A stretch of 64,000 bases of DNA from an uncultured bacterium. GTDB taxonomy: Bacteria > UBP4 > UBA4092. The position numbers and the translations under genes are program-made. Where the stretch lies: NCBI GenBank assembly GCA_964644695.1, contig CAZXWN010000012.1, positions 1-64,000 of the forward strand. Direction: 5' to 3'. The notes beneath the pieces were generated by a model. That model had not been told where the DNA came from, made no database searches, and saw nothing but the letters and a program-made list of their open reading frames with translations. This document shows, in pieces, positions 1-64,000 of the stretch. The number at the start of each line of letters is the position of its first letter. The stretch's first letter is position 1.

Positions 1-40
1 CATTGTTTGAAGAATCAAATAGTAATCTCTATGAATGACG

Positions 41-67
41 GTCATTCCTGCGGAAGCAGGAATCCAG
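41..67. repeat. REP/RPE-like palindromic element half (GTCATTCCTGCGGAAGCAGGAATCCAG)
   Basis: Perfect hairpin ATTCCTGC-GGAA-GCAGGAAT with GTC/CCAG flanks. It matches the widespread GTCATTCCYGCGNAAGCRGGAATCC type of intergenic repeat. Single copy in the window. Confidence 0.6.
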
Positions 68-93
68 TATCTTATCTTTATTCTGAGTCATAA

Positions 94-133
94 CAGGGGT
101 GTTGCATCGGTTTCCAACCGGTGGACACCCCTG
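94..133. terminator. Long intergenic hairpin downstream of the DUF1611 gene (possible terminator or stability hairpin)
   Basis: CAGGGGTGT...ACACCCCTG outer stem with inner CATCGGTT-TCC-AACCGGTG stem. Confidence 0.4.
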
Positions 134-217
134 ATTGTTTTTATAGGGGAAGATACTCTCATACTGGTAAAAGTGCCAGGATGTTCTTTGACAATTAAAT
201 CGGAATATGAGGTAACG

Positions 218-1279
218 CTATAAACCGCAGATTCGGTTCAGAATGGGATCCATTCCAAATCGAATAGGGTCGGTCACGGGTAGATTAAGCTGGGATGATA
301 GTTGAGTAATCAATGATTCCGCCGTATGTGTATCCAGTCTGCTGGTATTTAAGCTTATTCCTGCCCATTGCACCTGGGGTTGATAAACGACAGTCATCAA
401 TTGATAAAGCGTCATCCACTCTTTCATGTGCAACATGGGTAACTCAGGATTTTGATCAATACAAGCCAGCGTCGGGTCATGACACAGGATTAACCAGTGG
501 GGACACGCCCCATGTAATAGTGCCAATGTTAGTGGTGATGCCCCGGGATGAAGTAATGCGCCCTGTCCCTGGACCCAAATCAGTTCGGGTTGGGACTTTG
601 CCAGGTCCTGAACTTCTTTTTCGACACGGCCCGAGAGAAAGTCTCCGGGTACTCGGTCTAATGAAAAACCCGTACCATTTAATAGAATCCCCGTGGTATC
701 TGTTGCTAGGAATTTTGAAGGGATATCCCGTTGGAGTGCGAGATTATATCCTTCATGCGCTGTCAGTAATTTTCCCACCCTGTGATCAGTCCCTACGGTC
801 ATAATGGTGGAGGTGGTTAATTGAGCCGCCTGGTGAGTAGCAATCTGGGAGGTTCCATCCCATTCGCGGATATCCATCCACTTATCGCTATTTTCTTCAT
901 TTATAAAGTCATCACCAACTAAATCGGAAAACAGTGTGTGTTGATTGTTAATGATGAACAACCCCTGATGATGGGCTTCCATTAAGATGTGCCGATATGA
1001 ATCTGGAAGAATACCACCGGTCAGGTCTATCCCAACAATGAGACAATCAGGTTGATATGGCAGGATGTCAGAAAAGGAAGAGAAAATGGGTATCTCTGCA
1101 TGGATTCCCATAGCTGTCTGCAGGGTAGTTCCCGCTCGCATCTTGTCTAAGACAGCAACAATTCGGGTGGTTTGGTATTTCAGGAGAAACCAGGCCGTTC
1201 GTGCAAAATAAGGGTCCGTTAATCCTTCAGTTAAAAGGATGGCTCGTTGGTATGGAAATATTCTTGAGGTTTTCTTCAT
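218..1279 (-). CDS. DUF1611 family protein (DgcN/D-glutamate N-acyltransferase-like, P-loop fold)
   Basis: Motifs TVGTDHRVGK, ATDTTGIL, DFLSGRVE, VQGQGALLHP, LLHGACP, GISLNT and LPVTDPIRFG are typical of DUF1611. Confidence 0.8.
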   Translation of the reverse strand: MKKTSRIFPYQRAILLTEGLTDPYFARTAWFLLKYQTTRIVAVLDKMRAGTTLQTAMGIHAEIPIFSSFSDILPYQPDCLIVGIDLTGGILPDSYRHILMEAHHQGLFIINNQHTLFSDLVGDDFINEENSDKWMDIREWDGTSQIATHQAAQLTTSTIMTVGTDHRVGKLLTAHEGYNLALQRDIPSKFLATDTTGILLNGTGFSLDRVPGDFLSGRVEKEVQDLAKSQPELIWVQGQGALLHPGASPLTLALLHGACPHWLILCHDPTLACIDQNPELPMLHMKEWMTLYQLMTVVYQPQVQWAGISLNTSRLDTHTAESLITQLSSQLNLPVTDPIRFGMDPILNRICGL

Positions 1280-1375
1280 GGTGGATTTTAAGCTACACTA
1301 GTTTAGAATTCTTTGATAATACTCTATCATGGACCCGTGATGAAGTGATGGGATGACTGTGCCTGGGAGGCTGTT

Positions 1376-3358
1376 TTGAAAAACTGGATTGATAAACACC
1401 CATCTATATGGATGTGGCTGGCAGGTGCTTTTGCCGGACTTATATATTGGATTTGTTGCCCGACTACGGTGACTTTTGGAGATAGTGGAGATTTTATTAC
1501 CGCGGCCTGGTGTGGTTGGTTTCCGCATCCTCCCGGATATCCTGCTTATACCATTATTGCCCGGTTGTTTGCCTTGCTTCCATTACCGGGTGAAGTGGCC
1601 TGGAAGGTTAATCTTTCCTCTGTTTTGTTTATGGCCTGTACCGTAGGGCTTATGGTACGGTTTTCTATCCGGTTGATTGGTCACCTTTTCCCAGAAGCAA
1701 AAGATAATGATTTAGGACGGTTTCTGATTGGACTGACCTCTCTGGGGGGAGCTCTGGTATTTGCTTTTCATAACGCCACATGGTCCCAGGCAATCATTGC
1801 CGAAGTCCATGCACTGAATGCCTTTTTGTTGATTGTGATGTTAAATCTGATTTTGGAATACTTTCAGAATCAGGATGATCGTTTATGGTGGGCAGGCAGT
1901 TTGATTTGGGGATTTAGTCTCGGAGTTCATCAGTCAGGTGTCTTATACCTTCTTCCTCTAGCACTGGCTTTGTGGCTGAGTGGACATTGGAGAAATGTAA
2001 CAAAGCCCAGGGTAATGATTACTTCTGTTGCATTGGTTTTATTAGGTTTTACAGTTCATTTGTGGCTCCCTTTAGTAAGTTTGCGGTTGCCCGTTGTGGA
2101 GTGGGGCTATGCTAACTATTGGAAGGGTTTTAAGGATATCCTTTTACGAGCGGATTATGCGCCTTTTGTTTGGAGCAGATCTGGGAATGTTTTGTTTAAT
2201 CAAATCTCCACTGCTGTTTGGATGTGGCTATTTGGCCAGGCTAACACAATTGGAGCTATCCTTTCTGGCATGGCGGGTGGTTTGTTCTTCATTGCTGGAG
2301 GATTGATGGTGATGAAGAGAGACCGGGTGGTTGGTTCTCTTTTGATTGGAATGGCATTGTTAGTAGCAGCCTTCTTTATTGCATCCAACAATCATTCCAT
2401 GGCCCGCCAACTCTCTCTGGAAACCCGTGATGTGTTCTTTATCCCGGCCTATCTGATTTATGGGTTGTGCTGGTCTGTTGGGATTTTTAGTATTGTTTAT
2501 CTGATTGCAGAGAATTATCAGGAACAAAGTCCTGCCATTAATACGGTGGGATATATTGTGGTATTATTCCTGGTTTTGATTAGCTGCCTGGTTCAATTCC
2601 CCCGGCATTATGAAAAGAACAACAGGCTTGCCAGCGAGTTTGGTCAGTTTATACTGGATACGATGGAAAAAGATGCTCTATACGTTGGCGATGATGATTT
2701 GCATCTATTTCCGGTGTGGTATCAACAACAAGTATTGGGTTATCGCAAAGATGTTCAAGTATGTTCCCGGACCTCTTTCTATAAGCATTATTACTATCTG
2801 GGGTTAAGAAATCGGAATATAAAACTGCCAGCATACAACTCAAAAGATGTCCCTCGTCATGACCCAAAGGCCGGCGACGTTTATTTGAATAAACAGATGT
2901 TTAGTCTTCTTAAAATGAACTTGGACCGACATCCAGCCTACTTTTATCAGAAGTATAGTTTTGTGCCGGATACGACAGTCTCTTTGTTTTTGCAGGGGAT
3001 TTTATATCGCGTAACTACAACACAGGTGTTTGGCCAAGTATCTACATCCGAGGGAAAATACCTTTCGCCTGCCAATTCGGTTACGATTCCAGAAATAGAC
3101 CCACTCCAGCAGGATCAGTGGGATTTTTGGCAGTCTTGGGCAGTGAAACGGTATGCTGATTATTATCGCCGTGAAGCACAAAGAAAAGTGTATGAAGCTC
3201 GTTATGATGAAGCCGAATCTATGTTTAAACAGGCTATAATGTGGGATACTTTAAATAGTCAAAATTATGCGGACTTGGGGCGATTTTACCTGCAACAGAA
3301 TAAAATGGCACCTGCCTTTGAGTGTTTCAAGCTTGCAAGGCAATACGAAAAGAAGTGA
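1376..3358 (+). CDS. DUF2723/TMEM260-like GT-C membrane glycosyltransferase with C-terminal TPR
   Basis: GDSGDFITAA, HPPGYPAY and WSQAIIAEVHALN motifs, many TM helices, C-terminal TPR-like helices. TTG start preceded by GGGAGG. Confidence 0.8.
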   Translation: MKNWIDKHPSIWMWLAGAFAGLIYWICCPTTVTFGDSGDFITAAWCGWFPHPPGYPAYTIIARLFALLPLPGEVAWKVNLSSVLFMACTVGLMVRFSIRLIGHLFPEAKDNDLGRFLIGLTSLGGALVFAFHNATWSQAIIAEVHALNAFLLIVMLNLILEYFQNQDDRLWWAGSLIWGFSLGVHQSGVLYLLPLALALWLSGHWRNVTKPRVMITSVALVLLGFTVHLWLPLVSLRLPVVEWGYANYWKGFKDILLRADYAPFVWSRSGNVLFNQISTAVWMWLFGQANTIGAILSGMAGGLFFIAGGLMVMKRDRVVGSLLIGMALLVAAFFIASNNHSMARQLSLETRDVFFIPAYLIYGLCWSVGIFSIVYLIAENYQEQSPAINTVGYIVVLFLVLISCLVQFPRHYEKNNRLASEFGQFILDTMEKDALYVGDDDLHLFPVWYQQQVLGYRKDVQVCSRTSFYKHYYYLGLRNRNIKLPAYNSKDVPRHDPKAGDVYLNKQMFSLLKMNLDRHPAYFYQKYSFVPDTTVSLFLQGILYRVTTTQVFGQVSTSEGKYLSPANSVTIPEIDPLQQDQWDFWQSWAVKRYADYYRREAQRKVYEARYDEAESMFKQAIMWDTLNSQNYADLGRFYLQQNKMAPAFECFKLARQYEKK

Positions 3359-3361
3359 AAC

Positions 3362-3751
3362 TTAAATATTTCCTAACTTATGCGTTGAAAATTCTGGGTT
3401 TACCGGTTCATAATTGGGGCACATTACTTCTTCGCTGATTTTACCTGAGCTTTGTTTCGCTGTACCAATTACATAATCATCATCTGTTGAGGGACAGTGA
3501 ACAAAATTCGGTATCCTTACATAGGCCTGTAAATCATCAATATTATATATGTCATTACCAGTTTTTTTGTTTTCAATAGCATATTGTGCTCTGGCATCTT
3601 CAAGAATCCTCAAATTGTTTACACAGGCCTTGGCTGTAGATTGTACACGACTACGAAGATAATAAGGTATAGCGATAACAGCGAGTATCCCAATAATACC
3701 CACCACTATCATGATTTCCACTAGAGTAAATCCCTTGGAATTATTCATCAC
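3362..3751 (-). CDS. Type IV pilin (second copy, probably minor)
   Basis: Class III signal KG|FTLVEIMIVV with E5 and P22. Paralogous to the upstream pilin. Confidence 0.9.
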   Translation of the reverse strand: MMNNSKGFTLVEIMIVVGIIGILAVIAIPYYLRSRVQSTAKACVNNLRILEDARAQYAIENKKTGNDIYNIDDLQAYVRIPNFVHCPSTDDDYVIGTAKQSSGKISEEVMCPNYEPVNPEFSTHKLGNI

Positions 3752-3761
3752 ATTTGCCCTT

Positions 3762-3812
3762 AAAAAAGAATGGCGTCTTAATAAGTTAGTAGTAACTTCT
3801 CAAGACGCCATT
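3762..3812 (-). terminator. Intrinsic terminator between the two pilin genes
   Basis: Inverted repeat AATGGCGTCTT/AAGACGCCATT followed on the minus strand by CTTTTTT. Confidence 0.75.
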
Positions 3813-3830
3813 GAGTTAATCCTAAATTGA

Positions 3831-4190
3831 TTATGGATACTGGTGACCAGAGAATTCCGGATCAGCATCATCCTGATTATCGCATGTAACAGGACCTGCC
3901 ACAGAGCTAATATCGTAAGCAGTCGCATTTGCTGGGCAACTGAAGGAATTAACTGTGTCTCTCATGTATGGAATGAGATCATCCGAAGTTGGTGTAGAAG
4001 TTCCATCTTTCTTGTTTTCCAATGCCCACTGCTGTTTAGCACCATCAATCTGTTTCAGATTGTTGACGCAGGCTTTGGTGGTGGCCTGGATTCTTGCCCG
4101 AATGAAATTCGGGATGGCGATAGCTGCCAGAATACCGATAATAGCCACAACGATCATGATTTCTACGAGAGTAAAACCTTTTTTATTCAT
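3831..4190 (-). CDS. pilA: Type IV pilin, probable major pilin
   Basis: MNKKG|FTLVEIMIVVAIIGILAAIAIPNF. ATG at 4190 follows GGAGGG. First gene after the sigma54 promoter and downstream of pilSR. Confidence 0.85.
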   Translation of the reverse strand: MNKKGFTLVEIMIVVAIIGILAAIAIPNFIRARIQATTKACVNNLKQIDGAKQQWALENKKDGTSTPTSDDLIPYMRDTVNSFSCPANATAYDISSVAGPVTCDNQDDADPEFSGHQYP

Positions 4191-4254
4191 TTTATATTCC
4201 CTCCCTTCCATATTTGTTTTTAATCTTTTTTCACTTTCGACATTTCATATTGAA

Positions 4255-4270
4255 AGCAAAGATTGTGCCA
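4255..4270 (-). promoter_or_regulatory. Sigma54 (-24/-12) promoter of the pilin genes
   Basis: Minus strand reads TGGCACAATCTTTGCT, matching TGGCAC-N5-TTGCW. It lies about 65 bp upstream of pilA, next to an NtrC-family activator gene. Confidence 0.9.
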
Positions 4271-4428
4271 GGTTGCCTGGCTAATAGAATAATATAAGAT
4301 AACGCCTTATTTATCAAGTGTTTTGAAAATTATTCTGCAAAGAAAGTTAATACAAATGGGTGTTTGGATGTGTATATGCGTATACATATTGTTTACTTTA
4401 CTTAACAGAAACGGATGGGATGTGGCTT

Positions 4429-5814
4429 CTAATAATCCATGAGCTGGTACTTAGTTAATTTATCGTAGAGGCCTTTTCGGCTTAACCCCAATTGCTTAGC
4501 GGTTGCCGTACGATTACCATGACAATCCTGAAGAGCTTTCATAATCAATCGTTTTTCTGTCTCAGCAGTCATGTTTGTGATGTGATTTGAAAGGGAAGAG
4601 CCTGGTTCAATATCAAGCTCATTGTTTGTTCTTACATTATTTATGGATTGAGTGGGTAACCCTACTGGAAGAAGATCTTCCGTAAGCACATCTGTCGAAG
4701 CTAATGCCACAGAGCGTTGTATAAAATTCTCAAATTCGCGGACATTCCCGGGCCATGTATATGTATTTAAAAAATGCATTACTTCAGGAGAAACTCTGGA
4801 TACAGATTTGTGAAACTTCTTGTTATAGATTTTCAGGAAATGATCCAAAAGAAGAGTAATGTCACCCGGACGTTCCCTTAATGGAGGAATGAAGATGGGG
4901 ATAACATTTAATCTGAAATAAAGGTCTTCCCTAAAACGCTTTTCATTTACAGCTTTTACGAGGTCTTGATTCGTTGCGGCGACAACTCGGATATCCACCT
5001 TAATTGCTTGACGACCACCGACGCGTTCAAATTCTCTTTCCTGTAAGATACGGAGTAGTTTTGCCTGGGTTGACAGAGCCATGTCACCAATTTCATCCAG
5101 AAGAATGGTGCCCCCTTGTGCCTGTTCAAATTTCCCCACATGCCTATCTGTTGCACCAGTGAAAGCCCCACGTTCGTGTCCAAATAATTCTGATTCGAGC
5201 AGTCCTTCCGGGATGGCAACACAGTTCATTTTAACAAAGGGTTTTTGAGCACGTTTACTGGAAAAATGGATAGCCTGAGATACAAGTTCTTTTCCTGTAC
5301 CACTTTCACCAACAACAAGAACTGTAACATCCAGTTCTGCGACCTGCTTAATAAGGCGGAACACTTCTTGCATTCGGGGACTCTGTCCCACTAGGTTTGA
5401 AAAACTCAATTCTGGACGTTGAAGCGCTTCTAACTCTCTGGTTAATCGGCTTTTTTCAATGGCACGACGTACAACAACTCTCAATTCATTAATATCAAAA
5501 GGTTTGTTGAAAAAATCATATGCTCCGGCATTAAGTGCTTGATAAGCTTTTTCACGATTTCCATGGGCGGTGACCATTAAAACAACAGAATTCGTTGATA
5601 TTTCACGGATTTGCAGTAAGGTTTCCATGCCATCCATCTTAGGCATTTTTAAGTCAAGGATAATGACATCAAAAGGTACCTGCCGGATCTTCTCAAGAGC
5701 TTTAAATCCGTTATCAGCTGTATCTATCAGACATTCCTCATGTTTCAGAATCTCTGACAAGGTGAATCGCATATTTTCTTCATCATCAACAATCAGAATT
5801 CGCGGCAGAGGCAC
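4429..5814 (-). CDS. pilR: Sigma54-dependent response regulator (REC-AAA+-Fis HTH), PilR-like
   Basis: ILIVDDE and DLKMP receiver, GESGTGKE Walker A, GAFTGA loop, LLDEIGDM, WPGNVRE, C-terminal HTH. Sits upstream of the pilins. Confidence 0.85.
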   Translation of the reverse strand: MPLPRILIVDDEENMRFTLSEILKHEECLIDTADNGFKALEKIRQVPFDVIILDLKMPKMDGMETLLQIREISTNSVVLMVTAHGNREKAYQALNAGAYDFFNKPFDINELRVVVRRAIEKSRLTRELEALQRPELSFSNLVGQSPRMQEVFRLIKQVAELDVTVLVVGESGTGKELVSQAIHFSSKRAQKPFVKMNCVAIPEGLLESELFGHERGAFTGATDRHVGKFEQAQGGTILLDEIGDMALSTQAKLLRILQEREFERVGGRQAIKVDIRVVAATNQDLVKAVNEKRFREDLYFRLNVIPIFIPPLRERPGDITLLLDHFLKIYNKKFHKSVSRVSPEVMHFLNTYTWPGNVREFENFIQRSVALASTDVLTEDLLPVGLPTQSINNVRTNNELDIEPGSSLSNHITNMTAETEKRLIMKALQDCHGNRTATAKQLGLSRKGLYDKLTKYQLMDY

Positions 5815-7393
5815 TGTCAGGCTCCTTTGATGTCACATCATTAATCATCGGCAGGGTGATTCGAAATACTGTGGGCTGGTTTGGTTGGCTTGTCACCTCA
5901 ATCATTCCGCTGTGGGCAGCAATAATTTGATGTGTGATAGCCAGTCCAAGCCCTGTACCTGCTGTTTTAGTTGTGTAAAATGGGTCAAATATCTGTTCGA
6001 TTTTATCTGGCGTAATCAATGATCCGGTATTACTGATTTCAATAATAACCCGCCCTTTTGATGTGCTGGGAATTTCACCTGGAATCGATTTGTAAAGGCT
6101 TTGTACTGTAATGGTTTGTGGAATATTATCGTTATTTTCCAAAATAGCCTCAACAGCATTTCTCAGCACATTTAAAAAAGCCTGAAACAGTTTACCATGT
6201 TCTCCCCAAAACAAGGGTATGTCGGGTGCGAGTTTTTCAATCACTTCAATAGTATCAGGATAATTTTTATCATGTTTAAGAATTTCAATGGCATCTTGGA
6301 TTGTTTTATTAATAGAACTTTTCGAGTTTCCGCCCTCCGTAACACGAGAAAAGGAAAGTAGTTCTTCAACAATCAGATTAAGACGATCGACTTCTTTAAT
6401 AATAACCTGGGTGTATTGCCGTTTTGGATCGTCCGGTTGAAAATCTTCTTGTATTAACTGAGTCAGTCCTTTCATAGATCCCAGTGGATTCCTGATTTCG
6501 TGGGCTAAGCCTGTTGCCAGAGTACCAATTGCTGCTAAACGGTCAGAGCGTTGGAGTTGTTGATGTATCATCTTGACGCGTGTCAAATCCTTGAATGTGG
6601 CAATAATTCCCAGCGTATTTCCACTTTTTTCTTTTAGGAAAGAAATCGATATTCCAATAGGAATTGTTTTTTGATGTTTGGTATGAATGGTCATTTCCTC
6701 AGAGGAAAATGTCTGAGAATTTTGCAGTGATAATCGGAAAATTTCTCTAACTCTGTGATTTTCCTTTATATCTGGGAATGTATCGAAAATTGATTTTCCC
6801 ACCAAATCTTTCTCAGATAATTCCAATGCTGACTCCGCTGTTTTATTGGCAGTCGTAATGATTCCTCTTGTATCCAGGGTTAATACTCCACCTGCCAGAC
6901 TCTCCAGAATATACTTATTTCTTTCATGGACATACTGCTGAAGACTGCTGAGCATTTGATTGTAACTATCCTGAAGTTTCCCTATTTCTTCATGGACTGG
7001 CAGGTCAACTTGGGTTTTGTCAAAAGAGGGTGTATGACTGACTTGTTGCAACATTTCAGTGATTTGTTTGAGTGGTCGGACAATTACATAACTTAATCCC
7101 AATCCCGCAAAACCGGCTAATAATGTGGCTATTAGAAGATAAACATATTGAATAAATAAAATATCAGCCTGATTTTCAGGTTTAATTTTCAGGACTTGCA
7201 GGTTGTAGTTAAATATTTGGATTAAGATGATTCCGGATAGCAGTACTAACAGACAGGTGAGAATCGGTGCTGCAAACATCAACCGCACCTGCCATTTTTT
7301 TCGATGCAGCCCCACATCAGATTGGGTTAGTCTTTTGTTTTGGTCTGGCCCTTTAGGATCTGGGGTATTATTTTTTATTTTGGGATATACCAT
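5786..7393 (-). CDS. pilS: Membrane sensor histidine kinase (2 TM-HAMP-PAS-HisKA-HATPase), PilS/NtrB-like
   Basis: AHEIRNPL H-box, NVLRNAVEA N-box, FDPFYTTK and GTGLGL. Overlaps pilR. The symbol is assigned from context. Confidence 0.75.
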   Translation of the reverse strand: MVYPKIKNNTPDPKGPDQNKRLTQSDVGLHRKKWQVRLMFAAPILTCLLVLLSGIILIQIFNYNLQVLKIKPENQADILFIQYVYLLIATLLAGFAGLGLSYVIVRPLKQITEMLQQVSHTPSFDKTQVDLPVHEEIGKLQDSYNQMLSSLQQYVHERNKYILESLAGGVLTLDTRGIITTANKTAESALELSEKDLVGKSIFDTFPDIKENHRVREIFRLSLQNSQTFSSEEMTIHTKHQKTIPIGISISFLKEKSGNTLGIIATFKDLTRVKMIHQQLQRSDRLAAIGTLATGLAHEIRNPLGSMKGLTQLIQEDFQPDDPKRQYTQVIIKEVDRLNLIVEELLSFSRVTEGGNSKSSINKTIQDAIEILKHDKNYPDTIEVIEKLAPDIPLFWGEHGKLFQAFLNVLRNAVEAILENNDNIPQTITVQSLYKSIPGEIPSTSKGRVIIEISNTGSLITPDKIEQIFDPFYTTKTAGTGLGLAITHQIIAAHSGMIEVTSQPNQPTVFRITLPMINDVTSKEPDSASAANSDC

Positions 7394-8156
7394 TTTTTGT
7401 TTTTGATGCCATTTCGGCGGTTAAAGCAGATAACCTGCTGTCGGCGGTTTTTGAATGAGGATCTATTTTTAATGCAGATACTTCCTTCCAAACTTGAATG
7501 GCGTCAGAAATATTTTGTGTACTTTCCAGTGAAAAGGCTAAATATTCCAGAGTAATTGCACGGTCGCGATCATCCATTTTCATGCAGGTTGATTGTGCAA
7601 ACAGTTCTTGAGCTTTAGTGAAATCATGAAGTTGATGAAAGTACAGTTTACCCATATCAGAATATAACTCATATTTATCTGGATTTTGGTCAATACCTTC
7701 CTGTAAAAATGTGATTGCCGTTGTGGTTTGATCTAACTTTTTGTAAAGCCACCATGACCCCACCTCGTAAGCATTAATAAATTGAGGGTCCAAATCTGTG
7801 ATGATTCGAATCAAAGGCATAAACTGGGTGGTTGGTTTACGTCTGGAATCTAAAGGTTTTCTGCCTTCAATGTGTTCCGGATGCCCGGGATGAATCAATT
7901 CATGCTCTTCAGGCGTGACATTGGCATGGAAATAATCTTCAACTTTCAGCCAAAGAACATTGGCCAGAGTGATTCGGATTTCTCTGAACACTCCGGCCGC
8001 AATTGTTTGGGTGTTTAGAGGTTTTAATTGGCTGTGATGATGATGTCCTTCCAGGCCTTCTCTTTGATGACTAATATAGATGGAGAGGGACCAAATAACA
8101 GCAATCAGCACAATTACCAGAATCCAAAACCCCCACTTTTGTTTGAGAGGTTTCAT
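7368..8156 (-). CDS. Membrane-anchored His-rich TPR protein
   Basis: N-terminal TM helix, HHHH and HELIHPGHPEH segments, ITDLDPQF and TPR-like helices. Start uncertain (8156 ATG or 8174 GTG). Confidence 0.7.
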   Translation of the reverse strand: MKPLKQKWGFWILVIVLIAVIWSLSIYISHQREGLEGHHHHSQLKPLNTQTIAAGVFREIRITLANVLWLKVEDYFHANVTPEEHELIHPGHPEHIEGRKPLDSRRKPTTQFMPLIRIITDLDPQFINAYEVGSWWLYKKLDQTTTAITFLQEGIDQNPDKYELYSDMGKLYFHQLHDFTKAQELFAQSTCMKMDDRDRAITLEYLAFSLESTQNISDAIQVWKEVSALKIDPHSKTADSRLSALTAEMASKTKNGISQNKK

Positions 8157-8221
8157 GGTTTTTGTTAGGAACACTCTAAGCGTCCTTTATAACCCTTTCG
8201 TGATTAATTGTATATTAAAAA

Positions 8222-8530
8222 TCATGGCAATTGAATCTGGACGGTGTTGTTTCTCAGACGGACAGGATATGACTGTATTCCCATATTAGGATACAGAGGT
8301 GATTTCCCATCTGTCAGATTAAAACTCCATCCATGCCAGGGACAATGAATCCTACTATCTTGAAGATAACCCTCACTTAAATCCCCTCCTGCATGTGGAC
8401 AAATGCTATCCAGCGCATAAATGACTCCTGAATAATTAACAAGCAGGATGTCCTTACCGGCAGCGGAAACTTTCAGGATGTTTCCTTCAGGAATATCGTC
8501 AATCAAAGCGATTGTAATATACTCACTCAT
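8222..8530 (-). CDS. Rieske [2Fe-2S] ferredoxin
   Basis: CPHAG...CPWHGWSF Rieske motifs. ATG at 8530 overlaps the DUF309 stop. Confidence 0.9.
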   Translation of the reverse strand: MSEYITIALIDDIPEGNILKVSAAGKDILLVNYSGVIYALDSICPHAGGDLSEGYLQDSRIHCPWHGWSFNLTDGKSPLYPNMGIQSYPVRLRNNTVQIQLP

Positions 8531-9173
8531 AGATAGTGTCCTGTAATCTAAATTCAATATGAGGAAGCGCAATTTGTTCGGAATGGAAATCGGCCGCATC
8601 TTCTGCGGTATGAAGAACTCCAAGACATTGTTCAATATGAATTATAAAATCCTTTATGCAGATATGAAAATAAACAGGAGGATATTCTTTTAACTTCATG
8701 TTTCCCGCATCCAATAAAGTGATGGCACCCAGAATATTCTTTTGTTTTAGATGATAGAATCCAACCGCAATCTGTATAAAACCCTGATAAAATCGACGAG
8801 GTACTCCCGTTTCTTCAAGCCATAACTTTTCCAAAACTTCGTGAGTCTCGAAGAATAATCCTTCATTGAAGAGTAGTGTCGCTTTCCACACCATATCTTC
8901 AGCGGAAGTCAAACCCCTCGAAAATGAAATGGTTTTGAGCTGGTGTAGGACATTCATTCCCGACTGACTGTTTTTCCATAGATAATCAATATCCTCTGAA
9001 GTTAACGGTATAGTCTCAAATCCTGAAAAGGGTATTTTCTGAGGTTGATGTCCTGGGGATTCATGCAGGTGTCCTAAATATTCACAGACCTTATTAAAAG
9101 CAGGTAAGTTTTCTGGATGTTCTAAGGTGGTGAGAAACAATTCTGCCCAGGCATTGCGGATATCCAGATTCAT
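8523..9173 (-). CDS. DUF309 domain protein
   Basis: LFNEGLFFETHEVLEKLW and FYQGFIQIAVGFYH are DUF309 signatures. Confidence 0.8.
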   Translation of the reverse strand: MNLDIRNAWAELFLTTLEHPENLPAFNKVCEYLGHLHESPGHQPQKIPFSGFETIPLTSEDIDYLWKNSQSGMNVLHQLKTISFSRGLTSAEDMVWKATLLFNEGLFFETHEVLEKLWLEETGVPRRFYQGFIQIAVGFYHLKQKNILGAITLLDAGNMKLKEYPPVYFHICIKDFIIHIEQCLGVLHTAEDAADFHSEQIALPHIEFRLQDTIYE

Positions 9174-9294
9174 TGTTTACCATGCTTTCTTGATTCATTA
9201 ATACAAAATATCTTATCAACTGAACGTACAGAAAGGTATCTAAGTTCCAAGGTGCCCGGTAAATCTGTTTATACACCATCACAGAAGGTAAAAT

Positions 9295-9828
9295 CTAATC
9301 TTTATCCCAGTACTTATAGTGTTCTTTGAGGAAGGCCAGCGTTTTGAGGTCCTTCATCCGATCTACATATAAAATCCCTTGAAGATGGTCAATTTCATGT
9401 TGTAAAACAACGGCAAAAAATCCTGTTGCCTTAAAATCAACGGCATTTCCTTTTCTATCCAACCCCGTAACTCGGATTTTTTCATATCGGGGGACACTGC
9501 CGCGTAAGTCCGGGATGGAGAGACACCCTTCCCATCCTTCTTCTTTTTCCTCAGTCAATGGTTCGTAATGAGGGTTTATTAAAATCGTCAGTGGAATATC
9601 ACTCCGGCTTTTCTTTCCTGGAGTCACTATCATTTCCATGACGACAATCGATTTTGATTCATAAACTTGGGGGGCGGCTAATCCCACACCCTCATATTCA
9701 CGCATGGTCTCAACCATGTCATCAATTAATTTCTGTACCTGAGGGGTACGAATTTCCCCTGCAGTTAATGCTCGTGTTTTTTTTCGTAGAACAGGATGAC
9801 CCATTCGGGTGACTTTTAGAATTGCCAT
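9295..9828 (-). CDS. def: Peptide deformylase
   Basis: GVGLAAPQ, EGCLSIP and QHEIDHL motifs. ATG at 9828. Confidence 0.95.
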   Translation of the reverse strand: MAILKVTRMGHPVLRKKTRALTAGEIRTPQVQKLIDDMVETMREYEGVGLAAPQVYESKSIVVMEMIVTPGKKSRSDIPLTILINPHYEPLTEEKEEGWEGCLSIPDLRGSVPRYEKIRVTGLDRKGNAVDFKATGFFAVVLQHEIDHLQGILYVDRMKDLKTLAFLKEHYKYWDKD

Positions 9829-9890
9829 AATACTTATTATTTTAAGCCAAATCAGGTTGTTATCCAAGTTACTTATCTGTCTTCATGCTT

Positions 9891-9931
9891 CGAATCAGTC
9901 ACGGAGTTGCTCGGAGCTGGTCCGTGGATGG
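9891..9931. repeat. Short palindromic intergenic repeat, copy 1
   Basis: CGAATCAGTCACGGAGTTGCTCGGAGCTGGTCCGTGGATGG, 32/41 identical to 27983-28023. Confidence 0.6.
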
Positions 9932-10007
9932 TTCGGAAGGGATTGGCAGGGAGGGTCAGGTCTATTGTATAGTTAATTTTAAAAATTTGTTGGTGAAACA
10001 CTGATTT

Positions 10008-11675
10008 ATGACACGGAAAAGTTACCTGATACTGGTCGTGGTGTTGTTTGCCATGTGCAGTTATCTGGGTTTATACAATTTAGGTGGGGTATCTTTTTGG
10101 GACGATGAAGCCTATACGGCGAAAATGGCCCGTAATTACCTTAAATATGGATATTTTGCTGCCTGGGATGGGACGAATCTTTATACCTATCGTAATGGGG
10201 GGTTGATTCGGAATGATTTGACCGCTAACCCTCAACCGATGGATGTATGGATGTGTGCCGCGGCGTTTAAACTTTTTGGTGAATCCAATTTTTCAGCCCG
10301 TATTCTCTTTTGTTTATCCGGCTTGGCTGCTTTCTGGCTTTTCTTTTTGATTCTGGAACAGGAATTTCGTGACCGATGGTGGTTAAAAACCTGGATCATA
10401 TTGGTATTTGCTTTCTCGATTACCTATCTTTTAAATCTCCGACAAGCCCGGTATTACAGTAGTATCTTATTCTTTAGTTTATGGGCGTTTTATTTCTACC
10501 TTCGAACACTTGATAGAAAAGCCTGGTATGATTTCCTCATGGTTGGAGTTGGGGCTGCTCTGGCCTTCTTTGCTCACCCTTCCATGACCGCATCCTTCTT
10601 AGTTGCTCTGGGATTATCTCATTTGATGTTTTATCCCAAGGTTTGGGGCCGCCGTGAATGGTTATGGTGTCTGGGCGGAATCGTTCTCTTATTTGCATTA
10701 ACCCTTCCTGATGCGATTGGCCGAACTATCTGGATCCGCCATGACTTTGATGTGATTTATAACCAGCCACCCCTTATCCGGTTTTTTATCAAACTTTGGC
10801 GTAATCCACGAGATTTAAATAGTATGCATGCATATCCGTGGACTCTGTTTTTGGTTACTATCGTTCTTATCTGGAAACAGCGGCCTAAGGATGAAGCCTT
10901 TAGAAAGATACGGTTCTGGTTTACTTTTGCAGCCATTAATTGTGTAGGGATTGTCGCGTCTGGACCTCAACCGGTCAATGAACCTGGATTTTCAGATGTT
11001 CGGTATTTATTAATGACGGTCGTCTTTCTTTTTGCTTTATTGGGTTGGACTTTTTATATACTTCACCAATATAGCCGTGTTGTTACCTGGATGCTTTTTG
11101 GGGTATTCGTTACTTCTTCAGTTTTATCATATGTTCCTCCCAGTTTAATGAAACCCTATCCAGGTTTTAAATGGACATTGCCTGGATTGATTTATGAAAT
11201 CCACAATGATTATCCAACAGCGTATAGTGAAACTTTGAAATATATGAATGATAATATCCCCGCTGGAAGTACGATTTTTGTTCATCCCGAATATACAAAG
11301 GTTCCCTTTTTGTTTTACACCAAAGACAAATATCAATATGTGGGTGGATTAAATCGATATACACATTTAGACCGGTCGGTTATAACTCGTTTGAGTCCGA
11401 AATTTTACATTGAAGAAGCCTATCCGGACTGGGTCATACTTGTTGGATTTCCTGAAGATTCCCTGAGTATTATTAATACTGTTTTCAGTGTGCCCCATCT
11501 GGAAGGGGATAAGTGGGTGGAATATGGTTATGACTATGTTACGACTATTCCAGTATACTGGGAGCAGACTCAACGGCCAGAACTGTTTTCGCATCGTTTC
11601 GGACCTGTTAAAATTAATAAAGACACAATAAAACAGGTTTATATTTTAAAAAGACGAACTGTTTCCATCAATTAA
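10008..11675 (+). CDS. GT-C glycosyltransferase (ArnT/PMT, GT39/GT83-like)
   Basis: FWDDEAYTA acidic motif after TM1, FKLFGESNFSARI, RQARYY, multi-TM. Confidence 0.75.
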   Translation: MTRKSYLILVVVLFAMCSYLGLYNLGGVSFWDDEAYTAKMARNYLKYGYFAAWDGTNLYTYRNGGLIRNDLTANPQPMDVWMCAAAFKLFGESNFSARILFCLSGLAAFWLFFLILEQEFRDRWWLKTWIILVFAFSITYLLNLRQARYYSSILFFSLWAFYFYLRTLDRKAWYDFLMVGVGAALAFFAHPSMTASFLVALGLSHLMFYPKVWGRREWLWCLGGIVLLFALTLPDAIGRTIWIRHDFDVIYNQPPLIRFFIKLWRNPRDLNSMHAYPWTLFLVTIVLIWKQRPKDEAFRKIRFWFTFAAINCVGIVASGPQPVNEPGFSDVRYLLMTVVFLFALLGWTFYILHQYSRVVTWMLFGVFVTSSVLSYVPPSLMKPYPGFKWTLPGLIYEIHNDYPTAYSETLKYMNDNIPAGSTIFVHPEYTKVPFLFYTKDKYQYVGGLNRYTHLDRSVITRLSPKFYIEEAYPDWVILVGFPEDSLSIINTVFSVPHLEGDKWVEYGYDYVTTIPVYWEQTQRPELFSHRFGPVKINKDTIKQVYILKRRTVSIN

Positions 11676-11848
11676 GGGGAATTTATTTGAATCAATGATG
11701 AAAATGTTTCAATCAAAGTGTGTGTAAAAAAGTATTGATGTGATCTTAATAAATAATTATTGAAAGGACATTGAACCACCCGGGACTTTTTACGAAACAA
11801 CCGTTTTGGGTGCATTTAACTTGAGGCAGTCTGAAAGACTTCCTTATA

Positions 11849-13831
11849 ATGGATTATTCTCTTATGTCGATAAAATCTTTTAAAGCATTACTTTTTGGGA
11901 AGACCCGAAATCCTCTGGATCCCCATGTATTTCATCAGATCTCATTGATTGCTATTCTTGCCTGGATTGGGTTAGGTGCGGATGGTTTATCCTCTTCAGC
12001 TTATGGTCCGGAAGAAGCTTTTTTGGCTTTAGGACCCTACAGACATTTAGCATTATTTCTTGCTATTGGGACTGCTGTTACTATTTTTATTATCTCAGCC
12101 AGTTATAACCAGATTGTTGGATTGTTTCCTACTGGGGGTGGTGGATATCTAGTTGCAACAAAACTGCTTGGTCCTTATTCCGGATTGGTAACGGGCTCAG
12201 CTTTAGTCGTTGACTATGTTCTGACAATTGCCGTTTCTGTTGTATCAGGAGTGGATGCAATAAGCAGCTTCATTCCATCTCTCATTCCATATAAAGTTTA
12301 CATAAAAATCTTTATAGTTTTTCTACTGATTCTTATGAACCTAAGAGGAGTCAAAGAATCTGTCGTCGTTTTAACTCCCATATTTGTTACATTTGTGGTT
12401 ACTCACATATTTCTTATAGGTTTTGCGGTTTTTGGACACTTAGGTCAATTACCCGTTATGTTGCATGACACTGTAAAAGAAACTCACTCGGCGATACAAA
12501 CGCAAGGGTTTTTTGCCATTTTGTTTATTTTATTAAGAGCTTATTCGCTTGGTGGTGGAACATATACTGGTATTGAGGCAGTATCAAATGGTATGCAAAT
12601 ATTACGGGAGCCCAAGGTACAAACAGCTCGTAGAACCATGTTGTATATGTCTATCTCTCTGGCTGTTTGTGCTGGCGGCATAATATTAGGTTACCTTTTA
12701 ATGGGGGTGACACCCGAGGCCAATAAGACTTTAAATGCTGTTCTTATTGGTAAGGTGGCCCAAAGTTGGGTGTGGAATGGTATACCCATCGGACAGGTTT
12801 TTATTTATGTGACCCTTTTATCTGAAGGGTTACTTTTGTTTGTGGCTGCTCAGAGTGGATTTATTGATGGCCCCCGAGTCCTCGCTAATATGGCTCACGA
12901 TTCATGGGTACCCAGAAGATTTGCACAGTTGTCTGACCAGCTGGTTATTCAGAATGGCATAGTTCTAATGGGTATTGCTGCTGGACTTATTATATGGGGG
13001 ACCGGTGGTATTATTCATACACTAGTAGTACTTTATTCCATTAATGTATTTCTTACTTTTACTATGTCACAGATGGGGATGTGTGTGCATTGGTGGTCGG
13101 TAAAAAATGAATTTGCAGGTTGGAAAGGTAAATTATTACTTAATGGCGTTGGCATGACAATGACATTATTTGTGTTGATTGTGACAATAGTAATTAAATT
13201 CTCTCATGGTGGCTGGATTACTCTAGTTATAACGGGTTCGTTTATTGCTCTTTGTATATTAGTACGTGCCCATTATCATAAGATGACACGAATGCTAAGG
13301 AGGTTGGATTATACATTGAAATCCATTCCATTGCCTCCTGCCGCGGATAGTACTCCATTAAAAGATGTAAAGGCAAGGACAGCTGTTTTGATGGTCTCTG
13401 GTTATAATGGTATGGGAATGCATTCTTTTCTTGGGATTATAAGAACCTTTGGGAGAGATCATTTTAAAAATATCATTTTTATTTCCGCGGGTGTATTGGA
13501 TAATAGCCGATTCAAAGGTGTAAATGAAGTGGAAGCATTGAAGCGGTCAACGGAAGAGAACTTGCAACGATATATTGAGTTGGCTACTCGTTTAGGGTAC
13601 TATTCAGAATTTCGATATGGCATAGGTGTTGATGCTGTGGATGAACTTGAAAAACTAAGCATTGAAGTTAACCAGGATTTTAAAAACACCATCTTTTTTG
13701 CAGGGAAGTTGATTTTTAAAGAAGAAAATGTATTGACTAGATTGCTCCATAATCAGATGGCCTTGTCTATTCAGAGCCGATTACTGTACAACGGAGTTCA
13801 GGTGGTTGTATTGCCTGTTCGAGCAATATAA
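11849..13831 (+). CDS. APC-superfamily transporter, KimA/YdaO-like K+ uptake candidate
   Basis: ADGLSSSAYGPEE, GGGGY, VDYVLT and TGIEAVSN motifs. About 12 TMs plus a cytoplasmic C-terminal domain. Confidence 0.8.
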   Translation: MDYSLMSIKSFKALLFGKTRNPLDPHVFHQISLIAILAWIGLGADGLSSSAYGPEEAFLALGPYRHLALFLAIGTAVTIFIISASYNQIVGLFPTGGGGYLVATKLLGPYSGLVTGSALVVDYVLTIAVSVVSGVDAISSFIPSLIPYKVYIKIFIVFLLILMNLRGVKESVVVLTPIFVTFVVTHIFLIGFAVFGHLGQLPVMLHDTVKETHSAIQTQGFFAILFILLRAYSLGGGTYTGIEAVSNGMQILREPKVQTARRTMLYMSISLAVCAGGIILGYLLMGVTPEANKTLNAVLIGKVAQSWVWNGIPIGQVFIYVTLLSEGLLLFVAAQSGFIDGPRVLANMAHDSWVPRRFAQLSDQLVIQNGIVLMGIAAGLIIWGTGGIIHTLVVLYSINVFLTFTMSQMGMCVHWWSVKNEFAGWKGKLLLNGVGMTMTLFVLIVTIVIKFSHGGWITLVITGSFIALCILVRAHYHKMTRMLRRLDYTLKSIPLPPAADSTPLKDVKARTAVLMVSGYNGMGMHSFLGIIRTFGRDHFKNIIFISAGVLDNSRFKGVNEVEALKRSTEENLQRYIELATRLGYYSEFRYGIGVDAVDELEKLSIEVNQDFKNTIFFAGKLIFKEENVLTRLLHNQMALSIQSRLLYNGVQVVVLPVRAI

Positions 13832-13848
13832 ATAAAACGAATTTATTC

Positions 13849-13883
13849 AACCTCCCAGCCTTTATGTCTGGGAGGTTTTTTTT
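13849..13883 (+). terminator. Intrinsic terminator
   Basis: AACCTCCCAG/CTGGGAGGTT stem followed by a T run. Confidence 0.85.
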
Positions 13884-13936
13884 ATGGAAATGTGCTAATT
13901 TGGGAAATAGAGTTCATACGCTGGAGGGTGTTGCTA

Positions 13937-14986
13937 ATGAAAGCGTTATGTTTTTTTGAACATGGTGGGATTGATAAACTCAGGTTTGGAACAGATATTC
14001 CAACGCCGGAACCCAGAGCTGGAGAAGTTCGGGTTCAGATTCAGGCCGCAGCATTAAATCATCTTGATTTCTGGGTGTTATTGGGCAGCCCGGCATACCC
14101 TGTGAAACTGCCCCATATCAGCGGCTGCGAAGCCTCTGGTGTGGTCGAATCCGTCGGTGTAGGAGTTAGTCTTTATAAACAGGGTGATGAGGTCATCATC
14201 CCTCCAGGGCAACCCTGTGGGACGTGTCGTTTTTGCCGGTTGGGCCTGGATAATTCATGTGAAAATTGGAAGATGTTCGGAGCCCATATACCGGGTGGAT
14301 TTGCGGAGTATGCTGTTGTTCCGGAAAAATATCTTTTACCAAAACCAGATACAGTCTCTTTTGAAAAAGCGGCTGCGTTTCCGTTATCTTATTTAACCGC
14401 CTGGCACTTGTTAATAACACAGGCGCAGTTAAAGGCCGGTGAAACTGTCTTTATTGTTGGTGCTGGTAGTGGGATTGGCGCGGCGGGAATACAGATTGCA
14501 AAACATGCTGGTGCTCATGTGATCGCCGGGACTTCTTCTATGGCAAAACAGGCAACCTGTCTTAAGGTTGGGGCAGATGTTGTGGTGGATACTTCCAAAC
14601 CGGATTTTTCAAATCAAGTCAGGGCATTAACCGGAGGCAGGGGAGTTGATGTTGTCTTTGAACATGTAGGGCCAGTTACCTTTGACCAATCCTTAAAATC
14701 ACTGGATAAGAATGGTCGATTGGCAATTTGTGGAGTGACAACGGGCCCGGTGACTCCTCTGGATATTCGTTATTTATTTTCAAGGCAGATCCGAGTTATT
14801 GGCTCAATGCTGGGAACTCATCAGGAAATGGAACTGGTAACTCGATTGGTTGCTGAAGGAATATTAGACCCTGTGATTTTTGAAATATGGCCATTATCTC
14901 GTGGCCGTGAGGCCTTTGCTGTCATGGAACGAAAAGAACATATGGGGAAATTAGTACTCCGTATGGACAGTACAGAAACATTTTAA
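13937..14986 (+). CDS. Zinc-binding alcohol dehydrogenase / quinone oxidoreductase (MDR family)
   Basis: ALNHLD, GCEASG, structural Zn CGTCRFC...C and GAGSGIG. ATG at 13937 after GGAGG. Confidence 0.9.
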   Translation: MKALCFFEHGGIDKLRFGTDIPTPEPRAGEVRVQIQAAALNHLDFWVLLGSPAYPVKLPHISGCEASGVVESVGVGVSLYKQGDEVIIPPGQPCGTCRFCRLGLDNSCENWKMFGAHIPGGFAEYAVVPEKYLLPKPDTVSFEKAAAFPLSYLTAWHLLITQAQLKAGETVFIVGAGSGIGAAGIQIAKHAGAHVIAGTSSMAKQATCLKVGADVVVDTSKPDFSNQVRALTGGRGVDVVFEHVGPVTFDQSLKSLDKNGRLAICGVTTGPVTPLDIRYLFSRQIRVIGSMLGTHQEMELVTRLVAEGILDPVIFEIWPLSRGREAFAVMERKEHMGKLVLRMDSTETF

Positions 14987-15020
14987 ATGTGAACGAAAAA
15001 GAGATGGGGAGGACTTGTGG

Positions 15021-15905
15021 ATGAAAATTGCCGATAAGAAAATACTGGTGACAGGTGCCAGTGGTTTAGTAGGTTCTCAGTTGTGCAGAGAATTGGTGGC
15101 TGACAATGATGTTTGGGGATTGGCTTCCTTTCGGAATCCCGAAAAGCGCAGTGAGATTGAAGATTTGGGTGTTAATGTAATTGCCCGGGATGTATCAAAA
15201 GAATCCATAGATGATTTACCCACCGATTTTGATATTGTGTTTCATCAGTTGGTTATTCTGTATGAATCTGATGTAGACCCTCAGAAGACTGTGGATGTTA
15301 ATACCTATTTCACGGGAAGGTTGATTGACCATTGCCGTGACATGGGGCATTTAGTAATGGCATCAACAGGAGGTGTCTATCGAGCTTCTTTGGATTATGA
15401 TAAGGAAACTGATGCCCCAGGCCCTGTTGGATGGTATGCTACCTCGAAACTGGGAATGGAACATCTGGGGACTTATCTTTGCCAGAAACATGAAATACCT
15501 GCCGTTATATTGCGATATTACTGGCCCTATGGAAAAGAACAGGGCCGTGTCACTCGAATGATGAAATCCATTGTTAAAGGTGAAAAGATTCAAATCAGTT
15601 CAACACAAGAGGACCGATATCAACCTATTCATATTACGGATTTATCTTATCTGACGATGCGAGCTCTGATGGTTACGTCTCAGGATGTTCCTGTATACAA
15701 TATGGCTGGTCCTGAAGAAGTGACCTGGAAAGAAATGGCATTGCTTATTGGACAGGAACTAGGTGTTGAACCTCAGTTTGAGGAAAGCTCAGAAGCCAGA
15801 TTGTCTCACTTGGCAGATTTGTCCAGGTTATATGCCGACATTGGAAAACCCAAGGTTGGAATAAAAGAGGGGATTCACCGCGTACGATTGGATTTAGGCT
15901 TTTAA
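15021..15905 (+). CDS. NAD-dependent epimerase/dehydratase (extended SDR)
   Basis: TGASGLVG Rossmann motif and YATSK catalytic motif. Confidence 0.85.
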   Translation: MKIADKKILVTGASGLVGSQLCRELVADNDVWGLASFRNPEKRSEIEDLGVNVIARDVSKESIDDLPTDFDIVFHQLVILYESDVDPQKTVDVNTYFTGRLIDHCRDMGHLVMASTGGVYRASLDYDKETDAPGPVGWYATSKLGMEHLGTYLCQKHEIPAVILRYYWPYGKEQGRVTRMMKSIVKGEKIQISSTQEDRYQPIHITDLSYLTMRALMVTSQDVPVYNMAGPEEVTWKEMALLIGQELGVEPQFEESSEARLSHLADLSRLYADIGKPKVGIKEGIHRVRLDLGF

Positions 15906-15906
15906 A

Positions 15907-16710
15907 TCAGCTGCCGGTACTTTCATAACGGCGCAAACCCCAATGCCACACAAGAGCACCCGCACCCAGGAATACCAGGGCAACGACGGGAGTGAGTAAG
16001 ACATATATTTGGAATTCAGGTCGTTTTAGAAACCAGGTGGATGGGTAGAACCCAATGAAGGCAAACGGGATTACCCATGACAGGATAAACCGCAATGGCC
16101 TGTTGTATAAAGTGACCGGATATCGGCCAAACTGCATCATATTGTACACGGGAGGGATTAATCCTGCTCGATCCATGAACCAGAAACTCAGACATGCCAA
16201 GACGGTAAATACACCAAGATAAATCCCTGTTGAAGAAACTATAAAAACTCCCAACAGGAGAATATCAATTACATGCCATTGAAGATGTAAATGCATGGAA
16301 GCGTATATGAGAATCGCTGCTCCCAGGAAGATGTCTGCCAAATCTTCCAGCTCTACGCGTTCTGTGTAGATTTGGAATAATCCATTGACTGGCCTTAATA
16401 AGACACGGTCCAGATTTCCATCGACAATGAACTTTTCTGACAGCCAATAGATGTTTGAAAAAAATCCATGAAACAATGCGTAGGGGATAACGGCTAAACC
16501 ATAAATAAAGAAAATCTCATCACGACTCCATCCCCTTAAATCGGGAATCTTTAAGAAGATGATTTGGATAAAAACCAGATTCACGAAATGCATCAGGAAG
16601 TTCGCTGTTAATCCAATCCAGAAGTCTTCTTGATAGGACATTCGGGCCTTTAATGATTGACCCTGTTGATGAACAGCAATCCGTATGTGAAAAAGAAGGT
16701 CTTTTATCAT
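15907..16710 (-). CDS. ABC-2 type exporter permease (DUF990-like)
   Basis: GWSRDEI, GNLDRVLLRPV and FGRYPVTLY motifs, 6 TMs. Confidence 0.85.
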   Translation of the reverse strand: MIKDLLFHIRIAVHQQGQSLKARMSYQEDFWIGLTANFLMHFVNLVFIQIIFLKIPDLRGWSRDEIFFIYGLAVIPYALFHGFFSNIYWLSEKFIVDGNLDRVLLRPVNGLFQIYTERVELEDLADIFLGAAILIYASMHLHLQWHVIDILLLGVFIVSSTGIYLGVFTVLACLSFWFMDRAGLIPPVYNMMQFGRYPVTLYNRPLRFILSWVIPFAFIGFYPSTWFLKRPEFQIYVLLTPVVALVFLGAGALVWHWGLRRYESTGS

Positions 16711-16713
16711 AGG

Positions 16714-17526
16714 TTATCCCCCCTGAATAATTACCTTCCGAGTGAAGTACTGATACAGACCTCGACCAATATAATGCAGGCACAGGATCCATGCAACCTG
16801 TACACCGAATCCCACTAATATTTCCTGTGAAGACATTTTCTCAAGATAGATATTAAGCGGAATATACGAAATGCCTCCAAAGGGCAGCCAAGTCAGTACG
16901 GGTCTAAGTATCCCCGGCAAAAATTCAAACGGAATCATGAGTCCAGTGAAGAAAAGCAGTAAGTTTCCCTTGGCATACATTAATCCCTCAATATTTCTAA
17001 AGGGAATAGCCATCAAGCCAACTATGTAGTTGATTGTGGTAAACAGAAGAAAGGCATTAAAGGTCGCTATCGTAAACAACAGGTAGGTTCCAACATGTTG
17101 GGGGAGTGATATTGGATACAGAAGCAAAGCTACCCCAAAAGTGGGAAGCGAAAATAGAAACAGACGGAAGATGGCTTCACCAAAAGTTCTGGAATACTGC
17201 ATCCATTGAAAATCAACGGGTTTCAGTAAATCCAAGGCCAAATCTCCTTTGACGACTTTCTGGGCTATTTCTGAATCCAGGCGGTTGTAATAAAAACTCC
17301 GTGATATCCAGCCTATGGTGATGTAGGTCATCATCTGGTTGAATGAATAGCTCCCCAATTGGGTCCCATGCGCAAAGATGGCTTTCCAGATAAAGTAATT
17401 AACGGAGATGTAAATGATATAGGTTGTTATACCGACAAAATAACGGGTTCGGTAGGCCAGCATTGTCAGGAATGAAATCCTGAGATACTCAGAATACTTC
17501 TGGATTTTTACTGTCCATGGGGTCAT
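16714..17526 (-). CDS. ABC-2 type exporter permease (DUF990-like)
   Basis: GDLALDLLKPV and LPFGGISYIP motifs, 6 TMs, coupled to the ATPase gene. Confidence 0.85.
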   Translation of the reverse strand: MTPWTVKIQKYSEYLRISFLTMLAYRTRYFVGITTYIIYISVNYFIWKAIFAHGTQLGSYSFNQMMTYITIGWISRSFYYNRLDSEIAQKVVKGDLALDLLKPVDFQWMQYSRTFGEAIFRLFLFSLPTFGVALLLYPISLPQHVGTYLLFTIATFNAFLLFTTINYIVGLMAIPFRNIEGLMYAKGNLLLFFTGLMIPFEFLPGILRPVLTWLPFGGISYIPLNIYLEKMSSQEILVGFGVQVAWILCLHYIGRGLYQYFTRKVIIQGG

Positions 17527-18548
17527 ACGGTTTGCCCTGGAAGGGTAATCTTTCCTTCGTAAAATTCCCGGATAACTTCTTCCGTGGAAGCTTCCTGGAC
17601 TTGAACATCTTTGACCGGTAGTTTGGAAAATAACACTGTGATTGCATCTGCGGCGCTCATGTGTTTCCGTTCAATGATTATTTCGGCCTGATAGGGATTG
17701 ACCAGAGTCCAAGATACGAGCCCTTTGGATTTATATTCATTGAGAGGTTCAAGTGAGGAAGGGATTTTTAGGTCCAGAGTGATTTTTTGGGTTCGGACAC
17801 AAGCGTCTAACATGGTATCCAATTGCCCGTCATAGACCTTTTTCCCATGATCAATGAGAATGATACGTGGACATAACTTTTCAATTTCATCTAAATCATG
17901 AGTGGTTAATAAAATGGTAGTTTTGTGCTCCTGATTCAAGTATTGGAGAAATTCTTGAATTCGAGCTTTCGCTAATACATCCAACCCAATGGAGGGCTCA
18001 TCCAGGAATAAAAGAGAAGGATTATGTAGTAATGCTGCAGTGAGATCGCAACGCATCCGTTGTCCAAGGCTTAATTTGCGGACAGGAATATGTAAAAACT
18101 CTTGTAGTTCCAATAATTCAGTGTAGATGGAAAGGCGTTCTTTATATTCTTTTTTAGGAACTTGATATGTTTTTGCCAGAAGGTTAAAGGATTCAATTAC
18201 AGCCAAATCCCACCACAGTTGAGTACGCTGACCAAATACGACACCAATTTTAGTGACATACTTACGCCGTTGTTTCCAAGGTATCAATCCTTCGACTCTG
18301 ATTTCCCCGGATGTGGGAGCTAAAATACCTGTCAACATCTTAATGGTAGTGGATTTTCCCGCACCATTAGGACCTATATAACCCACAAACTCACCTGATT
18401 GAATGGTGAATGAAATATTATCTACAGCATGAATATTCTGGTAATCCCGGTGGAATAAATTATAGACAGCACCAGCGATGCCTTCTCTTCGTTGGAAGGT
18501 CCTGAAAGTCTTGTTTAGTTGTTTGACTTGAATCAATGGCTCATTCAT
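17523..18548 (-). CDS. ABC exporter ATP-binding protein
   Basis: GPNGAGKST, FGQRTQLWWDL, LSLGQRMR and LFLDEP. Confidence 0.95.
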   Translation of the reverse strand: MNEPLIQVKQLNKTFRTFQRREGIAGAVYNLFHRDYQNIHAVDNISFTIQSGEFVGYIGPNGAGKSTTIKMLTGILAPTSGEIRVEGLIPWKQRRKYVTKIGVVFGQRTQLWWDLAVIESFNLLAKTYQVPKKEYKERLSIYTELLELQEFLHIPVRKLSLGQRMRCDLTAALLHNPSLLFLDEPSIGLDVLAKARIQEFLQYLNQEHKTTILLTTHDLDEIEKLCPRIILIDHGKKVYDGQLDTMLDACVRTQKITLDLKIPSSLEPLNEYKSKGLVSWTLVNPYQAEIIIERKHMSAADAITVLFSKLPVKDVQVQEASTEEVIREFYEGKITLPGQTV

Positions 18549-18789
18549 AAGGTAGAATATTTATTATAATGTGGTCTCTATTTAAAAGCACTGGAATGTC
18601 ACGGATCTGTTTTTGGAAATCTGGGTCTTATGTTGCCTGGCGGCTGCATACGGTTTATGGTGTTCCCTATGATCAGGGAATGATATTTGCCATGCGTGCA
18701 GTAATAAAAAAGCAGGGCCTGAAACAGACCCTGCTGGATGTCTGGAATTTAAACCGGTGGCTCCGGTCAATTCATCGCACCTTCTAAGC

Positions 18790-21700
18790 TTATTCTTTAG
18801 TAATCAACTGAAGCGGTAATTTCTCAACATTGTCTATCTTCTGACAGAAGTCTACAAACTTTCCATAATCACTTGGTTTAATTCTTAAGTCTGGTACCAG
18901 TACTGTTCGCTTCAATATCCATTCATTTGCTTGATTCTTCCACTCTAATTGATAGGAACCAAAGGGTGACAAGCTGGTCATCTGAGATGGGTTTTCAATT
19001 AATTGCATACCTTCTGGTAATACGAGTCGGACATTAAAATCACGATGTAATACCGAACCCTTTATCTCATAATCTTGTTCCCGTGTAGGTGAAGGCACCA
19101 TCCGTGACATATTTAAGGGAAGGGATAATGGTTGCAGGGTCCATCCTTTTTCTCCCTTTAACAGTAGCTGTGAGGATGTTCCTTCGAAAACCAGTCGTAA
19201 GGGCGAAGAAAGTTCCTTCACATCAGTCCATTGTGATGTTGATAGTGTGAATCCTGGTATAAGACGGTTCAGTTCTTCATCAGCAATACGTTTTTTTCGG
19301 ACAGGGTCTTCGATTATTTCCCTTATATAAGTTGCAATATCCCCCTGGTATAGTATTTCACCCTGAACCTGACAATTACCGTCTTTTTCAGGTTGTAGGA
19401 TTATGTGATGTACCAAGTCGGGTTGGGTGAAGCGGATGTCTGGCAGGGAAATATATTCTTGTCCTGATTGAGTACATACAATAGCGGGTTTTCCCTGAAG
19501 GGTGTCTCCCAGTTGTCCAAAAGGTCTATATTTTGAGCTAAAATCAAGATAAACAGGATTATTGTTTGGTATTAATACCCTTAACAAGAAACTATCATAG
19601 GTTCCCTGTTTGGGGATCGCTGCATCTTGCATTGAAGGTGGATTATTGTCTGCCAAAACTAGGTCAGCTTTAACTCCTAATTCTCTCAATAACGCTAAGG
19701 CCAGTAATGTTTTGTCGGAAGTGTTTCCATTTTTCAGTAAAAGAGTATCAGTTATCATGCCTCCCGAACTGGAGCTGGTAGCGATTTTATCCAATACCCA
19801 AGAGTAAACAGTTTGAGCTGTTTTGAGGGGAGAAGATGAATCTTCAGCCAATAAATGTGCCTGTATTTTGATTTCAGGAGTCACAAAGGTTCTCAATGAA
19901 ATATCATCAATCAGGGATTGGAGCGCAGCAGATTCATTTGGCCATGTGGACCAAAGGACATTAGTCAGTATTCCTTGTTTATCGGGCATCATAGGTTCTT
20001 GTTTGATACCTATGGAGCTTTCCCGAGTCCATGTGTAAAAGATTCTATTCCCTTCCTTTTTTATAATGGGCTGGAAAGTTTCAGGCATATTTCGATAATG
20101 AAAAGGAAGCTCGGAAGGGAGGCTCAAAGAAAGCCGGGATAAGGCCATGGGGTCTTCTGTTTGTTGGAAGAAAAACAGGCCGTTATCAAATCCCTGATTT
20201 GAAAAACGTCGGGCAGGTTTTGACTCAGTATACAAATATTCAATGATGGTGTTTTTGCCAACAGCATACATGGAAAGGGTTTTACCGGAACCCGTTTGTG
20301 TGACTTGAGTGGGTTGATAGATTTTCCCATCTGGAGTGATGGTTCGGGCCATAATAACCTGGGCAGATGCTGGAATAGTGACTTCTTCATAGGCTTCCTG
20401 GCCTTGCTCATTAAGGATTTTAATGGCTTGATGGGTCATGGTTCGTGTTCCCCCATCGGATTGATATTCCACTGCCATCAGATCCAGAAGATAAATAACC
20501 GAAGCTCGGGGATAGTTTACTGCATCAAATCCTGTGGTACTTACTGATTCTAATGACATATCGAAGGGTTCATAAAATGCAGGTGTTCCTGTAAGTCTGC
20601 GAACGCGTTCCGTTAATTCTGGATCACTGGGTCGGCAGTTTAATCCTTGCTGGAAAACAGTGATAGCTTTCTGGGTATCGCCGCTCCATAAAAGGTTGTC
20701 ACCCAGAGCGATATATCCACCAGGTTGATGGGGTGCTGTAAGAGTTGCTTGACTGAAACAATTCAGAGCCTCTTGGGGATGATCCAATTTCATTTGATAG
20801 TGTCCGCGGGCAATCCAGTCCATGAAATAGAGGGGTTGACCAGAAAGGAACTGCTCATACATCTGGGATGATTCCCGTTGCTTTCCCTGCCGCTCAAGAT
20901 TGTTTCGAAGACTGTTTAATACTTCTCTGTTATCTTTTTGAAATCCATATAAATATCGGCGAAGGGGTTCAGCTTCTGAATATAGCCCTCGCTGTTCTTT
21001 ATAGTCAGCAAGTTTTTGCCACGCATAGGAAAATGCTGGATTAGCCGTTGTGGTTTTTGCAAGCCACGATTCTGATTCGTTGGGCCAACCCTGATCCCAT
21101 GTCAAAATGGAGTGCATGGCAGGAACTTGCCAGTTAGTGGGATGGTGTTTCTCCATTTGGTGCAGATATTCTGTGGCGTTGTCCCATTGTTTCTTGTTCA
21201 GGAATAGTTGAAAGAGTCCTTCTATGGCTGGGCAGGAAACAGGGTCAAGCTCAAGTGTTCTGGTGTAATAACTCTGGGCTTGATTTAATAGTCGAGCAGA
21301 TGAGCGATTAAACTGATTCACTCTTTCCTGACACAAACTCCCCATGATTTCATTTGGAAGGTACCATGATGGATTTTCTTTTATTAATTGATTTAAGGGT
21401 GAAATTACTCTTTCAAACTGTCCGGAATGACCTAGATATTCACAGGCCAATAGCCGGCCGGCAAGTAGATTCCCTTCACAGAGGAATGATGTGTTAGATA
21501 TATATTCATTAAGCCCCGGATTCAAAAATAAGGGGGATTGAATCGATGAGCCTGGTTCCAGTTCAGGATATTTTATTGTGCATGATTTGCCAATATCTGG
21601 GGGCTGTTGAATTTCCAAAGGAGTATAGTTTTTGTCTAGCAGCCGAATTCTGTACTCCATATCCGAGCTAACATTCACCAGCTTTAATACCAAATAGTTT

Positions 21701-22617
21701 GTTCCCTTTTTTAGTGTTAATGGGACGGCTTCGAAATCTCCGGTGTAAAGGAAGTTGATTGATTTATAGGCTATTGGTTTTCCATTTAACCAAAGCTTAG
21801 CTAAATCTGGAGTGTCTAATGCTAGTAGGATATTTCTATCGGATGCCGAATTGACTCGAGTTCCCAGATAGAGAGTTCCTCCAGAGGGATAAACATCCAT
21901 TTCAGGATAAATCCAGCCGTCATATCCGCCGGGTGTCAGTGGTTGTCGATGGACCTGTTTAATCCAACCGGGATAGGTAGACAGATTTATTTCCTTCTCG
22001 GGGTGGGGTTCTGAAAGTTTTTTGGGGATATTAATGGAGTCTATATCAAGTCCCTCATTTTCAAAGGGGCCTAATACAAAGTCCCATTGAACGAGATTCC
22101 CGGAATGCGCACTATATTCCCGACATTTATTTCTATCCCCCAGGCTTTGATACATATGCAATAGATAATCACGGACAACAGTAATTAGGTATTCACTCGA
22201 AGCGGATGAGAGTAACAGATGTTTTTCCCATTGGGTAAGTGTGTCGGGATATCGTTTTCTGGCAAGAGGAGAAGTCTCTTGCAGTTTTGTTAATCGCCAG
22301 ACGACAGCTTCATTCAAGGGATGAGTGGGAAGGGTGTTTAACATCTTCTCCAGATGACGATATTCCTCATCAGGTTGGCCCATTCTTCTGCTCAGCAATG
22401 AATTCCCATAACAGGCAAAATAAGTATCTTCCTGTGTTGCCTGGGGGGTGCTCCAGAGTGTGGATGTTTTGGCATAATCCTGTTCCGTAGACAGGGTCCA
22501 GGCCTGATTTTGCTGGGCTTGAGTATTTACTCCCAGGGGAATGAGCGCTGCTAATATGAGGGTTGATATGTGTTGTATGGTTGTTTTATTCATAAGTTCG
22601 TATGCTTTCATACCCAC
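18790..22617 (-). CDS. Exported TPR + DUF3857 + transglutaminase-like protein
   Basis: Signal peptide, TPR helices, DUF3857-like segment (HQAIKILNEQG, ARTITPDGK, IIEY), TGase-like helical core, C-terminal YGKFVDFCQKID. Confidence 0.7.
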   Translation of the reverse strand: MGMKAYELMNKTTIQHISTLILAALIPLGVNTQAQQNQAWTLSTEQDYAKTSTLWSTPQATQEDTYFACYGNSLLSRRMGQPDEEYRHLEKMLNTLPTHPLNEAVVWRLTKLQETSPLARKRYPDTLTQWEKHLLLSSASSEYLITVVRDYLLHMYQSLGDRNKCREYSAHSGNLVQWDFVLGPFENEGLDIDSINIPKKLSEPHPEKEINLSTYPGWIKQVHRQPLTPGGYDGWIYPEMDVYPSGGTLYLGTRVNSASDRNILLALDTPDLAKLWLNGKPIAYKSINFLYTGDFEAVPLTLKKGTNYLVLKLVNVSSDMEYRIRLLDKNYTPLEIQQPPDIGKSCTIKYPELEPGSSIQSPLFLNPGLNEYISNTSFLCEGNLLAGRLLACEYLGHSGQFERVISPLNQLIKENPSWYLPNEIMGSLCQERVNQFNRSSARLLNQAQSYYTRTLELDPVSCPAIEGLFQLFLNKKQWDNATEYLHQMEKHHPTNWQVPAMHSILTWDQGWPNESESWLAKTTTANPAFSYAWQKLADYKEQRGLYSEAEPLRRYLYGFQKDNREVLNSLRNNLERQGKQRESSQMYEQFLSGQPLYFMDWIARGHYQMKLDHPQEALNCFSQATLTAPHQPGGYIALGDNLLWSGDTQKAITVFQQGLNCRPSDPELTERVRRLTGTPAFYEPFDMSLESVSTTGFDAVNYPRASVIYLLDLMAVEYQSDGGTRTMTHQAIKILNEQGQEAYEEVTIPASAQVIMARTITPDGKIYQPTQVTQTGSGKTLSMYAVGKNTIIEYLYTESKPARRFSNQGFDNGLFFFQQTEDPMALSRLSLSLPSELPFHYRNMPETFQPIIKKEGNRIFYTWTRESSIGIKQEPMMPDKQGILTNVLWSTWPNESAALQSLIDDISLRTFVTPEIKIQAHLLAEDSSSPLKTAQTVYSWVLDKIATSSSSGGMITDTLLLKNGNTSDKTLLALALLRELGVKADLVLADNNPPSMQDAAIPKQGTYDSFLLRVLIPNNNPVYLDFSSKYRPFGQLGDTLQGKPAIVCTQSGQEYISLPDIRFTQPDLVHHIILQPEKDGNCQVQGEILYQGDIATYIREIIEDPVRKKRIADEELNRLIPGFTLSTSQWTDVKELSSPLRLVFEGTSSQLLLKGEKGWTLQPLSLPLNMSRMVPSPTREQDYEIKGSVLHRDFNVRLVLPEGMQLIENPSQMTSLSPFGSYQLEWKNQANEWILKRTVLVPDLRIKPSDYGKFVDFCQKIDNVEKLPLQLITKE

Positions 22618-22804
22618 TAAACCTTGTCAAGATAATCGATTTTCCCTTGTTCATTCTATGATTAGTATTTTATTGACGAAAATGGAAACAAGATTCTAAA
22701 TATAGAAAAAAACAGATTGACAAGAAAATGTCTCCTGAAGAATAATTCATTATCGTTGTAATATGTGTCAATTTTGTTTTTGGGTAAGGAGGTGACAGAT
22801 AATT

Positions 22805-23395
22805 ATGTCTAAAAAGGGTTTTACGCTTATTGAGTTATTGATTGTTGTGGCGATTATCGCCATCTTGGCGGCCATTGCTATTCCGAACTTCCTGGCTGCT
22901 CAAGTACGATCAAAAGTATCAAGGGTAAAGGCAGAATTACGAACTGTATCCACTGGATTGGAATCTTATTATGTTGATAACAATGAATATCCATTGAATA
23001 CTGGCCTCGCACCGCATACTCCAGAACAAATAGCTTTACGTCCTGCCGTATCGGTTCTTCCTTTGGAACTATCTACCCCCATTGCATATCTATCCAATGT
23101 AGATTTTAAAGATCCCTTTAAGAAACCTGGTCAGGCTGCAGATGAGGAGATTTATACATATCAGAATATTGACTTATATAAATCTCAATATGGAACACCC
23201 TACTGGGATGTCGCATTGGATTGGTACGGGAAGTATCGCTTATGTTCAATTGGGCCGGATGGAGTCTTTTCGAAAACTGGGAGTGCTGCAACACTTCAGT
23301 ATGATCCAACGAACGGTACTATATCTGATGGGAATATTTGGTCAGGACAAAAAGGTGCGGAACCGAAGAGTGGCCCAATTTATAACGGACTATAA
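22805..23395 (+). CDS. Prepilin / GspG-like pseudopilin
   Basis: KKG|FTLIELLIVVAII, YYVDNNEYP, DPF, SIGPDG and YDPTNGT. Strong RBS AAGGAGGTG. Confidence 0.9.
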   Translation: MSKKGFTLIELLIVVAIIAILAAIAIPNFLAAQVRSKVSRVKAELRTVSTGLESYYVDNNEYPLNTGLAPHTPEQIALRPAVSVLPLELSTPIAYLSNVDFKDPFKKPGQAADEEIYTYQNIDLYKSQYGTPYWDVALDWYGKYRLCSIGPDGVFSKTGSAATLQYDPTNGTISDGNIWSGQKGAEPKSGPIYNGL

Positions 23396-23418
23396 AAATA
23401 TCTATAATTGAGTTTAGG

Positions 23419-23450
23419 TAAAGGCCTTTATCAAAAGGCCTTTATTTTTT
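23419..23450. terminator. Bidirectional terminator between convergent genes
   Basis: TAAAGGCCTTT...AAAGGCCTTTA followed by a T run. Confidence 0.65.
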
Positions 23451-24276
23451 ACATATCCCAAGGGCGAAGTATATCTTTCCAGCCACGGCCATCATGCCGC
23501 CATTTGGGTTTAGCGGCTTCAATCTGTTTTTCTCTATTGCGGATTTGATGCCAGGATGTGGGCTTTTCAACAGGTGGAGGGGGAGGGGGAGTTTCTTTCT
23601 TCTCATATTTGTCCAAGACTTCAAAAAGAAGATTCTGGCTGTGTACTGCAAGAATGGTGAAGGACAATATGACTGGACCGACAACAGTGAGAACCGTCAA
23701 CATGACGACAGATAGTGTGGTTATCCCTGTCAAAAGCGTGGCTCCCAAATTATCCAGAGAAAGTAATATCATTCGGGTGAAGAGCTTTTTAAGGCCGGGA
23801 TTTTGTTGAACAATCAGAGGGTAAAGATATTGTCCTGATATCAATATAAATATCGCCGCCCAAAAGGTTAAACCTGCCAGAAGTAACCCTGGAGTTCGCA
23901 TTCCACCTTTTAGCTGTACATAAAAATAAACATTCACAGCCAGCAATGCCAAAACAGCATAGAACACTAAGGTGGAAATCAGCGCTGGTTTCCAGAATAA
24001 ACGGATACCTTCCCAGTAATGTTTCAAATGAATCTCTCGTTGCTCCACCATTCGTTGAGCCTGGTGATATAAGCCAATCAGCGGGATACTGAACAATGCA
24101 GCGGCCAACCCCAGAGAAAATAACAGAAGTAATGGGGGGAGCTTTACGGTGATACAAAATAATAAAACAATAAATGCGGGGATGGATAATAGAAAGGCGA
24201 CCATATTACCAATGATTGCTTGTCCGAGATTATCGTAGAAATCCCAGAAAAATCCGCCTAATATTCGGCCCAGCAT
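23449..24276 (-). CDS. Integral membrane protein (DUF624/YesL-like)
   Basis: About 5 TMs, YWEGIRLFWK and YLYPLIV pattern, Pro-rich C-terminal tail. Confidence 0.55.
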   Translation of the reverse strand: MLGRILGGFFWDFYDNLGQAIIGNMVAFLLSIPAFIVLLFCITVKLPPLLLLFSLGLAAALFSIPLIGLYHQAQRMVEQREIHLKHYWEGIRLFWKPALISTLVFYAVLALLAVNVYFYVQLKGGMRTPGLLLAGLTFWAAIFILISGQYLYPLIVQQNPGLKKLFTRMILLSLDNLGATLLTGITTLSVVMLTVLTVVGPVILSFTILAVHSQNLLFEVLDKYEKKETPPPPPPVEKPTSWHQIRNREKQIEAAKPKWRHDGRGWKDILRPWDM

Positions 24277-24289
24277 TTAGATAACCGTC

Positions 24290-25546
24290 CTATTCCTTGA
24301 CTCGTTGAATGCGGGCACCCAGAGAAGATAATTTCTCCTCCAGTTTTTCATACCCACGATCCAGGTGATAAACACGACTGATAGTCGTTTCACCCTGGGC
24401 GACCAGACCTGCCAGTGCCAGTGCGGCGGAGGCTCTTAAATCAGAAGCCATGACCGGTGCACCGGATAAAGAGGCGCAGCCGGTAACAATAGCGCTCTTC
24501 TCCTGGATTTGGATATTGGCACCCAGCCGTTGCAATTCACTGCAGTGCATGAATCGATTTTCCCAGATGTTTTCTCTGATAATCGAAGTCCCTTCGGAGA
24601 CACACATCAGTGACATATATTGGGCCTGTAAATCAGTAGGAAATCCGGGGTAGGGTGATGTGGTGATATTGGATGCATGTAATTTGTTTGGAACGGAAAC
24701 CAGCAGCCCGCCTACATCTTGTGTGATTCGGACTCCAGCTTCCAGTAGCTTGGTTTGAACAGCGAGCATATGGTCTAATATGGCATTTCTAACCTTTACT
24801 TTACCGCCAGTGATGGCGGCGGCCATAATGTAAGTTCCTGCTTCAATTCGGTCGGGGATAACGGTGTAATCAGTTCCGTTGAGATGCTTAACACCCTCAA
24901 TTTGGATGATAGAGCTGCCGGCTCCGGAAATCTTTGCACCCATCTTTTTGAGGAAATTCGCCAAGTCTTCAATTTCGGGTTCGAGTGCGGCATTTTCTAT
25001 CAGAGTTTTTCCCGGGGCTAAAACAGCGGCTAACATTACATTGACTGTGGCACCGACACTGGGAAAATCAAGATAGACTTCAGCGCCTCGAAGGCCTTCT
25101 CCTGAAGCGTTGACATATCCGCTGTCAATCTGAATATCGCAGCCAAGAGATTGAAAACCCTTCAAGTGAAGATTGATAGGACGAAGGCCAATGGCACACC
25201 CACCGGGCATGGAGACACGGGCCTTACGGACTTTACCCAGCAATGACCCCAACACATAAATGGATGCACGCATCTTACGGACTAAATCGTAGGGTGCTTC
25301 AAATCCAGCCAGTGTAGTAGGGTCAATCATCAAGGAATGATTGTCATATCGATTTGCTTTGACTCCCAGTGTTTTCATCACCAGCAGCATGTGCTCAACA
25401 TCCGAGACAATCGGGACATTGTGCAGGAGACACGGAGAATCCGCCAGAATACAGGCGGCCATTAAGGCTAATACTGAATTTTTTGCACCGCTGACAGTGA
25501 CATCCCCCTGGAGTGGAAAGCCGCCCGTGATGATTATTTTATCCAT
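24290..25546 (-). CDS. murA: UDP-N-acetylglucosamine 1-carboxyvinyltransferase
   Basis: SGAKNS, MRASI, PGGCAIGLRP (active-site Cys), PGFPTDLQAQ, DLRAS and LDRGYE. Confidence 0.97.
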   Translation of the reverse strand: MDKIIITGGFPLQGDVTVSGAKNSVLALMAACILADSPCLLHNVPIVSDVEHMLLVMKTLGVKANRYDNHSLMIDPTTLAGFEAPYDLVRKMRASIYVLGSLLGKVRKARVSMPGGCAIGLRPINLHLKGFQSLGCDIQIDSGYVNASGEGLRGAEVYLDFPSVGATVNVMLAAVLAPGKTLIENAALEPEIEDLANFLKKMGAKISGAGSSIIQIEGVKHLNGTDYTVIPDRIEAGTYIMAAAITGGKVKVRNAILDHMLAVQTKLLEAGVRITQDVGGLLVSVPNKLHASNITTSPYPGFPTDLQAQYMSLMCVSEGTSIIRENIWENRFMHCSELQRLGANIQIQEKSAIVTGCASLSGAPVMASDLRASAALALAGLVAQGETTISRVYHLDRGYEKLEEKLSSLGARIQRVKE

Positions 25547-25550
25547 GGTT

Positions 25551-26447
25551 TTATAAATCCTTGATGATGGGATCTTTTCTGGCGATGGCAAATCGTATGT
25601 TCTTTGCTAAATCACGCAGAATATTAATAGATTTTAACTCATATTGACCTGAGGCATGGAGGAGGTCTCTTAAGACCTCTCCCTGGTCTGAACCAATTTC
25701 GAGGAAAAGCCAGCCTCCGGGATTAAGATAATCGGGGGCTTCATGAACGATTTTTTTCAGGATAACTATACCCTTGGGACCGCCATTGAGTGCCAGATGG
25801 GGTTCATGATTTTTAACATCCTGGGATAAATGTTCCATGTCTGCGTCGGCGATATAGGGAGGATTTGAAAGAATAAAATCAAAATGTCTTCCCTGTAGTT
25901 CAGTAAATAAGTCGGATTGTATGAGTTCCACAGTTTGGGGTGGAGTCAGTATCTTGGTTATATTCTCACGCGCAACATCCAGGGCCGCGGGACTGATGTC
26001 CGATGCGGCAACCTTTAAAGAGGGACACATCTGGGCACAGGAAACGGCAATACATCCAGACCCGGTACATAAATCCAGAAGGGTATAATTGCCAGGGATA
26101 TCCTGAACAAAATCCATCACTCTCTCAACCAGGAGTTCTGTCTCAGGCCGGGGGACCAAAACACTGGAGTTAACTTTGAAAGTCAGTCCCATGAATTCTT
26201 TTCGTCCCAGGATATAGGCTACCGGTTCATAGTTTAATCTGCGTTCTATCAATGAGTTGAATGTCCTGCTTTGGTCTTCATGGACAGGCCATTCAGGGTG
26301 TACCATCAAATCCACACGGCGACACTTTAACACTTCCGCTAATAGTAACTCAGCGTCCAGTCGGGGACTGTCAATTCCCGCTTGAGTGAGAAGTTGATTC
26401 GCTTGGGTGAGTACATCATTGACGGTTGTTGTCAGATTATCAGGCAT
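25551..26447 (-). CDS. prmC: Release factor glutamine methyltransferase
   Basis: EPVAYILG, LVPRPETE, DLCTGSGCIA and SNPPY. Confidence 0.95.
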   Translation of the reverse strand: MPDNLTTTVNDVLTQANQLLTQAGIDSPRLDAELLLAEVLKCRRVDLMVHPEWPVHEDQSRTFNSLIERRLNYEPVAYILGRKEFMGLTFKVNSSVLVPRPETELLVERVMDFVQDIPGNYTLLDLCTGSGCIAVSCAQMCPSLKVAASDISPAALDVARENITKILTPPQTVELIQSDLFTELQGRHFDFILSNPPYIADADMEHLSQDVKNHEPHLALNGGPKGIVILKKIVHEAPDYLNPGGWLFLEIGSDQGEVLRDLLHASGQYELKSINILRDLAKNIRFAIARKDPIIKDL

Positions 26448-26461
26448 GATACATGGGGGAT

Positions 26462-27382
26462 TTATTCGATGGGTTCAACTTCATCAGGATGTTCATCTGC
26501 CTTGCCTTTTCCCATGGAAAGCATAACCCCTGTGAGAATTAATACACCACCAATGTAGGTTTCCATGTGAGGGACTTGGTTGAATACCAGATAGGCCAGG
26601 ACGGAAGCAAGCACAGGCTCAACATAAAGCGCTAGCCCTACCTTGTGAGCTGATATATATTTCAGTGACCAGTTGAGTAGCGAATGACCCATTAGTGTGG
26701 GGAAGATGACCATCATCGCAAGCCAGAACCAAACAGAGGATGAATAGGGAGCAAATGGATTTCCAGCAATGACCGCCAGTGTTCCCAGGAAAAATGCGGC
26801 CGCGCCATAAACGATGGTCATGTAATTATTCAGCTCCACCCGGGGGCGAGTCTTTCGTCCGAAAAGAAAGTATATGGCTGCAAAAAATCCTGAAACAAGT
26901 GCCAGCATATCTCCCATGAATTCTTTTCCAGATAACTTCAAGTCACCGCCACTGATAATCACAGCCCCCAGAAAAGCGAGTGCTAACCCGATAATATCCC
27001 ATTTCTCGACTTTCTCTTTTAAAAATATCCACCCTAGAAAGGTGACAAATAAAGGCTGAGTGTTAACGAGAATGGTGGCACTCGAGATGGTGGTATAACC
27101 GAGGCAGGTGATCCATGTGGCAAAGTGAAGCCCTAAAAATAATCCAGCCAAAAGACTGTAGGGAATATCTTCTCTGGGTATTCGCAGCGACAGAGAACGG
27201 TTTTTATACCAGGCTCCACCCAGCATAAAGATACCCGCAATGAGGAGTCGGTAAAAACCGATAATAAAAGCGGGCGCAGGGCATAAACGAATCAAGGTCC
27301 CGGCACTGGAGCCGGCAATGACGGCGAGTGTCAGGACCATGTAAGGTGCAATATGTGTTGAATTTGTTTTTTTGTTTACCAC
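26462..27382 (-). CDS. DMT/EamA family transporter
   Basis: Two EamA repeats, 10 TMs, HFATW and EPV motifs. Confidence 0.85.
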   Translation of the reverse strand: MVNKKTNSTHIAPYMVLTLAVIAGSSAGTLIRLCPAPAFIIGFYRLLIAGIFMLGGAWYKNRSLSLRIPREDIPYSLLAGLFLGLHFATWITCLGYTTISSATILVNTQPLFVTFLGWIFLKEKVEKWDIIGLALAFLGAVIISGGDLKLSGKEFMGDMLALVSGFFAAIYFLFGRKTRPRVELNNYMTIVYGAAAFFLGTLAVIAGNPFAPYSSSVWFWLAMMVIFPTLMGHSLLNWSLKYISAHKVGLALYVEPVLASVLAYLVFNQVPHMETYIGGVLILTGVMLSMGKGKADEHPDEVEPIE

Positions 27383-27879
27383 AGAGGTACCTGGGGATAT
27401 TTCTTTCTCAAGAAATAGTCTAACCCAAAATACCGACCAGCGGCACTAATCAATAAAACCAGGGACACTAATATGAAAACCAGGTTGATTGTTTCACTGG
27501 CTCCACCCTTGTATGCCGATGCAAGATGATAATTCAAATTCATCAATATGGCACCTATGGCAGCAGGGCGAACCAGGAGCCCACCAATAAAAGCCAGCCC
27601 GACTAATATTTCTCCAAACACAACCAGGTAAGCAAAAATATCGGCGTTCGGTATAACCATGGTTTCTGTAATCTGGCGGTACCAGGGATACCAACCGGCA
27701 GGCATATCGTTCACCCACCCCTGAATGACTCCCCCTAAGGCGCCAGGGTTGAGCATCCCGGGAAACTTGGCAAGCCCGGCTTTCAAAAACATAAGTCCCA
27801 GTCCTATCCGCAGGATGGCTAAAGGCCACCCGGAAGTAGAGAGTTTTGCATTTTCTTTTACTAAATCGCATGTATTCAT
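27376..27879 (-). CDS. DoxX family membrane protein
   Basis: LRIGLGLMFLKAGLAK, GEILVGLA and AGRYFGLD. Confidence 0.8.
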   Translation of the reverse strand: MNTCDLVKENAKLSTSGWPLAILRIGLGLMFLKAGLAKFPGMLNPGALGGVIQGWVNDMPAGWYPWYRQITETMVIPNADIFAYLVVFGEILVGLAFIGGLLVRPAAIGAILMNLNYHLASAYKGGASETINLVFILVSLVLLISAAGRYFGLDYFLRKKYPQVPLW

Positions 27880-27982
27880 GATGTGTCTCCTTTCACTAAA
27901 GGGTCTCTATCTTTTCGTAACCCGAAAAATGATAATTCTGTTCCAAAATTAAAATAAGTCCTGATTTTGAACGAAGCAGAAA

Positions 27983-28023
27983 CGAATCAGCTACGGAGAA
28001 GTTCCGAGCAGCTCCGTGGTTGG
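27983..28023. repeat. Short palindromic intergenic repeat, copy 2
   Basis: CGAATCAGCTACGGAGAAGTTCCGAGCAGCTCCGTGGTTGG. See copy 1. Confidence 0.6.
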
Positions 28024-28111
28024 CTTGTTGCTGAAATTGTGCGAAACTGAGTGAAATGTTCTATTTTTAGTCAAGAGAATGACTATTTTGTGATTCTTTA
28101 AACAATTTTGC

Positions 28112-28140
28112 TTGACGAAAGTCTCCGATTTTTTTATAGT
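28112..28140 (+). promoter_or_regulatory. Sigma70 promoter of the tRNA pair
   Basis: TTGACG-N17-TATAGT about 30 bp upstream of tRNA-Val. Confidence 0.7.
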
Positions 28141-28169
28141 TAAATTCCTGTTTGATTTAAAGTTTGGCC

Positions 28170-28245
28170 GGGCGGGTAGCTCAGCTGGGAGAGCATCACC
28201 CTTACAAGGTGGGGGTCGCAGGTTCGAGCCCTGTCCCGCCCACCA
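28170..28245 (+). tRNA. tRNA-Val(TAC)
   Basis: GGGCGGG/CCCGCCC acceptor stem, anticodon loop CTTACAA, GGTTCGAG T-arm, encoded CCA. Confidence 0.97.
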
Positions 28246-28328
28246 GTTAAACTGATATAAATCTCCCAAAAAACGGGAACATGTGGTAAAATGGTTAAAT
28301 CAGATTTTTCTGACAAGCCATTACTTAC

Positions 28329-28405
28329 GGAGCGGTAGTTCAGTTGGTTAGAACGCCTGCCTGTCACGCAGGAGGTCGCGGGTTCGAGTCCCGTCCGCTC
28401 CGCCA
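28329..28405 (+). tRNA. tRNA-Asp(GTC)
   Basis: GGAGCGG/CCGCTCC acceptor stem, anticodon loop CTGTCAC, GGTTCGAG T-arm, encoded CCA. Confidence 0.97.
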
Positions 28406-28621
28406 TATTACTTCCCTTGATCTAAGTCTGCCACTCCCAAATCATACAGGTTGTTTATTCCAATTGTTTTAATGAAACGATTGGAAAAACCCAAAGAGTT
28501 ATGAGCGAGGTACTGGAATCTTCCCCTGAAAGTTAAGTAATTTTGGACTTTTAGCTGGTGAAAAATTTTGCACATTGAGTAACAAAGTGTAATAATTTGA
28601 GACAGCTTTGATAAAAAAAAC

Positions 28622-28651
28622 TTGACATAACAATCGTTTAGCAGATATAAA
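28622..28651 (+). promoter_or_regulatory. Candidate sigma70 promoter for the pilMN-fusion/secretin module
   Basis: TTGACA-N18-TATAAA preceded by an A-rich UP-like tract. Confidence 0.45.
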
Positions 28652-28744
28652 TGAGTCAACAAGTGGTATAAAACGACCAACGGGGGAGGGCATCGGAAAT
28701 AGATATGAAATACAAAACCGAGACCTCACAAGAGAGAGAGTTTC

Positions 28745-30511
28745 ATGCCAGATATCATTCCTGAAACCAGTTTTATTGGTATTGACATCGGCAGCAGTTG
28801 GGTCAAAGCCGTAGAGCTCAAAAAAGGGTTCGGCGGCTATGCCATCAGCAAAGTTGCCCGGAAGCAAATAGCTACACCGGAAACAGATACTCCTGAGGAA
28901 CGGCAGAAAGCTAGCATTTCTGCTGTGACTTCTCTTTTACGGGAGAACGGGATGACAGGCCGGAATGTTGTAGTCGGTCTTCCTGGCTATCAAATATTTG
29001 TTCGGAAAATGAGAGTTCCTGATGCGGGCGGGGACCGAATTGGTAAGATTGTTCAATATGAAGCTCGCCAGCAGATTCCTTTCCCCTTAGAAAAAATCAC
29101 ACTGGACTTTCATTACAAACCTATCGCTGACAGTAATGAAGTAGAAGTCCTTTTAGTTGGTTCAAAAAAAGAAATTATTGCAGAATACATGGGCTGGTAT
29201 CGCAAGTCGGGTTTGAAACTGAAATATTTGGATGTTTCTCCCGTCGCCCTGTATAACTTCCAAAAATATATTGATCCCGCCTTAGGTGATGAAGCCACAG
29301 CCTTAATTAATATTGGAGCTGCCACGACGGATATTAGTATTGTCCGTGATGGCGAACTTGGGTTTACCCGTACCGCTCCCGTTGGTGGCAACGATATTAC
29401 CCGTAACATAACAAAGTATCTTGAGACCGACTTTGCCCGGGCTGAAGAACTGAAACTTCAGTTTGGCCGTGTTCCTCTGGATTACGAAGTATCCCTTGGA
29501 TTAGATGAAGGGGGCTCCGCAGAAGAACAGTCTGTCAGTAAAGCCGTTGTGGCTGGATTAGACCGTATCGTTAATGAAATCCGTCGAACCTTTGATTACT
29601 ATATTTCTCAACCTGACGGTGTCGCTATTGGTCGTGTGGTTATCAGTGGTGGAACCTCCTTACTCAAGAATATTGAAGGTTTCCTGAGTGAGAAACTGGC
29701 TATTCCTGTAACGACTGTTTCATCCATGGAAACGTGGAGCAACCTAAAACAGGCACAGGATAAATTTGCCGAAGATATCCCATGGTGTACGACAGCTATC
29801 GGTTTAGCATTACGCAGTGCACCCAAAATTCCGAATATTACTCGAGTAGATTTCCTGCCGCAGGATTTGAAAAACATCCGCAACTTTAATCAAAAGCGAT
29901 TACAAATATTAATCGCTGCAATATTGATGTTTGTGGTTGTGTATGCCGGGTCGTTGGTGGGTGGTTCCAAAATCTCCCAGTTAACATCCCAGGCGAATGA
30001 ACTGAAGAGCAAAGCCCAACAGGTTAAATCCGGTAAAACTCAATACGATAGTTTACTGAAAAAGAAAGATGATATGGCTAAGGTCTATACAGGACTTCAG
30101 CTCGTTGTCGGTAAACGAGATTACTGGATGAATGCTTTGGCCGAAATAAATCAGAAACTCCCGGCTGACTTGTGGATTACGAAACTTCAGGCCTATCAGG
30201 ATTATGAACAGAAACAAACAGGTACCGGCGTTACGGGTATGATTTCTAACTTGGTCGGTAGTAGTCCATCTGGGCCGCAGTGGAAAATGGTTATTGAAGG
30301 CAAGACGACTCGCCAGGGTGCGGTGACTGATTTGGCGAATAATCTCCAAAGTGCAAAATTCATGTCTTACAACAAAGACGGTAAGCCTGAATTACGAACG
30401 ACCTTTATTTCTACATCTCCCACTCGAGACTCTCGTTTGGGTGTAGATGTTACATCGTTTACTTTTGAAATTATTTGTAAACCGCCGGCGTTTGCCGATC
30501 GGAAAATATAA
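28745..30511 (+). CDS. PilM-PilN fusion protein (GspL-like architecture)
   Basis: Actin-like PilM motifs GIDIGSS, NIGAATT, SGGTS and AIGLALR. These continue in frame into RVDFLP (PilN INLLP motif), a TM helix, a coiled coil and the PilN core (LAEINQKLPADLWITKL). Confidence 0.85.
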   Translation: MPDIIPETSFIGIDIGSSWVKAVELKKGFGGYAISKVARKQIATPETDTPEERQKASISAVTSLLRENGMTGRNVVVGLPGYQIFVRKMRVPDAGGDRIGKIVQYEARQQIPFPLEKITLDFHYKPIADSNEVEVLLVGSKKEIIAEYMGWYRKSGLKLKYLDVSPVALYNFQKYIDPALGDEATALINIGAATTDISIVRDGELGFTRTAPVGGNDITRNITKYLETDFARAEELKLQFGRVPLDYEVSLGLDEGGSAEEQSVSKAVVAGLDRIVNEIRRTFDYYISQPDGVAIGRVVISGGTSLLKNIEGFLSEKLAIPVTTVSSMETWSNLKQAQDKFAEDIPWCTTAIGLALRSAPKIPNITRVDFLPQDLKNIRNFNQKRLQILIAAILMFVVVYAGSLVGGSKISQLTSQANELKSKAQQVKSGKTQYDSLLKKKDDMAKVYTGLQLVVGKRDYWMNALAEINQKLPADLWITKLQAYQDYEQKQTGTGVTGMISNLVGSSPSGPQWKMVIEGKTTRQGAVTDLANNLQSAKFMSYNKDGKPELRTTFISTSPTRDSRLGVDVTSFTFEIICKPPAFADRKI

Positions 30512-30525
30512 AGAGGATTGAGACC

Positions 30526-30828
30526 ATGGCAAAAGTGAAAATGGATCCCCAGGATGTTCTTAAGCAGGTTATCAATCATTCTGAATATATTGTGATCGGT
30601 TTGTTGGTTTTAGTCCTAGTTGTTATGGTTCTTTTGATGGGACGGTCTTCAAAGCTGGAGTTACCTCCTCCCGGTAAAATTGATACGAATATGACTTTGC
30701 CAAAAGATGCTATAACGGATGTGGAACGTGCATTAAATGGATTGGTTCCCATTGAACAAAGCAAATATCAGAAGGAATTGTTAGAACGCAATATGTTTGC
30801 CCCGCAAGGACAAGCAGGTAATAATTAA
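30526..30828 (+). CDS. Small bitopic membrane protein, possibly a truncated GspC/PilP-like component
   Basis: RBS AGAGGA, one TM, Pro-rich linker, ends at ERNMFAP. Lies between the pilMN fusion and the secretin. Confidence 0.6.
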   Translation: MAKVKMDPQDVLKQVINHSEYIVIGLLVLVLVVMVLLMGRSSKLELPPPGKIDTNMTLPKDAITDVERALNGLVPIEQSKYQKELLERNMFAPQGQAGNN

Positions 30829-31032
30829 TTTCGTGAATGTGGATTTGATTCTGATCAAAAAGAATAAAGTGATGAGAATTAGATAAAACATTCATTTTGA
30901 ACTGTTAAGAGACGCTTGGTTTATGCTAACATAGGCGCTGTGTGTTTATGTTTTACTATATTGGGTTGGTTTATACCCAAAACAATTGAAGACAAACGAA
31001 AGAATAAATGAGAAATCATTTTTTGGAGGAAT

Positions 31033-34000
31033 GTGACTGTGCACACCAAAACAAGAAGATATCTAACGACACTGCTGATGGTCGGGTTCCTGCTAGGTTG
31101 TCTCCCGATGGGGTGGGCAGCTGCAGACTCCGATACCCTTCTCGCTGCCTCAACTACTAAGGACAAGGTCACTCTTTACCAAGAGGAGAAATCGGCGGCA
31201 ATTAATGCCTTCATGAAGGAAGGTAAGGACTTGCTGTCAAAAGGTAAATATGTGGAAGCAAAGGTCAAGTTCGAAAAGGCTTTGAAACTTGATCCTGAAA
31301 ATGCTGAAGCAAAAACTTACCTCCAAAAGTGTGATGAGGCCGCACAGTCAATTTCTACCAATGTGGTTCCCAGTACTCAGGATAAAAAAGCTGCTGAATT
31401 AAAAGCAAAAGAAGAAGCGAAAGCAAAGGCCGAAGCTGAGAAAGCCGCCCGTTTAGCGGCTGAGGCAAAAGCTAAAGCGGATGCTGAAGCCCAAAAAGCC
31501 GCCGAACTGGCCGCAAAAAAGGAAGCTGAAGCAAAAGCCAAGGCTGCAGCTGAAGCGCGTAAGGCCGCTGAGTTGAAAGCTAAGGAAGACTCAAAGCTTA
31601 AAGCTGAAGCTGATAAAAAAGCCAAATTAGAAGCTGAAGCAAAAGCCAAGGCCGATGCCGAAGCCAAGAAAGCCGCTGAATTAAAAGCAAAAGACGATGC
31701 TAAGCTGAAAGCTGAAGCTGCCAAGAAAGCACAGTTGGCTGCTGAGGCAAAAGCTAAAGCAGCTGCAGAAGCTAAGGCAAAACTGGAAGCTGAAGCCAAA
31801 AAAGCTGCTGAATTAAAAGCAAAAGAAGATGCCAAACTAAAAGCCGAAGCCGATAAAAAGGCTAAATTAGAAGCTGAAGCAAAAGCCAAGGCTGATGCCG
31901 AAGCCAAGAAAGCCGCTGAAAAAGCTAAATTGGAAGCTGAAGCAAAAGCTAAAGCAGCTGCAGAAGCTAAGGCAAAACTTGAAGCTGAAGCTAAAAAAGC
32001 TGCTGAATTAAAAGCAAAAGAAGATGCCAAACTAAAAGCTGAAGCCGATAAAAAAGCTAAATTAGAAGCTGAAGCAAAAGCCAAGGCTGATGCCGAAGCT
32101 AAGGCTAAAGCGGAAGCTGAATTGAAGAAAGCTGCTGAACTGAAAGCGAAGAAAGATGCCGAAGCAAAAATAGAAGCTGAAAAGCGTGCGAAAGAATTGG
32201 AAGCTTTACGGCAACAGCAAATTGAAGCGCAGAAAAAAGCCGAAGCTGCAAAAGCCAAAGCTGAAGCCGATAAACTTGCTGGACAGATTAAGGCCCTCAT
32301 TGCTGAAGGAAAGTCTCTCTATCAGTCTGGCAAAATTGAAGATTTAGATAAGGCGAAAGATACCTTTGAACAAGTACTGACACTTGATCCAGGGAATAAA
32401 GATGCTTCCCGGTACCTTTCACTTATTAATGAAAAAATCAAGAAAGCCCAAGAAGCAGAGGAAGCAGCTAAAGCTGCGCAGCCTCAGGCAAAAATCATTG
32501 AAACAAATGTTACCCAAAACGAAGTTGTGCAAACTGCTGCAGACAATAGTGTCTCAACGAATGACCAGGCACGTGCTGAAAGTATAAAAAAAGCAGAAGC
32601 TGAAGAAGCCAGATTCCGTGCTGAAAAAGCGCGGGAAGATGCTGCTCGTACCGTTAAATTAGTGGAAGAACACTATAAAGCCGGTATTGCATTCATGAAT
32701 CAAGGTCAAGTTTTGAAGGCTAATGAAGAATGGAATAAAGCTCTCGAATTAAATCCAGACTATACTCCAGCTCGTACCATGATTACTGAAACTCAGGCCG
32801 AGTATCTGAAAGCTCTGGAAGTACAGAGAGGCCAAGAAGAATTAGCCAAAATTGAAACTGAAAATGATGCCCGTATGAAGGAAAAAATCATCACTATTGA
32901 TGTTACAGATCAGGAAATCGGTGATGTTTTGACTCAGATGGGTGCTGTTGCAGGATTCAATGTTGTAATTGGTGAGGGTGTTAAAGCAAAAGTTAGCGCT
33001 TCTTTTGCAAATGTTTCACTGAAAGATGCTTTAGATAATTTATTACCTCAACATGGATTCAAATATGTGCGAAATGGAGATATCATCCAAGTCGCCGTTG
33101 ATCTTAAAACACGTATATTCCAGTTAACAGATGAACAGGTAAAGCGTCTCCGGTATGCGATGGTCGAAGACAAGATTCTTCAACGTCAGATTTACGGTTC
33201 TGATGCCAAACCAAAAGTTGCTGGTCAGGAAATGATTTTCGATGAACGGTCTCATATCCTTACCATAACTGATTCTCAAGCCAATATAACAAAGGTAGAT
33301 GAATTTTTAAAGAATCTTCCGGCCCCACAGGCTGATGAGTTGATTGTACGTGTCTATACTATTCGGACTGGAAGTGCCGAAGAAGTCAGAAAACTTGTTC
33401 AATCAATGGTAGATGCTGGTGCTGCAAATTCTCCTGATGCTGATGAAAGAAAAGTAATTCTTGAACAGAATGGGAATACCCTTGTTGTTAAGGATACTGC
33501 TGAAAGCTTAAAGAAAATTGAAGAATTTTTAATCGACCGTAATTTCTTGGATAAGTTAACAAATCAGGAATTATTGGTTAAGGTATTCCATCTTTCTACT
33601 GAAGAAAACATCATGACCCCTGAAGCTTTAGCCCGTAAAGCAGAATTAGTAAATAATGTTGGTGAAGTTATTGAGACTATGCTTTATACAGCTCAGGGAC
33701 GTGAACAGGCCTATGAAGAAGGTCGTCGTATCTATAAAGATGCACGAACTGGAACTATTACCGTAATTGATAACACAGACAATCTTCGGAAAGTTGAAGA
33801 GTATATTGCCCAGCTTCCGACAGGTGAAGAACAGCAGATGCTGAGTCGCATTTATACAATTAAGAATGCGGATCCTAATAGTCTGCGAAATGTAATTAAC
33901 CAGATTCTTCAGGAATCTAGGGGTGGTTCTGGTGGTGGTCAGGCTGGTTCTTATGTGACGGGTGTTATTTCGGTGGGTGCTGGAAATGGCCTAGTATTCA

Positions 34001-35292
34001 TGGATTGTACTGTTGAATTAAACGGTGTCGAAGGTGATACTACTACTCCAAGCGCACGTTTATACATCTACACCCCACTGCGTGATAGAGAAGTTACTCT
34101 TGCTAAGAATAACAGTGAACTGGTGGATAACTACCGTATTCGTGTTACTGATGCATGGGTTGATCGGCAGGAAGCTGAAATTGAAATTCGTTTAGCTTCA
34201 TTTGCTGCAACAAATAACTCAGCCAACCTTTATGGTGGAAATTATGGCACTGATGCTTTCAGCAACAACATGATGGGTCAGGGGTATGGTGCAAATCCCA
34301 TGTCATTGACCGGAACCACAAACCAAAATACAAAAACAAGCAGAGCTCCATCTCTTCGGGTTGATAATAGTACCAACAACATTATCGTGTTGGCTTATGA
34401 TCCAAAAGATTTGCAGATGATCGATGAGTGGATCAAAAAACTAGATGTAGCTATCCTCCAGGTTACGATTGAAGCAAAATTTGTCGAAGTCAGTGAGACC
34501 AGAGCTAGAAAACTGGCCGTTGATTGGCTTATCCCAAGTCTAAGCAACTGGGGAAGCTTGAAACCTAACAGTGATCCTGTTGGTTTTGGTCGAACAGTTA
34601 ACGGTTCTGCTGATCCAATTAAGACCGTTTTCAGTTCGGACCCACTCATTAGTGACTTGAGAAATAATAACCTGATGGCAGGTGGAGTTCAAATGAGCTA
34701 TGAGGCAATCGGTGGACTTCAAGTTGCGTTACAGGCCTTGGAGGCAGATGGCGTTGTTAATGTCATAAACTCTCCAAGAATTACTGCTCTTAATGGGGAA
34801 GAAGCTACCCTGACTGTTACCCAGAGTATTCCTTGGATGTCTTATGAAGTTAATTCAACTGCAACAAGTATTACTTGGGAAACGGATTCTGTAATTATCG
34901 AGTTAAAGGTTAAGCCAACAATCCACCAGGATGGTTCTGTAATTCTTGATATTGAACCTCGAGTTGACAAGCTTGTAGGTCGGGCTCAAGGTGGTAACTT
35001 TAACTTAACTGAAACAACGATTGGTTCGATTATCCCTGGATTGCAGACAATGTATAACACAACCTTCGGTCGCCCAATCATTGATACAAGAAATTTAACA
35101 ACTCGTGCTAGGGTTTCGGATGGTGGTACCATTGTTCTTGGTGGACTAATCCAGGAAACTGACAAGTCTTCTACTACGAAGGTGCCATTACTTGGTGATG
35201 TTCCATTTATCAAGTATCTATTTAGAAGAACGCAGGATGTTAAAGACAAAAACCGGTTATTTATCTTCTTAACAGCTACGATTGTTCCTTAA
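31033..35292 (+). CDS. Giant secretin (TPR + TolA-like Ala/Lys rod + N0 + four KH-type N domains + secretin core)
   Basis: Signal peptide, TPRs (ALKLDPEN, VLTLDPGN, ALELNPDY), C-terminal QVTIEAKFVEV, NSPRITALNGEEA, TIVLGGLI and KVPLLGDVPFIKYLFR. GTG start after GGAGGA. Confidence 0.9.
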   Translation: MTVHTKTRRYLTTLLMVGFLLGCLPMGWAAADSDTLLAASTTKDKVTLYQEEKSAAINAFMKEGKDLLSKGKYVEAKVKFEKALKLDPENAEAKTYLQKCDEAAQSISTNVVPSTQDKKAAELKAKEEAKAKAEAEKAARLAAEAKAKADAEAQKAAELAAKKEAEAKAKAAAEARKAAELKAKEDSKLKAEADKKAKLEAEAKAKADAEAKKAAELKAKDDAKLKAEAAKKAQLAAEAKAKAAAEAKAKLEAEAKKAAELKAKEDAKLKAEADKKAKLEAEAKAKADAEAKKAAEKAKLEAEAKAKAAAEAKAKLEAEAKKAAELKAKEDAKLKAEADKKAKLEAEAKAKADAEAKAKAEAELKKAAELKAKKDAEAKIEAEKRAKELEALRQQQIEAQKKAEAAKAKAEADKLAGQIKALIAEGKSLYQSGKIEDLDKAKDTFEQVLTLDPGNKDASRYLSLINEKIKKAQEAEEAAKAAQPQAKIIETNVTQNEVVQTAADNSVSTNDQARAESIKKAEAEEARFRAEKAREDAARTVKLVEEHYKAGIAFMNQGQVLKANEEWNKALELNPDYTPARTMITETQAEYLKALEVQRGQEELAKIETENDARMKEKIITIDVTDQEIGDVLTQMGAVAGFNVVIGEGVKAKVSASFANVSLKDALDNLLPQHGFKYVRNGDIIQVAVDLKTRIFQLTDEQVKRLRYAMVEDKILQRQIYGSDAKPKVAGQEMIFDERSHILTITDSQANITKVDEFLKNLPAPQADELIVRVYTIRTGSAEEVRKLVQSMVDAGAANSPDADERKVILEQNGNTLVVKDTAESLKKIEEFLIDRNFLDKLTNQELLVKVFHLSTEENIMTPEALARKAELVNNVGEVIETMLYTAQGREQAYEEGRRIYKDARTGTITVIDNTDNLRKVEEYIAQLPTGEEQQMLSRIYTIKNADPNSLRNVINQILQESRGGSGGGQAGSYVTGVISVGAGNGLVFMDCTVELNGVEGDTTTPSARLYIYTPLRDREVTLAKNNSELVDNYRIRVTDAWVDRQEAEIEIRLASFAATNNSANLYGGNYGTDAFSNNMMGQGYGANPMSLTGTTNQNTKTSRAPSLRVDNSTNNIIVLAYDPKDLQMIDEWIKKLDVAILQVTIEAKFVEVSETRARKLAVDWLIPSLSNWGSLKPNSDPVGFGRTVNGSADPIKTVFSSDPLISDLRNNNLMAGGVQMSYEAIGGLQVALQALEADGVVNVINSPRITALNGEEATLTVTQSIPWMSYEVNSTATSITWETDSVIIELKVKPTIHQDGSVILDIEPRVDKLVGRAQGGNFNLTETTIGSIIPGLQTMYNTTFGRPIIDTRNLTTRARVSDGGTIVLGGLIQETDKSSTTKVPLLGDVPFIKYLFRRTQDVKDKNRLFIFLTATIVP
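31384..32280 (+). repeat. Coding tandem repeats (Ala/Lys/Glu helical rod) inside the secretin
   Basis: Repeated units such as KAAELKAKEDAKLKAEADKKAKLEAEAKAKADAEAK. Near-identical DNA copies at about 31800 and 31995. Confidence 0.9.
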
Positions 35293-35305
35293 GTAAGTAT
35301 TGATT

Positions 35306-35343
35306 ACTCGTCCGCCGGCAATATTGTCGGCGGACGAGTCTTT
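35306..35343 (+). terminator. Intrinsic terminator after the giant secretin
   Basis: ACTCGTCCGCCGGCAA/TTGTCGGCGGACGAGT stem followed by CTTT. Confidence 0.75.
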
Positions 35344-35501
35344 GCTAAAATAAGTAGTGATAAATTAAGTATCATTTTTTATGTCTGTTGCCCAAATATG
35401 ATTCTTTCCTAGAAGTCTATTCGACTAGATAGTAAATATTCCCCTTGTTCAATGATTTTATGAACAAAATTCACTAAATAAAAGCAATTCTGCGATTTTA
35501 T

Positions 35502-38072
35502 ATGTCACCTAAATCATTTTATGTTGTTGATGGCAGTTCTTATTTGTACAGAGCTTTTTATGCTATCCCTGACCTGAAAAGTCCACAGGGGAAGCCGACT
35601 AATGTTATATATGGCATGGTTGGTATGCTCCAGAAATTAATTAAGGAAAACAGACCTGACTCTCTATGTGTTTGCTATGACCTTCCTGATCCAACATTTC
35701 GACATAAGGAATTTAAAGAATATAAGGCACAACGTAAGCCAACTCCTACAGATTTAGTTGCCCAAATAGAACCTGCAAAACAAGTGATTTCAGCCATGGG
35801 AATAGAACAGATGGAACTGAAAGGTTATGAGGCAGATGATTTAATGGCCTCATTAGCACTTGCGGGTTCTAAACAAGGATATGAGGTAATTTTGGCGACA
35901 GGCGATAAAGATATTTTGCAGCTCGTGTCAGATACTGTAAAAGTACTTAGAATTAACCCTGTTGGTCAAGAAATATATGATTTTGAAAAAATAAAGGAAA
36001 AATATGCTGTTTCACCCGAATGTTTGCCTGATTATCTAGGTTTAACAGGAGATGCTTCTGACAATTTTCCTGGAGTTCCAGGTATAGGTGACAAAACAGC
36101 AAAGAATCTTCTTTTGGAGTTCGGTGATTTAGATAATCTCTATGAAAAGATTCATCTTGTAAGAAATAAACGAGTTCGAGATATACTGATTGAAAATAGA
36201 GAGTTAGCCTTTTTTTCGCGCTCGTTAGCTACATTGAAAAATGATATTGAAATTACGAAATCAATCGAAGACTTTTCTATAAAAACACCTGATTACGAGA
36301 AATTGACGCAATATTTTGTTGAGTATGGGTTTTATAATCTATTAAACGAGTTGAAATCCAATGATGACCATAAATCAGAAGATAGTGAGTATAAACTCGA
36401 TTTAGATGAAATAATCCCTGTTACTGTTAATACATGTAGCTCATGGTGTGGCGCCTCCAAGATTATTGGAATTGCACAATATGAGGATCTGATAATTGGA
36501 TATAATGGGGATAGCTTTGCTCAGATAGAAATTGCCAACCTAAGTCAGTTGAAGTGCAGTGATAATAAAGAAAAGATATGGATTTGGAATGCAAAACCAT
36601 TGTGTAAAAGATTATTATCAGCAAATAAAGAACTGAAATTAATTTTAAATGACTTATCTATTGCCGCTTTGTTAGCAGGACACACTCAAGCTGATTCACT
36701 TGGAAAACTAGCATTAGAATTGAACAGGCACAATATGATTGAATCTGCTGAGTCAATTGATAGTGATAAGGTAAAAAGAAATACTGCAATACAGGCTTAT
36801 GAGACATTTTCCTTAGTTGAAAAGATTGAACAGGAACTTATTGATAAGAACTTGTCTGATTTGTTTATAAATATTGAGAATCCTCTTGTTGTATTGTTAG
36901 CCCAATTTGAATTGTCAGGCATAAAGGTAGATGTAACCCTCCTTAGAAAACTACAACAAGAATTACAGCATGAGGTGAATCAACTGGCACTTAAAATAAT
37001 GAATACGGCTGGGGTCGAGTTTAATATTAATTCCCCAAAGCAATTGGCTGATATTCTTTTTGAGAAGTTGAAGTTACCCACTGCAAAAAAAACGAAAACA
37101 GGCTTTTCAACCAATGTTGAAGTATTAGAATCTTTACGCGGTGTACACCCTTTGCCAGGAATGATCTTGGATTACCGGGCCCTGTACAAAATTTTAACAA
37201 CGTATGTGGAGAGTTATCTCTCATTAACTAAACCTGGACATGATATTATTCATACAAAGTTTGATCAAATGGGGGCGAACACGGGTCGAATTGTTAGTTC
37301 TGAACCAAATTTGCAGAACTTGCCGGTTTTTTCAGAGTGGTCTAATCGAATTAGACAGTGTTTTATACCCCGGACCGAAGACGCGTATTTTCTTAGCGCA
37401 GACTATTCGCAAATTGAATTGCGGATATTGGCTCATATTAGTCAGGATCCAGGATTAATACATGCATTTAAGAATGACAGAGATATTCATACAGAAACAG
37501 CTGTTAATGTTTTCAAGGTAATGAGTGAAATGGTTACCTCAGAAATGCGTAGAGCGGCAAAGGCTATCAATTTTGGCATTGTATATGGAATGAGTGCTTA
37601 TGGTCTTTCAAAGTCATTAAAGATTAATGTTTCGGAAGCTCAACGTTATATTGATAATTATTTTGAGCAGTATCATGGTGTAAGGGTTTATATGGATAAG
37701 GTGATAACCGAGGCCAGAGAAAAGGGTTTTGTCACTACACTAATGGGAAGAAGATGTCCCATATTGGACATTAAAAGTGTAAAAGCTAACATTAGAGAAG
37801 CTGCTGAGAGGCAAGCTATTAATGCCCCTATCCAGGGCAGTGCTGCTGATTTGATGAAACTGGCTATTCTGAAAGTCGCTGAAGCACTTACTCGTAATCA
37901 GTTAGAATCAAAAATATTGTTAACTATTCATGATGAGCTGATATTAGAAGTTCCCAAAAATGAGATTGAAGTGACAAAAGAATTATTAAAAGAAAATATG
38001 GAAAGAATTGTTAAATTATTAGTTCCGGTTCGAGTGGATATATCAATTGGCCGTTCCTGGGCTGAATGTTGA
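35502..38072 (+). CDS. polA: DNA polymerase I (degenerate 3'-5' exonuclease region)
   Basis: VDGSSYLYRAFYA, EADD, GDASDN, ADYSQIELR, KAINFGIVYG and IHDEL. Confidence 0.97.
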   Translation: MSPKSFYVVDGSSYLYRAFYAIPDLKSPQGKPTNVIYGMVGMLQKLIKENRPDSLCVCYDLPDPTFRHKEFKEYKAQRKPTPTDLVAQIEPAKQVISAMGIEQMELKGYEADDLMASLALAGSKQGYEVILATGDKDILQLVSDTVKVLRINPVGQEIYDFEKIKEKYAVSPECLPDYLGLTGDASDNFPGVPGIGDKTAKNLLLEFGDLDNLYEKIHLVRNKRVRDILIENRELAFFSRSLATLKNDIEITKSIEDFSIKTPDYEKLTQYFVEYGFYNLLNELKSNDDHKSEDSEYKLDLDEIIPVTVNTCSSWCGASKIIGIAQYEDLIIGYNGDSFAQIEIANLSQLKCSDNKEKIWIWNAKPLCKRLLSANKELKLILNDLSIAALLAGHTQADSLGKLALELNRHNMIESAESIDSDKVKRNTAIQAYETFSLVEKIEQELIDKNLSDLFINIENPLVVLLAQFELSGIKVDVTLLRKLQQELQHEVNQLALKIMNTAGVEFNINSPKQLADILFEKLKLPTAKKTKTGFSTNVEVLESLRGVHPLPGMILDYRALYKILTTYVESYLSLTKPGHDIIHTKFDQMGANTGRIVSSEPNLQNLPVFSEWSNRIRQCFIPRTEDAYFLSADYSQIELRILAHISQDPGLIHAFKNDRDIHTETAVNVFKVMSEMVTSEMRRAAKAINFGIVYGMSAYGLSKSLKINVSEAQRYIDNYFEQYHGVRVYMDKVITEAREKGFVTTLMGRRCPILDIKSVKANIREAAERQAINAPIQGSAADLMKLAILKVAEALTRNQLESKILLTIHDELILEVPKNEIEVTKELLKENMERIVKLLVPVRVDISIGRSWAEC

Positions 38073-38092
38073 TTTTGCAGGTGGTAAATATC

Positions 38093-38698
38093 ATGGATAA
38101 AAGATCCATTGTTATTGGTGTGACTGGTGGCACTGGTTGTGGTGTTACGGTTGTATCTCAACTCCTGAAAGAATGGGGGGGGGCTTTAGTTAGTGGAGAT
38201 CAGTTGGCCCGTGACATTATGCAATCAGGCATGCCCGCGTTTAACGCGGTAGTAGAGGCTTTTGGAGCGTCAATAGTAACACCCTCTGGTCAGCTTGACC
38301 GTCGTGGGCTTGGAACTATTGTTTTTAAGGATAAGGAAAAATTAGAACGACTTAACAAGGCCGTTCATCCTTTTTGGATTGCAGCAATCAAGGAGAATAT
38401 CGCAAAAGCGCGTGAGTCTGGGGTTGATGTAATCATTGTAGATGCTGCAATACTTTTGGAAACTGGGCTCAAAAGTTGTGTGGATAAGATAGTCGTAGTA
38501 ACGGCCCCCCTGCGTTTACGGAGAGCGCGTATTATGTCTCGGGATGATTTAGATGAAACACAAGCTGACCAAAGAATATTTTCACAGGTCCCTGTATCTG
38601 AAAAAATTAGCCAAGCTGATTATGTTATTGAAAATAACGGCACATTGGAGCAAATAAAAACAAAATTAGAGGAAATCAAGGCTGACCTACTGAGTTAG
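38093..38698 (+). CDS. coaE: Dephospho-CoA kinase
   Basis: [10 protein letters not shown] variant P-loop, LDRRGLG, VHP and ADYVIENNG. Follows polA. Confidence 0.9.
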
Positions 38699-38723
38699 TT
38701 TCAGTTTTGCAAAGGAGAGTAAT

Positions 38724-40235
38724 ATGGCACGTGCATCTGATGAAAACATGGACGCAAAAGAAATAAAGAATACAGAAGGTAGAACAGCAGAAACTGGACA
38801 AGTAACTCCTGCAGCCTCTTCTTCCAGTCGTACGGGGCATCCTCCTGTTCGTAAACGAGTCCCTCGCGCAGAGAAACCTGAGAAACAAGATAAAAAGGTC
38901 GTTGAAGTTGACCGGACAACCACATCCCCAGAAGTAAGTGCAAATGTTAATGCCGGTCCAAGTAATGATAAGCCAATTGATACGGGTCTAAATATAGCTG
39001 TATTACAGAAAATGACGATTGGCGATCTAAACCAGGTTGCAAATGAAATGGGTATTGAAGGTCATAGTGGACTTCGTAAGCAGGACATGATCTTTAAAAT
39101 TCTTGAAACCCAGGCAAAAAGAGCTGGCGTATTGTTTGGCGAAGGGGTGCTTGAAATATTGCCCGATGGCTTTGGTTTCCTTCGTTCTCCACAATATAAT
39201 TACTTGCCTGGTCCCGATGACATTTATGTATCTCCGTCCCAAATTCGCCGATTTGATTTGAGAACGGGTGATACTGTGGCTGGACAGATAAGATCACCCA
39301 AAGATAATGAAAGATACTTTGCTCTTTTAAAAGTAGAAGCTATAAACTTTGAAGATCCTGAACGAGCACGCGAGAAGATTCTTTTTGATAACTTAACTCC
39401 AATTTACCCAAATCAAAGATTACGCTTAGAAACTGGTCCTGATAATGTTACGGGGCGTGTTTTAGATTTAATTGCCCCTCTTGGCAAAGGACAGCGTGGT
39501 TTGATTGTTGCTGCACCCCGGACAGGTAAAACGATGCTTTTGCAGAGTATTGCCAACAGCATTAGCATTAATCACCCCGAAGTATATTTGATTGTATTAT
39601 TGATTGATGAACGTCCGGAAGAAGTAACAGATATGAAGCGAACGGTTAGGGGGGAAGTAGTTAGTTCAACCTTTGATGAACCACCAGAACGTCATATCCA
39701 AGTCGCTGAAATCGTCATTGAGAAAGCCAAACGTTTAACTGAATGTGGTCGTGATGTTGTCATTCTGATGGATTCTTTGACGCGTTTAGCTCGTGCAAAC
39801 AATAACTTGATCCCTCATTCCGGTAAAATTCTTTCTGGTGGTGTCGATGCTATGGCGCTTGCCAGACCAAAACGTTTCTTTGCTGCGGCTCGAAATATTG
39901 AAGAAGGTGGAAGTTTAACAATTATCGCCACTTGTCTTGTTGAAACAGGCAGCCGCATGGATGATGTTATTTTTGAAGAATTTAAAGCGACCGGAAATAT
40001 GGAAATGCATTTAGACCGGCGTTTAGTCGATCGTAGAATATTCCCGGCTGTTGAAATCTTCAAATCTGGAACTCGTAAGGAAGAATTGTTATTGTCCGAA
40101 AAGGAATTACGTCGTGTCTGGCTGTTGCGTAAAGCCCTCTCTGAAATGAATGTTATCGAAATCATGGAAATGCTGGTGGAGCGAATTGGTAAGACCCGGA
40201 GTAACAGCGAATTCCTTGATAAAATGAACAATTAG
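38724..40235 (+). CDS. rho: Transcription termination factor Rho
   Basis: [30 protein letters not shown] and [10 protein letters not shown]. Has an ~85-aa N-terminal extension. Confidence 0.98.
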
Positions 40236-40330
40236 GGCTAAGAAACTAGACAGAAAGTCTTAGACCGGTGTAGAATAAATATCTTACATTGACATTGATG
40301 AAGTAATTAAAGAATAGCAAGGAGTTTATT

Positions 40331-40555
40331 GTGAAAAATGGCATTCATCCGAAATACCACCATGTGATTGCAAAATGTGCTTGTGGTGCTACTTTTGAAA
40401 CTGGTTCCACCAAACCGGAAATTCATGTTGACCTTTGTTCTGCGTGTCATCCGTTCTTTACTGGCAAACAGAAATTGGTTGATACAGCGGGACGGGTTGA
40501 TCGGTTCTTAAAACGCTATGCCAAGTATACAGAACACGCCCCAATCGAAAAATAG
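40331..40555 (+). CDS. rpmE: 50S ribosomal protein L31 (Zn-binding C+ type)
   Basis: [13 protein letters not shown] and [10 protein letters not shown]. Confidence 0.97.
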
Positions 40556-40572
40556 TTACTTTTTGCCTCTAA

Positions 40573-40606
40573 AAAATGCAGGACAGTTGTGTTTGTCCTG
40601 CATTTT
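40573..40606 (+). terminator. Hairpin/terminator after rpmE
   Basis: AAAATGCAGGACA/TGTCCTGCATTTT. Confidence 0.65.
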
Positions 40607-40625
40607 CTATTTACCTTTATACCTA

Positions 40626-41576
40626 ATGAAACCTAGTGAACTGGCTGTTGGTGGACAGGCCGTTTTAGAAGGTGTCATGATGAGAGGGCAAAAAGGCTAC
40701 TCTATTGCTGTTCGTCGGCCAAATGGCAAAATCGCATCAAAAGATGAACATAAGATTCCATGGACTAAGCAACACAAATTACTTGGAATTCCAGTGTTAC
40801 GAGGTGTAGTGACTCTTGTTGAGGCTATGATAATCGGATTTAAGGCCCTTGAGTACTCTGCAAATGTTTCTCTGGAAGAAAAAGATGATGAAAATGAATC
40901 TGGTGCAAATGCACCAGCAATGAGTAAGACGACAATATTCTTTACCTTTATAGTGTCCATGGCTTTAGCTATGGGGCTTTTTGTGGTCCTTCCGAATGTG
41001 ATTACCCAATTCATGAGAATCAATGAAGCAACCTCTCCATTTTTATTCCATGTTGTTGCTGGGATAATCAGAATGTTTCTCTTTTTAGCGTACATCATTG
41101 GTATCAGCCAGATGAAAGACATCCGACGGGTGTTTGAATATCATGGGGCTGAACATAAAACCATTCGAACCTATGAAGCGGATGAGGGCTTGCAGGTTGT
41201 AAATGCAAAAAAACACTCAAGATTCCATCCCCGTTGTGGAACAAGCTTTATTTTAATGGTGATGGTTATAAGTATATTCATATTTGCTTTTGTAACTGGA
41301 TTTATTGTTCAGTATTGGGCAGGGTTTACTGAATATGCGGTCTGGCTGCAGAAGTTGATTTTGATACCTGCACATATTATTGCCATGTTACCTGTGGCGG
41401 GTTTGTCTTATGAAGTAAATCGTAAGTGTTCACGCTGTATTGATTCCCCACTCTCAAAATTGATAGTCAGTCCCGGATTGTGGTTTCAGCGGCTCACGAC
41501 AAGAGAACCTGATGAAACACAGTTGGAAGTTGCAATTCAAGCGTTAAATCGAACCCTGGAAATGGGAGATGTATAA
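40626..41576 (+). CDS. DUF1385 family membrane protein
   Basis: VGGQAVLEGVMMR, FEYHGAEHK, HPRCGTSF and LTTREPD. Confidence 0.9.
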   Translation: MKPSELAVGGQAVLEGVMMRGQKGYSIAVRRPNGKIASKDEHKIPWTKQHKLLGIPVLRGVVTLVEAMIIGFKALEYSANVSLEEKDDENESGANAPAMSKTTIFFTFIVSMALAMGLFVVLPNVITQFMRINEATSPFLFHVVAGIIRMFLFLAYIIGISQMKDIRRVFEYHGAEHKTIRTYEADEGLQVVNAKKHSRFHPRCGTSFILMVMVISIFIFAFVTGFIVQYWAGFTEYAVWLQKLILIPAHIIAMLPVAGLSYEVNRKCSRCIDSPLSKLIVSPGLWFQRLTTREPDETQLEVAIQALNRTLEMGDV

Positions 41577-41581
41577 ATCAA

Positions 41582-42670
41582 ATGAATCCATTACTCGTTA
41601 AACGTTTAGATGCATTGAATACAGAAAAGGAAGAGTTAGAAAAACAATTATCTGATCCTTCCCTTGTTTCGAAGCGAGATGAATTTGCCCGGGTAAGCAG
41701 AAAACACCGGGAAATATCTGATTTGGTTCGAATGTATGACAATTATCAGGATTTATCCGGACAACTGGATGATGCTAAATTGATGTTGGAAGATGCAGAT
41801 CCTGAAATGGCATCATTGGCCCAATCCGAAATAGAGCCGCTCACTCAGAAGGTGGAGAAGCTCGAACATGAAATTCAAGTAGCATTGCTTCCCAAAGATC
41901 CCCTGGATGAAAAAAATATTATTGTTGAAATTCGTGGGGGAACAGGCGGGCAGGAAGCTTCTTTATTTGCGGGTGATTTATTCCGAATGTATTCTAAGTA
42001 TGCAGAAATCCAGGGTTGGAAGATGGAAATAGTTGATAGTCATCCTTCTGACATGGGTGGCTACAAGGAAATTGTATTTAATTTGGAAGGAACACGAGTC
42101 TATAGCCGGCTTAAGTATGAACAAGGGGTTCATCGTGTTCAACGCGTCCCTTTGACCGAGGCCAGTGGAAGAATACATACTTCTACCGCATCCGTAGCTG
42201 TTTTACCTGAGGCTGAGGAAGTGGATATTGACATCAGTCCTAATGACATCCGCGTCGATATCTGTTGTTCCAGTGGACCGGGTGGACAGTGTGTCAATAC
42301 GACGTATTCAGCGGTACAGTTGCTTCATATTCCGACCGGGATTATCGTTCGTTGCCAGGATGAAAGGTCTCAGATAAAAAATAAAGCTAAAGCAATGAAA
42401 GTTTTACGTTCCCGATTACTTGAGCAGAAGAGAATGGAAGCCGAAAAGGAATATACAGAAGCCCGGCGGGCTCAAATTGGTTCGGGTGACCGTTCTGAGA
42501 AAATCCGTACTTATAACTTTAAGGAAAACCGGATAACAGATCACCGAATTAATGTGAGTTGGTACCAGTTAGAAACAATTCTGGAAGGAAACTTGGATGA
42601 GGTCATTGATGCTCTGGTTTCGTATGATACAGAAAGCTTATTGAAACAAATGGGAATGTCAAACACCTGA
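41582..42670 (+). CDS. prfA: Peptide chain release factor 1
   Basis: GTGGQEA, RVQRVPLTE (PxT anticodon motif), GGQ and RSEKIRTYNF. Confidence 0.97.
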   Translation: MNPLLVKRLDALNTEKEELEKQLSDPSLVSKRDEFARVSRKHREISDLVRMYDNYQDLSGQLDDAKLMLEDADPEMASLAQSEIEPLTQKVEKLEHEIQVALLPKDPLDEKNIIVEIRGGTGGQEASLFAGDLFRMYSKYAEIQGWKMEIVDSHPSDMGGYKEIVFNLEGTRVYSRLKYEQGVHRVQRVPLTEASGRIHTSTASVAVLPEAEEVDIDISPNDIRVDICCSSGPGGQCVNTTYSAVQLLHIPTGIIVRCQDERSQIKNKAKAMKVLRSRLLEQKRMEAEKEYTEARRAQIGSGDRSEKIRTYNFKENRITDHRINVSWYQLETILEGNLDEVIDALVSYDTESLLKQMGMSNT

Positions 42671-42694
42671 TAGTCCAATACCCATAATTTATCC

Positions 42695-42731
42695 AGGCTG
42701 TAATCATTAAATCTAATGATTACAGCCTTTT
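42695..42731 (+). terminator. Intrinsic terminator after prfA
   Basis: AGGCTGTAATCATTA/TAATGATTACAGCCT followed by TTT. Confidence 0.8.
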
Positions 42732-42765
42732 ATATTATTAGTTTACAGGGATGTAAACTTTTAGC

Positions 42766-42794
42766 TTGACTTTAATGGTAGTTCTTTATATGGT
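42766..42794 (+). promoter_or_regulatory. Candidate sigma70 promoter
   Basis: TTGACT-N17-TATGGT upstream of the gene at 42857. Confidence 0.5.
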
Positions 42795-42856
42795 ATAGGC
42801 ACTATGTTAATTACACCTCAAGCAAGTAAAAAACCCGGGTAGCGAGGAGTGTCATA

Positions 42857-43543
42857 ATGCAAAATAAATGGCTTCCTAATGATGATTTCTTTTTCGAGGC
42901 TGATGAGCCTCGGGTTTGGTCCGAAGAGGATTGGGAACAGTACCTCCAGGACCAGGAAAAAAGAGCCACACTAACCACACGCAAGACTCGTGATATTAAG
43001 CAGTCCTACCAAGAACACTTCAATGGGGATTTCCCCAGTATCCAATGTGAACATCACTCTCTGAATACGAATGTTCAATCTAATTGGCTGAATCAAAGCC
43101 AAACAAGTGACTATCCAACGATATCTCTGGAATCCATGGAGCATTTCCTGGAGCAGGGTGGTCCAAGTATCGATGATGTGCCCATTTATCGGTTGGTACT
43201 CATGATGAACCATGATTTCTCTAAATTCATTCTCTCTCATTTACAATCTGGAGAGACCAGCCCAGAGGTTCATCAAATTAATACACATTTCTTCCAAATC
43301 CAATCCCACATAGTTGCCGGGCATACCCTGGGTTATGAGGGTGAAGGATTGTCCGGAAACATTGTCCGCTTAAAAAGGGCTTTGAAATGCGCTCAAACAT
43401 GTATGGATTCTCTTTTGTCCTTAAAGCGTAAGAGGGTCGTTCATGATGATATTATCGAATCACTCATCTGTTATCTGAATAATATTCGTGATCAGTTAAT
43501 AAGATATATTTTGGATTTAAGAAGCCAACAATATCTGGCTTGA
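42857..43543 (+). CDS. Hypothetical protein (acidic N-terminus, helical-bundle C-terminus)
   Basis: RBS GAGGAG, own candidate promoter and terminator. No family recognised with confidence. Confidence 0.65.
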   Translation: MQNKWLPNDDFFFEADEPRVWSEEDWEQYLQDQEKRATLTTRKTRDIKQSYQEHFNGDFPSIQCEHHSLNTNVQSNWLNQSQTSDYPTISLESMEHFLEQGGPSIDDVPIYRLVLMMNHDFSKFILSHLQSGETSPEVHQINTHFFQIQSHIVAGHTLGYEGEGLSGNIVRLKRALKCAQTCMDSLLSLKRKRVVHDDIIESLICYLNNIRDQLIRYILDLRSQQYLA

Positions 43544-43562
43544 AACATAGATGACAGTTTAC

Positions 43563-43597
43563 AAACCCCGGTTCGTCTGATGATGGACCGGGGTTTT
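43563..43597 (+). terminator. Intrinsic terminator
   Basis: AAACCCCGGTTC/GGACCGGGGTTTT. Confidence 0.75.
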
Positions 43598-43644
43598 CTA
43601 TTGTCCTGAGCAAGAAAGGCAATATGATAAAATTGAAAATTAAT

Positions 43645-44745
43645 ATGACGAATAAACCAACCGTAGCCGTTGCCATGAGTGGTGGCGTTGACAGCAGTAC
43701 CACCGCTGCTCTCCTGAAGGAGCAAGGATACCGTGTTATTGGCATCACAATGCGTCTTTACACGGGTTTTTCTACCTGCTGTGGGCTAAGCGATGTTGAG
43801 GATGCCCGTAAGGTTGCCGAAGTTATGGGTTTTCCCTTTCATGTGATCAGTTTTGAAAAGGAATTCTCATCTTATGTGATAGACCGCTTTGTCTCCGATT
43901 ATTTGCATGGCAGGACCCCCAATCCCTGTGTTTTATGTAATCAAAGTTTAAAGTTTGATTATCTTCTTCAAAAGGCCCGGGAACTGGGGGCTGATTATTT
44001 AGCAACCGGGCATTATGCGCAAATCACACACGATGACCAAACAGGCCAATACCATCTATGTAAAGCCGTTGATATTCAGAAAGACCAATCTTACTTCCTA
44101 TTCTCAGTTACACAGCCCCTGTTGGCACGATTAATGTTCCCTCTGGGTGGAATGACAAAAGAGCAGACTCGTGAGCTCTCAAGGCAATTAAAGCTCCCTG
44201 TGCACGATAAATCAGAGAGCCAGGACATTTGTTTTGTCTCACAGGGAAGATATCCTGAATTTGTTGAATCCTGGATAAACTATCGTAAAGAATTTAACCA
44301 GCAGGATATTCCAACTAAAGGTAATTTTGTTGATATCCAGGGAAAAGTTCTGGGACAGCATAAGGGGATCCACTATTACACGGTTGGGCAGAGAAGTCGT
44401 TTGGGTATTGCTCTGGGAAAACCTGTTTATGTGGCTGAAATTAAGGCGGACAAGAATCAGGTTGTTCTTGGCGATGTGGATGACTTGATGCGGTCAGAAT
44501 GTCGAATCAGTGATGTGAATTGGATTTCTGGAGTCTCTCCCGTTAAACCCTTAGAAGCGGTCGTGAAGATAAGATATCGCCATGAGGGAGCCTTAGCCTG
44601 CCTTTATCCAGAAAAAGAGGGGTTAGTTCGTATCGAATTTACCCCCCCCCAGCGAGCTATCACGCCTGGTCAGGCGGCCGTCTTTTATGACGGTGAAATA
44701 GTCGTGGGGGGTGGATGGATTTCCGAGGTAATTAAACCTCAGTAA
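43645..44745 (+). CDS. mnmA: tRNA 2-thiouridylase
   Basis: AMSGGVDSS, RTPNPCVLCN, ATGHYA, KDQSYFL, ESQDICF and ITPGQAAVFY. Confidence 0.97.
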   Translation: MTNKPTVAVAMSGGVDSSTTAALLKEQGYRVIGITMRLYTGFSTCCGLSDVEDARKVAEVMGFPFHVISFEKEFSSYVIDRFVSDYLHGRTPNPCVLCNQSLKFDYLLQKARELGADYLATGHYAQITHDDQTGQYHLCKAVDIQKDQSYFLFSVTQPLLARLMFPLGGMTKEQTRELSRQLKLPVHDKSESQDICFVSQGRYPEFVESWINYRKEFNQQDIPTKGNFVDIQGKVLGQHKGIHYYTVGQRSRLGIALGKPVYVAEIKADKNQVVLGDVDDLMRSECRISDVNWISGVSPVKPLEAVVKIRYRHEGALACLYPEKEGLVRIEFTPPQRAITPGQAAVFYDGEIVVGGGWISEVIKPQ

Positions 44746-44758
44746 TCTGTTATTCTAA

Positions 44759-46672
44759 TTAACTCTTTTTGCTCTTGGTCAGGTCCTTATTCTCCGTAAT
44801 TTTGGCGCGCTTACGAAGTGCTGTCATCCATTCTTTCACAGCTTGTTCTTTCTTCTGGTTGACTAAAGCTTTGGTCAGTTGTTCACGGGTTTCATTGAAT
44901 GCGGATTCAGGAGCAGCAACCCGGTCTTTTAACCGGATGATGCAGTACAGAGTGAAACCCTGTCCCATTGAATCCTGAACCTTTATCACATTGCTTGTTT
45001 TACCGATGGGCTGATAGAAAGCTGTCTGCATGAGCGGACTGTTCTGTCCCAGGCCAGGGATGTTATCAATTAATGAGTTGGGTCCCATGGTCACGACTTT
45101 TAAGCTGTTTTTCGCCGCGATTTGTTCCAGTGTGCTTCCACTCGTTATTTCTTTGCCTGCTTGTAATGCAGCTTTTTCAGCGGCATCCTGGGCTAACTTA
45201 TAAATCAACCGAGCCTTGACCTGTTCTTTGACTTCTTCGTAGGCAGGAATACGGCTTTCTATTTTATTTAATAACTGAACAATATACAGGCCCTTTTCAG
45301 ATTGGTATGGGCCAAGGAGAGTACCTACCTGCATTGAAGGTAAGTCAGATAAAAATTCCTTATTGGTATTCAGTATAGGGCTGTTTTTGCCGTTGAACAT
45401 ACCCGATGTTCCATAATTAAGCCCCGACTTGGCGGCGATTTCAGAAAGATTGACCTTTCCTGTGGAAGAACTCATTAATTCCTGACACTTGTCTTCAGCT
45501 TTAATCATTGCACTTTGTGTCTTGATTGCTGCAGTAATCTGATCTTTTACTTCACTGACAGGTTTAACGCGGGAGGCTTCATGTTTTACAACTTGGAGAA
45601 CGGCATAGCCATCTTTGACTCTCAGTCCTGGGGTGGATTGCCCTGGTTTCAGAGAGAAGAGTATTTGTTCAACCTGTTGGCTGACCTTACCTCTTTCAAT
45701 CCAACCTAAATCACGAATAGTTAATCCCTGAGTTGCTTTTTCAAAAGCTGTCCCTGCCTGAAGTTTTGCAGAAACTTCCTGGATTTTCTGTTGTGCGGCC
45801 TGTTGAGCCTGGGCGGGTGCTGTCTCTGGAATGACGATTTCTGCCTGTCGAATACTAATGCGTTCCGGAATGACATACTTGCTCATTTCGGAATTATAGT
45901 ATTCACTGACCTGCTGATAAGTTACCTGAATCGAGGCTGCCATAGCCGCTGGATCAACAAAAGCATATCCAACTTCATATTGGGGCGGTAATGCATACAT
46001 CTGTTGAGTTTCAGTGAAGGACTTCTTAACAGCATCTTCGGTGACACTGACTTTGCTTATATAATCTGGTACCCCAAATCGAATTAAATCAAAGGTCAGT
46101 TTCTCATTGCGTTTGCGGAATTCCTCGCGAACTTCAGGTTCACTGACTTTCACAAAATCTGTGACCAGCGCAACCATTTTGTTTGAAATTCGTTCGGAAC
46201 GAAGTTCTGCCTCAAACATTTCCGGTGTCTTACCCTGAGACTGAAGGGCCTGACGATAAGCTTGTGGATTGAACTGTCCGTTGACCTGGAATGCCGGTAC
46301 GCCCTGGATAATCTGGCGTATTTCCTCATCACTAACTTGGACACCCGCTTTTTTGGCTTCCTGGAGAACGAGTTTCTGACTGATTAATGAATCAACAACG
46401 GATGCGGACAGGTTTAACTGTTCTGCCATTTCTTCATTAAAAGCATCACCATAGGTCTCACGGACTTGGTCCATGTATTTCTTGTATTGCGTTTCGTATT
46501 CTTGATAACTGATTATTTCGCCATTGACCTTTGCGGCATACCCTAAATCACCTTTACCGTTCCCGGTCAATTGGCTCCAACCATAAAATGCCACAAAAGC
46601 AGGAATGATAAGAATCAGGGTCCAGAACATAATGGTTTTGACATATTTTGGATTTCGTAATGTTTGTAACAT
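44759..46672 (-). CDS. ppiD: Periplasmic chaperone PpiD/SurA_N family
   Basis: MLQTLR, TM anchor, AAKVNGEII SurA_N, PAFQVNGQFN and rotamase-like DLGWI. Confidence 0.8.
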   Translation of the reverse strand: MLQTLRNPKYVKTIMFWTLILIIPAFVAFYGWSQLTGNGKGDLGYAAKVNGEIISYQEYETQYKKYMDQVRETYGDAFNEEMAEQLNLSASVVDSLISQKLVLQEAKKAGVQVSDEEIRQIIQGVPAFQVNGQFNPQAYRQALQSQGKTPEMFEAELRSERISNKMVALVTDFVKVSEPEVREEFRKRNEKLTFDLIRFGVPDYISKVSVTEDAVKKSFTETQQMYALPPQYEVGYAFVDPAAMAASIQVTYQQVSEYYNSEMSKYVIPERISIRQAEIVIPETAPAQAQQAAQQKIQEVSAKLQAGTAFEKATQGLTIRDLGWIERGKVSQQVEQILFSLKPGQSTPGLRVKDGYAVLQVVKHEASRVKPVSEVKDQITAAIKTQSAMIKAEDKCQELMSSSTGKVNLSEIAAKSGLNYGTSGMFNGKNSPILNTNKEFLSDLPSMQVGTLLGPYQSEKGLYIVQLLNKIESRIPAYEEVKEQVKARLIYKLAQDAAEKAALQAGKEITSGSTLEQIAAKNSLKVVTMGPNSLIDNIPGLGQNSPLMQTAFYQPIGKTSNVIKVQDSMGQGFTLYCIIRLKDRVAAPESAFNETREQLTKALVNQKKEQAVKEWMTALRKRAKITENKDLTKSKKS

Positions 46673-46853
46673 GTTTAATTTGATCTCCTGGTCGGATTTT
46701 ATAAAAGCAAATATAAAGAGGTTATTATAACAGAATCACTCAATTAAACCAGTTTACATTATCTTTGTAAAGCCAAGTTTATAAAAAGTCCCGTTTATTC
46801 ATGATAATTACTGCCTGTGAACACGTTAAATAGTGCTGACAACATACGTTGAT

Positions 46854-46874
46854 GTCACGGACCAGCTCCGTGGA
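46854..46874. repeat. Short palindromic intergenic repeat, copy 3 (shortened)
   Basis: GTCACGGACCAGCTCCGTGGA shares the CACGGA/TCCGTGG stem with copies 1 and 2. Confidence 0.45.
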
Positions 46875-47187
46875 TTTATCGTTTATAACAGTGCATCCGC
46901 AGACAATATTATCTTGAAGGATAGACTTGAATTTAACCCATCTAAAGTGCCTAAAAGTGTTCCTCCAGCAGGTGTCTCTGATTGAAAACAAACTGCTTAT
47001 TATGCAAAAAATAAAGAAAGTCCTCAAAAAAAAGTTCTTGCTTATTGTAATTTAATGAGTTAAATGTAGAATATATATCATAAAGTGAAATATTGAGAAG
47101 TAATGGGATGAATCAATATGACAATGAAATGTCAGAATGAACCAACAACTTCAAAAAAACAAATTACCTTAAACATGGTTAAAAATA

Positions 47188-47215
47188 TTGACAGCGAGGG
47201 CTGTTCCAGTATAAT
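47188..47215 (+). promoter_or_regulatory. Sigma70 promoter of pilMNOPQ
   Basis: TTGACA-N16-TATAAT, consensus hexamers, about 67 bp upstream of pilM. Confidence 0.75.
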
Positions 47216-47281
47216 TCAATTTATTGGGATAGTTACATCAATAAATTCAGGCAAACGCCAGACATCGGAGGGTCAGATTCA

Positions 47282-48442
47282 GTGCTGAAACTTTTTGGTA
47301 AAAAAGGTTCTGTATTAGGTGTAGACTTGGGCACCAGTAGTGTCAAAGTCGTTCAAGCCAGTACCTCCGGGAAAAAGGTGGTCATTGAACGGGTCGGTTT
47401 TGCTCCGGTCAAATTAGAAGGGAACCGAACAGATCCTTCTGATCAGGCCTTAACCGATGCCCTGAAAGTGGCTCTCGCGGAGTCAGGAGCAACTTCACGC
47501 GATGTGTGTTGTTCTATCAGCGGCGATTCAGTGATTGTTCGTTATCTTCAATTCCCGGATATGCCGGATGATGAACTGGGATATGCTCTGCGTTTGCAGG
47601 CAGAAGAATTTATCCCCTTCCGGCTGGACGAAGTCAATCTCGATTATTACCGGTTAACTCCCACCACGAAAGACCCCGGCAAGAAAGCGGATCTTATTTT
47701 GGTGGCGGCTCGGAAAGACTTAGTGACCCGTCGTGTCGATATCTTGCGTTCTGCAGGATTAAATCCGGTCATTATGGATACTGATTCTTTCGCCGTTTTG
47801 AATTGTGTGGAGAGTGTACATACTTTTGGTGGAGATGAAGTGTTAGCCTTGGTTAGTATGGGTGCTACCTATACAAATATCAATATTTTCGAAGGCAATA
47901 TCTCTCGATTTGCCCGTGATATTACAGCTGGGGGAAATACGATATCTCAAGCTATCTCGTCACGAATGCAACTGTCTTTCAGCGAAGCTGAACGAATTAA
48001 ATGTGAAGAAGGATTTGTTTCATCACAGGATGTTGTTCAGGAAAGACCTGCATCAACTCCGGGAATCGCAGAAGTCATTAAGGATACCGTTGAGAAAATT
48101 ACCGGTGAGCCCATGGATGGTGATTCACGAAAGGCAAAATTAAATGGCATTATCCGGGTTCCCGTTCAAAACCTCTTGACCGAAATCCGGCGATCACTGC
48201 AGTTTTATGAAAACCAGCCTAACGGCAAACCCATTAATAAAATATTATTAACGGGTGGTGGTGCTATGCTGAAAAACCTGGATCAGTATATGTCAGAGCG
48301 ATTGGGGCTTCCCGTCACAGTTATCAGCCCTATCGAAAATGCTGAAATCAAGAATCCTTCCCAGGCCGACCGTATTAAGACCATAGCCCCCCGATTAACC
48401 GTTGCTATTGGACTGGCACTTAGACAAGTGGGGGATAAGTAA
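47282..48442 (+). CDS. pilM: Type IV pilus assembly protein PilM
   Basis: LGVDLGTSSVK, EEFIPFRLDEVNLDY, LVAARKD, TGGGAML and AIGLALR. Confidence 0.92.
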   Translation: MLKLFGKKGSVLGVDLGTSSVKVVQASTSGKKVVIERVGFAPVKLEGNRTDPSDQALTDALKVALAESGATSRDVCCSISGDSVIVRYLQFPDMPDDELGYALRLQAEEFIPFRLDEVNLDYYRLTPTTKDPGKKADLILVAARKDLVTRRVDILRSAGLNPVIMDTDSFAVLNCVESVHTFGGDEVLALVSMGATYTNINIFEGNISRFARDITAGGNTISQAISSRMQLSFSEAERIKCEEGFVSSQDVVQERPASTPGIAEVIKDTVEKITGEPMDGDSRKAKLNGIIRVPVQNLLTEIRRSLQFYENQPNGKPINKILLTGGGAMLKNLDQYMSERLGLPVTVISPIENAEIKNPSQADRIKTIAPRLTVAIGLALRQVGDK

Positions 48443-48445
48443 GCC

Positions 48446-49033
48446 ATGATACGAGTTAACTTATTGCCACAATTAGAAAAACAAAAAAGAGCCACCCAAG
48501 TCCCACCTTTCTTTCTTTGGGCATTGTTGGCGGCAATTGCTATCGTTGCCTGTACCTACTTCTTTCAACAATTTCGTGTAACCACCGCAAAACGGGATAT
48601 TAAACGAATGGAGAAAGAATTAAAGGAAATGTCTCCTAAAGTGGCTTCGTACCAGCAGCAACTCAAAGACCTTGAGCAAAAGAAACAAGCTCAAGACGAA
48701 TTGACCCGTTACAAATTTCTATGGTCTAAGAAGCTAAATGCACTTTCGAACATTTTGCCGGACAATATGAAATTTCAGCAGATTCGGGTGGAAAATAGAG
48801 ACAGCGAAAAAGTCCTACATATTGAAGGTGTTTCATATTGCCGGTCTGGTGAAGAACGTACCGAGCAAATTGGAAAACTGATTACAGCGCTTAAAACCCC
48901 GGACTTCTACAACAAACCAAGTGGAGAGCCCAATTTCGGAGAAATTAAACTCCTGAAAGCAACAAGCACTGAAGAAGGTAAAGACATGGGGCTTCAGGTT
49001 TTTGATTTCGCAATTGAAATGGTGATTCTTTAA
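48446..49033 (+). CDS. pilN: Type IV pilus assembly protein PilN
   Basis: MIRVNLLP motif, TM, coiled coil and LSNILPDNM. Confidence 0.88.
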   Translation: MIRVNLLPQLEKQKRATQVPPFFLWALLAAIAIVACTYFFQQFRVTTAKRDIKRMEKELKEMSPKVASYQQQLKDLEQKKQAQDELTRYKFLWSKKLNALSNILPDNMKFQQIRVENRDSEKVLHIEGVSYCRSGEERTEQIGKLITALKTPDFYNKPSGEPNFGEIKLLKATSTEEGKDMGLQVFDFAIEMVIL

Positions 49034-49054
49034 GGAGATTGGAAGGAATTCTTT

Positions 49055-49666
49055 ATGGCAAATCCGATGACCAAAGAAGAAAAACAATGGGTAGTCGTAA
49101 CCATCATGTTTGTGGCTGTCATCTTGGTCGCTTTTTATTTCCTTTATTTCAAAAAATCAGTCGGTGAGTATAGTAAAATTGCTAAAACCCGCACTGAACT
49201 GAAAGAAGAAGTAAAGTCGATGAAAGATGTCCTTGAAGGGGGCTCTTTGCAGAACCAGATTGCAGACTTGGAAGTTAAGATTGCTCGTTTTGAAGAAAGA
49301 CTGCCCAGTGAAAAGGATGTTCCAAAATTAATGACATTTTTACGGGAAGCCGCAGACTCTGCAGGTGTTTCCTATAAATCCATCGCCACAATGCCACAAG
49401 TTCCTGAAACTTATTATATTGAGATCCCATATAATGTGGAGTTGATTGGGCGTTACCATAATATTGGCCGATTTTTAAATCAAGTTGAGAATCAAACCCG
49501 TATTATGAAGGTTGATAGTATGGATTTGACCGCTGCTTCAGGTGAAGAAATTGGTCATAGCGCGAAATTCCGTTTGGTTACCTATATGTATAATCCTGTC
49601 GGTGTTGTTTCGGAAGATACTACCTCCGCGGACAAAGACAAGAAGAAGAAAAAGAAGGAGAAATAA
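49055..49666 (+). CDS. pilO: Type IV pilus assembly protein PilO
   Basis: TM, LPSEKDVPKL, YIEIP and GRYHNIGRFL...RIM. Confidence 0.9.
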   Translation: MANPMTKEEKQWVVVTIMFVAVILVAFYFLYFKKSVGEYSKIAKTRTELKEEVKSMKDVLEGGSLQNQIADLEVKIARFEERLPSEKDVPKLMTFLREAADSAGVSYKSIATMPQVPETYYIEIPYNVELIGRYHNIGRFLNQVENQTRIMKVDSMDLTAASGEEIGHSAKFRLVTYMYNPVGVVSEDTTSADKDKKKKKKEK

Positions 49667-49671
49667 CCATC

Positions 49672-50187
49672 ATGCGGAAGCTATTTTCTCAACTGATATT
49701 GGTCATGTTATTGGCTGCATGTTGCATTCAGTGGGCTAGTGCAATAAGAGTTATTGATGAAGCCCCTGCGGCAGCAGATACAGCCTCTGCAGCTAAACCC
49801 GTTCTGAATCCTGCTGTTCCTGATGACGCAGATTTTCCTACTTATCAATACGACAGCAAGGGTAAGAGCGATCCTATGGAAGTGCCGTGGAGGTCTGGTG
49901 CACCGTTAGTATCAAAGACTTCTCCAGGTGCTAATGGGAAGGTTGATGTTAAACCCGCGGATTTGGAGATTAATGTTCGTGAAGTCGTGAAATCTCAGCT
50001 TACGGGTATTGTTTATAATGAAAGCGTTCCATCAACTTCCAGTGTGATTCTGAATGGGAAGCTGGCTAAGGCCGGTAATACCATTCAGTTAAAAGGTCTG
50101 CCTGAGTCTTTAAAACTGACCCGTATAACCAAAAACGAAATTCTGGTGACATACCAGAAAAAATCATATTCCATTAAGTTGAATTAA
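49672..50187 (+). CDS. pilP: PilP-like protein
   Basis: Signal peptide, YDSKGKSDPM (YxxxxxRDPF-like), LTGIVY...VILNG...GNTI beta domain. Sits between pilO and pilQ. Confidence 0.6.
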   Translation: MRKLFSQLILVMLLAACCIQWASAIRVIDEAPAAADTASAAKPVLNPAVPDDADFPTYQYDSKGKSDPMEVPWRSGAPLVSKTSPGANGKVDVKPADLEINVREVVKSQLTGIVYNESVPSTSSVILNGKLAKAGNTIQLKGLPESLKLTRITKNEILVTYQKKSYSIKLN

Positions 50188-50191
50188 AAAC

Positions 50192-51787
50192 ATGCTAATA
50201 AAATGCCAGCAGTTCATTGATGCCATGGGAGGAAATCCACCGATGAGATTCGGAAATGAACACAAAGCCCACACAATTTGGACCCGAGGGATATTAAGTA
50301 CTATCCTGGTCGTGTCCCTGATATCTGTACCGTTAACACTTGTAACGGCAGATGAACCCAATCCCGCGTATAAAGCAACAAAGGTTAAGAAAGTCAGTGT
50401 TAGTGCTGAAGCAGAGAAAGCCATGGCTGCAATCGCCCCCATGGATCGTCTGGTCTCTGCCTCATTTTCACAGGCTGACTTGCCGGATGTAATCCGAGTT
50501 TTGTCTGAACAGGCAAAATTGAACATCTATGCTGGCCCGGAGGTTGTTGGTAAAGTGACCCTCCAGGTCCAGAATCGCCCTGTAGGTGAAGTATTAAAAT
50601 ATGTTCTTGATATAAATGGCTTTAACTTTGAGCAAATTGGTGATGATGCTGTACGCGTTTATGCCAAACCTCAACCAGTTAAACCAGAACCTCCTGCCCC
50701 CAAGGGTCCAATAACCAAGGTTTTTGCAGTTGATTATTCTGGTGCCGATGAAATTGCAACAGCTATCGAAAAGCTTATCAAAGTGGATGCTATCCAGACG
50801 ATGAAAGCCCCGGCTCTAAATAAGGGAAGCCGTGGCAATGTTGTCTCTGGTGCAGGTACTATTATTGTTACTGCTAATGATGATGTAATGAAACAAGTTG
50901 AACAATTGATCCGTAAATTGGATAAACCCATTCAACAAGTCATGATTGACATTCGGATGGTCAGCATTCAGTTAGAGTCTAATAAGGATTTAGGCTTTGG
51001 CTGGGATGGTGCCTTGGGTGGTTCCTGGAATGGTGCTAATGCGGTAGGTGTTGGTTATACTCCTGCCATGGGAAATTTATTTAATACATCGACAACCATT
51101 GCAGGATTAATATCAGCACCATTTTCTGCAGGTGGTTTAACTAATGGAAATCTGGGTAATTTTGTCTTCAATCTTTCAACGGATAGCCGCTCCTTGGTGG
51201 GTGCTCTCAGAGCGATGATTGAAGAACAAAAGGCTGATTTGTTGGCTAATCCTCGTTTGATTGCTTTAAATAATACTGAGTCAAATTTTGATTTAACGGA
51301 AGAACTTCCTTATGTTGAATTTCAGTTAGATCAACAGACAAATACATTGACCGGAACTGCTAAGTTTGATAAAAAAGCAGGAATTCAATTAACTGTCGCT
51401 CCACAGATTACTTCTGATGGCAGAATTCTGATGAGGGTTGTTCCTGAACAAACACTACATAAAGGTGATGTCAAAATACAAACCGCAGCAGGTGCACCCA
51501 TAACAGGAATTCCAATTATTGATATCAGGAAAGTGGATGTGACCGTGATGATGAATAATGGTCAGACTTTAGTGATAGGTGGGTTAAGAAGTAAGAATGA
51601 AACTCTCACTGAGAGTAAAATTCCATGGTTGTCTGATATCCCAATGTTAGGAAATCTCTTTAAGATGAAAAGCACGGCTACAACTCGGAGTGAGTTGGTT
51701 ATCTTAGTGACCCCAACGATAGTTCCGAATGATGTGGCCTTAACTACGGAAGAAAAGATGATGTATGACAAGGTGGATTTCTTTTAA
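50192..51787 (+). CDS. pilQ: Type IV pilus secretin PilQ (short, no AMIN domains)
   Basis: N0 (VSASFSQADLPDVIR), one KH domain, QQVMIDIRMV, LLANPRL and KIPWLSDIPMLGNLFK. Start uncertain (alternative Met at 50243). Confidence 0.88.
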   Translation: MLIKCQQFIDAMGGNPPMRFGNEHKAHTIWTRGILSTILVVSLISVPLTLVTADEPNPAYKATKVKKVSVSAEAEKAMAAIAPMDRLVSASFSQADLPDVIRVLSEQAKLNIYAGPEVVGKVTLQVQNRPVGEVLKYVLDINGFNFEQIGDDAVRVYAKPQPVKPEPPAPKGPITKVFAVDYSGADEIATAIEKLIKVDAIQTMKAPALNKGSRGNVVSGAGTIIVTANDDVMKQVEQLIRKLDKPIQQVMIDIRMVSIQLESNKDLGFGWDGALGGSWNGANAVGVGYTPAMGNLFNTSTTIAGLISAPFSAGGLTNGNLGNFVFNLSTDSRSLVGALRAMIEEQKADLLANPRLIALNNTESNFDLTEELPYVEFQLDQQTNTLTGTAKFDKKAGIQLTVAPQITSDGRILMRVVPEQTLHKGDVKIQTAAGAPITGIPIIDIRKVDVTVMMNNGQTLVIGGLRSKNETLTESKIPWLSDIPMLGNLFKMKSTATTRSELVILVTPTIVPNDVALTTEEKMMYDKVDFF

Positions 51788-51851
51788 GCTAAATCCATGA
51801 AAGTGTTTTCTCCCGCAAAATCAGTTAAAATAGAAGTGCTGGCATTTACTG

Positions 51852-51883
51852 ACAGGCAATCCTGCGTATGCAGGGTTGCCTGT
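51852..51883 (+). terminator. Hairpin between pilQ and rsfS
   Basis: ACAGGCAATCCTGC/GCAGGGTTGCCTGT with a weak U tract. Confidence 0.5.
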
Positions 51884-51904
51884 TAATTTAGAAAAGGAAT
51901 TTGC

Positions 51905-52294
51905 ATGACATTGAAAAAAAAGATAGAAGGACAAGACCTTGCACTTAAAATAGCAGATTTGGCAGAAGACTTAAAAGCCTCTGATGTTATGGTAATGGAC
52001 TTACGAAAGTTGTCTAATTTCTCAGATTATTTTGTAATTTGTTCGGGTGATTCAGATACGCATGCACGAGCAATTGCCGACCATGTGGTGGATGAGCTGG
52101 AAGCTCAGAAAATAAATGTGCTACACCAGGAAGGCAGTGATTGGGGATTATGGGTTCTTTTAGATTATGGCGATGTTGTGGTTCATGTATTTGAAAAGGA
52201 CACCCGTCAATATTACGATCTGGAGCGGTTATGGGGAGATGCAGACATTGTTCGGGGTGCATTCCCTGTTGAAGAGAAAAAGCTGACGGATTAA
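51905..52294 (+). CDS. rsfS: Ribosomal silencing factor
   Basis: DYFVICSG, WVLLDYGDVVVHVF and RQYYDLERLW. Confidence 0.95.
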   Translation: MTLKKKIEGQDLALKIADLAEDLKASDVMVMDLRKLSNFSDYFVICSGDSDTHARAIADHVVDELEAQKINVLHQEGSDWGLWVLLDYGDVVVHVFEKDTRQYYDLERLWGDADIVRGAFPVEEKKLTD

Positions 52295-52303
52295 AGGCAT
52301 ATT

Positions 52304-52341
52304 AAAAAATCGGCGAAAAGATTAACCTTTTCGCCGATTTT
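52304..52341. terminator. Bidirectional terminator rsfS/rlmI
   Basis: AAAATCGGCGAAAAG/CTTTTCGCCGATTTT between convergent genes. Confidence 0.8.
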
Positions 52342-52342
52342 G

Positions 52343-53533
52343 TTATTTCATGTTATTAACCTGGATTGTAAGGCATTTCAGGTATTCTGTTTCAGGCACA
52401 GACATTAAAATGGGATGATCAAGAGACTGGTTTCCTGTACGAAGTAATCGTAATTGGGATCCACTCTTAGTCGCGGCTTCCTGTACCAGATCTCTGAACT
52501 CATCACGGTGGACCAATTGAGAACAGGATGAAGTAATAAGGACTCCCCCAGGTTTAACCAATGACATGGCGAGTCGGTTTAATTTAACGTAACCTTTTCT
52601 AGCTGCAGGTAAATGAGGTCTTGATTTAGCAAAAGCAGGAGGGTCACAAATTACTAGGTCATATTGTTTTTTATCGCGGATCCATGCGGGTAATATCTCC
52701 ATAACATCACCTTTTTGGAACTGACATGAGGTGAAACCATTAGATGCAGCATTCTTTCTCGCTAACTCCAAGGCAGAAGATGAACTATCTATTCCCAGAA
52801 TATGGCTGGCTCCAAAATTTGCTGCATATAATGCCCATGGACCAACTCCACAAAAAAGGTCAAGAACTTCTTTACCTTTGACCAAGTCTGAGATACTCTG
52901 ACGATTTATCCTATGATCAAAGAAAAATCCAGTTTTTTGGCCTTCCAAGACATTTACTGTTAATTTAATGCCATCTTGATAAATATCAATAGATTCTGAA
53001 GGGGTCCCTGCTAAGACACCTTGAGTTGGCGCTAATCCCTCGTAGTTTCGAATCGTAGCATCGCTACGCTCCAGAATAAAGGATGGGCTGACTAATCTGG
53101 TTAGTTGTTCCACAATAGTGTCTTTGCATTTTTCCATTCCAGCGGTCATTATCTGTATGACAAGAGCTTCTCCGTATCGGTCCACGACTAATCCTGGCAG
53201 ATAGTCTCCCTCAGAATAAATCATTCGATATGAAGTATCTCCCGGATATATAGATTCTCGGTATTGGAGTGCTTTTTGAAAGCGACGGAAAAAGAAGTCT
53301 TCGCCAATGTTTTCTTCTTTGCTTCGAGTTAGAATGCGACCGGCTATTAATGAGTGGGGATTGTAATATCCGCGGCCAAGAAAACGCCCCTCATCGGATA
53401 TAAAATCAACAAGTGTTCCTGGCGCCAGTTTTGGTTGTTTGGTTAACTCATTACTAAATACCCAAAGGTGTCCGGATTGAATCCGTTGAGTATGCTTCTT
53501 TTGCACGATTATGTCTGGATAGTTTATCATCAT
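52343..53533 (-). CDS. rlmI: RlmI-family rRNA m5C methyltransferase
   Basis: GHLWVFSNE PUA domain, SEGDYLPGLVVDRY, GQKTGFFFDHR, DPPAFAK and PETEYLK. Confidence 0.88.
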   Translation of the reverse strand: MMINYPDIIVQKKHTQRIQSGHLWVFSNELTKQPKLAPGTLVDFISDEGRFLGRGYYNPHSLIAGRILTRSKEENIGEDFFFRRFQKALQYRESIYPGDTSYRMIYSEGDYLPGLVVDRYGEALVIQIMTAGMEKCKDTIVEQLTRLVSPSFILERSDATIRNYEGLAPTQGVLAGTPSESIDIYQDGIKLTVNVLEGQKTGFFFDHRINRQSISDLVKGKEVLDLFCGVGPWALYAANFGASHILGIDSSSSALELARKNAASNGFTSCQFQKGDVMEILPAWIRDKKQYDLVICDPPAFAKSRPHLPAARKGYVKLNRLAMSLVKPGGVLITSSCSQLVHRDEFRDLVQEAATKSGSQLRLLRTGNQSLDHPILMSVPETEYLKCLTIQVNNMK

Positions 53534-53598
53534 ATACCTGTATTATTTAGATGAATCTATTTTATAGTATATTTACTCTCAGATAAGAAAGAGAATTT

Positions 53599-54129
53599 AT
53601 GGCCGCTGAATGGGTAACAGGAAAAACACTGTGGATTCGGATGGGAATACTGGTTTGTGTGATTGTTTTTGTATGGATATACTTTTTTCATATACAGCCT
53701 CATCCATATCGGAAGGTGTGGATTGGTGTAGTGGCTCCAATGGACAGGCCAAATTCTCAATTCATTGAGTATGGTACTGAAGCTGCTGTTTTTCGCTGGA
53801 ATCTGAATGGTGGAATATTTAGTTTGATGATTAAAGAAGATAAATGTACTCCCAGAACATTAATCAATGAGGCCCAGATTTTATATGGTTATCAGACAGT
53901 TAGAAATCTGTTGGGAGTCATTGTTGCTGCAGATTCTACACATTCTAGAGTCTGGCAATACAAGCAGGGGATACCTATTTTTTATGCAGTCGATTCTGCG
54001 GGTGCTGACCAGGCCGTTAATTCATTATTGAAAGCAATTAAGGAAAATTACACGATTAACAGAGAAATAATATATTCTATTGTTTCATCTCAAACAAAAC
54101 AGTATCCAGTTTCAGAGGTGCCCCATTAA
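53599..54129 (+). CDS. Membrane-anchored protein resembling an internally deleted LivJ/LivK (type 1 periplasmic-binding) protein
   Basis: TM followed by WIGVVAPM...AAVFRWNLNGGI...EDKCTP (LivJ N-terminal pattern) and DQAVNSLLKAI (C-terminal helix pattern). Only 176 aa. Confidence 0.45.
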   Translation: MAAEWVTGKTLWIRMGILVCVIVFVWIYFFHIQPHPYRKVWIGVVAPMDRPNSQFIEYGTEAAVFRWNLNGGIFSLMIKEDKCTPRTLINEAQILYGYQTVRNLLGVIVAADSTHSRVWQYKQGIPIFYAVDSAGADQAVNSLLKAIKENYTINREIIYSIVSSQTKQYPVSEVPH

Positions 54130-55840
54130 AACAACTTCTTATACGCTTTTTATTTGTGGATTACTGCTTCTAATTGGGATTCCAGTGTTGATCCCTTTCC
54201 TTAATCCTCATTATTTTATTCTCACGCATGACCAATACTTTCCTTTGCATCGGTTGATGGCCATGGATCAATGTTTGCAAGAGGGGCAATTTCCTCCTCG
54301 ATGGGTTGGGTTCTTGGGATTAGGATACGGATATCCTTTATTTAATTATTATGCGCCGTTGGCTTATTACTTAGCCTGGCCCATTTTGAAAGTGACTGGA
54401 AATCCTGTTGTTGCAATCCATAGTGTGTTTGTTTTGGGTTTGTCCTTCGGAGGATGGGGTGTTTGGAAATGGTTGAAACGATATGTGACAACTCCAAGAG
54501 TTGCTTGGTTAGGTGTGGCATTGTATGTTTATTTCCCCTACCATTGGGTCAATGCCTGTGTAAGAGGCGATATTTCTGAACTATTGGCGTCGTCGTTTTT
54601 TTTCTGGGTCTTATGGTCGATAGATATTCTGGGAGACGATTTATCTGATAGGAAATCGATATACTCAGTGGGCCTGTTAGGTAGTTTTTTTTATGCTGCA
54701 ATATTACTCAGTCATAATATTACTTCCCTAATATTTAGCGGATTTTTGATTATCTATTGCATAGTTCACTTTTACCGTTCAAAGAAATCCTGGCTGCTTG
54801 TTACTGTAATGATTTTGGGTGGATTGGGACTGGCTTGTTTTTTTTGGTTGCCTGCTTTTATTGAAAAAAAATACGTGGGCGTTGAATCTTTATTAAGGGA
54901 TGCGCCTTTCTGGGAACACTATGTCTATCCTCAACAGTTATTTATTCCATCCTATGGGTTTGGGGGCAGTGTTTCAGGCCTATCAGATGGAATGAGTTTC
55001 AATGTTGGTTTATTTCATTGGGTGATGGCCGTAGCAGGGTTATATTTATTGATCAAGAGGCGCTGGGCTGGTCCTTTGTATAGGCTGGGTTGGATACACG
55101 GTATTGGCTTATGTGTGCTCCTGATTATGATGACCCCCATCAGTTATATGGTATGGAAGATGACACCCTTATTCCCATTTGTTATGTACCCCTGGAGATT
55201 ATTGTCCCTGGTTGCTATTCCGTTAGTGTTCTTATCTGTAATGTCTTTTGATAAATTATTGTTAGGTAAACCTTCGCAATACATAAATCTGGTGTTGTTA
55301 TTGTCTATATTGGTTGTTGTTGCTTTGATTTTTCCGTATTGGGGCAGAGCTCGCCACATTCTGTATGATCCTCAGGTTCTAAGTCGGCAGATAGTATGGA
55401 ACATTGAGCGCCAGACAGGGACATATGGCACAACTATGAGTAATGAGTATTTACCCAAAACTGTTATCCAGATGCCAGAACAACCATCGAGTTATCCTGT
55501 CTTGTATGAAAATTTAGAATGGGTCTCTGATCTTCGAATAGAATCACAGAATGGGTCTTATGGTCAGTATCAAATAAACTCTGATATTGAACGAAAAATA
55601 ATCATAAACCGATTTATGTTCCCTGGTTGGTACGTCAAAGTAAATGGGAATTCAGTCCCGATATCATCCACTAGAAATGGATTGATACAGGTGGTAATAC
55701 CTGCAGGACAATCCATTATTGAAGTAAGCTGGGGGCGAACACGGACTAGAATGATTGCTGAATGGATTTCCATTGTCTCAATATTGGGTTGGTTGGGATT
55801 GGCTTGGAGAAGTGTGAAAATTAAGCCAGAACTTACTTGA
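54080..55840 (+). CDS. GT-C-like membrane protein (6-pyruvoyl-tetrahydropterin synthase-related membrane family, YfhO-like C-terminus)
   Basis: THD, FPPRW, GYGYPLFNYYAPL, RGDISE, FWLPA, YPWRLL, EYLP and FPGWYVKVNG. Start uncertain. Confidence 0.75.
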   Translation: MFHLKQNSIQFQRCPIKTTSYTLFICGLLLLIGIPVLIPFLNPHYFILTHDQYFPLHRLMAMDQCLQEGQFPPRWVGFLGLGYGYPLFNYYAPLAYYLAWPILKVTGNPVVAIHSVFVLGLSFGGWGVWKWLKRYVTTPRVAWLGVALYVYFPYHWVNACVRGDISELLASSFFFWVLWSIDILGDDLSDRKSIYSVGLLGSFFYAAILLSHNITSLIFSGFLIIYCIVHFYRSKKSWLLVTVMILGGLGLACFFWLPAFIEKKYVGVESLLRDAPFWEHYVYPQQLFIPSYGFGGSVSGLSDGMSFNVGLFHWVMAVAGLYLLIKRRWAGPLYRLGWIHGIGLCVLLIMMTPISYMVWKMTPLFPFVMYPWRLLSLVAIPLVFLSVMSFDKLLLGKPSQYINLVLLLSILVVVALIFPYWGRARHILYDPQVLSRQIVWNIERQTGTYGTTMSNEYLPKTVIQMPEQPSSYPVLYENLEWVSDLRIESQNGSYGQYQINSDIERKIIINRFMFPGWYVKVNGNSVPISSTRNGLIQVVIPAGQSIIEVSWGRTRTRMIAEWISIVSILGWLGLAWRSVKIKPELT

Positions 55841-58691
55841 TTTTGCTTTCCAATTTATCAATGGATTGGAGTATGACAGTGTCTTCTTTAGCAAGATCTC
55901 TCATGCGTTGAAGAATCTTTTTTGTTTCTTTAGTATTTTTCTTTGCAATCAATAATCCTGCTATAACATCATATTCCATTAAAGTGTTGGATATATCATT
56001 TTCTTTCTCATATTGCTGAACAAGTTTTATGCGAAGAGTCATATCTTGAGAATCAAGCCGGACCATGTTCTGTAGTACCCCGACAATTTCTTTGGTTTTT
56101 CCCGTATTGTCAAGATGACTCAGTAAAAGCTTATATATCTTCATTGCCTCTTGTGGCATTTTTTGAATACGGTAGAGTTCAGCTAATAGATGAAGGCCTT
56201 CCAGTTGATCTGGATAAAGAGAAGACATTTTTCTGAACATGGCTGTAGCTGCAACATAATCTTTTTTTTGAATAAGCTTACGTCCACCGGCAAGAAAACA
56301 TTTAACCCCTTCGTCCTGGTTTCCAATTTTATGAAAGATAGTTCCCATCTTTTCATAAATATCTGTTTGTTCTGGATCCAGTTTCAAAATGGTTTGATAA
56401 ACTGTTGCCGCTTCTTTGAGTTTTTTCTTTTTCAAGAAAGCCTCGGCGAGTTCAGCATAACACTGTATTGCTTGAGGTATCTTGTCTGTCTTCTGATACA
56501 CCTGAGCCATATGAAGTAATGGATCTGGACTGCCAGGAGAGGCTTCCAGTGCTTTGTTAAAACACGAGACGGCTTTAGCCATCTGTCCACTACCTGCATA
56601 AAAGATTCCTGTCTGAGTGTAATACTTTTCAGTTTTAGCTGCATCTTTTGTCTGCGAGCAAGCTAATGCCAATGCCTCTAGAATTTTTATGTTTTTATTA
56701 TCCAGTTGATAGGCTTTCTCTAAAACAGGAACAGCCATGGCTGGACTATTTTTCTTCAAATACAATGCGGATGCTGTAGTCCATTGATTAATAGCATCCG
56801 CTGGTTTGCCAGCAGCTGCCATTAAGTTGCCGATTCGGGTGATGATGCTAGTCTGCGTTTTATCAAGTTTTAGGATATAAGCATAAGTTTTTTGAGCATC
56901 TTCAAAATTGTTCTGCTTTACCTGTTCATAAGCTAATCGGCTGTAACAGCCAAGGGCCCTGTTCTTTTGTCCAATTTGCTGATATAGCTCGCCTTGTAAC
57001 TGGAGTAAGGTCATGCGGCGTTGGTTATATTTAAGGCCTTCTTTGACCAACTTAAGAGCTTCATCCCATCTTTTTTGTTGTTGATATAAAGTAGCCAGAC
57101 GCAGGAGATGGAATACGAATTGTTCCCATCGGGAATTATGTCTGTAGAATTCGAGTAATCCTTCATGGGCTTGCAGAGAATCCGGATTTAATTCAATGAT
57201 TGTATTCAAGAACTTGTATGCGGATGAATAATCTTTTCTGGATTGATACCTTTGAGCCAGGTGTAAAAGATTTTGTTCAGCTTCTTCTTTTCTATCGGTC
57301 TTAATTAGATAATCTGTATATGACTGAAGGATTTCCTCATTATCTGGTTCTAGACCAAGGATTTTCTTCCAATACTCGGCTGCTTTGTCTGTGTCTTTTT
57401 CGTTGAGCGCTTCTAATGCTATTTCCTTATACAACGGAAGCAGCTCAGCCGATTTGCCTGTTTTGATGTATAGCTCTTCCAGTTTACTTTGAATCTGGTG
57501 GTCTTCTGGATTGATCTTTGTTAATTTCTCTAATGTTTGCAGTGCGCCTTCGTAATCTTCACTTTTGGTTTGTAGTTGCGCCAGAGCAGGATACTGGTTT
57601 TTTAGCAGATCTTTATCGCCATTGTCAGCTTCAATTAGTTGGACATATTTTTGTCTTAATATTAAGGAATCAGGAAGTGCAGTAGTGACATCCTTTAGTA
57701 ACAAAAGAGCATCTTTAGTTTTCTTTTCACTTAGCAGGAGCTCAACCGTATCAACCGACAGTTGCCCGGCTTGTTCCATCTGATTGTGGAGGCAATATCC
57801 ACGAATAAGAAGAAGGCGAACCTCAATGTCTCTGGTTTTTGATTTATGGACTTTTTCAAGGAATTGAATGCCACGGCCTTCTTGTCCTTTAATTGTGAGA
57901 TAGAGTTCTCCCGCTTTCTTCATCATTATGGCAGCGTCAGCGGCCTTGTTATTTGCAATTAACAGGGGAACCTGAAGTTCGTACCAGGCCGGATTGTTGG
58001 GGTCATGCTTGGCCATCATTTGATATAAATCCATCAAAAGCAGGTTTTCTTTCAGGACTTGATATCCCGTGATGGCTTTTTTAAGAGATTCCAGAGCTTC
58101 TTTCTTCTGGCCCATACCCAATAATGCTTTTCCCGTTAACTCGTGCAGTTTCGGATTATCAGGCTGGATTTTTAATGCTGACTCAAGCAAGGGTAAGGAT
58201 TCTTGATATTTACCACCTGCTACCAGCTTTTCCAGTGTGCCCGTATCAATAGCCGTCCCGGAAACCTTTTTCTTTTCAATGGGCTTGGCTTTAGTAGGAT
58301 TGATTTTAGCTATTGGTTTCTCAGTCGTTTCAGCAGGTTGAGTTTCTTCTTCAACAGGTGTTTCAACATTGATATCTTCAAGATCAATTCCTAACTTGGT
58401 TGCCCAAAAAATAACCGCATCAAGTCGGGAAATATTCTTTGTTTTTGAATAAAGGTCTAACAGGTCACCACCATTAAATCCAGGACAGTGAGTAAATCCG
58501 CATTTGATAGTATTACGCCCAAGAGTAATGGTGAGGCTTCGGAATAATGATTCATTATGGATGGGGCAGAAACAACGTATAGTATTACCATCGTCATGAA
58601 TAGTATCGGTTCGATATCCGATATCTTCCAAGACGTCATTGGCATTCATTTGCTGATTTAACTGGTCTTCAAACTTTCCCGCACTTTTCAT
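55833..58691 (-). CDS. CHC2 (primase-type) zinc finger fused to a long TPR array
   Basis: CFCPIHNE...S...KCGFTHC...GGDLLDLY, then a linker and ~800 aa of TPR repeats. No TOPRIM motifs. Confidence 0.75.
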   Translation of the reverse strand: MKSAGKFEDQLNQQMNANDVLEDIGYRTDTIHDDGNTIRCFCPIHNESLFRSLTITLGRNTIKCGFTHCPGFNGGDLLDLYSKTKNISRLDAVIFWATKLGIDLEDINVETPVEEETQPAETTEKPIAKINPTKAKPIEKKKVSGTAIDTGTLEKLVAGGKYQESLPLLESALKIQPDNPKLHELTGKALLGMGQKKEALESLKKAITGYQVLKENLLLMDLYQMMAKHDPNNPAWYELQVPLLIANNKAADAAIMMKKAGELYLTIKGQEGRGIQFLEKVHKSKTRDIEVRLLLIRGYCLHNQMEQAGQLSVDTVELLLSEKKTKDALLLLKDVTTALPDSLILRQKYVQLIEADNGDKDLLKNQYPALAQLQTKSEDYEGALQTLEKLTKINPEDHQIQSKLEELYIKTGKSAELLPLYKEIALEALNEKDTDKAAEYWKKILGLEPDNEEILQSYTDYLIKTDRKEEAEQNLLHLAQRYQSRKDYSSAYKFLNTIIELNPDSLQAHEGLLEFYRHNSRWEQFVFHLLRLATLYQQQKRWDEALKLVKEGLKYNQRRMTLLQLQGELYQQIGQKNRALGCYSRLAYEQVKQNNFEDAQKTYAYILKLDKTQTSIITRIGNLMAAAGKPADAINQWTTASALYLKKNSPAMAVPVLEKAYQLDNKNIKILEALALACSQTKDAAKTEKYYTQTGIFYAGSGQMAKAVSCFNKALEASPGSPDPLLHMAQVYQKTDKIPQAIQCYAELAEAFLKKKKLKEAATVYQTILKLDPEQTDIYEKMGTIFHKIGNQDEGVKCFLAGGRKLIQKKDYVAATAMFRKMSSLYPDQLEGLHLLAELYRIQKMPQEAMKIYKLLLSHLDNTGKTKEIVGVLQNMVRLDSQDMTLRIKLVQQYEKENDISNTLMEYDVIAGLLIAKKNTKETKKILQRMRDLAKEDTVILQSIDKLESKIK

Positions 58692-58715
58692 GAATTATAA
58701 GGTAATCCCATATAC

Positions 58716-59072
58716 TTATTTTTTCTGAATGATTTGGTTGTTTTCCCCGCAGACAATGATTGTTGGGTGGTAATTGGGGTCATGCTTCATTTGTAAGAAA
58801 GTGAAAATAACTAATTTATCGCCTGCCACACCATACCGGGCAGCCGCACCATTCAGGCATACCACACCGGACCCTCGTGCCCCTTTAATTAAATAAGTTT
58901 CGAATCGTTCTCCATTGGTGATGTTGGCGACCAGGATTTTCTCATATTCAACCATGTCTGCGGCATCCATTAAGTCCTCATCCAGCATTAAACTGCCTTC
59001 ATAAGTTAATTGGGTATCTGTCACCCTGCAAGTGTGGACTTTTGATCGCAACATAATTCGTTCTAAGGACAT
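58716..59072 (-). CDS. panD: Aspartate 1-decarboxylase
   Basis: MLRSKVH, YEG|S self-cleavage site, NGERFETY and CLNGAAAR. Confidence 0.95.
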   Translation of the reverse strand: MSLERIMLRSKVHTCRVTDTQLTYEGSLMLDEDLMDAADMVEYEKILVANITNGERFETYLIKGARGSGVVCLNGAAARYGVAGDKLVIFTFLQMKHDPNYHPTIIVCGENNQIIQKK

Positions 59073-59127
59073 GGGATATGAGACTCCTTTATTTAGGATT
59101 TAAGGCTTTATTATATCATTGGCGTGT

Positions 59128-59871
59128 TTATTTATCAGAATGAGAGTGAAAGTCTTGTTGTTTATCTGAATTGAGTAAAACTATGATTTCCTCATTTATT
59201 TGGTGGATAGTTTTCTCATCCGGGGTTTCTGGAGAGTATTGATTCAACAAAGATTCGATTCTGCGTGCACACTGCGCTACAATCTCAAATCCATAAGTAG
59301 CGGCAGAACCCGCTAATTTATGTGTTTCCATAATCAGTTTTTTATACAGGTCATCGGATGGTTTTGTTTTGAAGGATTCCCATGTAATTTGTATTTGTTT
59401 GAATTTTTCGGGCAGTCGAAGCTTGTAACTATGATGTGCGGCCTGAAGTTTTTCCTGCATGGATGAATCGGGAGATGTTATTTGATTGGATTCCCAGATT
59501 TGATGGATTTGTTCCGGAAGAGTCATGGGGTCAAATGGTTTGATTATGACATCCAAGGCTCCCATGTTTCGGTATTCATTCAGTTCTTTGGGGAGTACTT
59601 TGGCTGTTAGAAATACTACCGGTGTATATCGTGTTGTATCCAGTTTTCGCAGTGCTGCTAGAGTGGTGGGGCCATCCATATCAGGCATCATTACATCCAG
59701 GATGATTATGTCCGGCTTAAACAGGGTGACCTTTTCGAGCGCTTCCAGACCCGAATTACATGTTTCAACGGTAAAGTGACCTACCAGCTCGAGTGACATT
59801 CTGATAATGTGTTGAATATCAGCATCGTCTTCTACGCAAAGAATTCGTTTTGGTTTGTTTTTACTTGTCAT
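59128..59871 (-). CDS. Response regulator with C-terminal Hpt domain
   Basis: CVEDD, LDVMMP, FLTA and KPFD receiver, plus HKLAGSAATYGF Hpt motif. Confidence 0.88.
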   Translation of the reverse strand: MTSKNKPKRILCVEDDADIQHIIRMSLELVGHFTVETCNSGLEALEKVTLFKPDIIILDVMMPDMDGPTTLAALRKLDTTRYTPVVFLTAKVLPKELNEYRNMGALDVIIKPFDPMTLPEQIHQIWESNQITSPDSSMQEKLQAAHHSYKLRLPEKFKQIQITWESFKTKPSDDLYKKLIMETHKLAGSAATYGFEIVAQCARRIESLLNQYSPETPDEKTIHQINEEIIVLLNSDKQQDFHSHSDK

Positions 59872-59888
59872 ATAAATAACACCCTGTA

Positions 59889-62800
59889 TTAACTGGTTTG
59901 TTTTGTTTCTGCAGAATGGTTGGGATAGGGCAGAATAAAATAGAACTGAGTACCTTTCCCTGGTTCTGATTCATAACCTAATTGACCTTGATGATGGTCA
60001 ATGATGGCCTTACATATACTCAACCCTAAACCAGTACCCCCTTGCTGTCGAGTATCAGACGAATCCGCCTGTGCAAATTTCGAAAAAATATGGGGACGGA
60101 ACTCAAGAGGAATACCATTGCCATAATCTTCAACTGTAACTCGGATTCCAACATCTGTTGAATCAACGATAATATTTATGGGTTTCCCAGGGGGTGAAAA
60201 CTTGGCGGCGTTGGATAGAAGATTGGTCATGACCTGGTGAATCCTCTCTGGATCACCCATCACTGTATCTGAAACCACTCCAAGTTTATTAATGCATTTA
60301 AAAGATACCCCATATTTCACAGCTAACGGTTGGTTGTTTTCCAGTGATTGTTTTACCAAGTTTGATAAAGGCATGGGAACAATATGGTACTGCATTTTCC
60401 CGGACTCTATTTTTTCTAAATCCAATAAATCATTAATGAGTATCATTAATCGTTCACTGTTTCGACAGGCTCGAAGGAGTAGGTCCTGGGTAGAAGGATT
60501 TATGGTGCCTGTAACGCCCCCCATTACTAATTTAAGGCTTCCGATAATAGATGTGAGCGGAGTACGGAGTTCGTGGCTTACGGTCGATATGAATTCATTT
60601 TTGAGCCGGTCAATTTTCTTCCGCTCCGTAATGTTTCGGATAATAACCAGAATTTCTTTTCCACTGGATACTACCAGTCGCGCCTCAAAATCAGAAGTTT
60701 TATGTCCTTTGGTTTGTTGATATTCAAACACCTGTATCTGGTGGTGGCGAAACGCTTTCAGTATATAGGATTGAATTTGTTCCACGATTGGTTGTGAAAA
60801 CAAACTTAAGAGATGGTCACCGACATGGTCTTTTTTGTTTGAGGAACCATGCGAACTCTTATAGTCCAGGATGATCCCATCCGAATTAATCCTCAGTATC
60901 ATATCTGGAATGGCATTTATGAGTGCTCGATTTTTTTCTTCACTGTTCCGCAATGCCTCTTCCATCTGTTTTCGCTCAGTAATGTCCTCACTGATTGCTA
61001 CGACATGCCGAATCCGGTTCTGATCATCACGAACTGGAGAAATCGAAATGCTCTTCCAGTATGGCTCACCATTTTTTCTTTTCGTCTGGATCTCTCCGTG
61101 CCATTCTAAACCTGAATTGAGATTTTGAAGTAATTCAGTTAAATCCGGAAGGGAACTGTTTGTTCTAAAAAACTCAGACTGGGTTCCCACTAATTCGTAT
61201 GAACTAAATCCTGAGATCTGGCAGAATTTAGGATTTACATATTCCACATAACCCTGTGGATCCGTAATCATGACGGCTGCCGGACTCTGTTGCATGGCAG
61301 TGGATAAGGTTTGGATGCTTTCCTCAGTTTTCTTTCGCTCGGTTATATCTAGTGCTGTGCAGATAATGCCGAGTTTCCCGTTAATTTCTATCCGATTGGC
61401 GGAGAAATCTACCCAGCGAATCTCACCGGTCTTGGATGAGAACATAAATTCCTGCCGGGGATAGGTGTCGTCGCTATACAGAAGGTCTGTTATTTGTTGT
61501 TGTAAAAGTTCCTGATGCTCTGGATGTAGTATGTCATTCAGTGGTTTTCCGATAATATCATCTCGATTGTAACCCGTAATCTGAGTGAAAAAGGGATTCA
61601 CATAGATGAGTTGATTGCTTTGAATAATGAAGATGGCAACGGAAGCGGTTTCTGCTAACTGCCGGAATTTATTCTCACTTTCAACCAATGCCAGCTGGGC
61701 ATTTTTGAGTGTCGTAATATCCCGTCCAATACTCTGGTATTCAGCAATGTGTTTATTATCGTCCAGGATAACTCGAGTGCTCCATGACAACCATCGTAAT
61801 CCCTTCTCATGATGTTGAAGAGCATACTCAACCGTGTCTGTGGGATTTTCGGGAGAAAGTCCTGAATAATGTTGGATTAATTGTTTCCGGCTAGTAGGGT
61901 CTAATTCGGGGTGATATCTCTTACCGAGTAAAGATTCTTTTTCTACTCCAAAATATCGACAGAATCCCTCATTTACAAAAGTCAGATCACCACTTGTGTT
62001 TATCCGACAAATTAACTCGGTTTGTTCTTCAACGATGGCACGATACTGCTTCTCAGAAATCCGTAACTCAGATTCTATTTTTTGTCGTTGATTAAGTTCG
62101 TAGCGGAGCATCTGGTTTGTTTTTTCCAAGACGGTCGTTTGGTCTTCATAACGACGATTTAACTCACTGTGGGCCTGATGTTGAACGGTTTCCAGCCTTT
62201 TGTAATGGGTAATATCTTCAAGAATTCCGTCGAAGAGAAGTTGTTCTTCTTCATTATAAAAACTCACCCCTGTCAGTTTCCCCACAAAATTACGGCCCTT
62301 CAGGGATACCAATGGAACTTCTTCGTTCTGTATAAATCCCTGTTTTTTTAGCTTCTCGATAATATGGATTCTATCTTTGGGATTTTTATAGATATGGCTG
62401 GGGGGGGTGTTTAACAGTTGCTCACGCGTCTCTGCATCAAAAAATTTAAGCATTGCCTGGTTTACTTCCAGAAACTGGCCCGGCTGAGACTGGAGAGTTC
62501 TGAATACACCCACACTAAGATTGTTGATTAAAACATGGTAGGGGCCGGCCGGGTCATGGCTGGCAATCGGGCCTACCATAGAATCACTATCCTGGTTTAT
62601 GTGAATGACCTTGCCAATACGGGTTTGTTGATTCGTTTGGGTAAGACTTATTTTGATATGGGGAGAACACTGGGCTGTTAAGATGAGAGTTTTGAATTCA
62701 TTAATATTATGGATGGAGAGAAATTCCTGAGATGTACTATCCAGTAAATCTTTTAGAAAGAGCTTCTGACCAGGGTCTGATGTCAGTCCCAATAAAGATT

Positions 62801-62903
62801 GGGCTACAGAATCCATACATAATATCGAAAGGTCTTCTCCGGTAATAAATACGCCCACAGGAGCTTCGGTTGTAGATGGGTCTGTAGGTATGTTTTTTGC
62901 CAT
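59889..62903 (-). CDS. Cytoplasmic multi-PAS sensor histidine kinase
   Basis: Repeated PAS/PAC ends (EDIT, RDIT, LDIT, EDIT, RNIT), SHELRTPLTSI, NLLSNAAKF and GGTGLGL. No TM. Confidence 0.92.
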   Translation of the reverse strand: MAKNIPTDPSTTEAPVGVFITGEDLSILCMDSVAQSLLGLTSDPGQKLFLKDLLDSTSQEFLSIHNINEFKTLILTAQCSPHIKISLTQTNQQTRIGKVIHINQDSDSMVGPIASHDPAGPYHVLINNLSVGVFRTLQSQPGQFLEVNQAMLKFFDAETREQLLNTPPSHIYKNPKDRIHIIEKLKKQGFIQNEEVPLVSLKGRNFVGKLTGVSFYNEEEQLLFDGILEDITHYKRLETVQHQAHSELNRRYEDQTTVLEKTNQMLRYELNQRQKIESELRISEKQYRAIVEEQTELICRINTSGDLTFVNEGFCRYFGVEKESLLGKRYHPELDPTSRKQLIQHYSGLSPENPTDTVEYALQHHEKGLRWLSWSTRVILDDNKHIAEYQSIGRDITTLKNAQLALVESENKFRQLAETASVAIFIIQSNQLIYVNPFFTQITGYNRDDIIGKPLNDILHPEHQELLQQQITDLLYSDDTYPRQEFMFSSKTGEIRWVDFSANRIEINGKLGIICTALDITERKKTEESIQTLSTAMQQSPAAVMITDPQGYVEYVNPKFCQISGFSSYELVGTQSEFFRTNSSLPDLTELLQNLNSGLEWHGEIQTKRKNGEPYWKSISISPVRDDQNRIRHVVAISEDITERKQMEEALRNSEEKNRALINAIPDMILRINSDGIILDYKSSHGSSNKKDHVGDHLLSLFSQPIVEQIQSYILKAFRHHQIQVFEYQQTKGHKTSDFEARLVVSSGKEILVIIRNITERKKIDRLKNEFISTVSHELRTPLTSIIGSLKLVMGGVTGTINPSTQDLLLRACRNSERLMILINDLLDLEKIESGKMQYHIVPMPLSNLVKQSLENNQPLAVKYGVSFKCINKLGVVSDTVMGDPERIHQVMTNLLSNAAKFSPPGKPINIIVDSTDVGIRVTVEDYGNGIPLEFRPHIFSKFAQADSSDTRQQGGTGLGLSICKAIIDHHQGQLGYESEPGKGTQFYFILPYPNHSAETKQTS

Positions 62904-63008
62904 CCCAATGAGTACCTGTTTTTCCTTCTGAATTTACCGATTGTGCATCATTAATGAGTCTATCAGTATTTTAGGTCTCCATGAGACGAGGTGCAACTCT
63001 ATATAAAT

Positions 63009-63037
63009 GAAAAAGAGGAGTTTTAACTCCTCTTTTC
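63009..63037 (-). terminator. Intrinsic terminator after namZ
   Basis: AAAAGAGGAGTT/AACTCCTCTTTT, with a U tract on the minus strand. Confidence 0.7.
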
Positions 63038-63061
63038 TCAGGTATTCGAAGGGTAATGTGA

Positions 63062-64000
63062 TTAGTAGAGCAGGTAGGATTTCCTTTTTTGATTGAATTC
63101 GGTTAATCCTTGCTCCCATTGTTCAATGACAGGTGTCATGGAGTGGCTTGAAGAAAATACTAAATCGTATTGATCTGTGCCCACTGCCTGATGGAACATC
63201 TTAAGCCGTTCTTCGGACACTTCCATGATTTCCTTGTCTGGATATAGTTTCAAAAGGGTTGAGAAAAGATGGAATCCAACGGCAGTTGGTCTCAGGACTT
63301 TTTTATCTGTAATATGGATTTGGACTCCTCCACAAGGTTCCCCGGTGAACTTGAAGAAATAGGGTCTAAATGTTAGCGGGCGGAAAAGTACTCCGGGCAG
63401 TTGTAATGCATTCATGGCTTCAGCCAATTCTTCAGCCTGAACAAATGGGGCTCCGACCACTTCAAAGGGAAGTGTGTATCCAACACCGGTTGATAAAGAT
63501 AATAGTTCTCCAATAAATCCGGTCATTACATAATGCCAACAGATGGATGCTTGCGGAATCATTGGAGAAGTGAGTACCCAGGGAAGACCTGTATCGGAGA
63601 ACTCCATATCTCGATTCCATCCTTCCATGGGGATTACCGTTAAGTGACAGTTAATATTAAATTCTTTATTGAAGTACATTGCCAGTTCACCTACGGTCAA
63701 TCCATGGGCAACCGGTATTGGGTAAAGTCCAATGAATGAAGAATATTTCGGATCCAGGATGGGCCCATCAATCATGTTACCTGTTATTGGATTGGGCCGG
63801 TCAAGAATAACGAACTCGATTCCTTTTTCACGGGCAGCTTCCATGGCATAGGCCATGGAATAGACGAAAGTATAATAACGCGCTCCGACATCCTGGATAT
63901 CAAAAAGGAAGACATCAATATTTTCCAGCATTTCTGGAGTCGGGCGGCGGGTTTTACCGTACAGGCTGAAAATAGGAATTCCTGTTTTTTCATCGACGCC
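63062..64000 (-). CDS. namZ: Exo-beta-N-acetylmuramidase NamZ (DUF1343), 5' end outside the window
   Basis: The frame stays open to the window edge (GVDEKTGIPIFSLYGKTRRPTPEML). FDIQDVGARYYTF, LDRPNP, HGLTVGELA and GVGYTLPFE. Confidence 0.88.
   Translation of the reverse strand, partial: GVDEKTGIPIFSLYGKTRRPTPEMLENIDVFLFDIQDVGARYYTFVYSMAYAMEAAREKGIEFVILDRPNPITGNMIDGPILDPKYSSFIGLYPIPVAHGLTVGELAMYFNKEFNINCHLTVIPMEGWNRDMEFSDTGLPWVLTSPMIPQASICWHYVMTGFIGELLSLSTGVGYTLPFEVVGAPFVQAEELAEAMNALQLPGVLFRPLTFRPYFFKFTGEPCGGVQIHITDKKVLRPTAVGFHLFSTLLKLYPDKEIMEVSEERLKMFHQAVGTDQYDLVFSSSHSMTPVIEQWEQGLTEFNQKRKSYLLY

Follow-up and report, generated by a model that had tools for sequence, protein, structure and literature searches.

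Based on all analyses, it was concluded that a three-gene unit in the genome studied (G000) is probably the alignment and secretin part of a type IV filament (T4F) machine resembling MUL2/Amuc_1098-1101 of Akkermansia, and that this machine is split over three loci; the partners were inferred. The filament machine is probably retractile. The unit does not represent a new type of system. Its unusual features are the giant secretin and the shortened PilP/GspC-like protein, which are common to poorly known phyla.

The three-gene unit and its surroundings

The window was a stretch of 64,000 nucleotides, and contigs of the same genome are referred to as C1, C9, C12, C14 and so on. The ORF scan gave three same-strand frames encoding a PilM-PilN fusion, a small membrane protein and a giant secretin (Table 1). 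The same order was found in 5/5 genomes of the class (UBP4) and in 34 of the 36 Sumerlaeota loci examined. The three-gene unit described by the sequence-only reading was genuine, and it recurred when synteny was checked in related genomes as that reading had suggested. At one Sumerlaeota locus (L166 of G051) the secretin was present, but no pilMN lay within 6.1 kb upstream of it; the giant secretin was detected in 56 of 61 Sumerlaeota genomes. The reported lack of a PilO gene inside the unit was borne out both in G000 and in the complete units of Sumerlaeota (34/34), UBP4 (5/5) and Hinthialibacterota (2/2).

An assembly error or frameshift was rejected, the fusion frame being free of stops in 4/4 class relatives. 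The PilM-PilN junction was spanned by contigs from two other studies' runs (X4 record 2, X5 record 12), and the stop of the small gene was crossed by X6 record 18 and X7 record 27, with no indel listed in either case. RNA runs, considered for expression, gave small shares only. No paper on the unit in Sumerlaeota, UBP4 or Hinthialibacterota was found; the supplementary synteny figures S3-S4 of PMC13174399, outside that scope, may bear on novelty.

Table 1. Features of the unit, its surroundings and the stand-alone PilO-like gene.
Feature	Position	Strand	Details and basis
Candidate sigma70-type promoter, TTGACA-18 nt-TATAAA	28622..28651	+	TTGACA 28622-27, TATAAA 28646-51; sequence inspection
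PilM-PilN fusion, Amuc_1101-like	28745..30511	+	588 aa; Pfam, NCBIfam
PilP/GspC-type bitopic protein, Amuc_1099 position	30526..30828	+	100 aa; alignments, hhalign
Giant secretin	31033..35292	+	1419 aa; GTG start after GGAGG; Pfam, AF2 model
TolA-like A/K/E repeat linker, secretin aa 106-415	31348..32277	+	37% Ala, 26% Lys, 17% Glu
All-beta insert of about 80 aa within the last N domain (secretin aa about 974-1054)	33952..34194	+	Model strands
GC-rich 16-bp hairpin 3' of the secretin gene	about 35307..35342	+	Weak U tract, TTT only
polA-coaE-rho, downstream address	35502..40235	+	Named by sequence likeness
Canonical pilMNOPQ, separate from the unit	47282..51787	+	Own PilO at 49055-49666; Pfam/NCBIfam
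Stand-alone PilO/Amuc_1100-like gene	G000:C1:415794-417023		409 aa; after aroB-aroQ; Pfam, AF2, Foldseek

The claimed promoter stood as a candidate only. The two promoter boxes are visible in the sequence, but the scanner did not list the pair, and the number of promoter-like sites (20 versus 14.4±3.8 by chance) was near chance. Likewise, the hairpin is present 3' of the secretin, in a 68-nt stretch of −32.0 kcal/mol, but it has only a short T run and was not called by the terminator scan, which itself performed near chance. The terminator is only partly supported, because polA follows on the same strand.

In G000 tRNA genes lie upstream of the unit, and no counterpart of Amuc_1102 (MUL2A) was recognized there. 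On the 3' side the unit is usually followed by polA-coaE-rho, with polA coming after it in 26/36 Sumerlaeota loci, and this address recurs in four-gene versions of other phyla. A standard pilMNOPQ was found by Pfam 12.0 kb downstream, as had been noted.

The PilM-PilN fusion and the small protein

The first protein is composed of a PilM part (aa 8-358; PilM_2, E 8e-45), a transmembrane helix (TM, about 388-406), and a periplasmic coiled coil with a ferredoxin-like PilN part, to which Pfam gave a weak PilN match (465-551, E 0.003). Both matches fall within a single frame, in agreement with the earlier claim of one chain, and the fusion is conserved across 38 aligned homologues. The best NCBIfam match was Amuc_1101_fam (NF045709, model positions 5-484 of 608) with 258 bits, below its cut-off of 650. 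Further, the PilM domain fell within a wider fusion group (SH-aLRT 90) and the PilM of the canonical operon grouped apart in a PilM tree; all trees were quick IQ-TREE runs with SH-aLRT support only. The tree thereby upheld a T4F module distinct from pilMNOPQ and, together with the NCBIfam match, the proposal that the Amuc_1098-1101 cluster is the closest layout. The PilM-PilN fusion by itself is not special; a second one (539 aa) is encoded on C9, and such fusions occur in many lineages.

In the 100-aa protein there is a single TM (about 21-39), as claimed, and the chain terminates just past a conserved N-[ML]-F motif. No family match was obtained in Pfam or NCBIfam. By hhalign it matched the third gene of four-gene cassettes from the phylum of G040 at 97%, which confirmed its description as a truncated PilP/GspC-type protein. 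Its family matched a 517-aa Hinthialibacterota form at 94% in a profile comparison, and the likeness to canonical PilP was 0.2%. Comparison with a set containing an Amuc_1099-family member gave likeness at the TM level only (66% over 26 columns), and, as judged from the alignments, the small protein is a positional equivalent of Amuc_1099 only. An Atlas search led to unnamed Planctomycetota clusters with low recognition and was weak. The secretin-binding beta domain is absent, and homologues have a TPR-like hairpin or nothing in its place. The third proteins form a series from TPRs with a beta-rich C-terminus (Hinthialibacterota) through one TPR hairpin (most) to nothing (G000). The G000 protein has neither a beta domain nor a TPR hairpin, and no TPR remnant was found in the G000 sequence beyond the stop of its gene.

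The giant secretin

The length of the reading frame and the Pfam matches (TPR, STN/N0, three Secretin_N stretches and Secretin) confirmed the giant secretin noted earlier. A signal peptide, a TPR, the Ala/Lys/Glu linker and further TPRs are followed by N0, three KH-type N domains, N3 with a beta insert and the secretin domain. The N domains form a GspD-like stack of five, and there is no S domain. The model of aa 530-1419 (AF2, pLDDT 75) had its best fold matches among T2SS GspD structures (6i1x, 6hcg, 5zdh). GspD was also the best HMM match (TIGR02517, 228 bits, below the cut-off of 351). The Amuc_1098-family model gave 72.5 bits (cut-off 750), with TPRs present; in the secretin tree the protein did not join the Amuc_1098 group (support 9), and kinship was not resolved by the tree.

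Among relatives the secretin varies from 1228 to 1954 aa, with a TPR/helical extension of 300-1100 aa. The linker, which has a weak TIGR02794 match, differs in length among genomes and strains, and contigs of other runs contain joints that skip or repeat parts of it. The beta insert was present in 12/12 UBP4/Sumerlaeota secretins and in 0/27 others of the tree set. It had no match among PDB sequences; the structure searches with the secretin were dominated by secretin, N0 and TPR domains and say nothing on the insert alone. A relocated PilP/HR domain as its origin was unsupported (hhalign 0.7% to the third protein of the G040 phylum). Two stand-alone proteins share the insert; they look family-level only and were excluded from the core parts.

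Four-gene cassettes and the candidate motor

Four-gene cassettes of the order MN-O-P-secretin were found in other phyla (the G040 phylum, Ca. Ancaeobacter and other candidate lineages). They preceded polA in 7/20 other-lineage loci, 5 of these 7 also having coaE and rho. In G330 and G191, pilB-pilT-pilB-pilC lies directly upstream of the four-gene locus. The best G000 matches were on C14 for 4/4 motor genes of G330, for the PilC of G348 and for 2/4 motor genes of G191, both PilBs of which matched C2 best. The C14 cluster consists of pilB-pilT-pilB-pilC and about nine pilin-like genes. Its PilT passes TIGR01420; the tie to the unit is drawn from the intact G191 and G330 loci. One clear orthologue each of the C14 PilC and PilT was present in 11/11 genomes tested, the PilC of G004 being split over two frames. 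Judging by these matches, the C14 cluster is most likely the motor and platform of the machine.

The same parts could alternatively make up an exporter of T2SS type that has a periplasmic pseudopilus, rather than a retractile surface pilus, which was regarded as unlikely. Such an exporter agrees with GspD as the best match of the secretin in both HMM and fold searches, the stack of several N domains, the GspL-like single chain and the GspC-like bitopic small protein. Additionally, the C14 pilins match GspG/H/K models, and one C14 ATPase scored above the GspE cut-off. However, PilT lies within the candidate motor cluster of G000 and the intact G191/G330 loci, two further T2SS-like modules (C5; C9 with C2) are already present in G000, and the secretin has no S domain. 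The T2SS/T4P hybrid that had been suggested was thus upheld in part, with a GspD-like N-domain stack and a likely motor that includes PilT.

A DNA-uptake pilus was considered improbable. The frequent position of polA after the unit and a ComEA-type HhH stretch in the C14 PilX/GspK-like protein point to it, but such HhH-like sequences are common among proteins of the GspK type, and polA-coaE-rho is a housekeeping address. Moreover, dprA lies behind another motor pair, the C1 pilB-pilC (equivalog PilB), whose more likely partner is the canonical pilMNOPQ.

The stand-alone PilO-like gene

The genome has four secretins, four PilM/GspL, four PilO/GspM and four PilC/GspF proteins, and the remaining three modules each have their own PilO/GspM; in G044, four PilC accompany three secretins. 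The gene on C1 encodes a protein above the Pfam PilO cut-off (26.5 bits, cut-off 22), modeled by AF2 (pLDDT 80) as TM, coiled coil, helical insert (aa about 94-235) and ferredoxin domain. Foldseek ranks 1-10 were all Amuc_1100, followed by PilO, and these matches were globally weak (TM by target 0.47-0.52, rmsd 12-21 Å). An Atlas search led to Amuc_1100 clusters at 0.89. No match to the NCBIfam Amuc_1100_fam was obtained, and PDB sequences gave chance coiled-coil matches only.

The orphan profile matched a set of 13 second genes taken from four-gene cassettes at 98.0% over 245 columns, versus 84.1% over 60 columns for canonical PilO and 45.9% for GspM; the match to the O encoded within the G040-phylum operons was weak (14%). 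The profile of the 13 in-operon O genes found the orphan as the best G000 match (48.5 versus 25.9 bits) and also favored the orphan of G044 (26.5 versus 16.5 bits). With this profile the lowest of 32 orphans scored 0.4 and the highest 48.5 bits; a canonical PilO, at 30.5, ranked above many of them.

The orphan was found in 3/4 class relatives, the fourth also lacking the neighboring aroQ, and in 59/61 Sumerlaeota genomes (49 with one query, a profile then recovering 10 of the other 12). Its length is 409-760 aa, and about 800 aa in Hinthialibacterota. Among the genomes tested it was limited to lineages with the three-gene unit; G040 and G017, both of which carry an in-operon O, gave no match. 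In G408 the unit was present and the orphan was not matched. In all genomes examined, the orphan was never beside the unit. Orphan and unit distances correlated with r 0.89 over 25 pairs; since both are near-core genes, co-occurrence and correlation may reflect shared descent only. The sequence comparisons point to the C1 orphan as most likely the dedicated pilO of the unit, a partnership that we inferred from homology, co-occurrence and elimination. The sequence-only reading had the machine either share PilO 49055 with the canonical operon or work in the absence of a PilO, which was not supported; a conserved PilO/Amuc_1100-like gene was found instead, most likely the kind of dedicated pilO elsewhere in the genome that this reading had named as evidence against itself.

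It is quite unlikely that no PilO is needed, with the PilN part homodimerizing or parts of the secretin bridging the periplasm and the orphan serving another system. PilN/GspL homodimers are known, and the absence of pilO from every unit and the unmatched orphan of G408 would fit; yet every other PilN/GspL in G000 and G044 has a PilO/GspM, and the orphan follows the distribution of the three-gene unit. Borrowing of the canonical PilO is very unlikely: that PilO occurs in 5/5 and 5/5 unit-bearing genomes tested, and the operons are separated by 12 kb in G000 and share a contig in G001, but they are distant or on separate contigs in G002, G003, G034 and G044, the conserved orphan would be left partnerless, and the O of the four-gene versions is of Amuc_1100 type, a better match to the orphan than to PilO 49055.

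Proposed mechanism and relation to known systems

By analogy with the known T4aP/T2SS architecture, it was proposed that the cytoplasmic PilM half would seat the ATPases, and that the PilN half (aa 378-584) would pair with the orphan PilO through TM, coiled-coil and ferredoxin domains. The TM and N-x-F segment of the small protein may clamp this dimer, the long GspD-like secretin channel would be the filament exit, and PilT would retract the filament.

The unit shares with Akkermansia MUL2/Amuc_1098-1102 a PilM-PilN fusion in first place, a bitopic third protein, a TPR-bearing secretin in last place and, at the fold and profile level, an Amuc_1100-fold protein in the genome. Neighbors named in the MUL2 synteny legend include coaE, rho and aroQ (PMC13174399), and the secretin Amuc_1098 is described as 907 aa long, with three TPRs at its N-terminus (PMC4960237). 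Unlike in MUL2, the Amuc_1100-like gene of the UBP4 machine is enlarged and outside the operon, the third protein has no C-terminal domain, the longer secretin has more N domains, the beta insert and the long A/K/E linker, and all NCBIfam Amuc cut-offs were missed by the G000 proteins. Four-gene cassettes have the same order apart from O, the polA/coaE/rho address in several cases and a homologous N-terminus of the third protein; they differ in keeping O in place, in a longer third protein (with a beta domain in the G040 phylum) and in secretins without the beta insert.

With the type IVa pilus the machine shares the PilM, PilN and PilO folds and a probable PilB/PilT/PilC motor; in contrast, PilM and PilN are fused, the PilP-type protein is neither a lipoprotein nor provided with a beta domain, the secretin has no AMIN domains, and PilT is flanked by two PilB-type ATPases. 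With T2SS GspCDLM it shares the GspL-like chain, the GspC-like bitopic protein and GspD-like N0 and stacked N domains, whereas HR and S domains are missing, the PilM-type cytoplasmic domain is full and the candidate motor includes PilT. GspD has the N domains N0-N3, one fewer than this secretin.

The machine might serve to attach to particles or cells and to capture polymers, with a chance slightly below even and by analogy with MUL2 only; protein secretion is less likely, and DNA uptake less likely again. A bolder and rather doubtful proposal is a third, ancient class of envelope-spanning T4F machine, with core status in Sumerlaeota and UBP4, probably also in Hinthialibacterota. In such a machine the link of PilP/GspC-HR to N0 would have been lost stepwise and replaced by a secretin tether; secretin-encoded parts in place of the PilP bridge had been raised by the sequence-only reading and may apply. 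The charged helix and TPR hairpins of the secretin, hundreds of residues, would then reach the enlarged PilO or the small protein, up to about 46 nm if the linker is a single helix. The beta insert below the gate could be a ring binding substrate or filament, possibly for bulk polymer import via the secretin.

The favored MUL2-like assignment extends the Akkermansia machine type to several uncultured or barely cultured phyla and names its dispersed partners, PilO on C1 and PilB-PilT-PilB-PilC on C14, in a system that operon-only annotation would misjudge as incomplete. The intact G191 and G330 loci suggest a motor for machines of this class. The range of third proteins, some having a beta domain, some lacking it and some in between, constitutes a natural experiment on the need for the PilP/GspC-secretin contact.

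The PilO-like component

The sequence-only reading noted that the three-gene unit contains no PilO, and held that PilO was either borrowed from the canonical pilMNOPQ operon or replaced by secretin parts. Neither option was supported for PilO. A PilO/Amuc_1100-like gene was found on another contig (C1) of the genome, and on the evidence of domain, fold, profile and component counts it was concluded that the machine of the unit is not PilO-less. The Pfam PilO search of the genome (G000) returned the canonical gene, the GspM of contig C5 and a weak match in a stand-alone transmembrane (TM) protein, referred to here as the orphan (Table). Scanned as a whole protein, the orphan exceeded the PilO cut-off (26.5 vs 22), and within its family PilO was matched in 8 of 32 members and T2SSM in 6 of 32 (E<=0.05). 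Its predicted structure (pLDDT 80) comprised a TM segment, a coiled coil, a helical insert and a ferredoxin-like domain. The top ten PDB fold matches were Amuc_1100 chains, then P. aeruginosa PilO, with modest global fits.

The genome encoded four secretins, four PilM/GspL, four PilO/GspM and four PilC/GspF proteins; a fifth, weak PilM/GspL match is presumably FtsA. As each of the other three modules owned an O/M gene, the orphan as the PilO of the unit fits the count of four O/M genes for four modules. In the complete genome G044, three secretins, three PilM/GspL, two in-operon O/M genes and the orphan were counted, with four PilC against the three secretins.

Orthologues of the orphan also followed aroB-aroQ in the class relatives G002-G004. 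Neither the orphan nor aroQ was found in the relative G001, which suggests that this region was unassembled there. In Sumerlaeota a single query detected the orphan in 49 of 61 genomes, and a profile recovered it in 10 of the remaining 12; the two genomes where neither found it were 87% and 81% complete. Weak matches, mostly ~800-aa frames, were present in 17/25 Hinthialibacterota genomes (not found in G408), and one complete orphan-like example gave a profile alignment of 97%.

The unit and its conservation

Annotation scans confirmed the three open reading frames: the first encodes a PilM-PilN fusion, the second a single-TM protein of 100 aa with zero matches in the family-library scans, and the third a 1419-aa TPR-bearing secretin. 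Two tRNA genes lay upstream of the unit and polA-coaE-rho downstream, and the canonical pilMNOPQ was likewise confirmed 12.0 kb downstream. The proposed promoter was plausible by eye but did not rise above chance in a promoter scan, and the proposed terminator was a strong hairpin without a U tract. Neither the fusion nor the short second gene is an artefact: all four class relatives had the fusion as a single frame, and contigs of other studies spanned both the fusion junction and the place of the short gene with no indel listed.

The order of pilMN, small gene and secretin start was kept in all five genomes of the class sample (G000, 3.07 Mb and 98.7% complete, included; the G004 contig stopped within the secretin), and polA-coaE-rho followed in all four with sequence there. 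In a second phylum, Sumerlaeota, the secretin was found in 56 of 61 sampled genomes (E<=1e-40), and 36 of these loci, picked for long contigs and spread, were fetched. Both pilMN and secretin were present in 34, always separated by a single small TM protein and never by a pilO (0/34); one of the other two loci began at the secretin, and one (G051) lacked pilMN in the 6.1 kb upstream. polA was present in 26 of the 36. Two Hinthialibacterota genomes carried a three-gene version with a middle protein of 517-519 aa. In a quick tree of 49 rows the PilM domains of the three lineages clustered (SH-aLRT 98) and nested in a larger fusion group (SH-aLRT 90), separate from canonical PilM.

The small protein and the giant secretin

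Residues 4-91 of the small protein were homologous (97%) to the third gene of four-gene cassettes of the G040 phylum, whose products extend beyond this part into a beta-rich domain. Across 36 homologues only N89, F91 and two TPR positions were conserved. A TPR-like hairpin, judged by eye, followed the N89/F91 motif in 32/34 Sumerlaeota and 3/5 UBP4 proteins; nothing followed it in G000, G001, G041 and G082. Hinthialibacterota middle proteins continued with TPRs and then a beta-rich end. In T4P and T2SS structures the PilP/HR beta domain is the binder of the secretin N0 domain. Since the small protein is without this domain, the usual platform-secretin link is, judging from sequence, missing in the unit.

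The secretin (39 homologues) consisted of a conserved core of 859-999 aa and an Ala/Lys/Glu-rich N-terminal part of 302-1095 aa with TPR hairpins. The predicted core comprised TPRs, N0, three more N domains, an N3 into which a beta domain of 80 aa and a flexible linker are inserted, and the barrel; the model contained no S domain, and its domain packing is unreliable at a pTM of 0.36. The best fold matches were GspD. The beta insert was present in 12/12 UBP4 and Sumerlaeota secretins vs 0/27 others of the tree set, and no resemblance was found between it and the lost beta domain of the third protein. UBP4 and Sumerlaeota secretins formed one clade (support 97), with no settled kinship to the Amuc_1098 group in the secretin tree.

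Four-gene cassettes in other lineages

A domain-wide sample of 401 genomes, scanned with the Amuc_1101 model, contained many stop-free PilMN fusions, and in most of the 20 fetched loci an additional gene stood behind pilMN. Amuc_1100_fam was matched by 11 of the scanned second genes (one above cut-off) and not by the orphan; two second genes carried the NCBI name Amuc_1100-family. The cassette lay ahead of polA in 7/20 loci, in five of them also with coaE and rho, the same address as that of the unit, and the identical four-gene order was found in the G040 phylum (25 loci). The orphan profile aligned over 245 columns (98%) with 13 in-operon second genes vs 60 columns with canonical PilO; its match to the G040-phylum version was weak. 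Conversely, in G000 the profile of the 13 genes gave its top score to the orphan, at 48.5 bits against 25.9. Weighing against this kinship are the weak G040-phylum match, the lack of an Amuc_1100_fam match in the orphan, and the overlap, across genomes, of orphan scores with those of canonical PilO.

Motor candidates and other filament systems

A pilB-pilT-pilB-pilC cluster stood immediately upstream of pilMN in G191 and G330. For all four G330 motor genes the best G000 match was the same-order cluster on contig C14, which was also best for PilT and PilC only in G191 and for PilC in G348. In G044 and G045 a PilB with its best match on C14 lay ~4.4-5.3 kb upstream of the unit. The C14 cluster was followed by about nine pilin-like genes, and its PilC and PilT each had one clear orthologue in 11/11 genomes tested. 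We infer that C14 encodes the motor of the unit. The alternative pair, pilB-pilC on C1 with an equivalog PilB adjoining dprA, appears to suit the canonical pilus better. Operon splitting is common in G000. Further features are collected in the Table.

Table. Location of the orphan gene and of further features observed
Feature	Location	Remarks
Orphan, 409-aa TM protein	G000 C1:415794-417023	After aroB-aroQ; Pfam PilO search
Hinthialibacterota orphan PilO-like proteins, ~800 aa	L329:100-2610; L354:5802-8213	~300-aa insert, lectin/LamG-like by eye
Repeated DNA (G001)	L057:54-717	Upstream of syntenic block; CRISPR-like judging from translation
Stand-alone 262-aa exported protein	L261:1727-2515 (G000:C5:101726-102514)	Secretin N3-like domain joined to the beta insert seen in the giant secretin; of 5 tested, only G001 and G002 have homologues; possibly a soluble decoy or subunit
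349-aa exported protein	L260:1720-2769 (G000:C1:187719-188768)	N-terminal beta domain, TPRs, beta-insert domain of the secretin; of 29 tested, only G001 and G002 have full-length homologues
Second split system, C9	L063:7778-12769; L075:7244-10793; L077:6500-8930	GspL/PilMN-like fusion, GspM, GspC-like, secretin; pseudopilins elsewhere on C9, GspE/F on C2; corresponds to one intact T2SS-like locus in G044
Pilin-like genes	Window 22805-23395	28 genome-wide in G000, near-identical N-terminus, dispersed as lone genes or small groups
Two small class III pilins	Window 3362-7393	Just downstream of PAS-HAMP kinase and sigma54 regulator (PilS/PilR-like); a likely major-pilin locus of the canonical pilus
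Membrane glycosyltransferase-like genes	Window 1376-3358; 10008-11675; 54080-55840	TMEM260-like, PMT_2, PTPS-related; together suggest extensive protein glycosylation
510-aa PilB/GspE-like ATPase	L076:8340-9872 (G000:C1:220339-221871)	N-terminus looks membrane-spanning; no platform gene adjoining
Some four-gene cassettes	L309, L313, L314, L319, L323, L325	Two tandem secretins, or secretin split into TPR/N-terminal gene and one or two short barrel genes
Cassette of another lineage (G017)	L067:6491-17001	PilMN with long Pro/Ala repeat, PilO, PilP-like, 1067-aa Ig-repeat protein, secretin whose N-terminal region has AMIN-like and Ig-like parts
646-675-aa exported protein (Hinthialibacterota)	L322:1606-3633; L324:1564-3504	Before pilMN, at the Akkermansia position of Amuc_1102; Gly/Ser-rich N-terminus, repeated beta-rich domain; unmatched in NCBIfam scan

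Proposed mode of action

No description of the unit was found for Sumerlaeota, UBP4 or Hinthialibacterota in the literature searched, which covered MUL2 (the Akkermansia Amuc_1098-1102 machine) in part. MUL2 is said to probably mediate surface attachment and is linked to periplasmic glycan accumulation (PMC13174399), and Amuc_1100 is likened to T4P and T2SS proteins (PMC13119276). The function proposed for the unit derives solely from analogy with MUL2. The unit is predicted to work like the Amuc_1098-1101 machine, yet strictly it does not belong to it.

We proposed that PilMN would most likely pair with the orphan protein from C1 and that the small protein would brace this pair, while the C14 ATPases would extend and retract the filament. 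The stack of secretin N domains with its helical extension would span a wide periplasm, and the secretin TPRs would be the obvious candidates for joining platform and secretin. The unit is regarded as a variation on the MUL2/Amuc_1098-1101-type machine and not as a new type of system.
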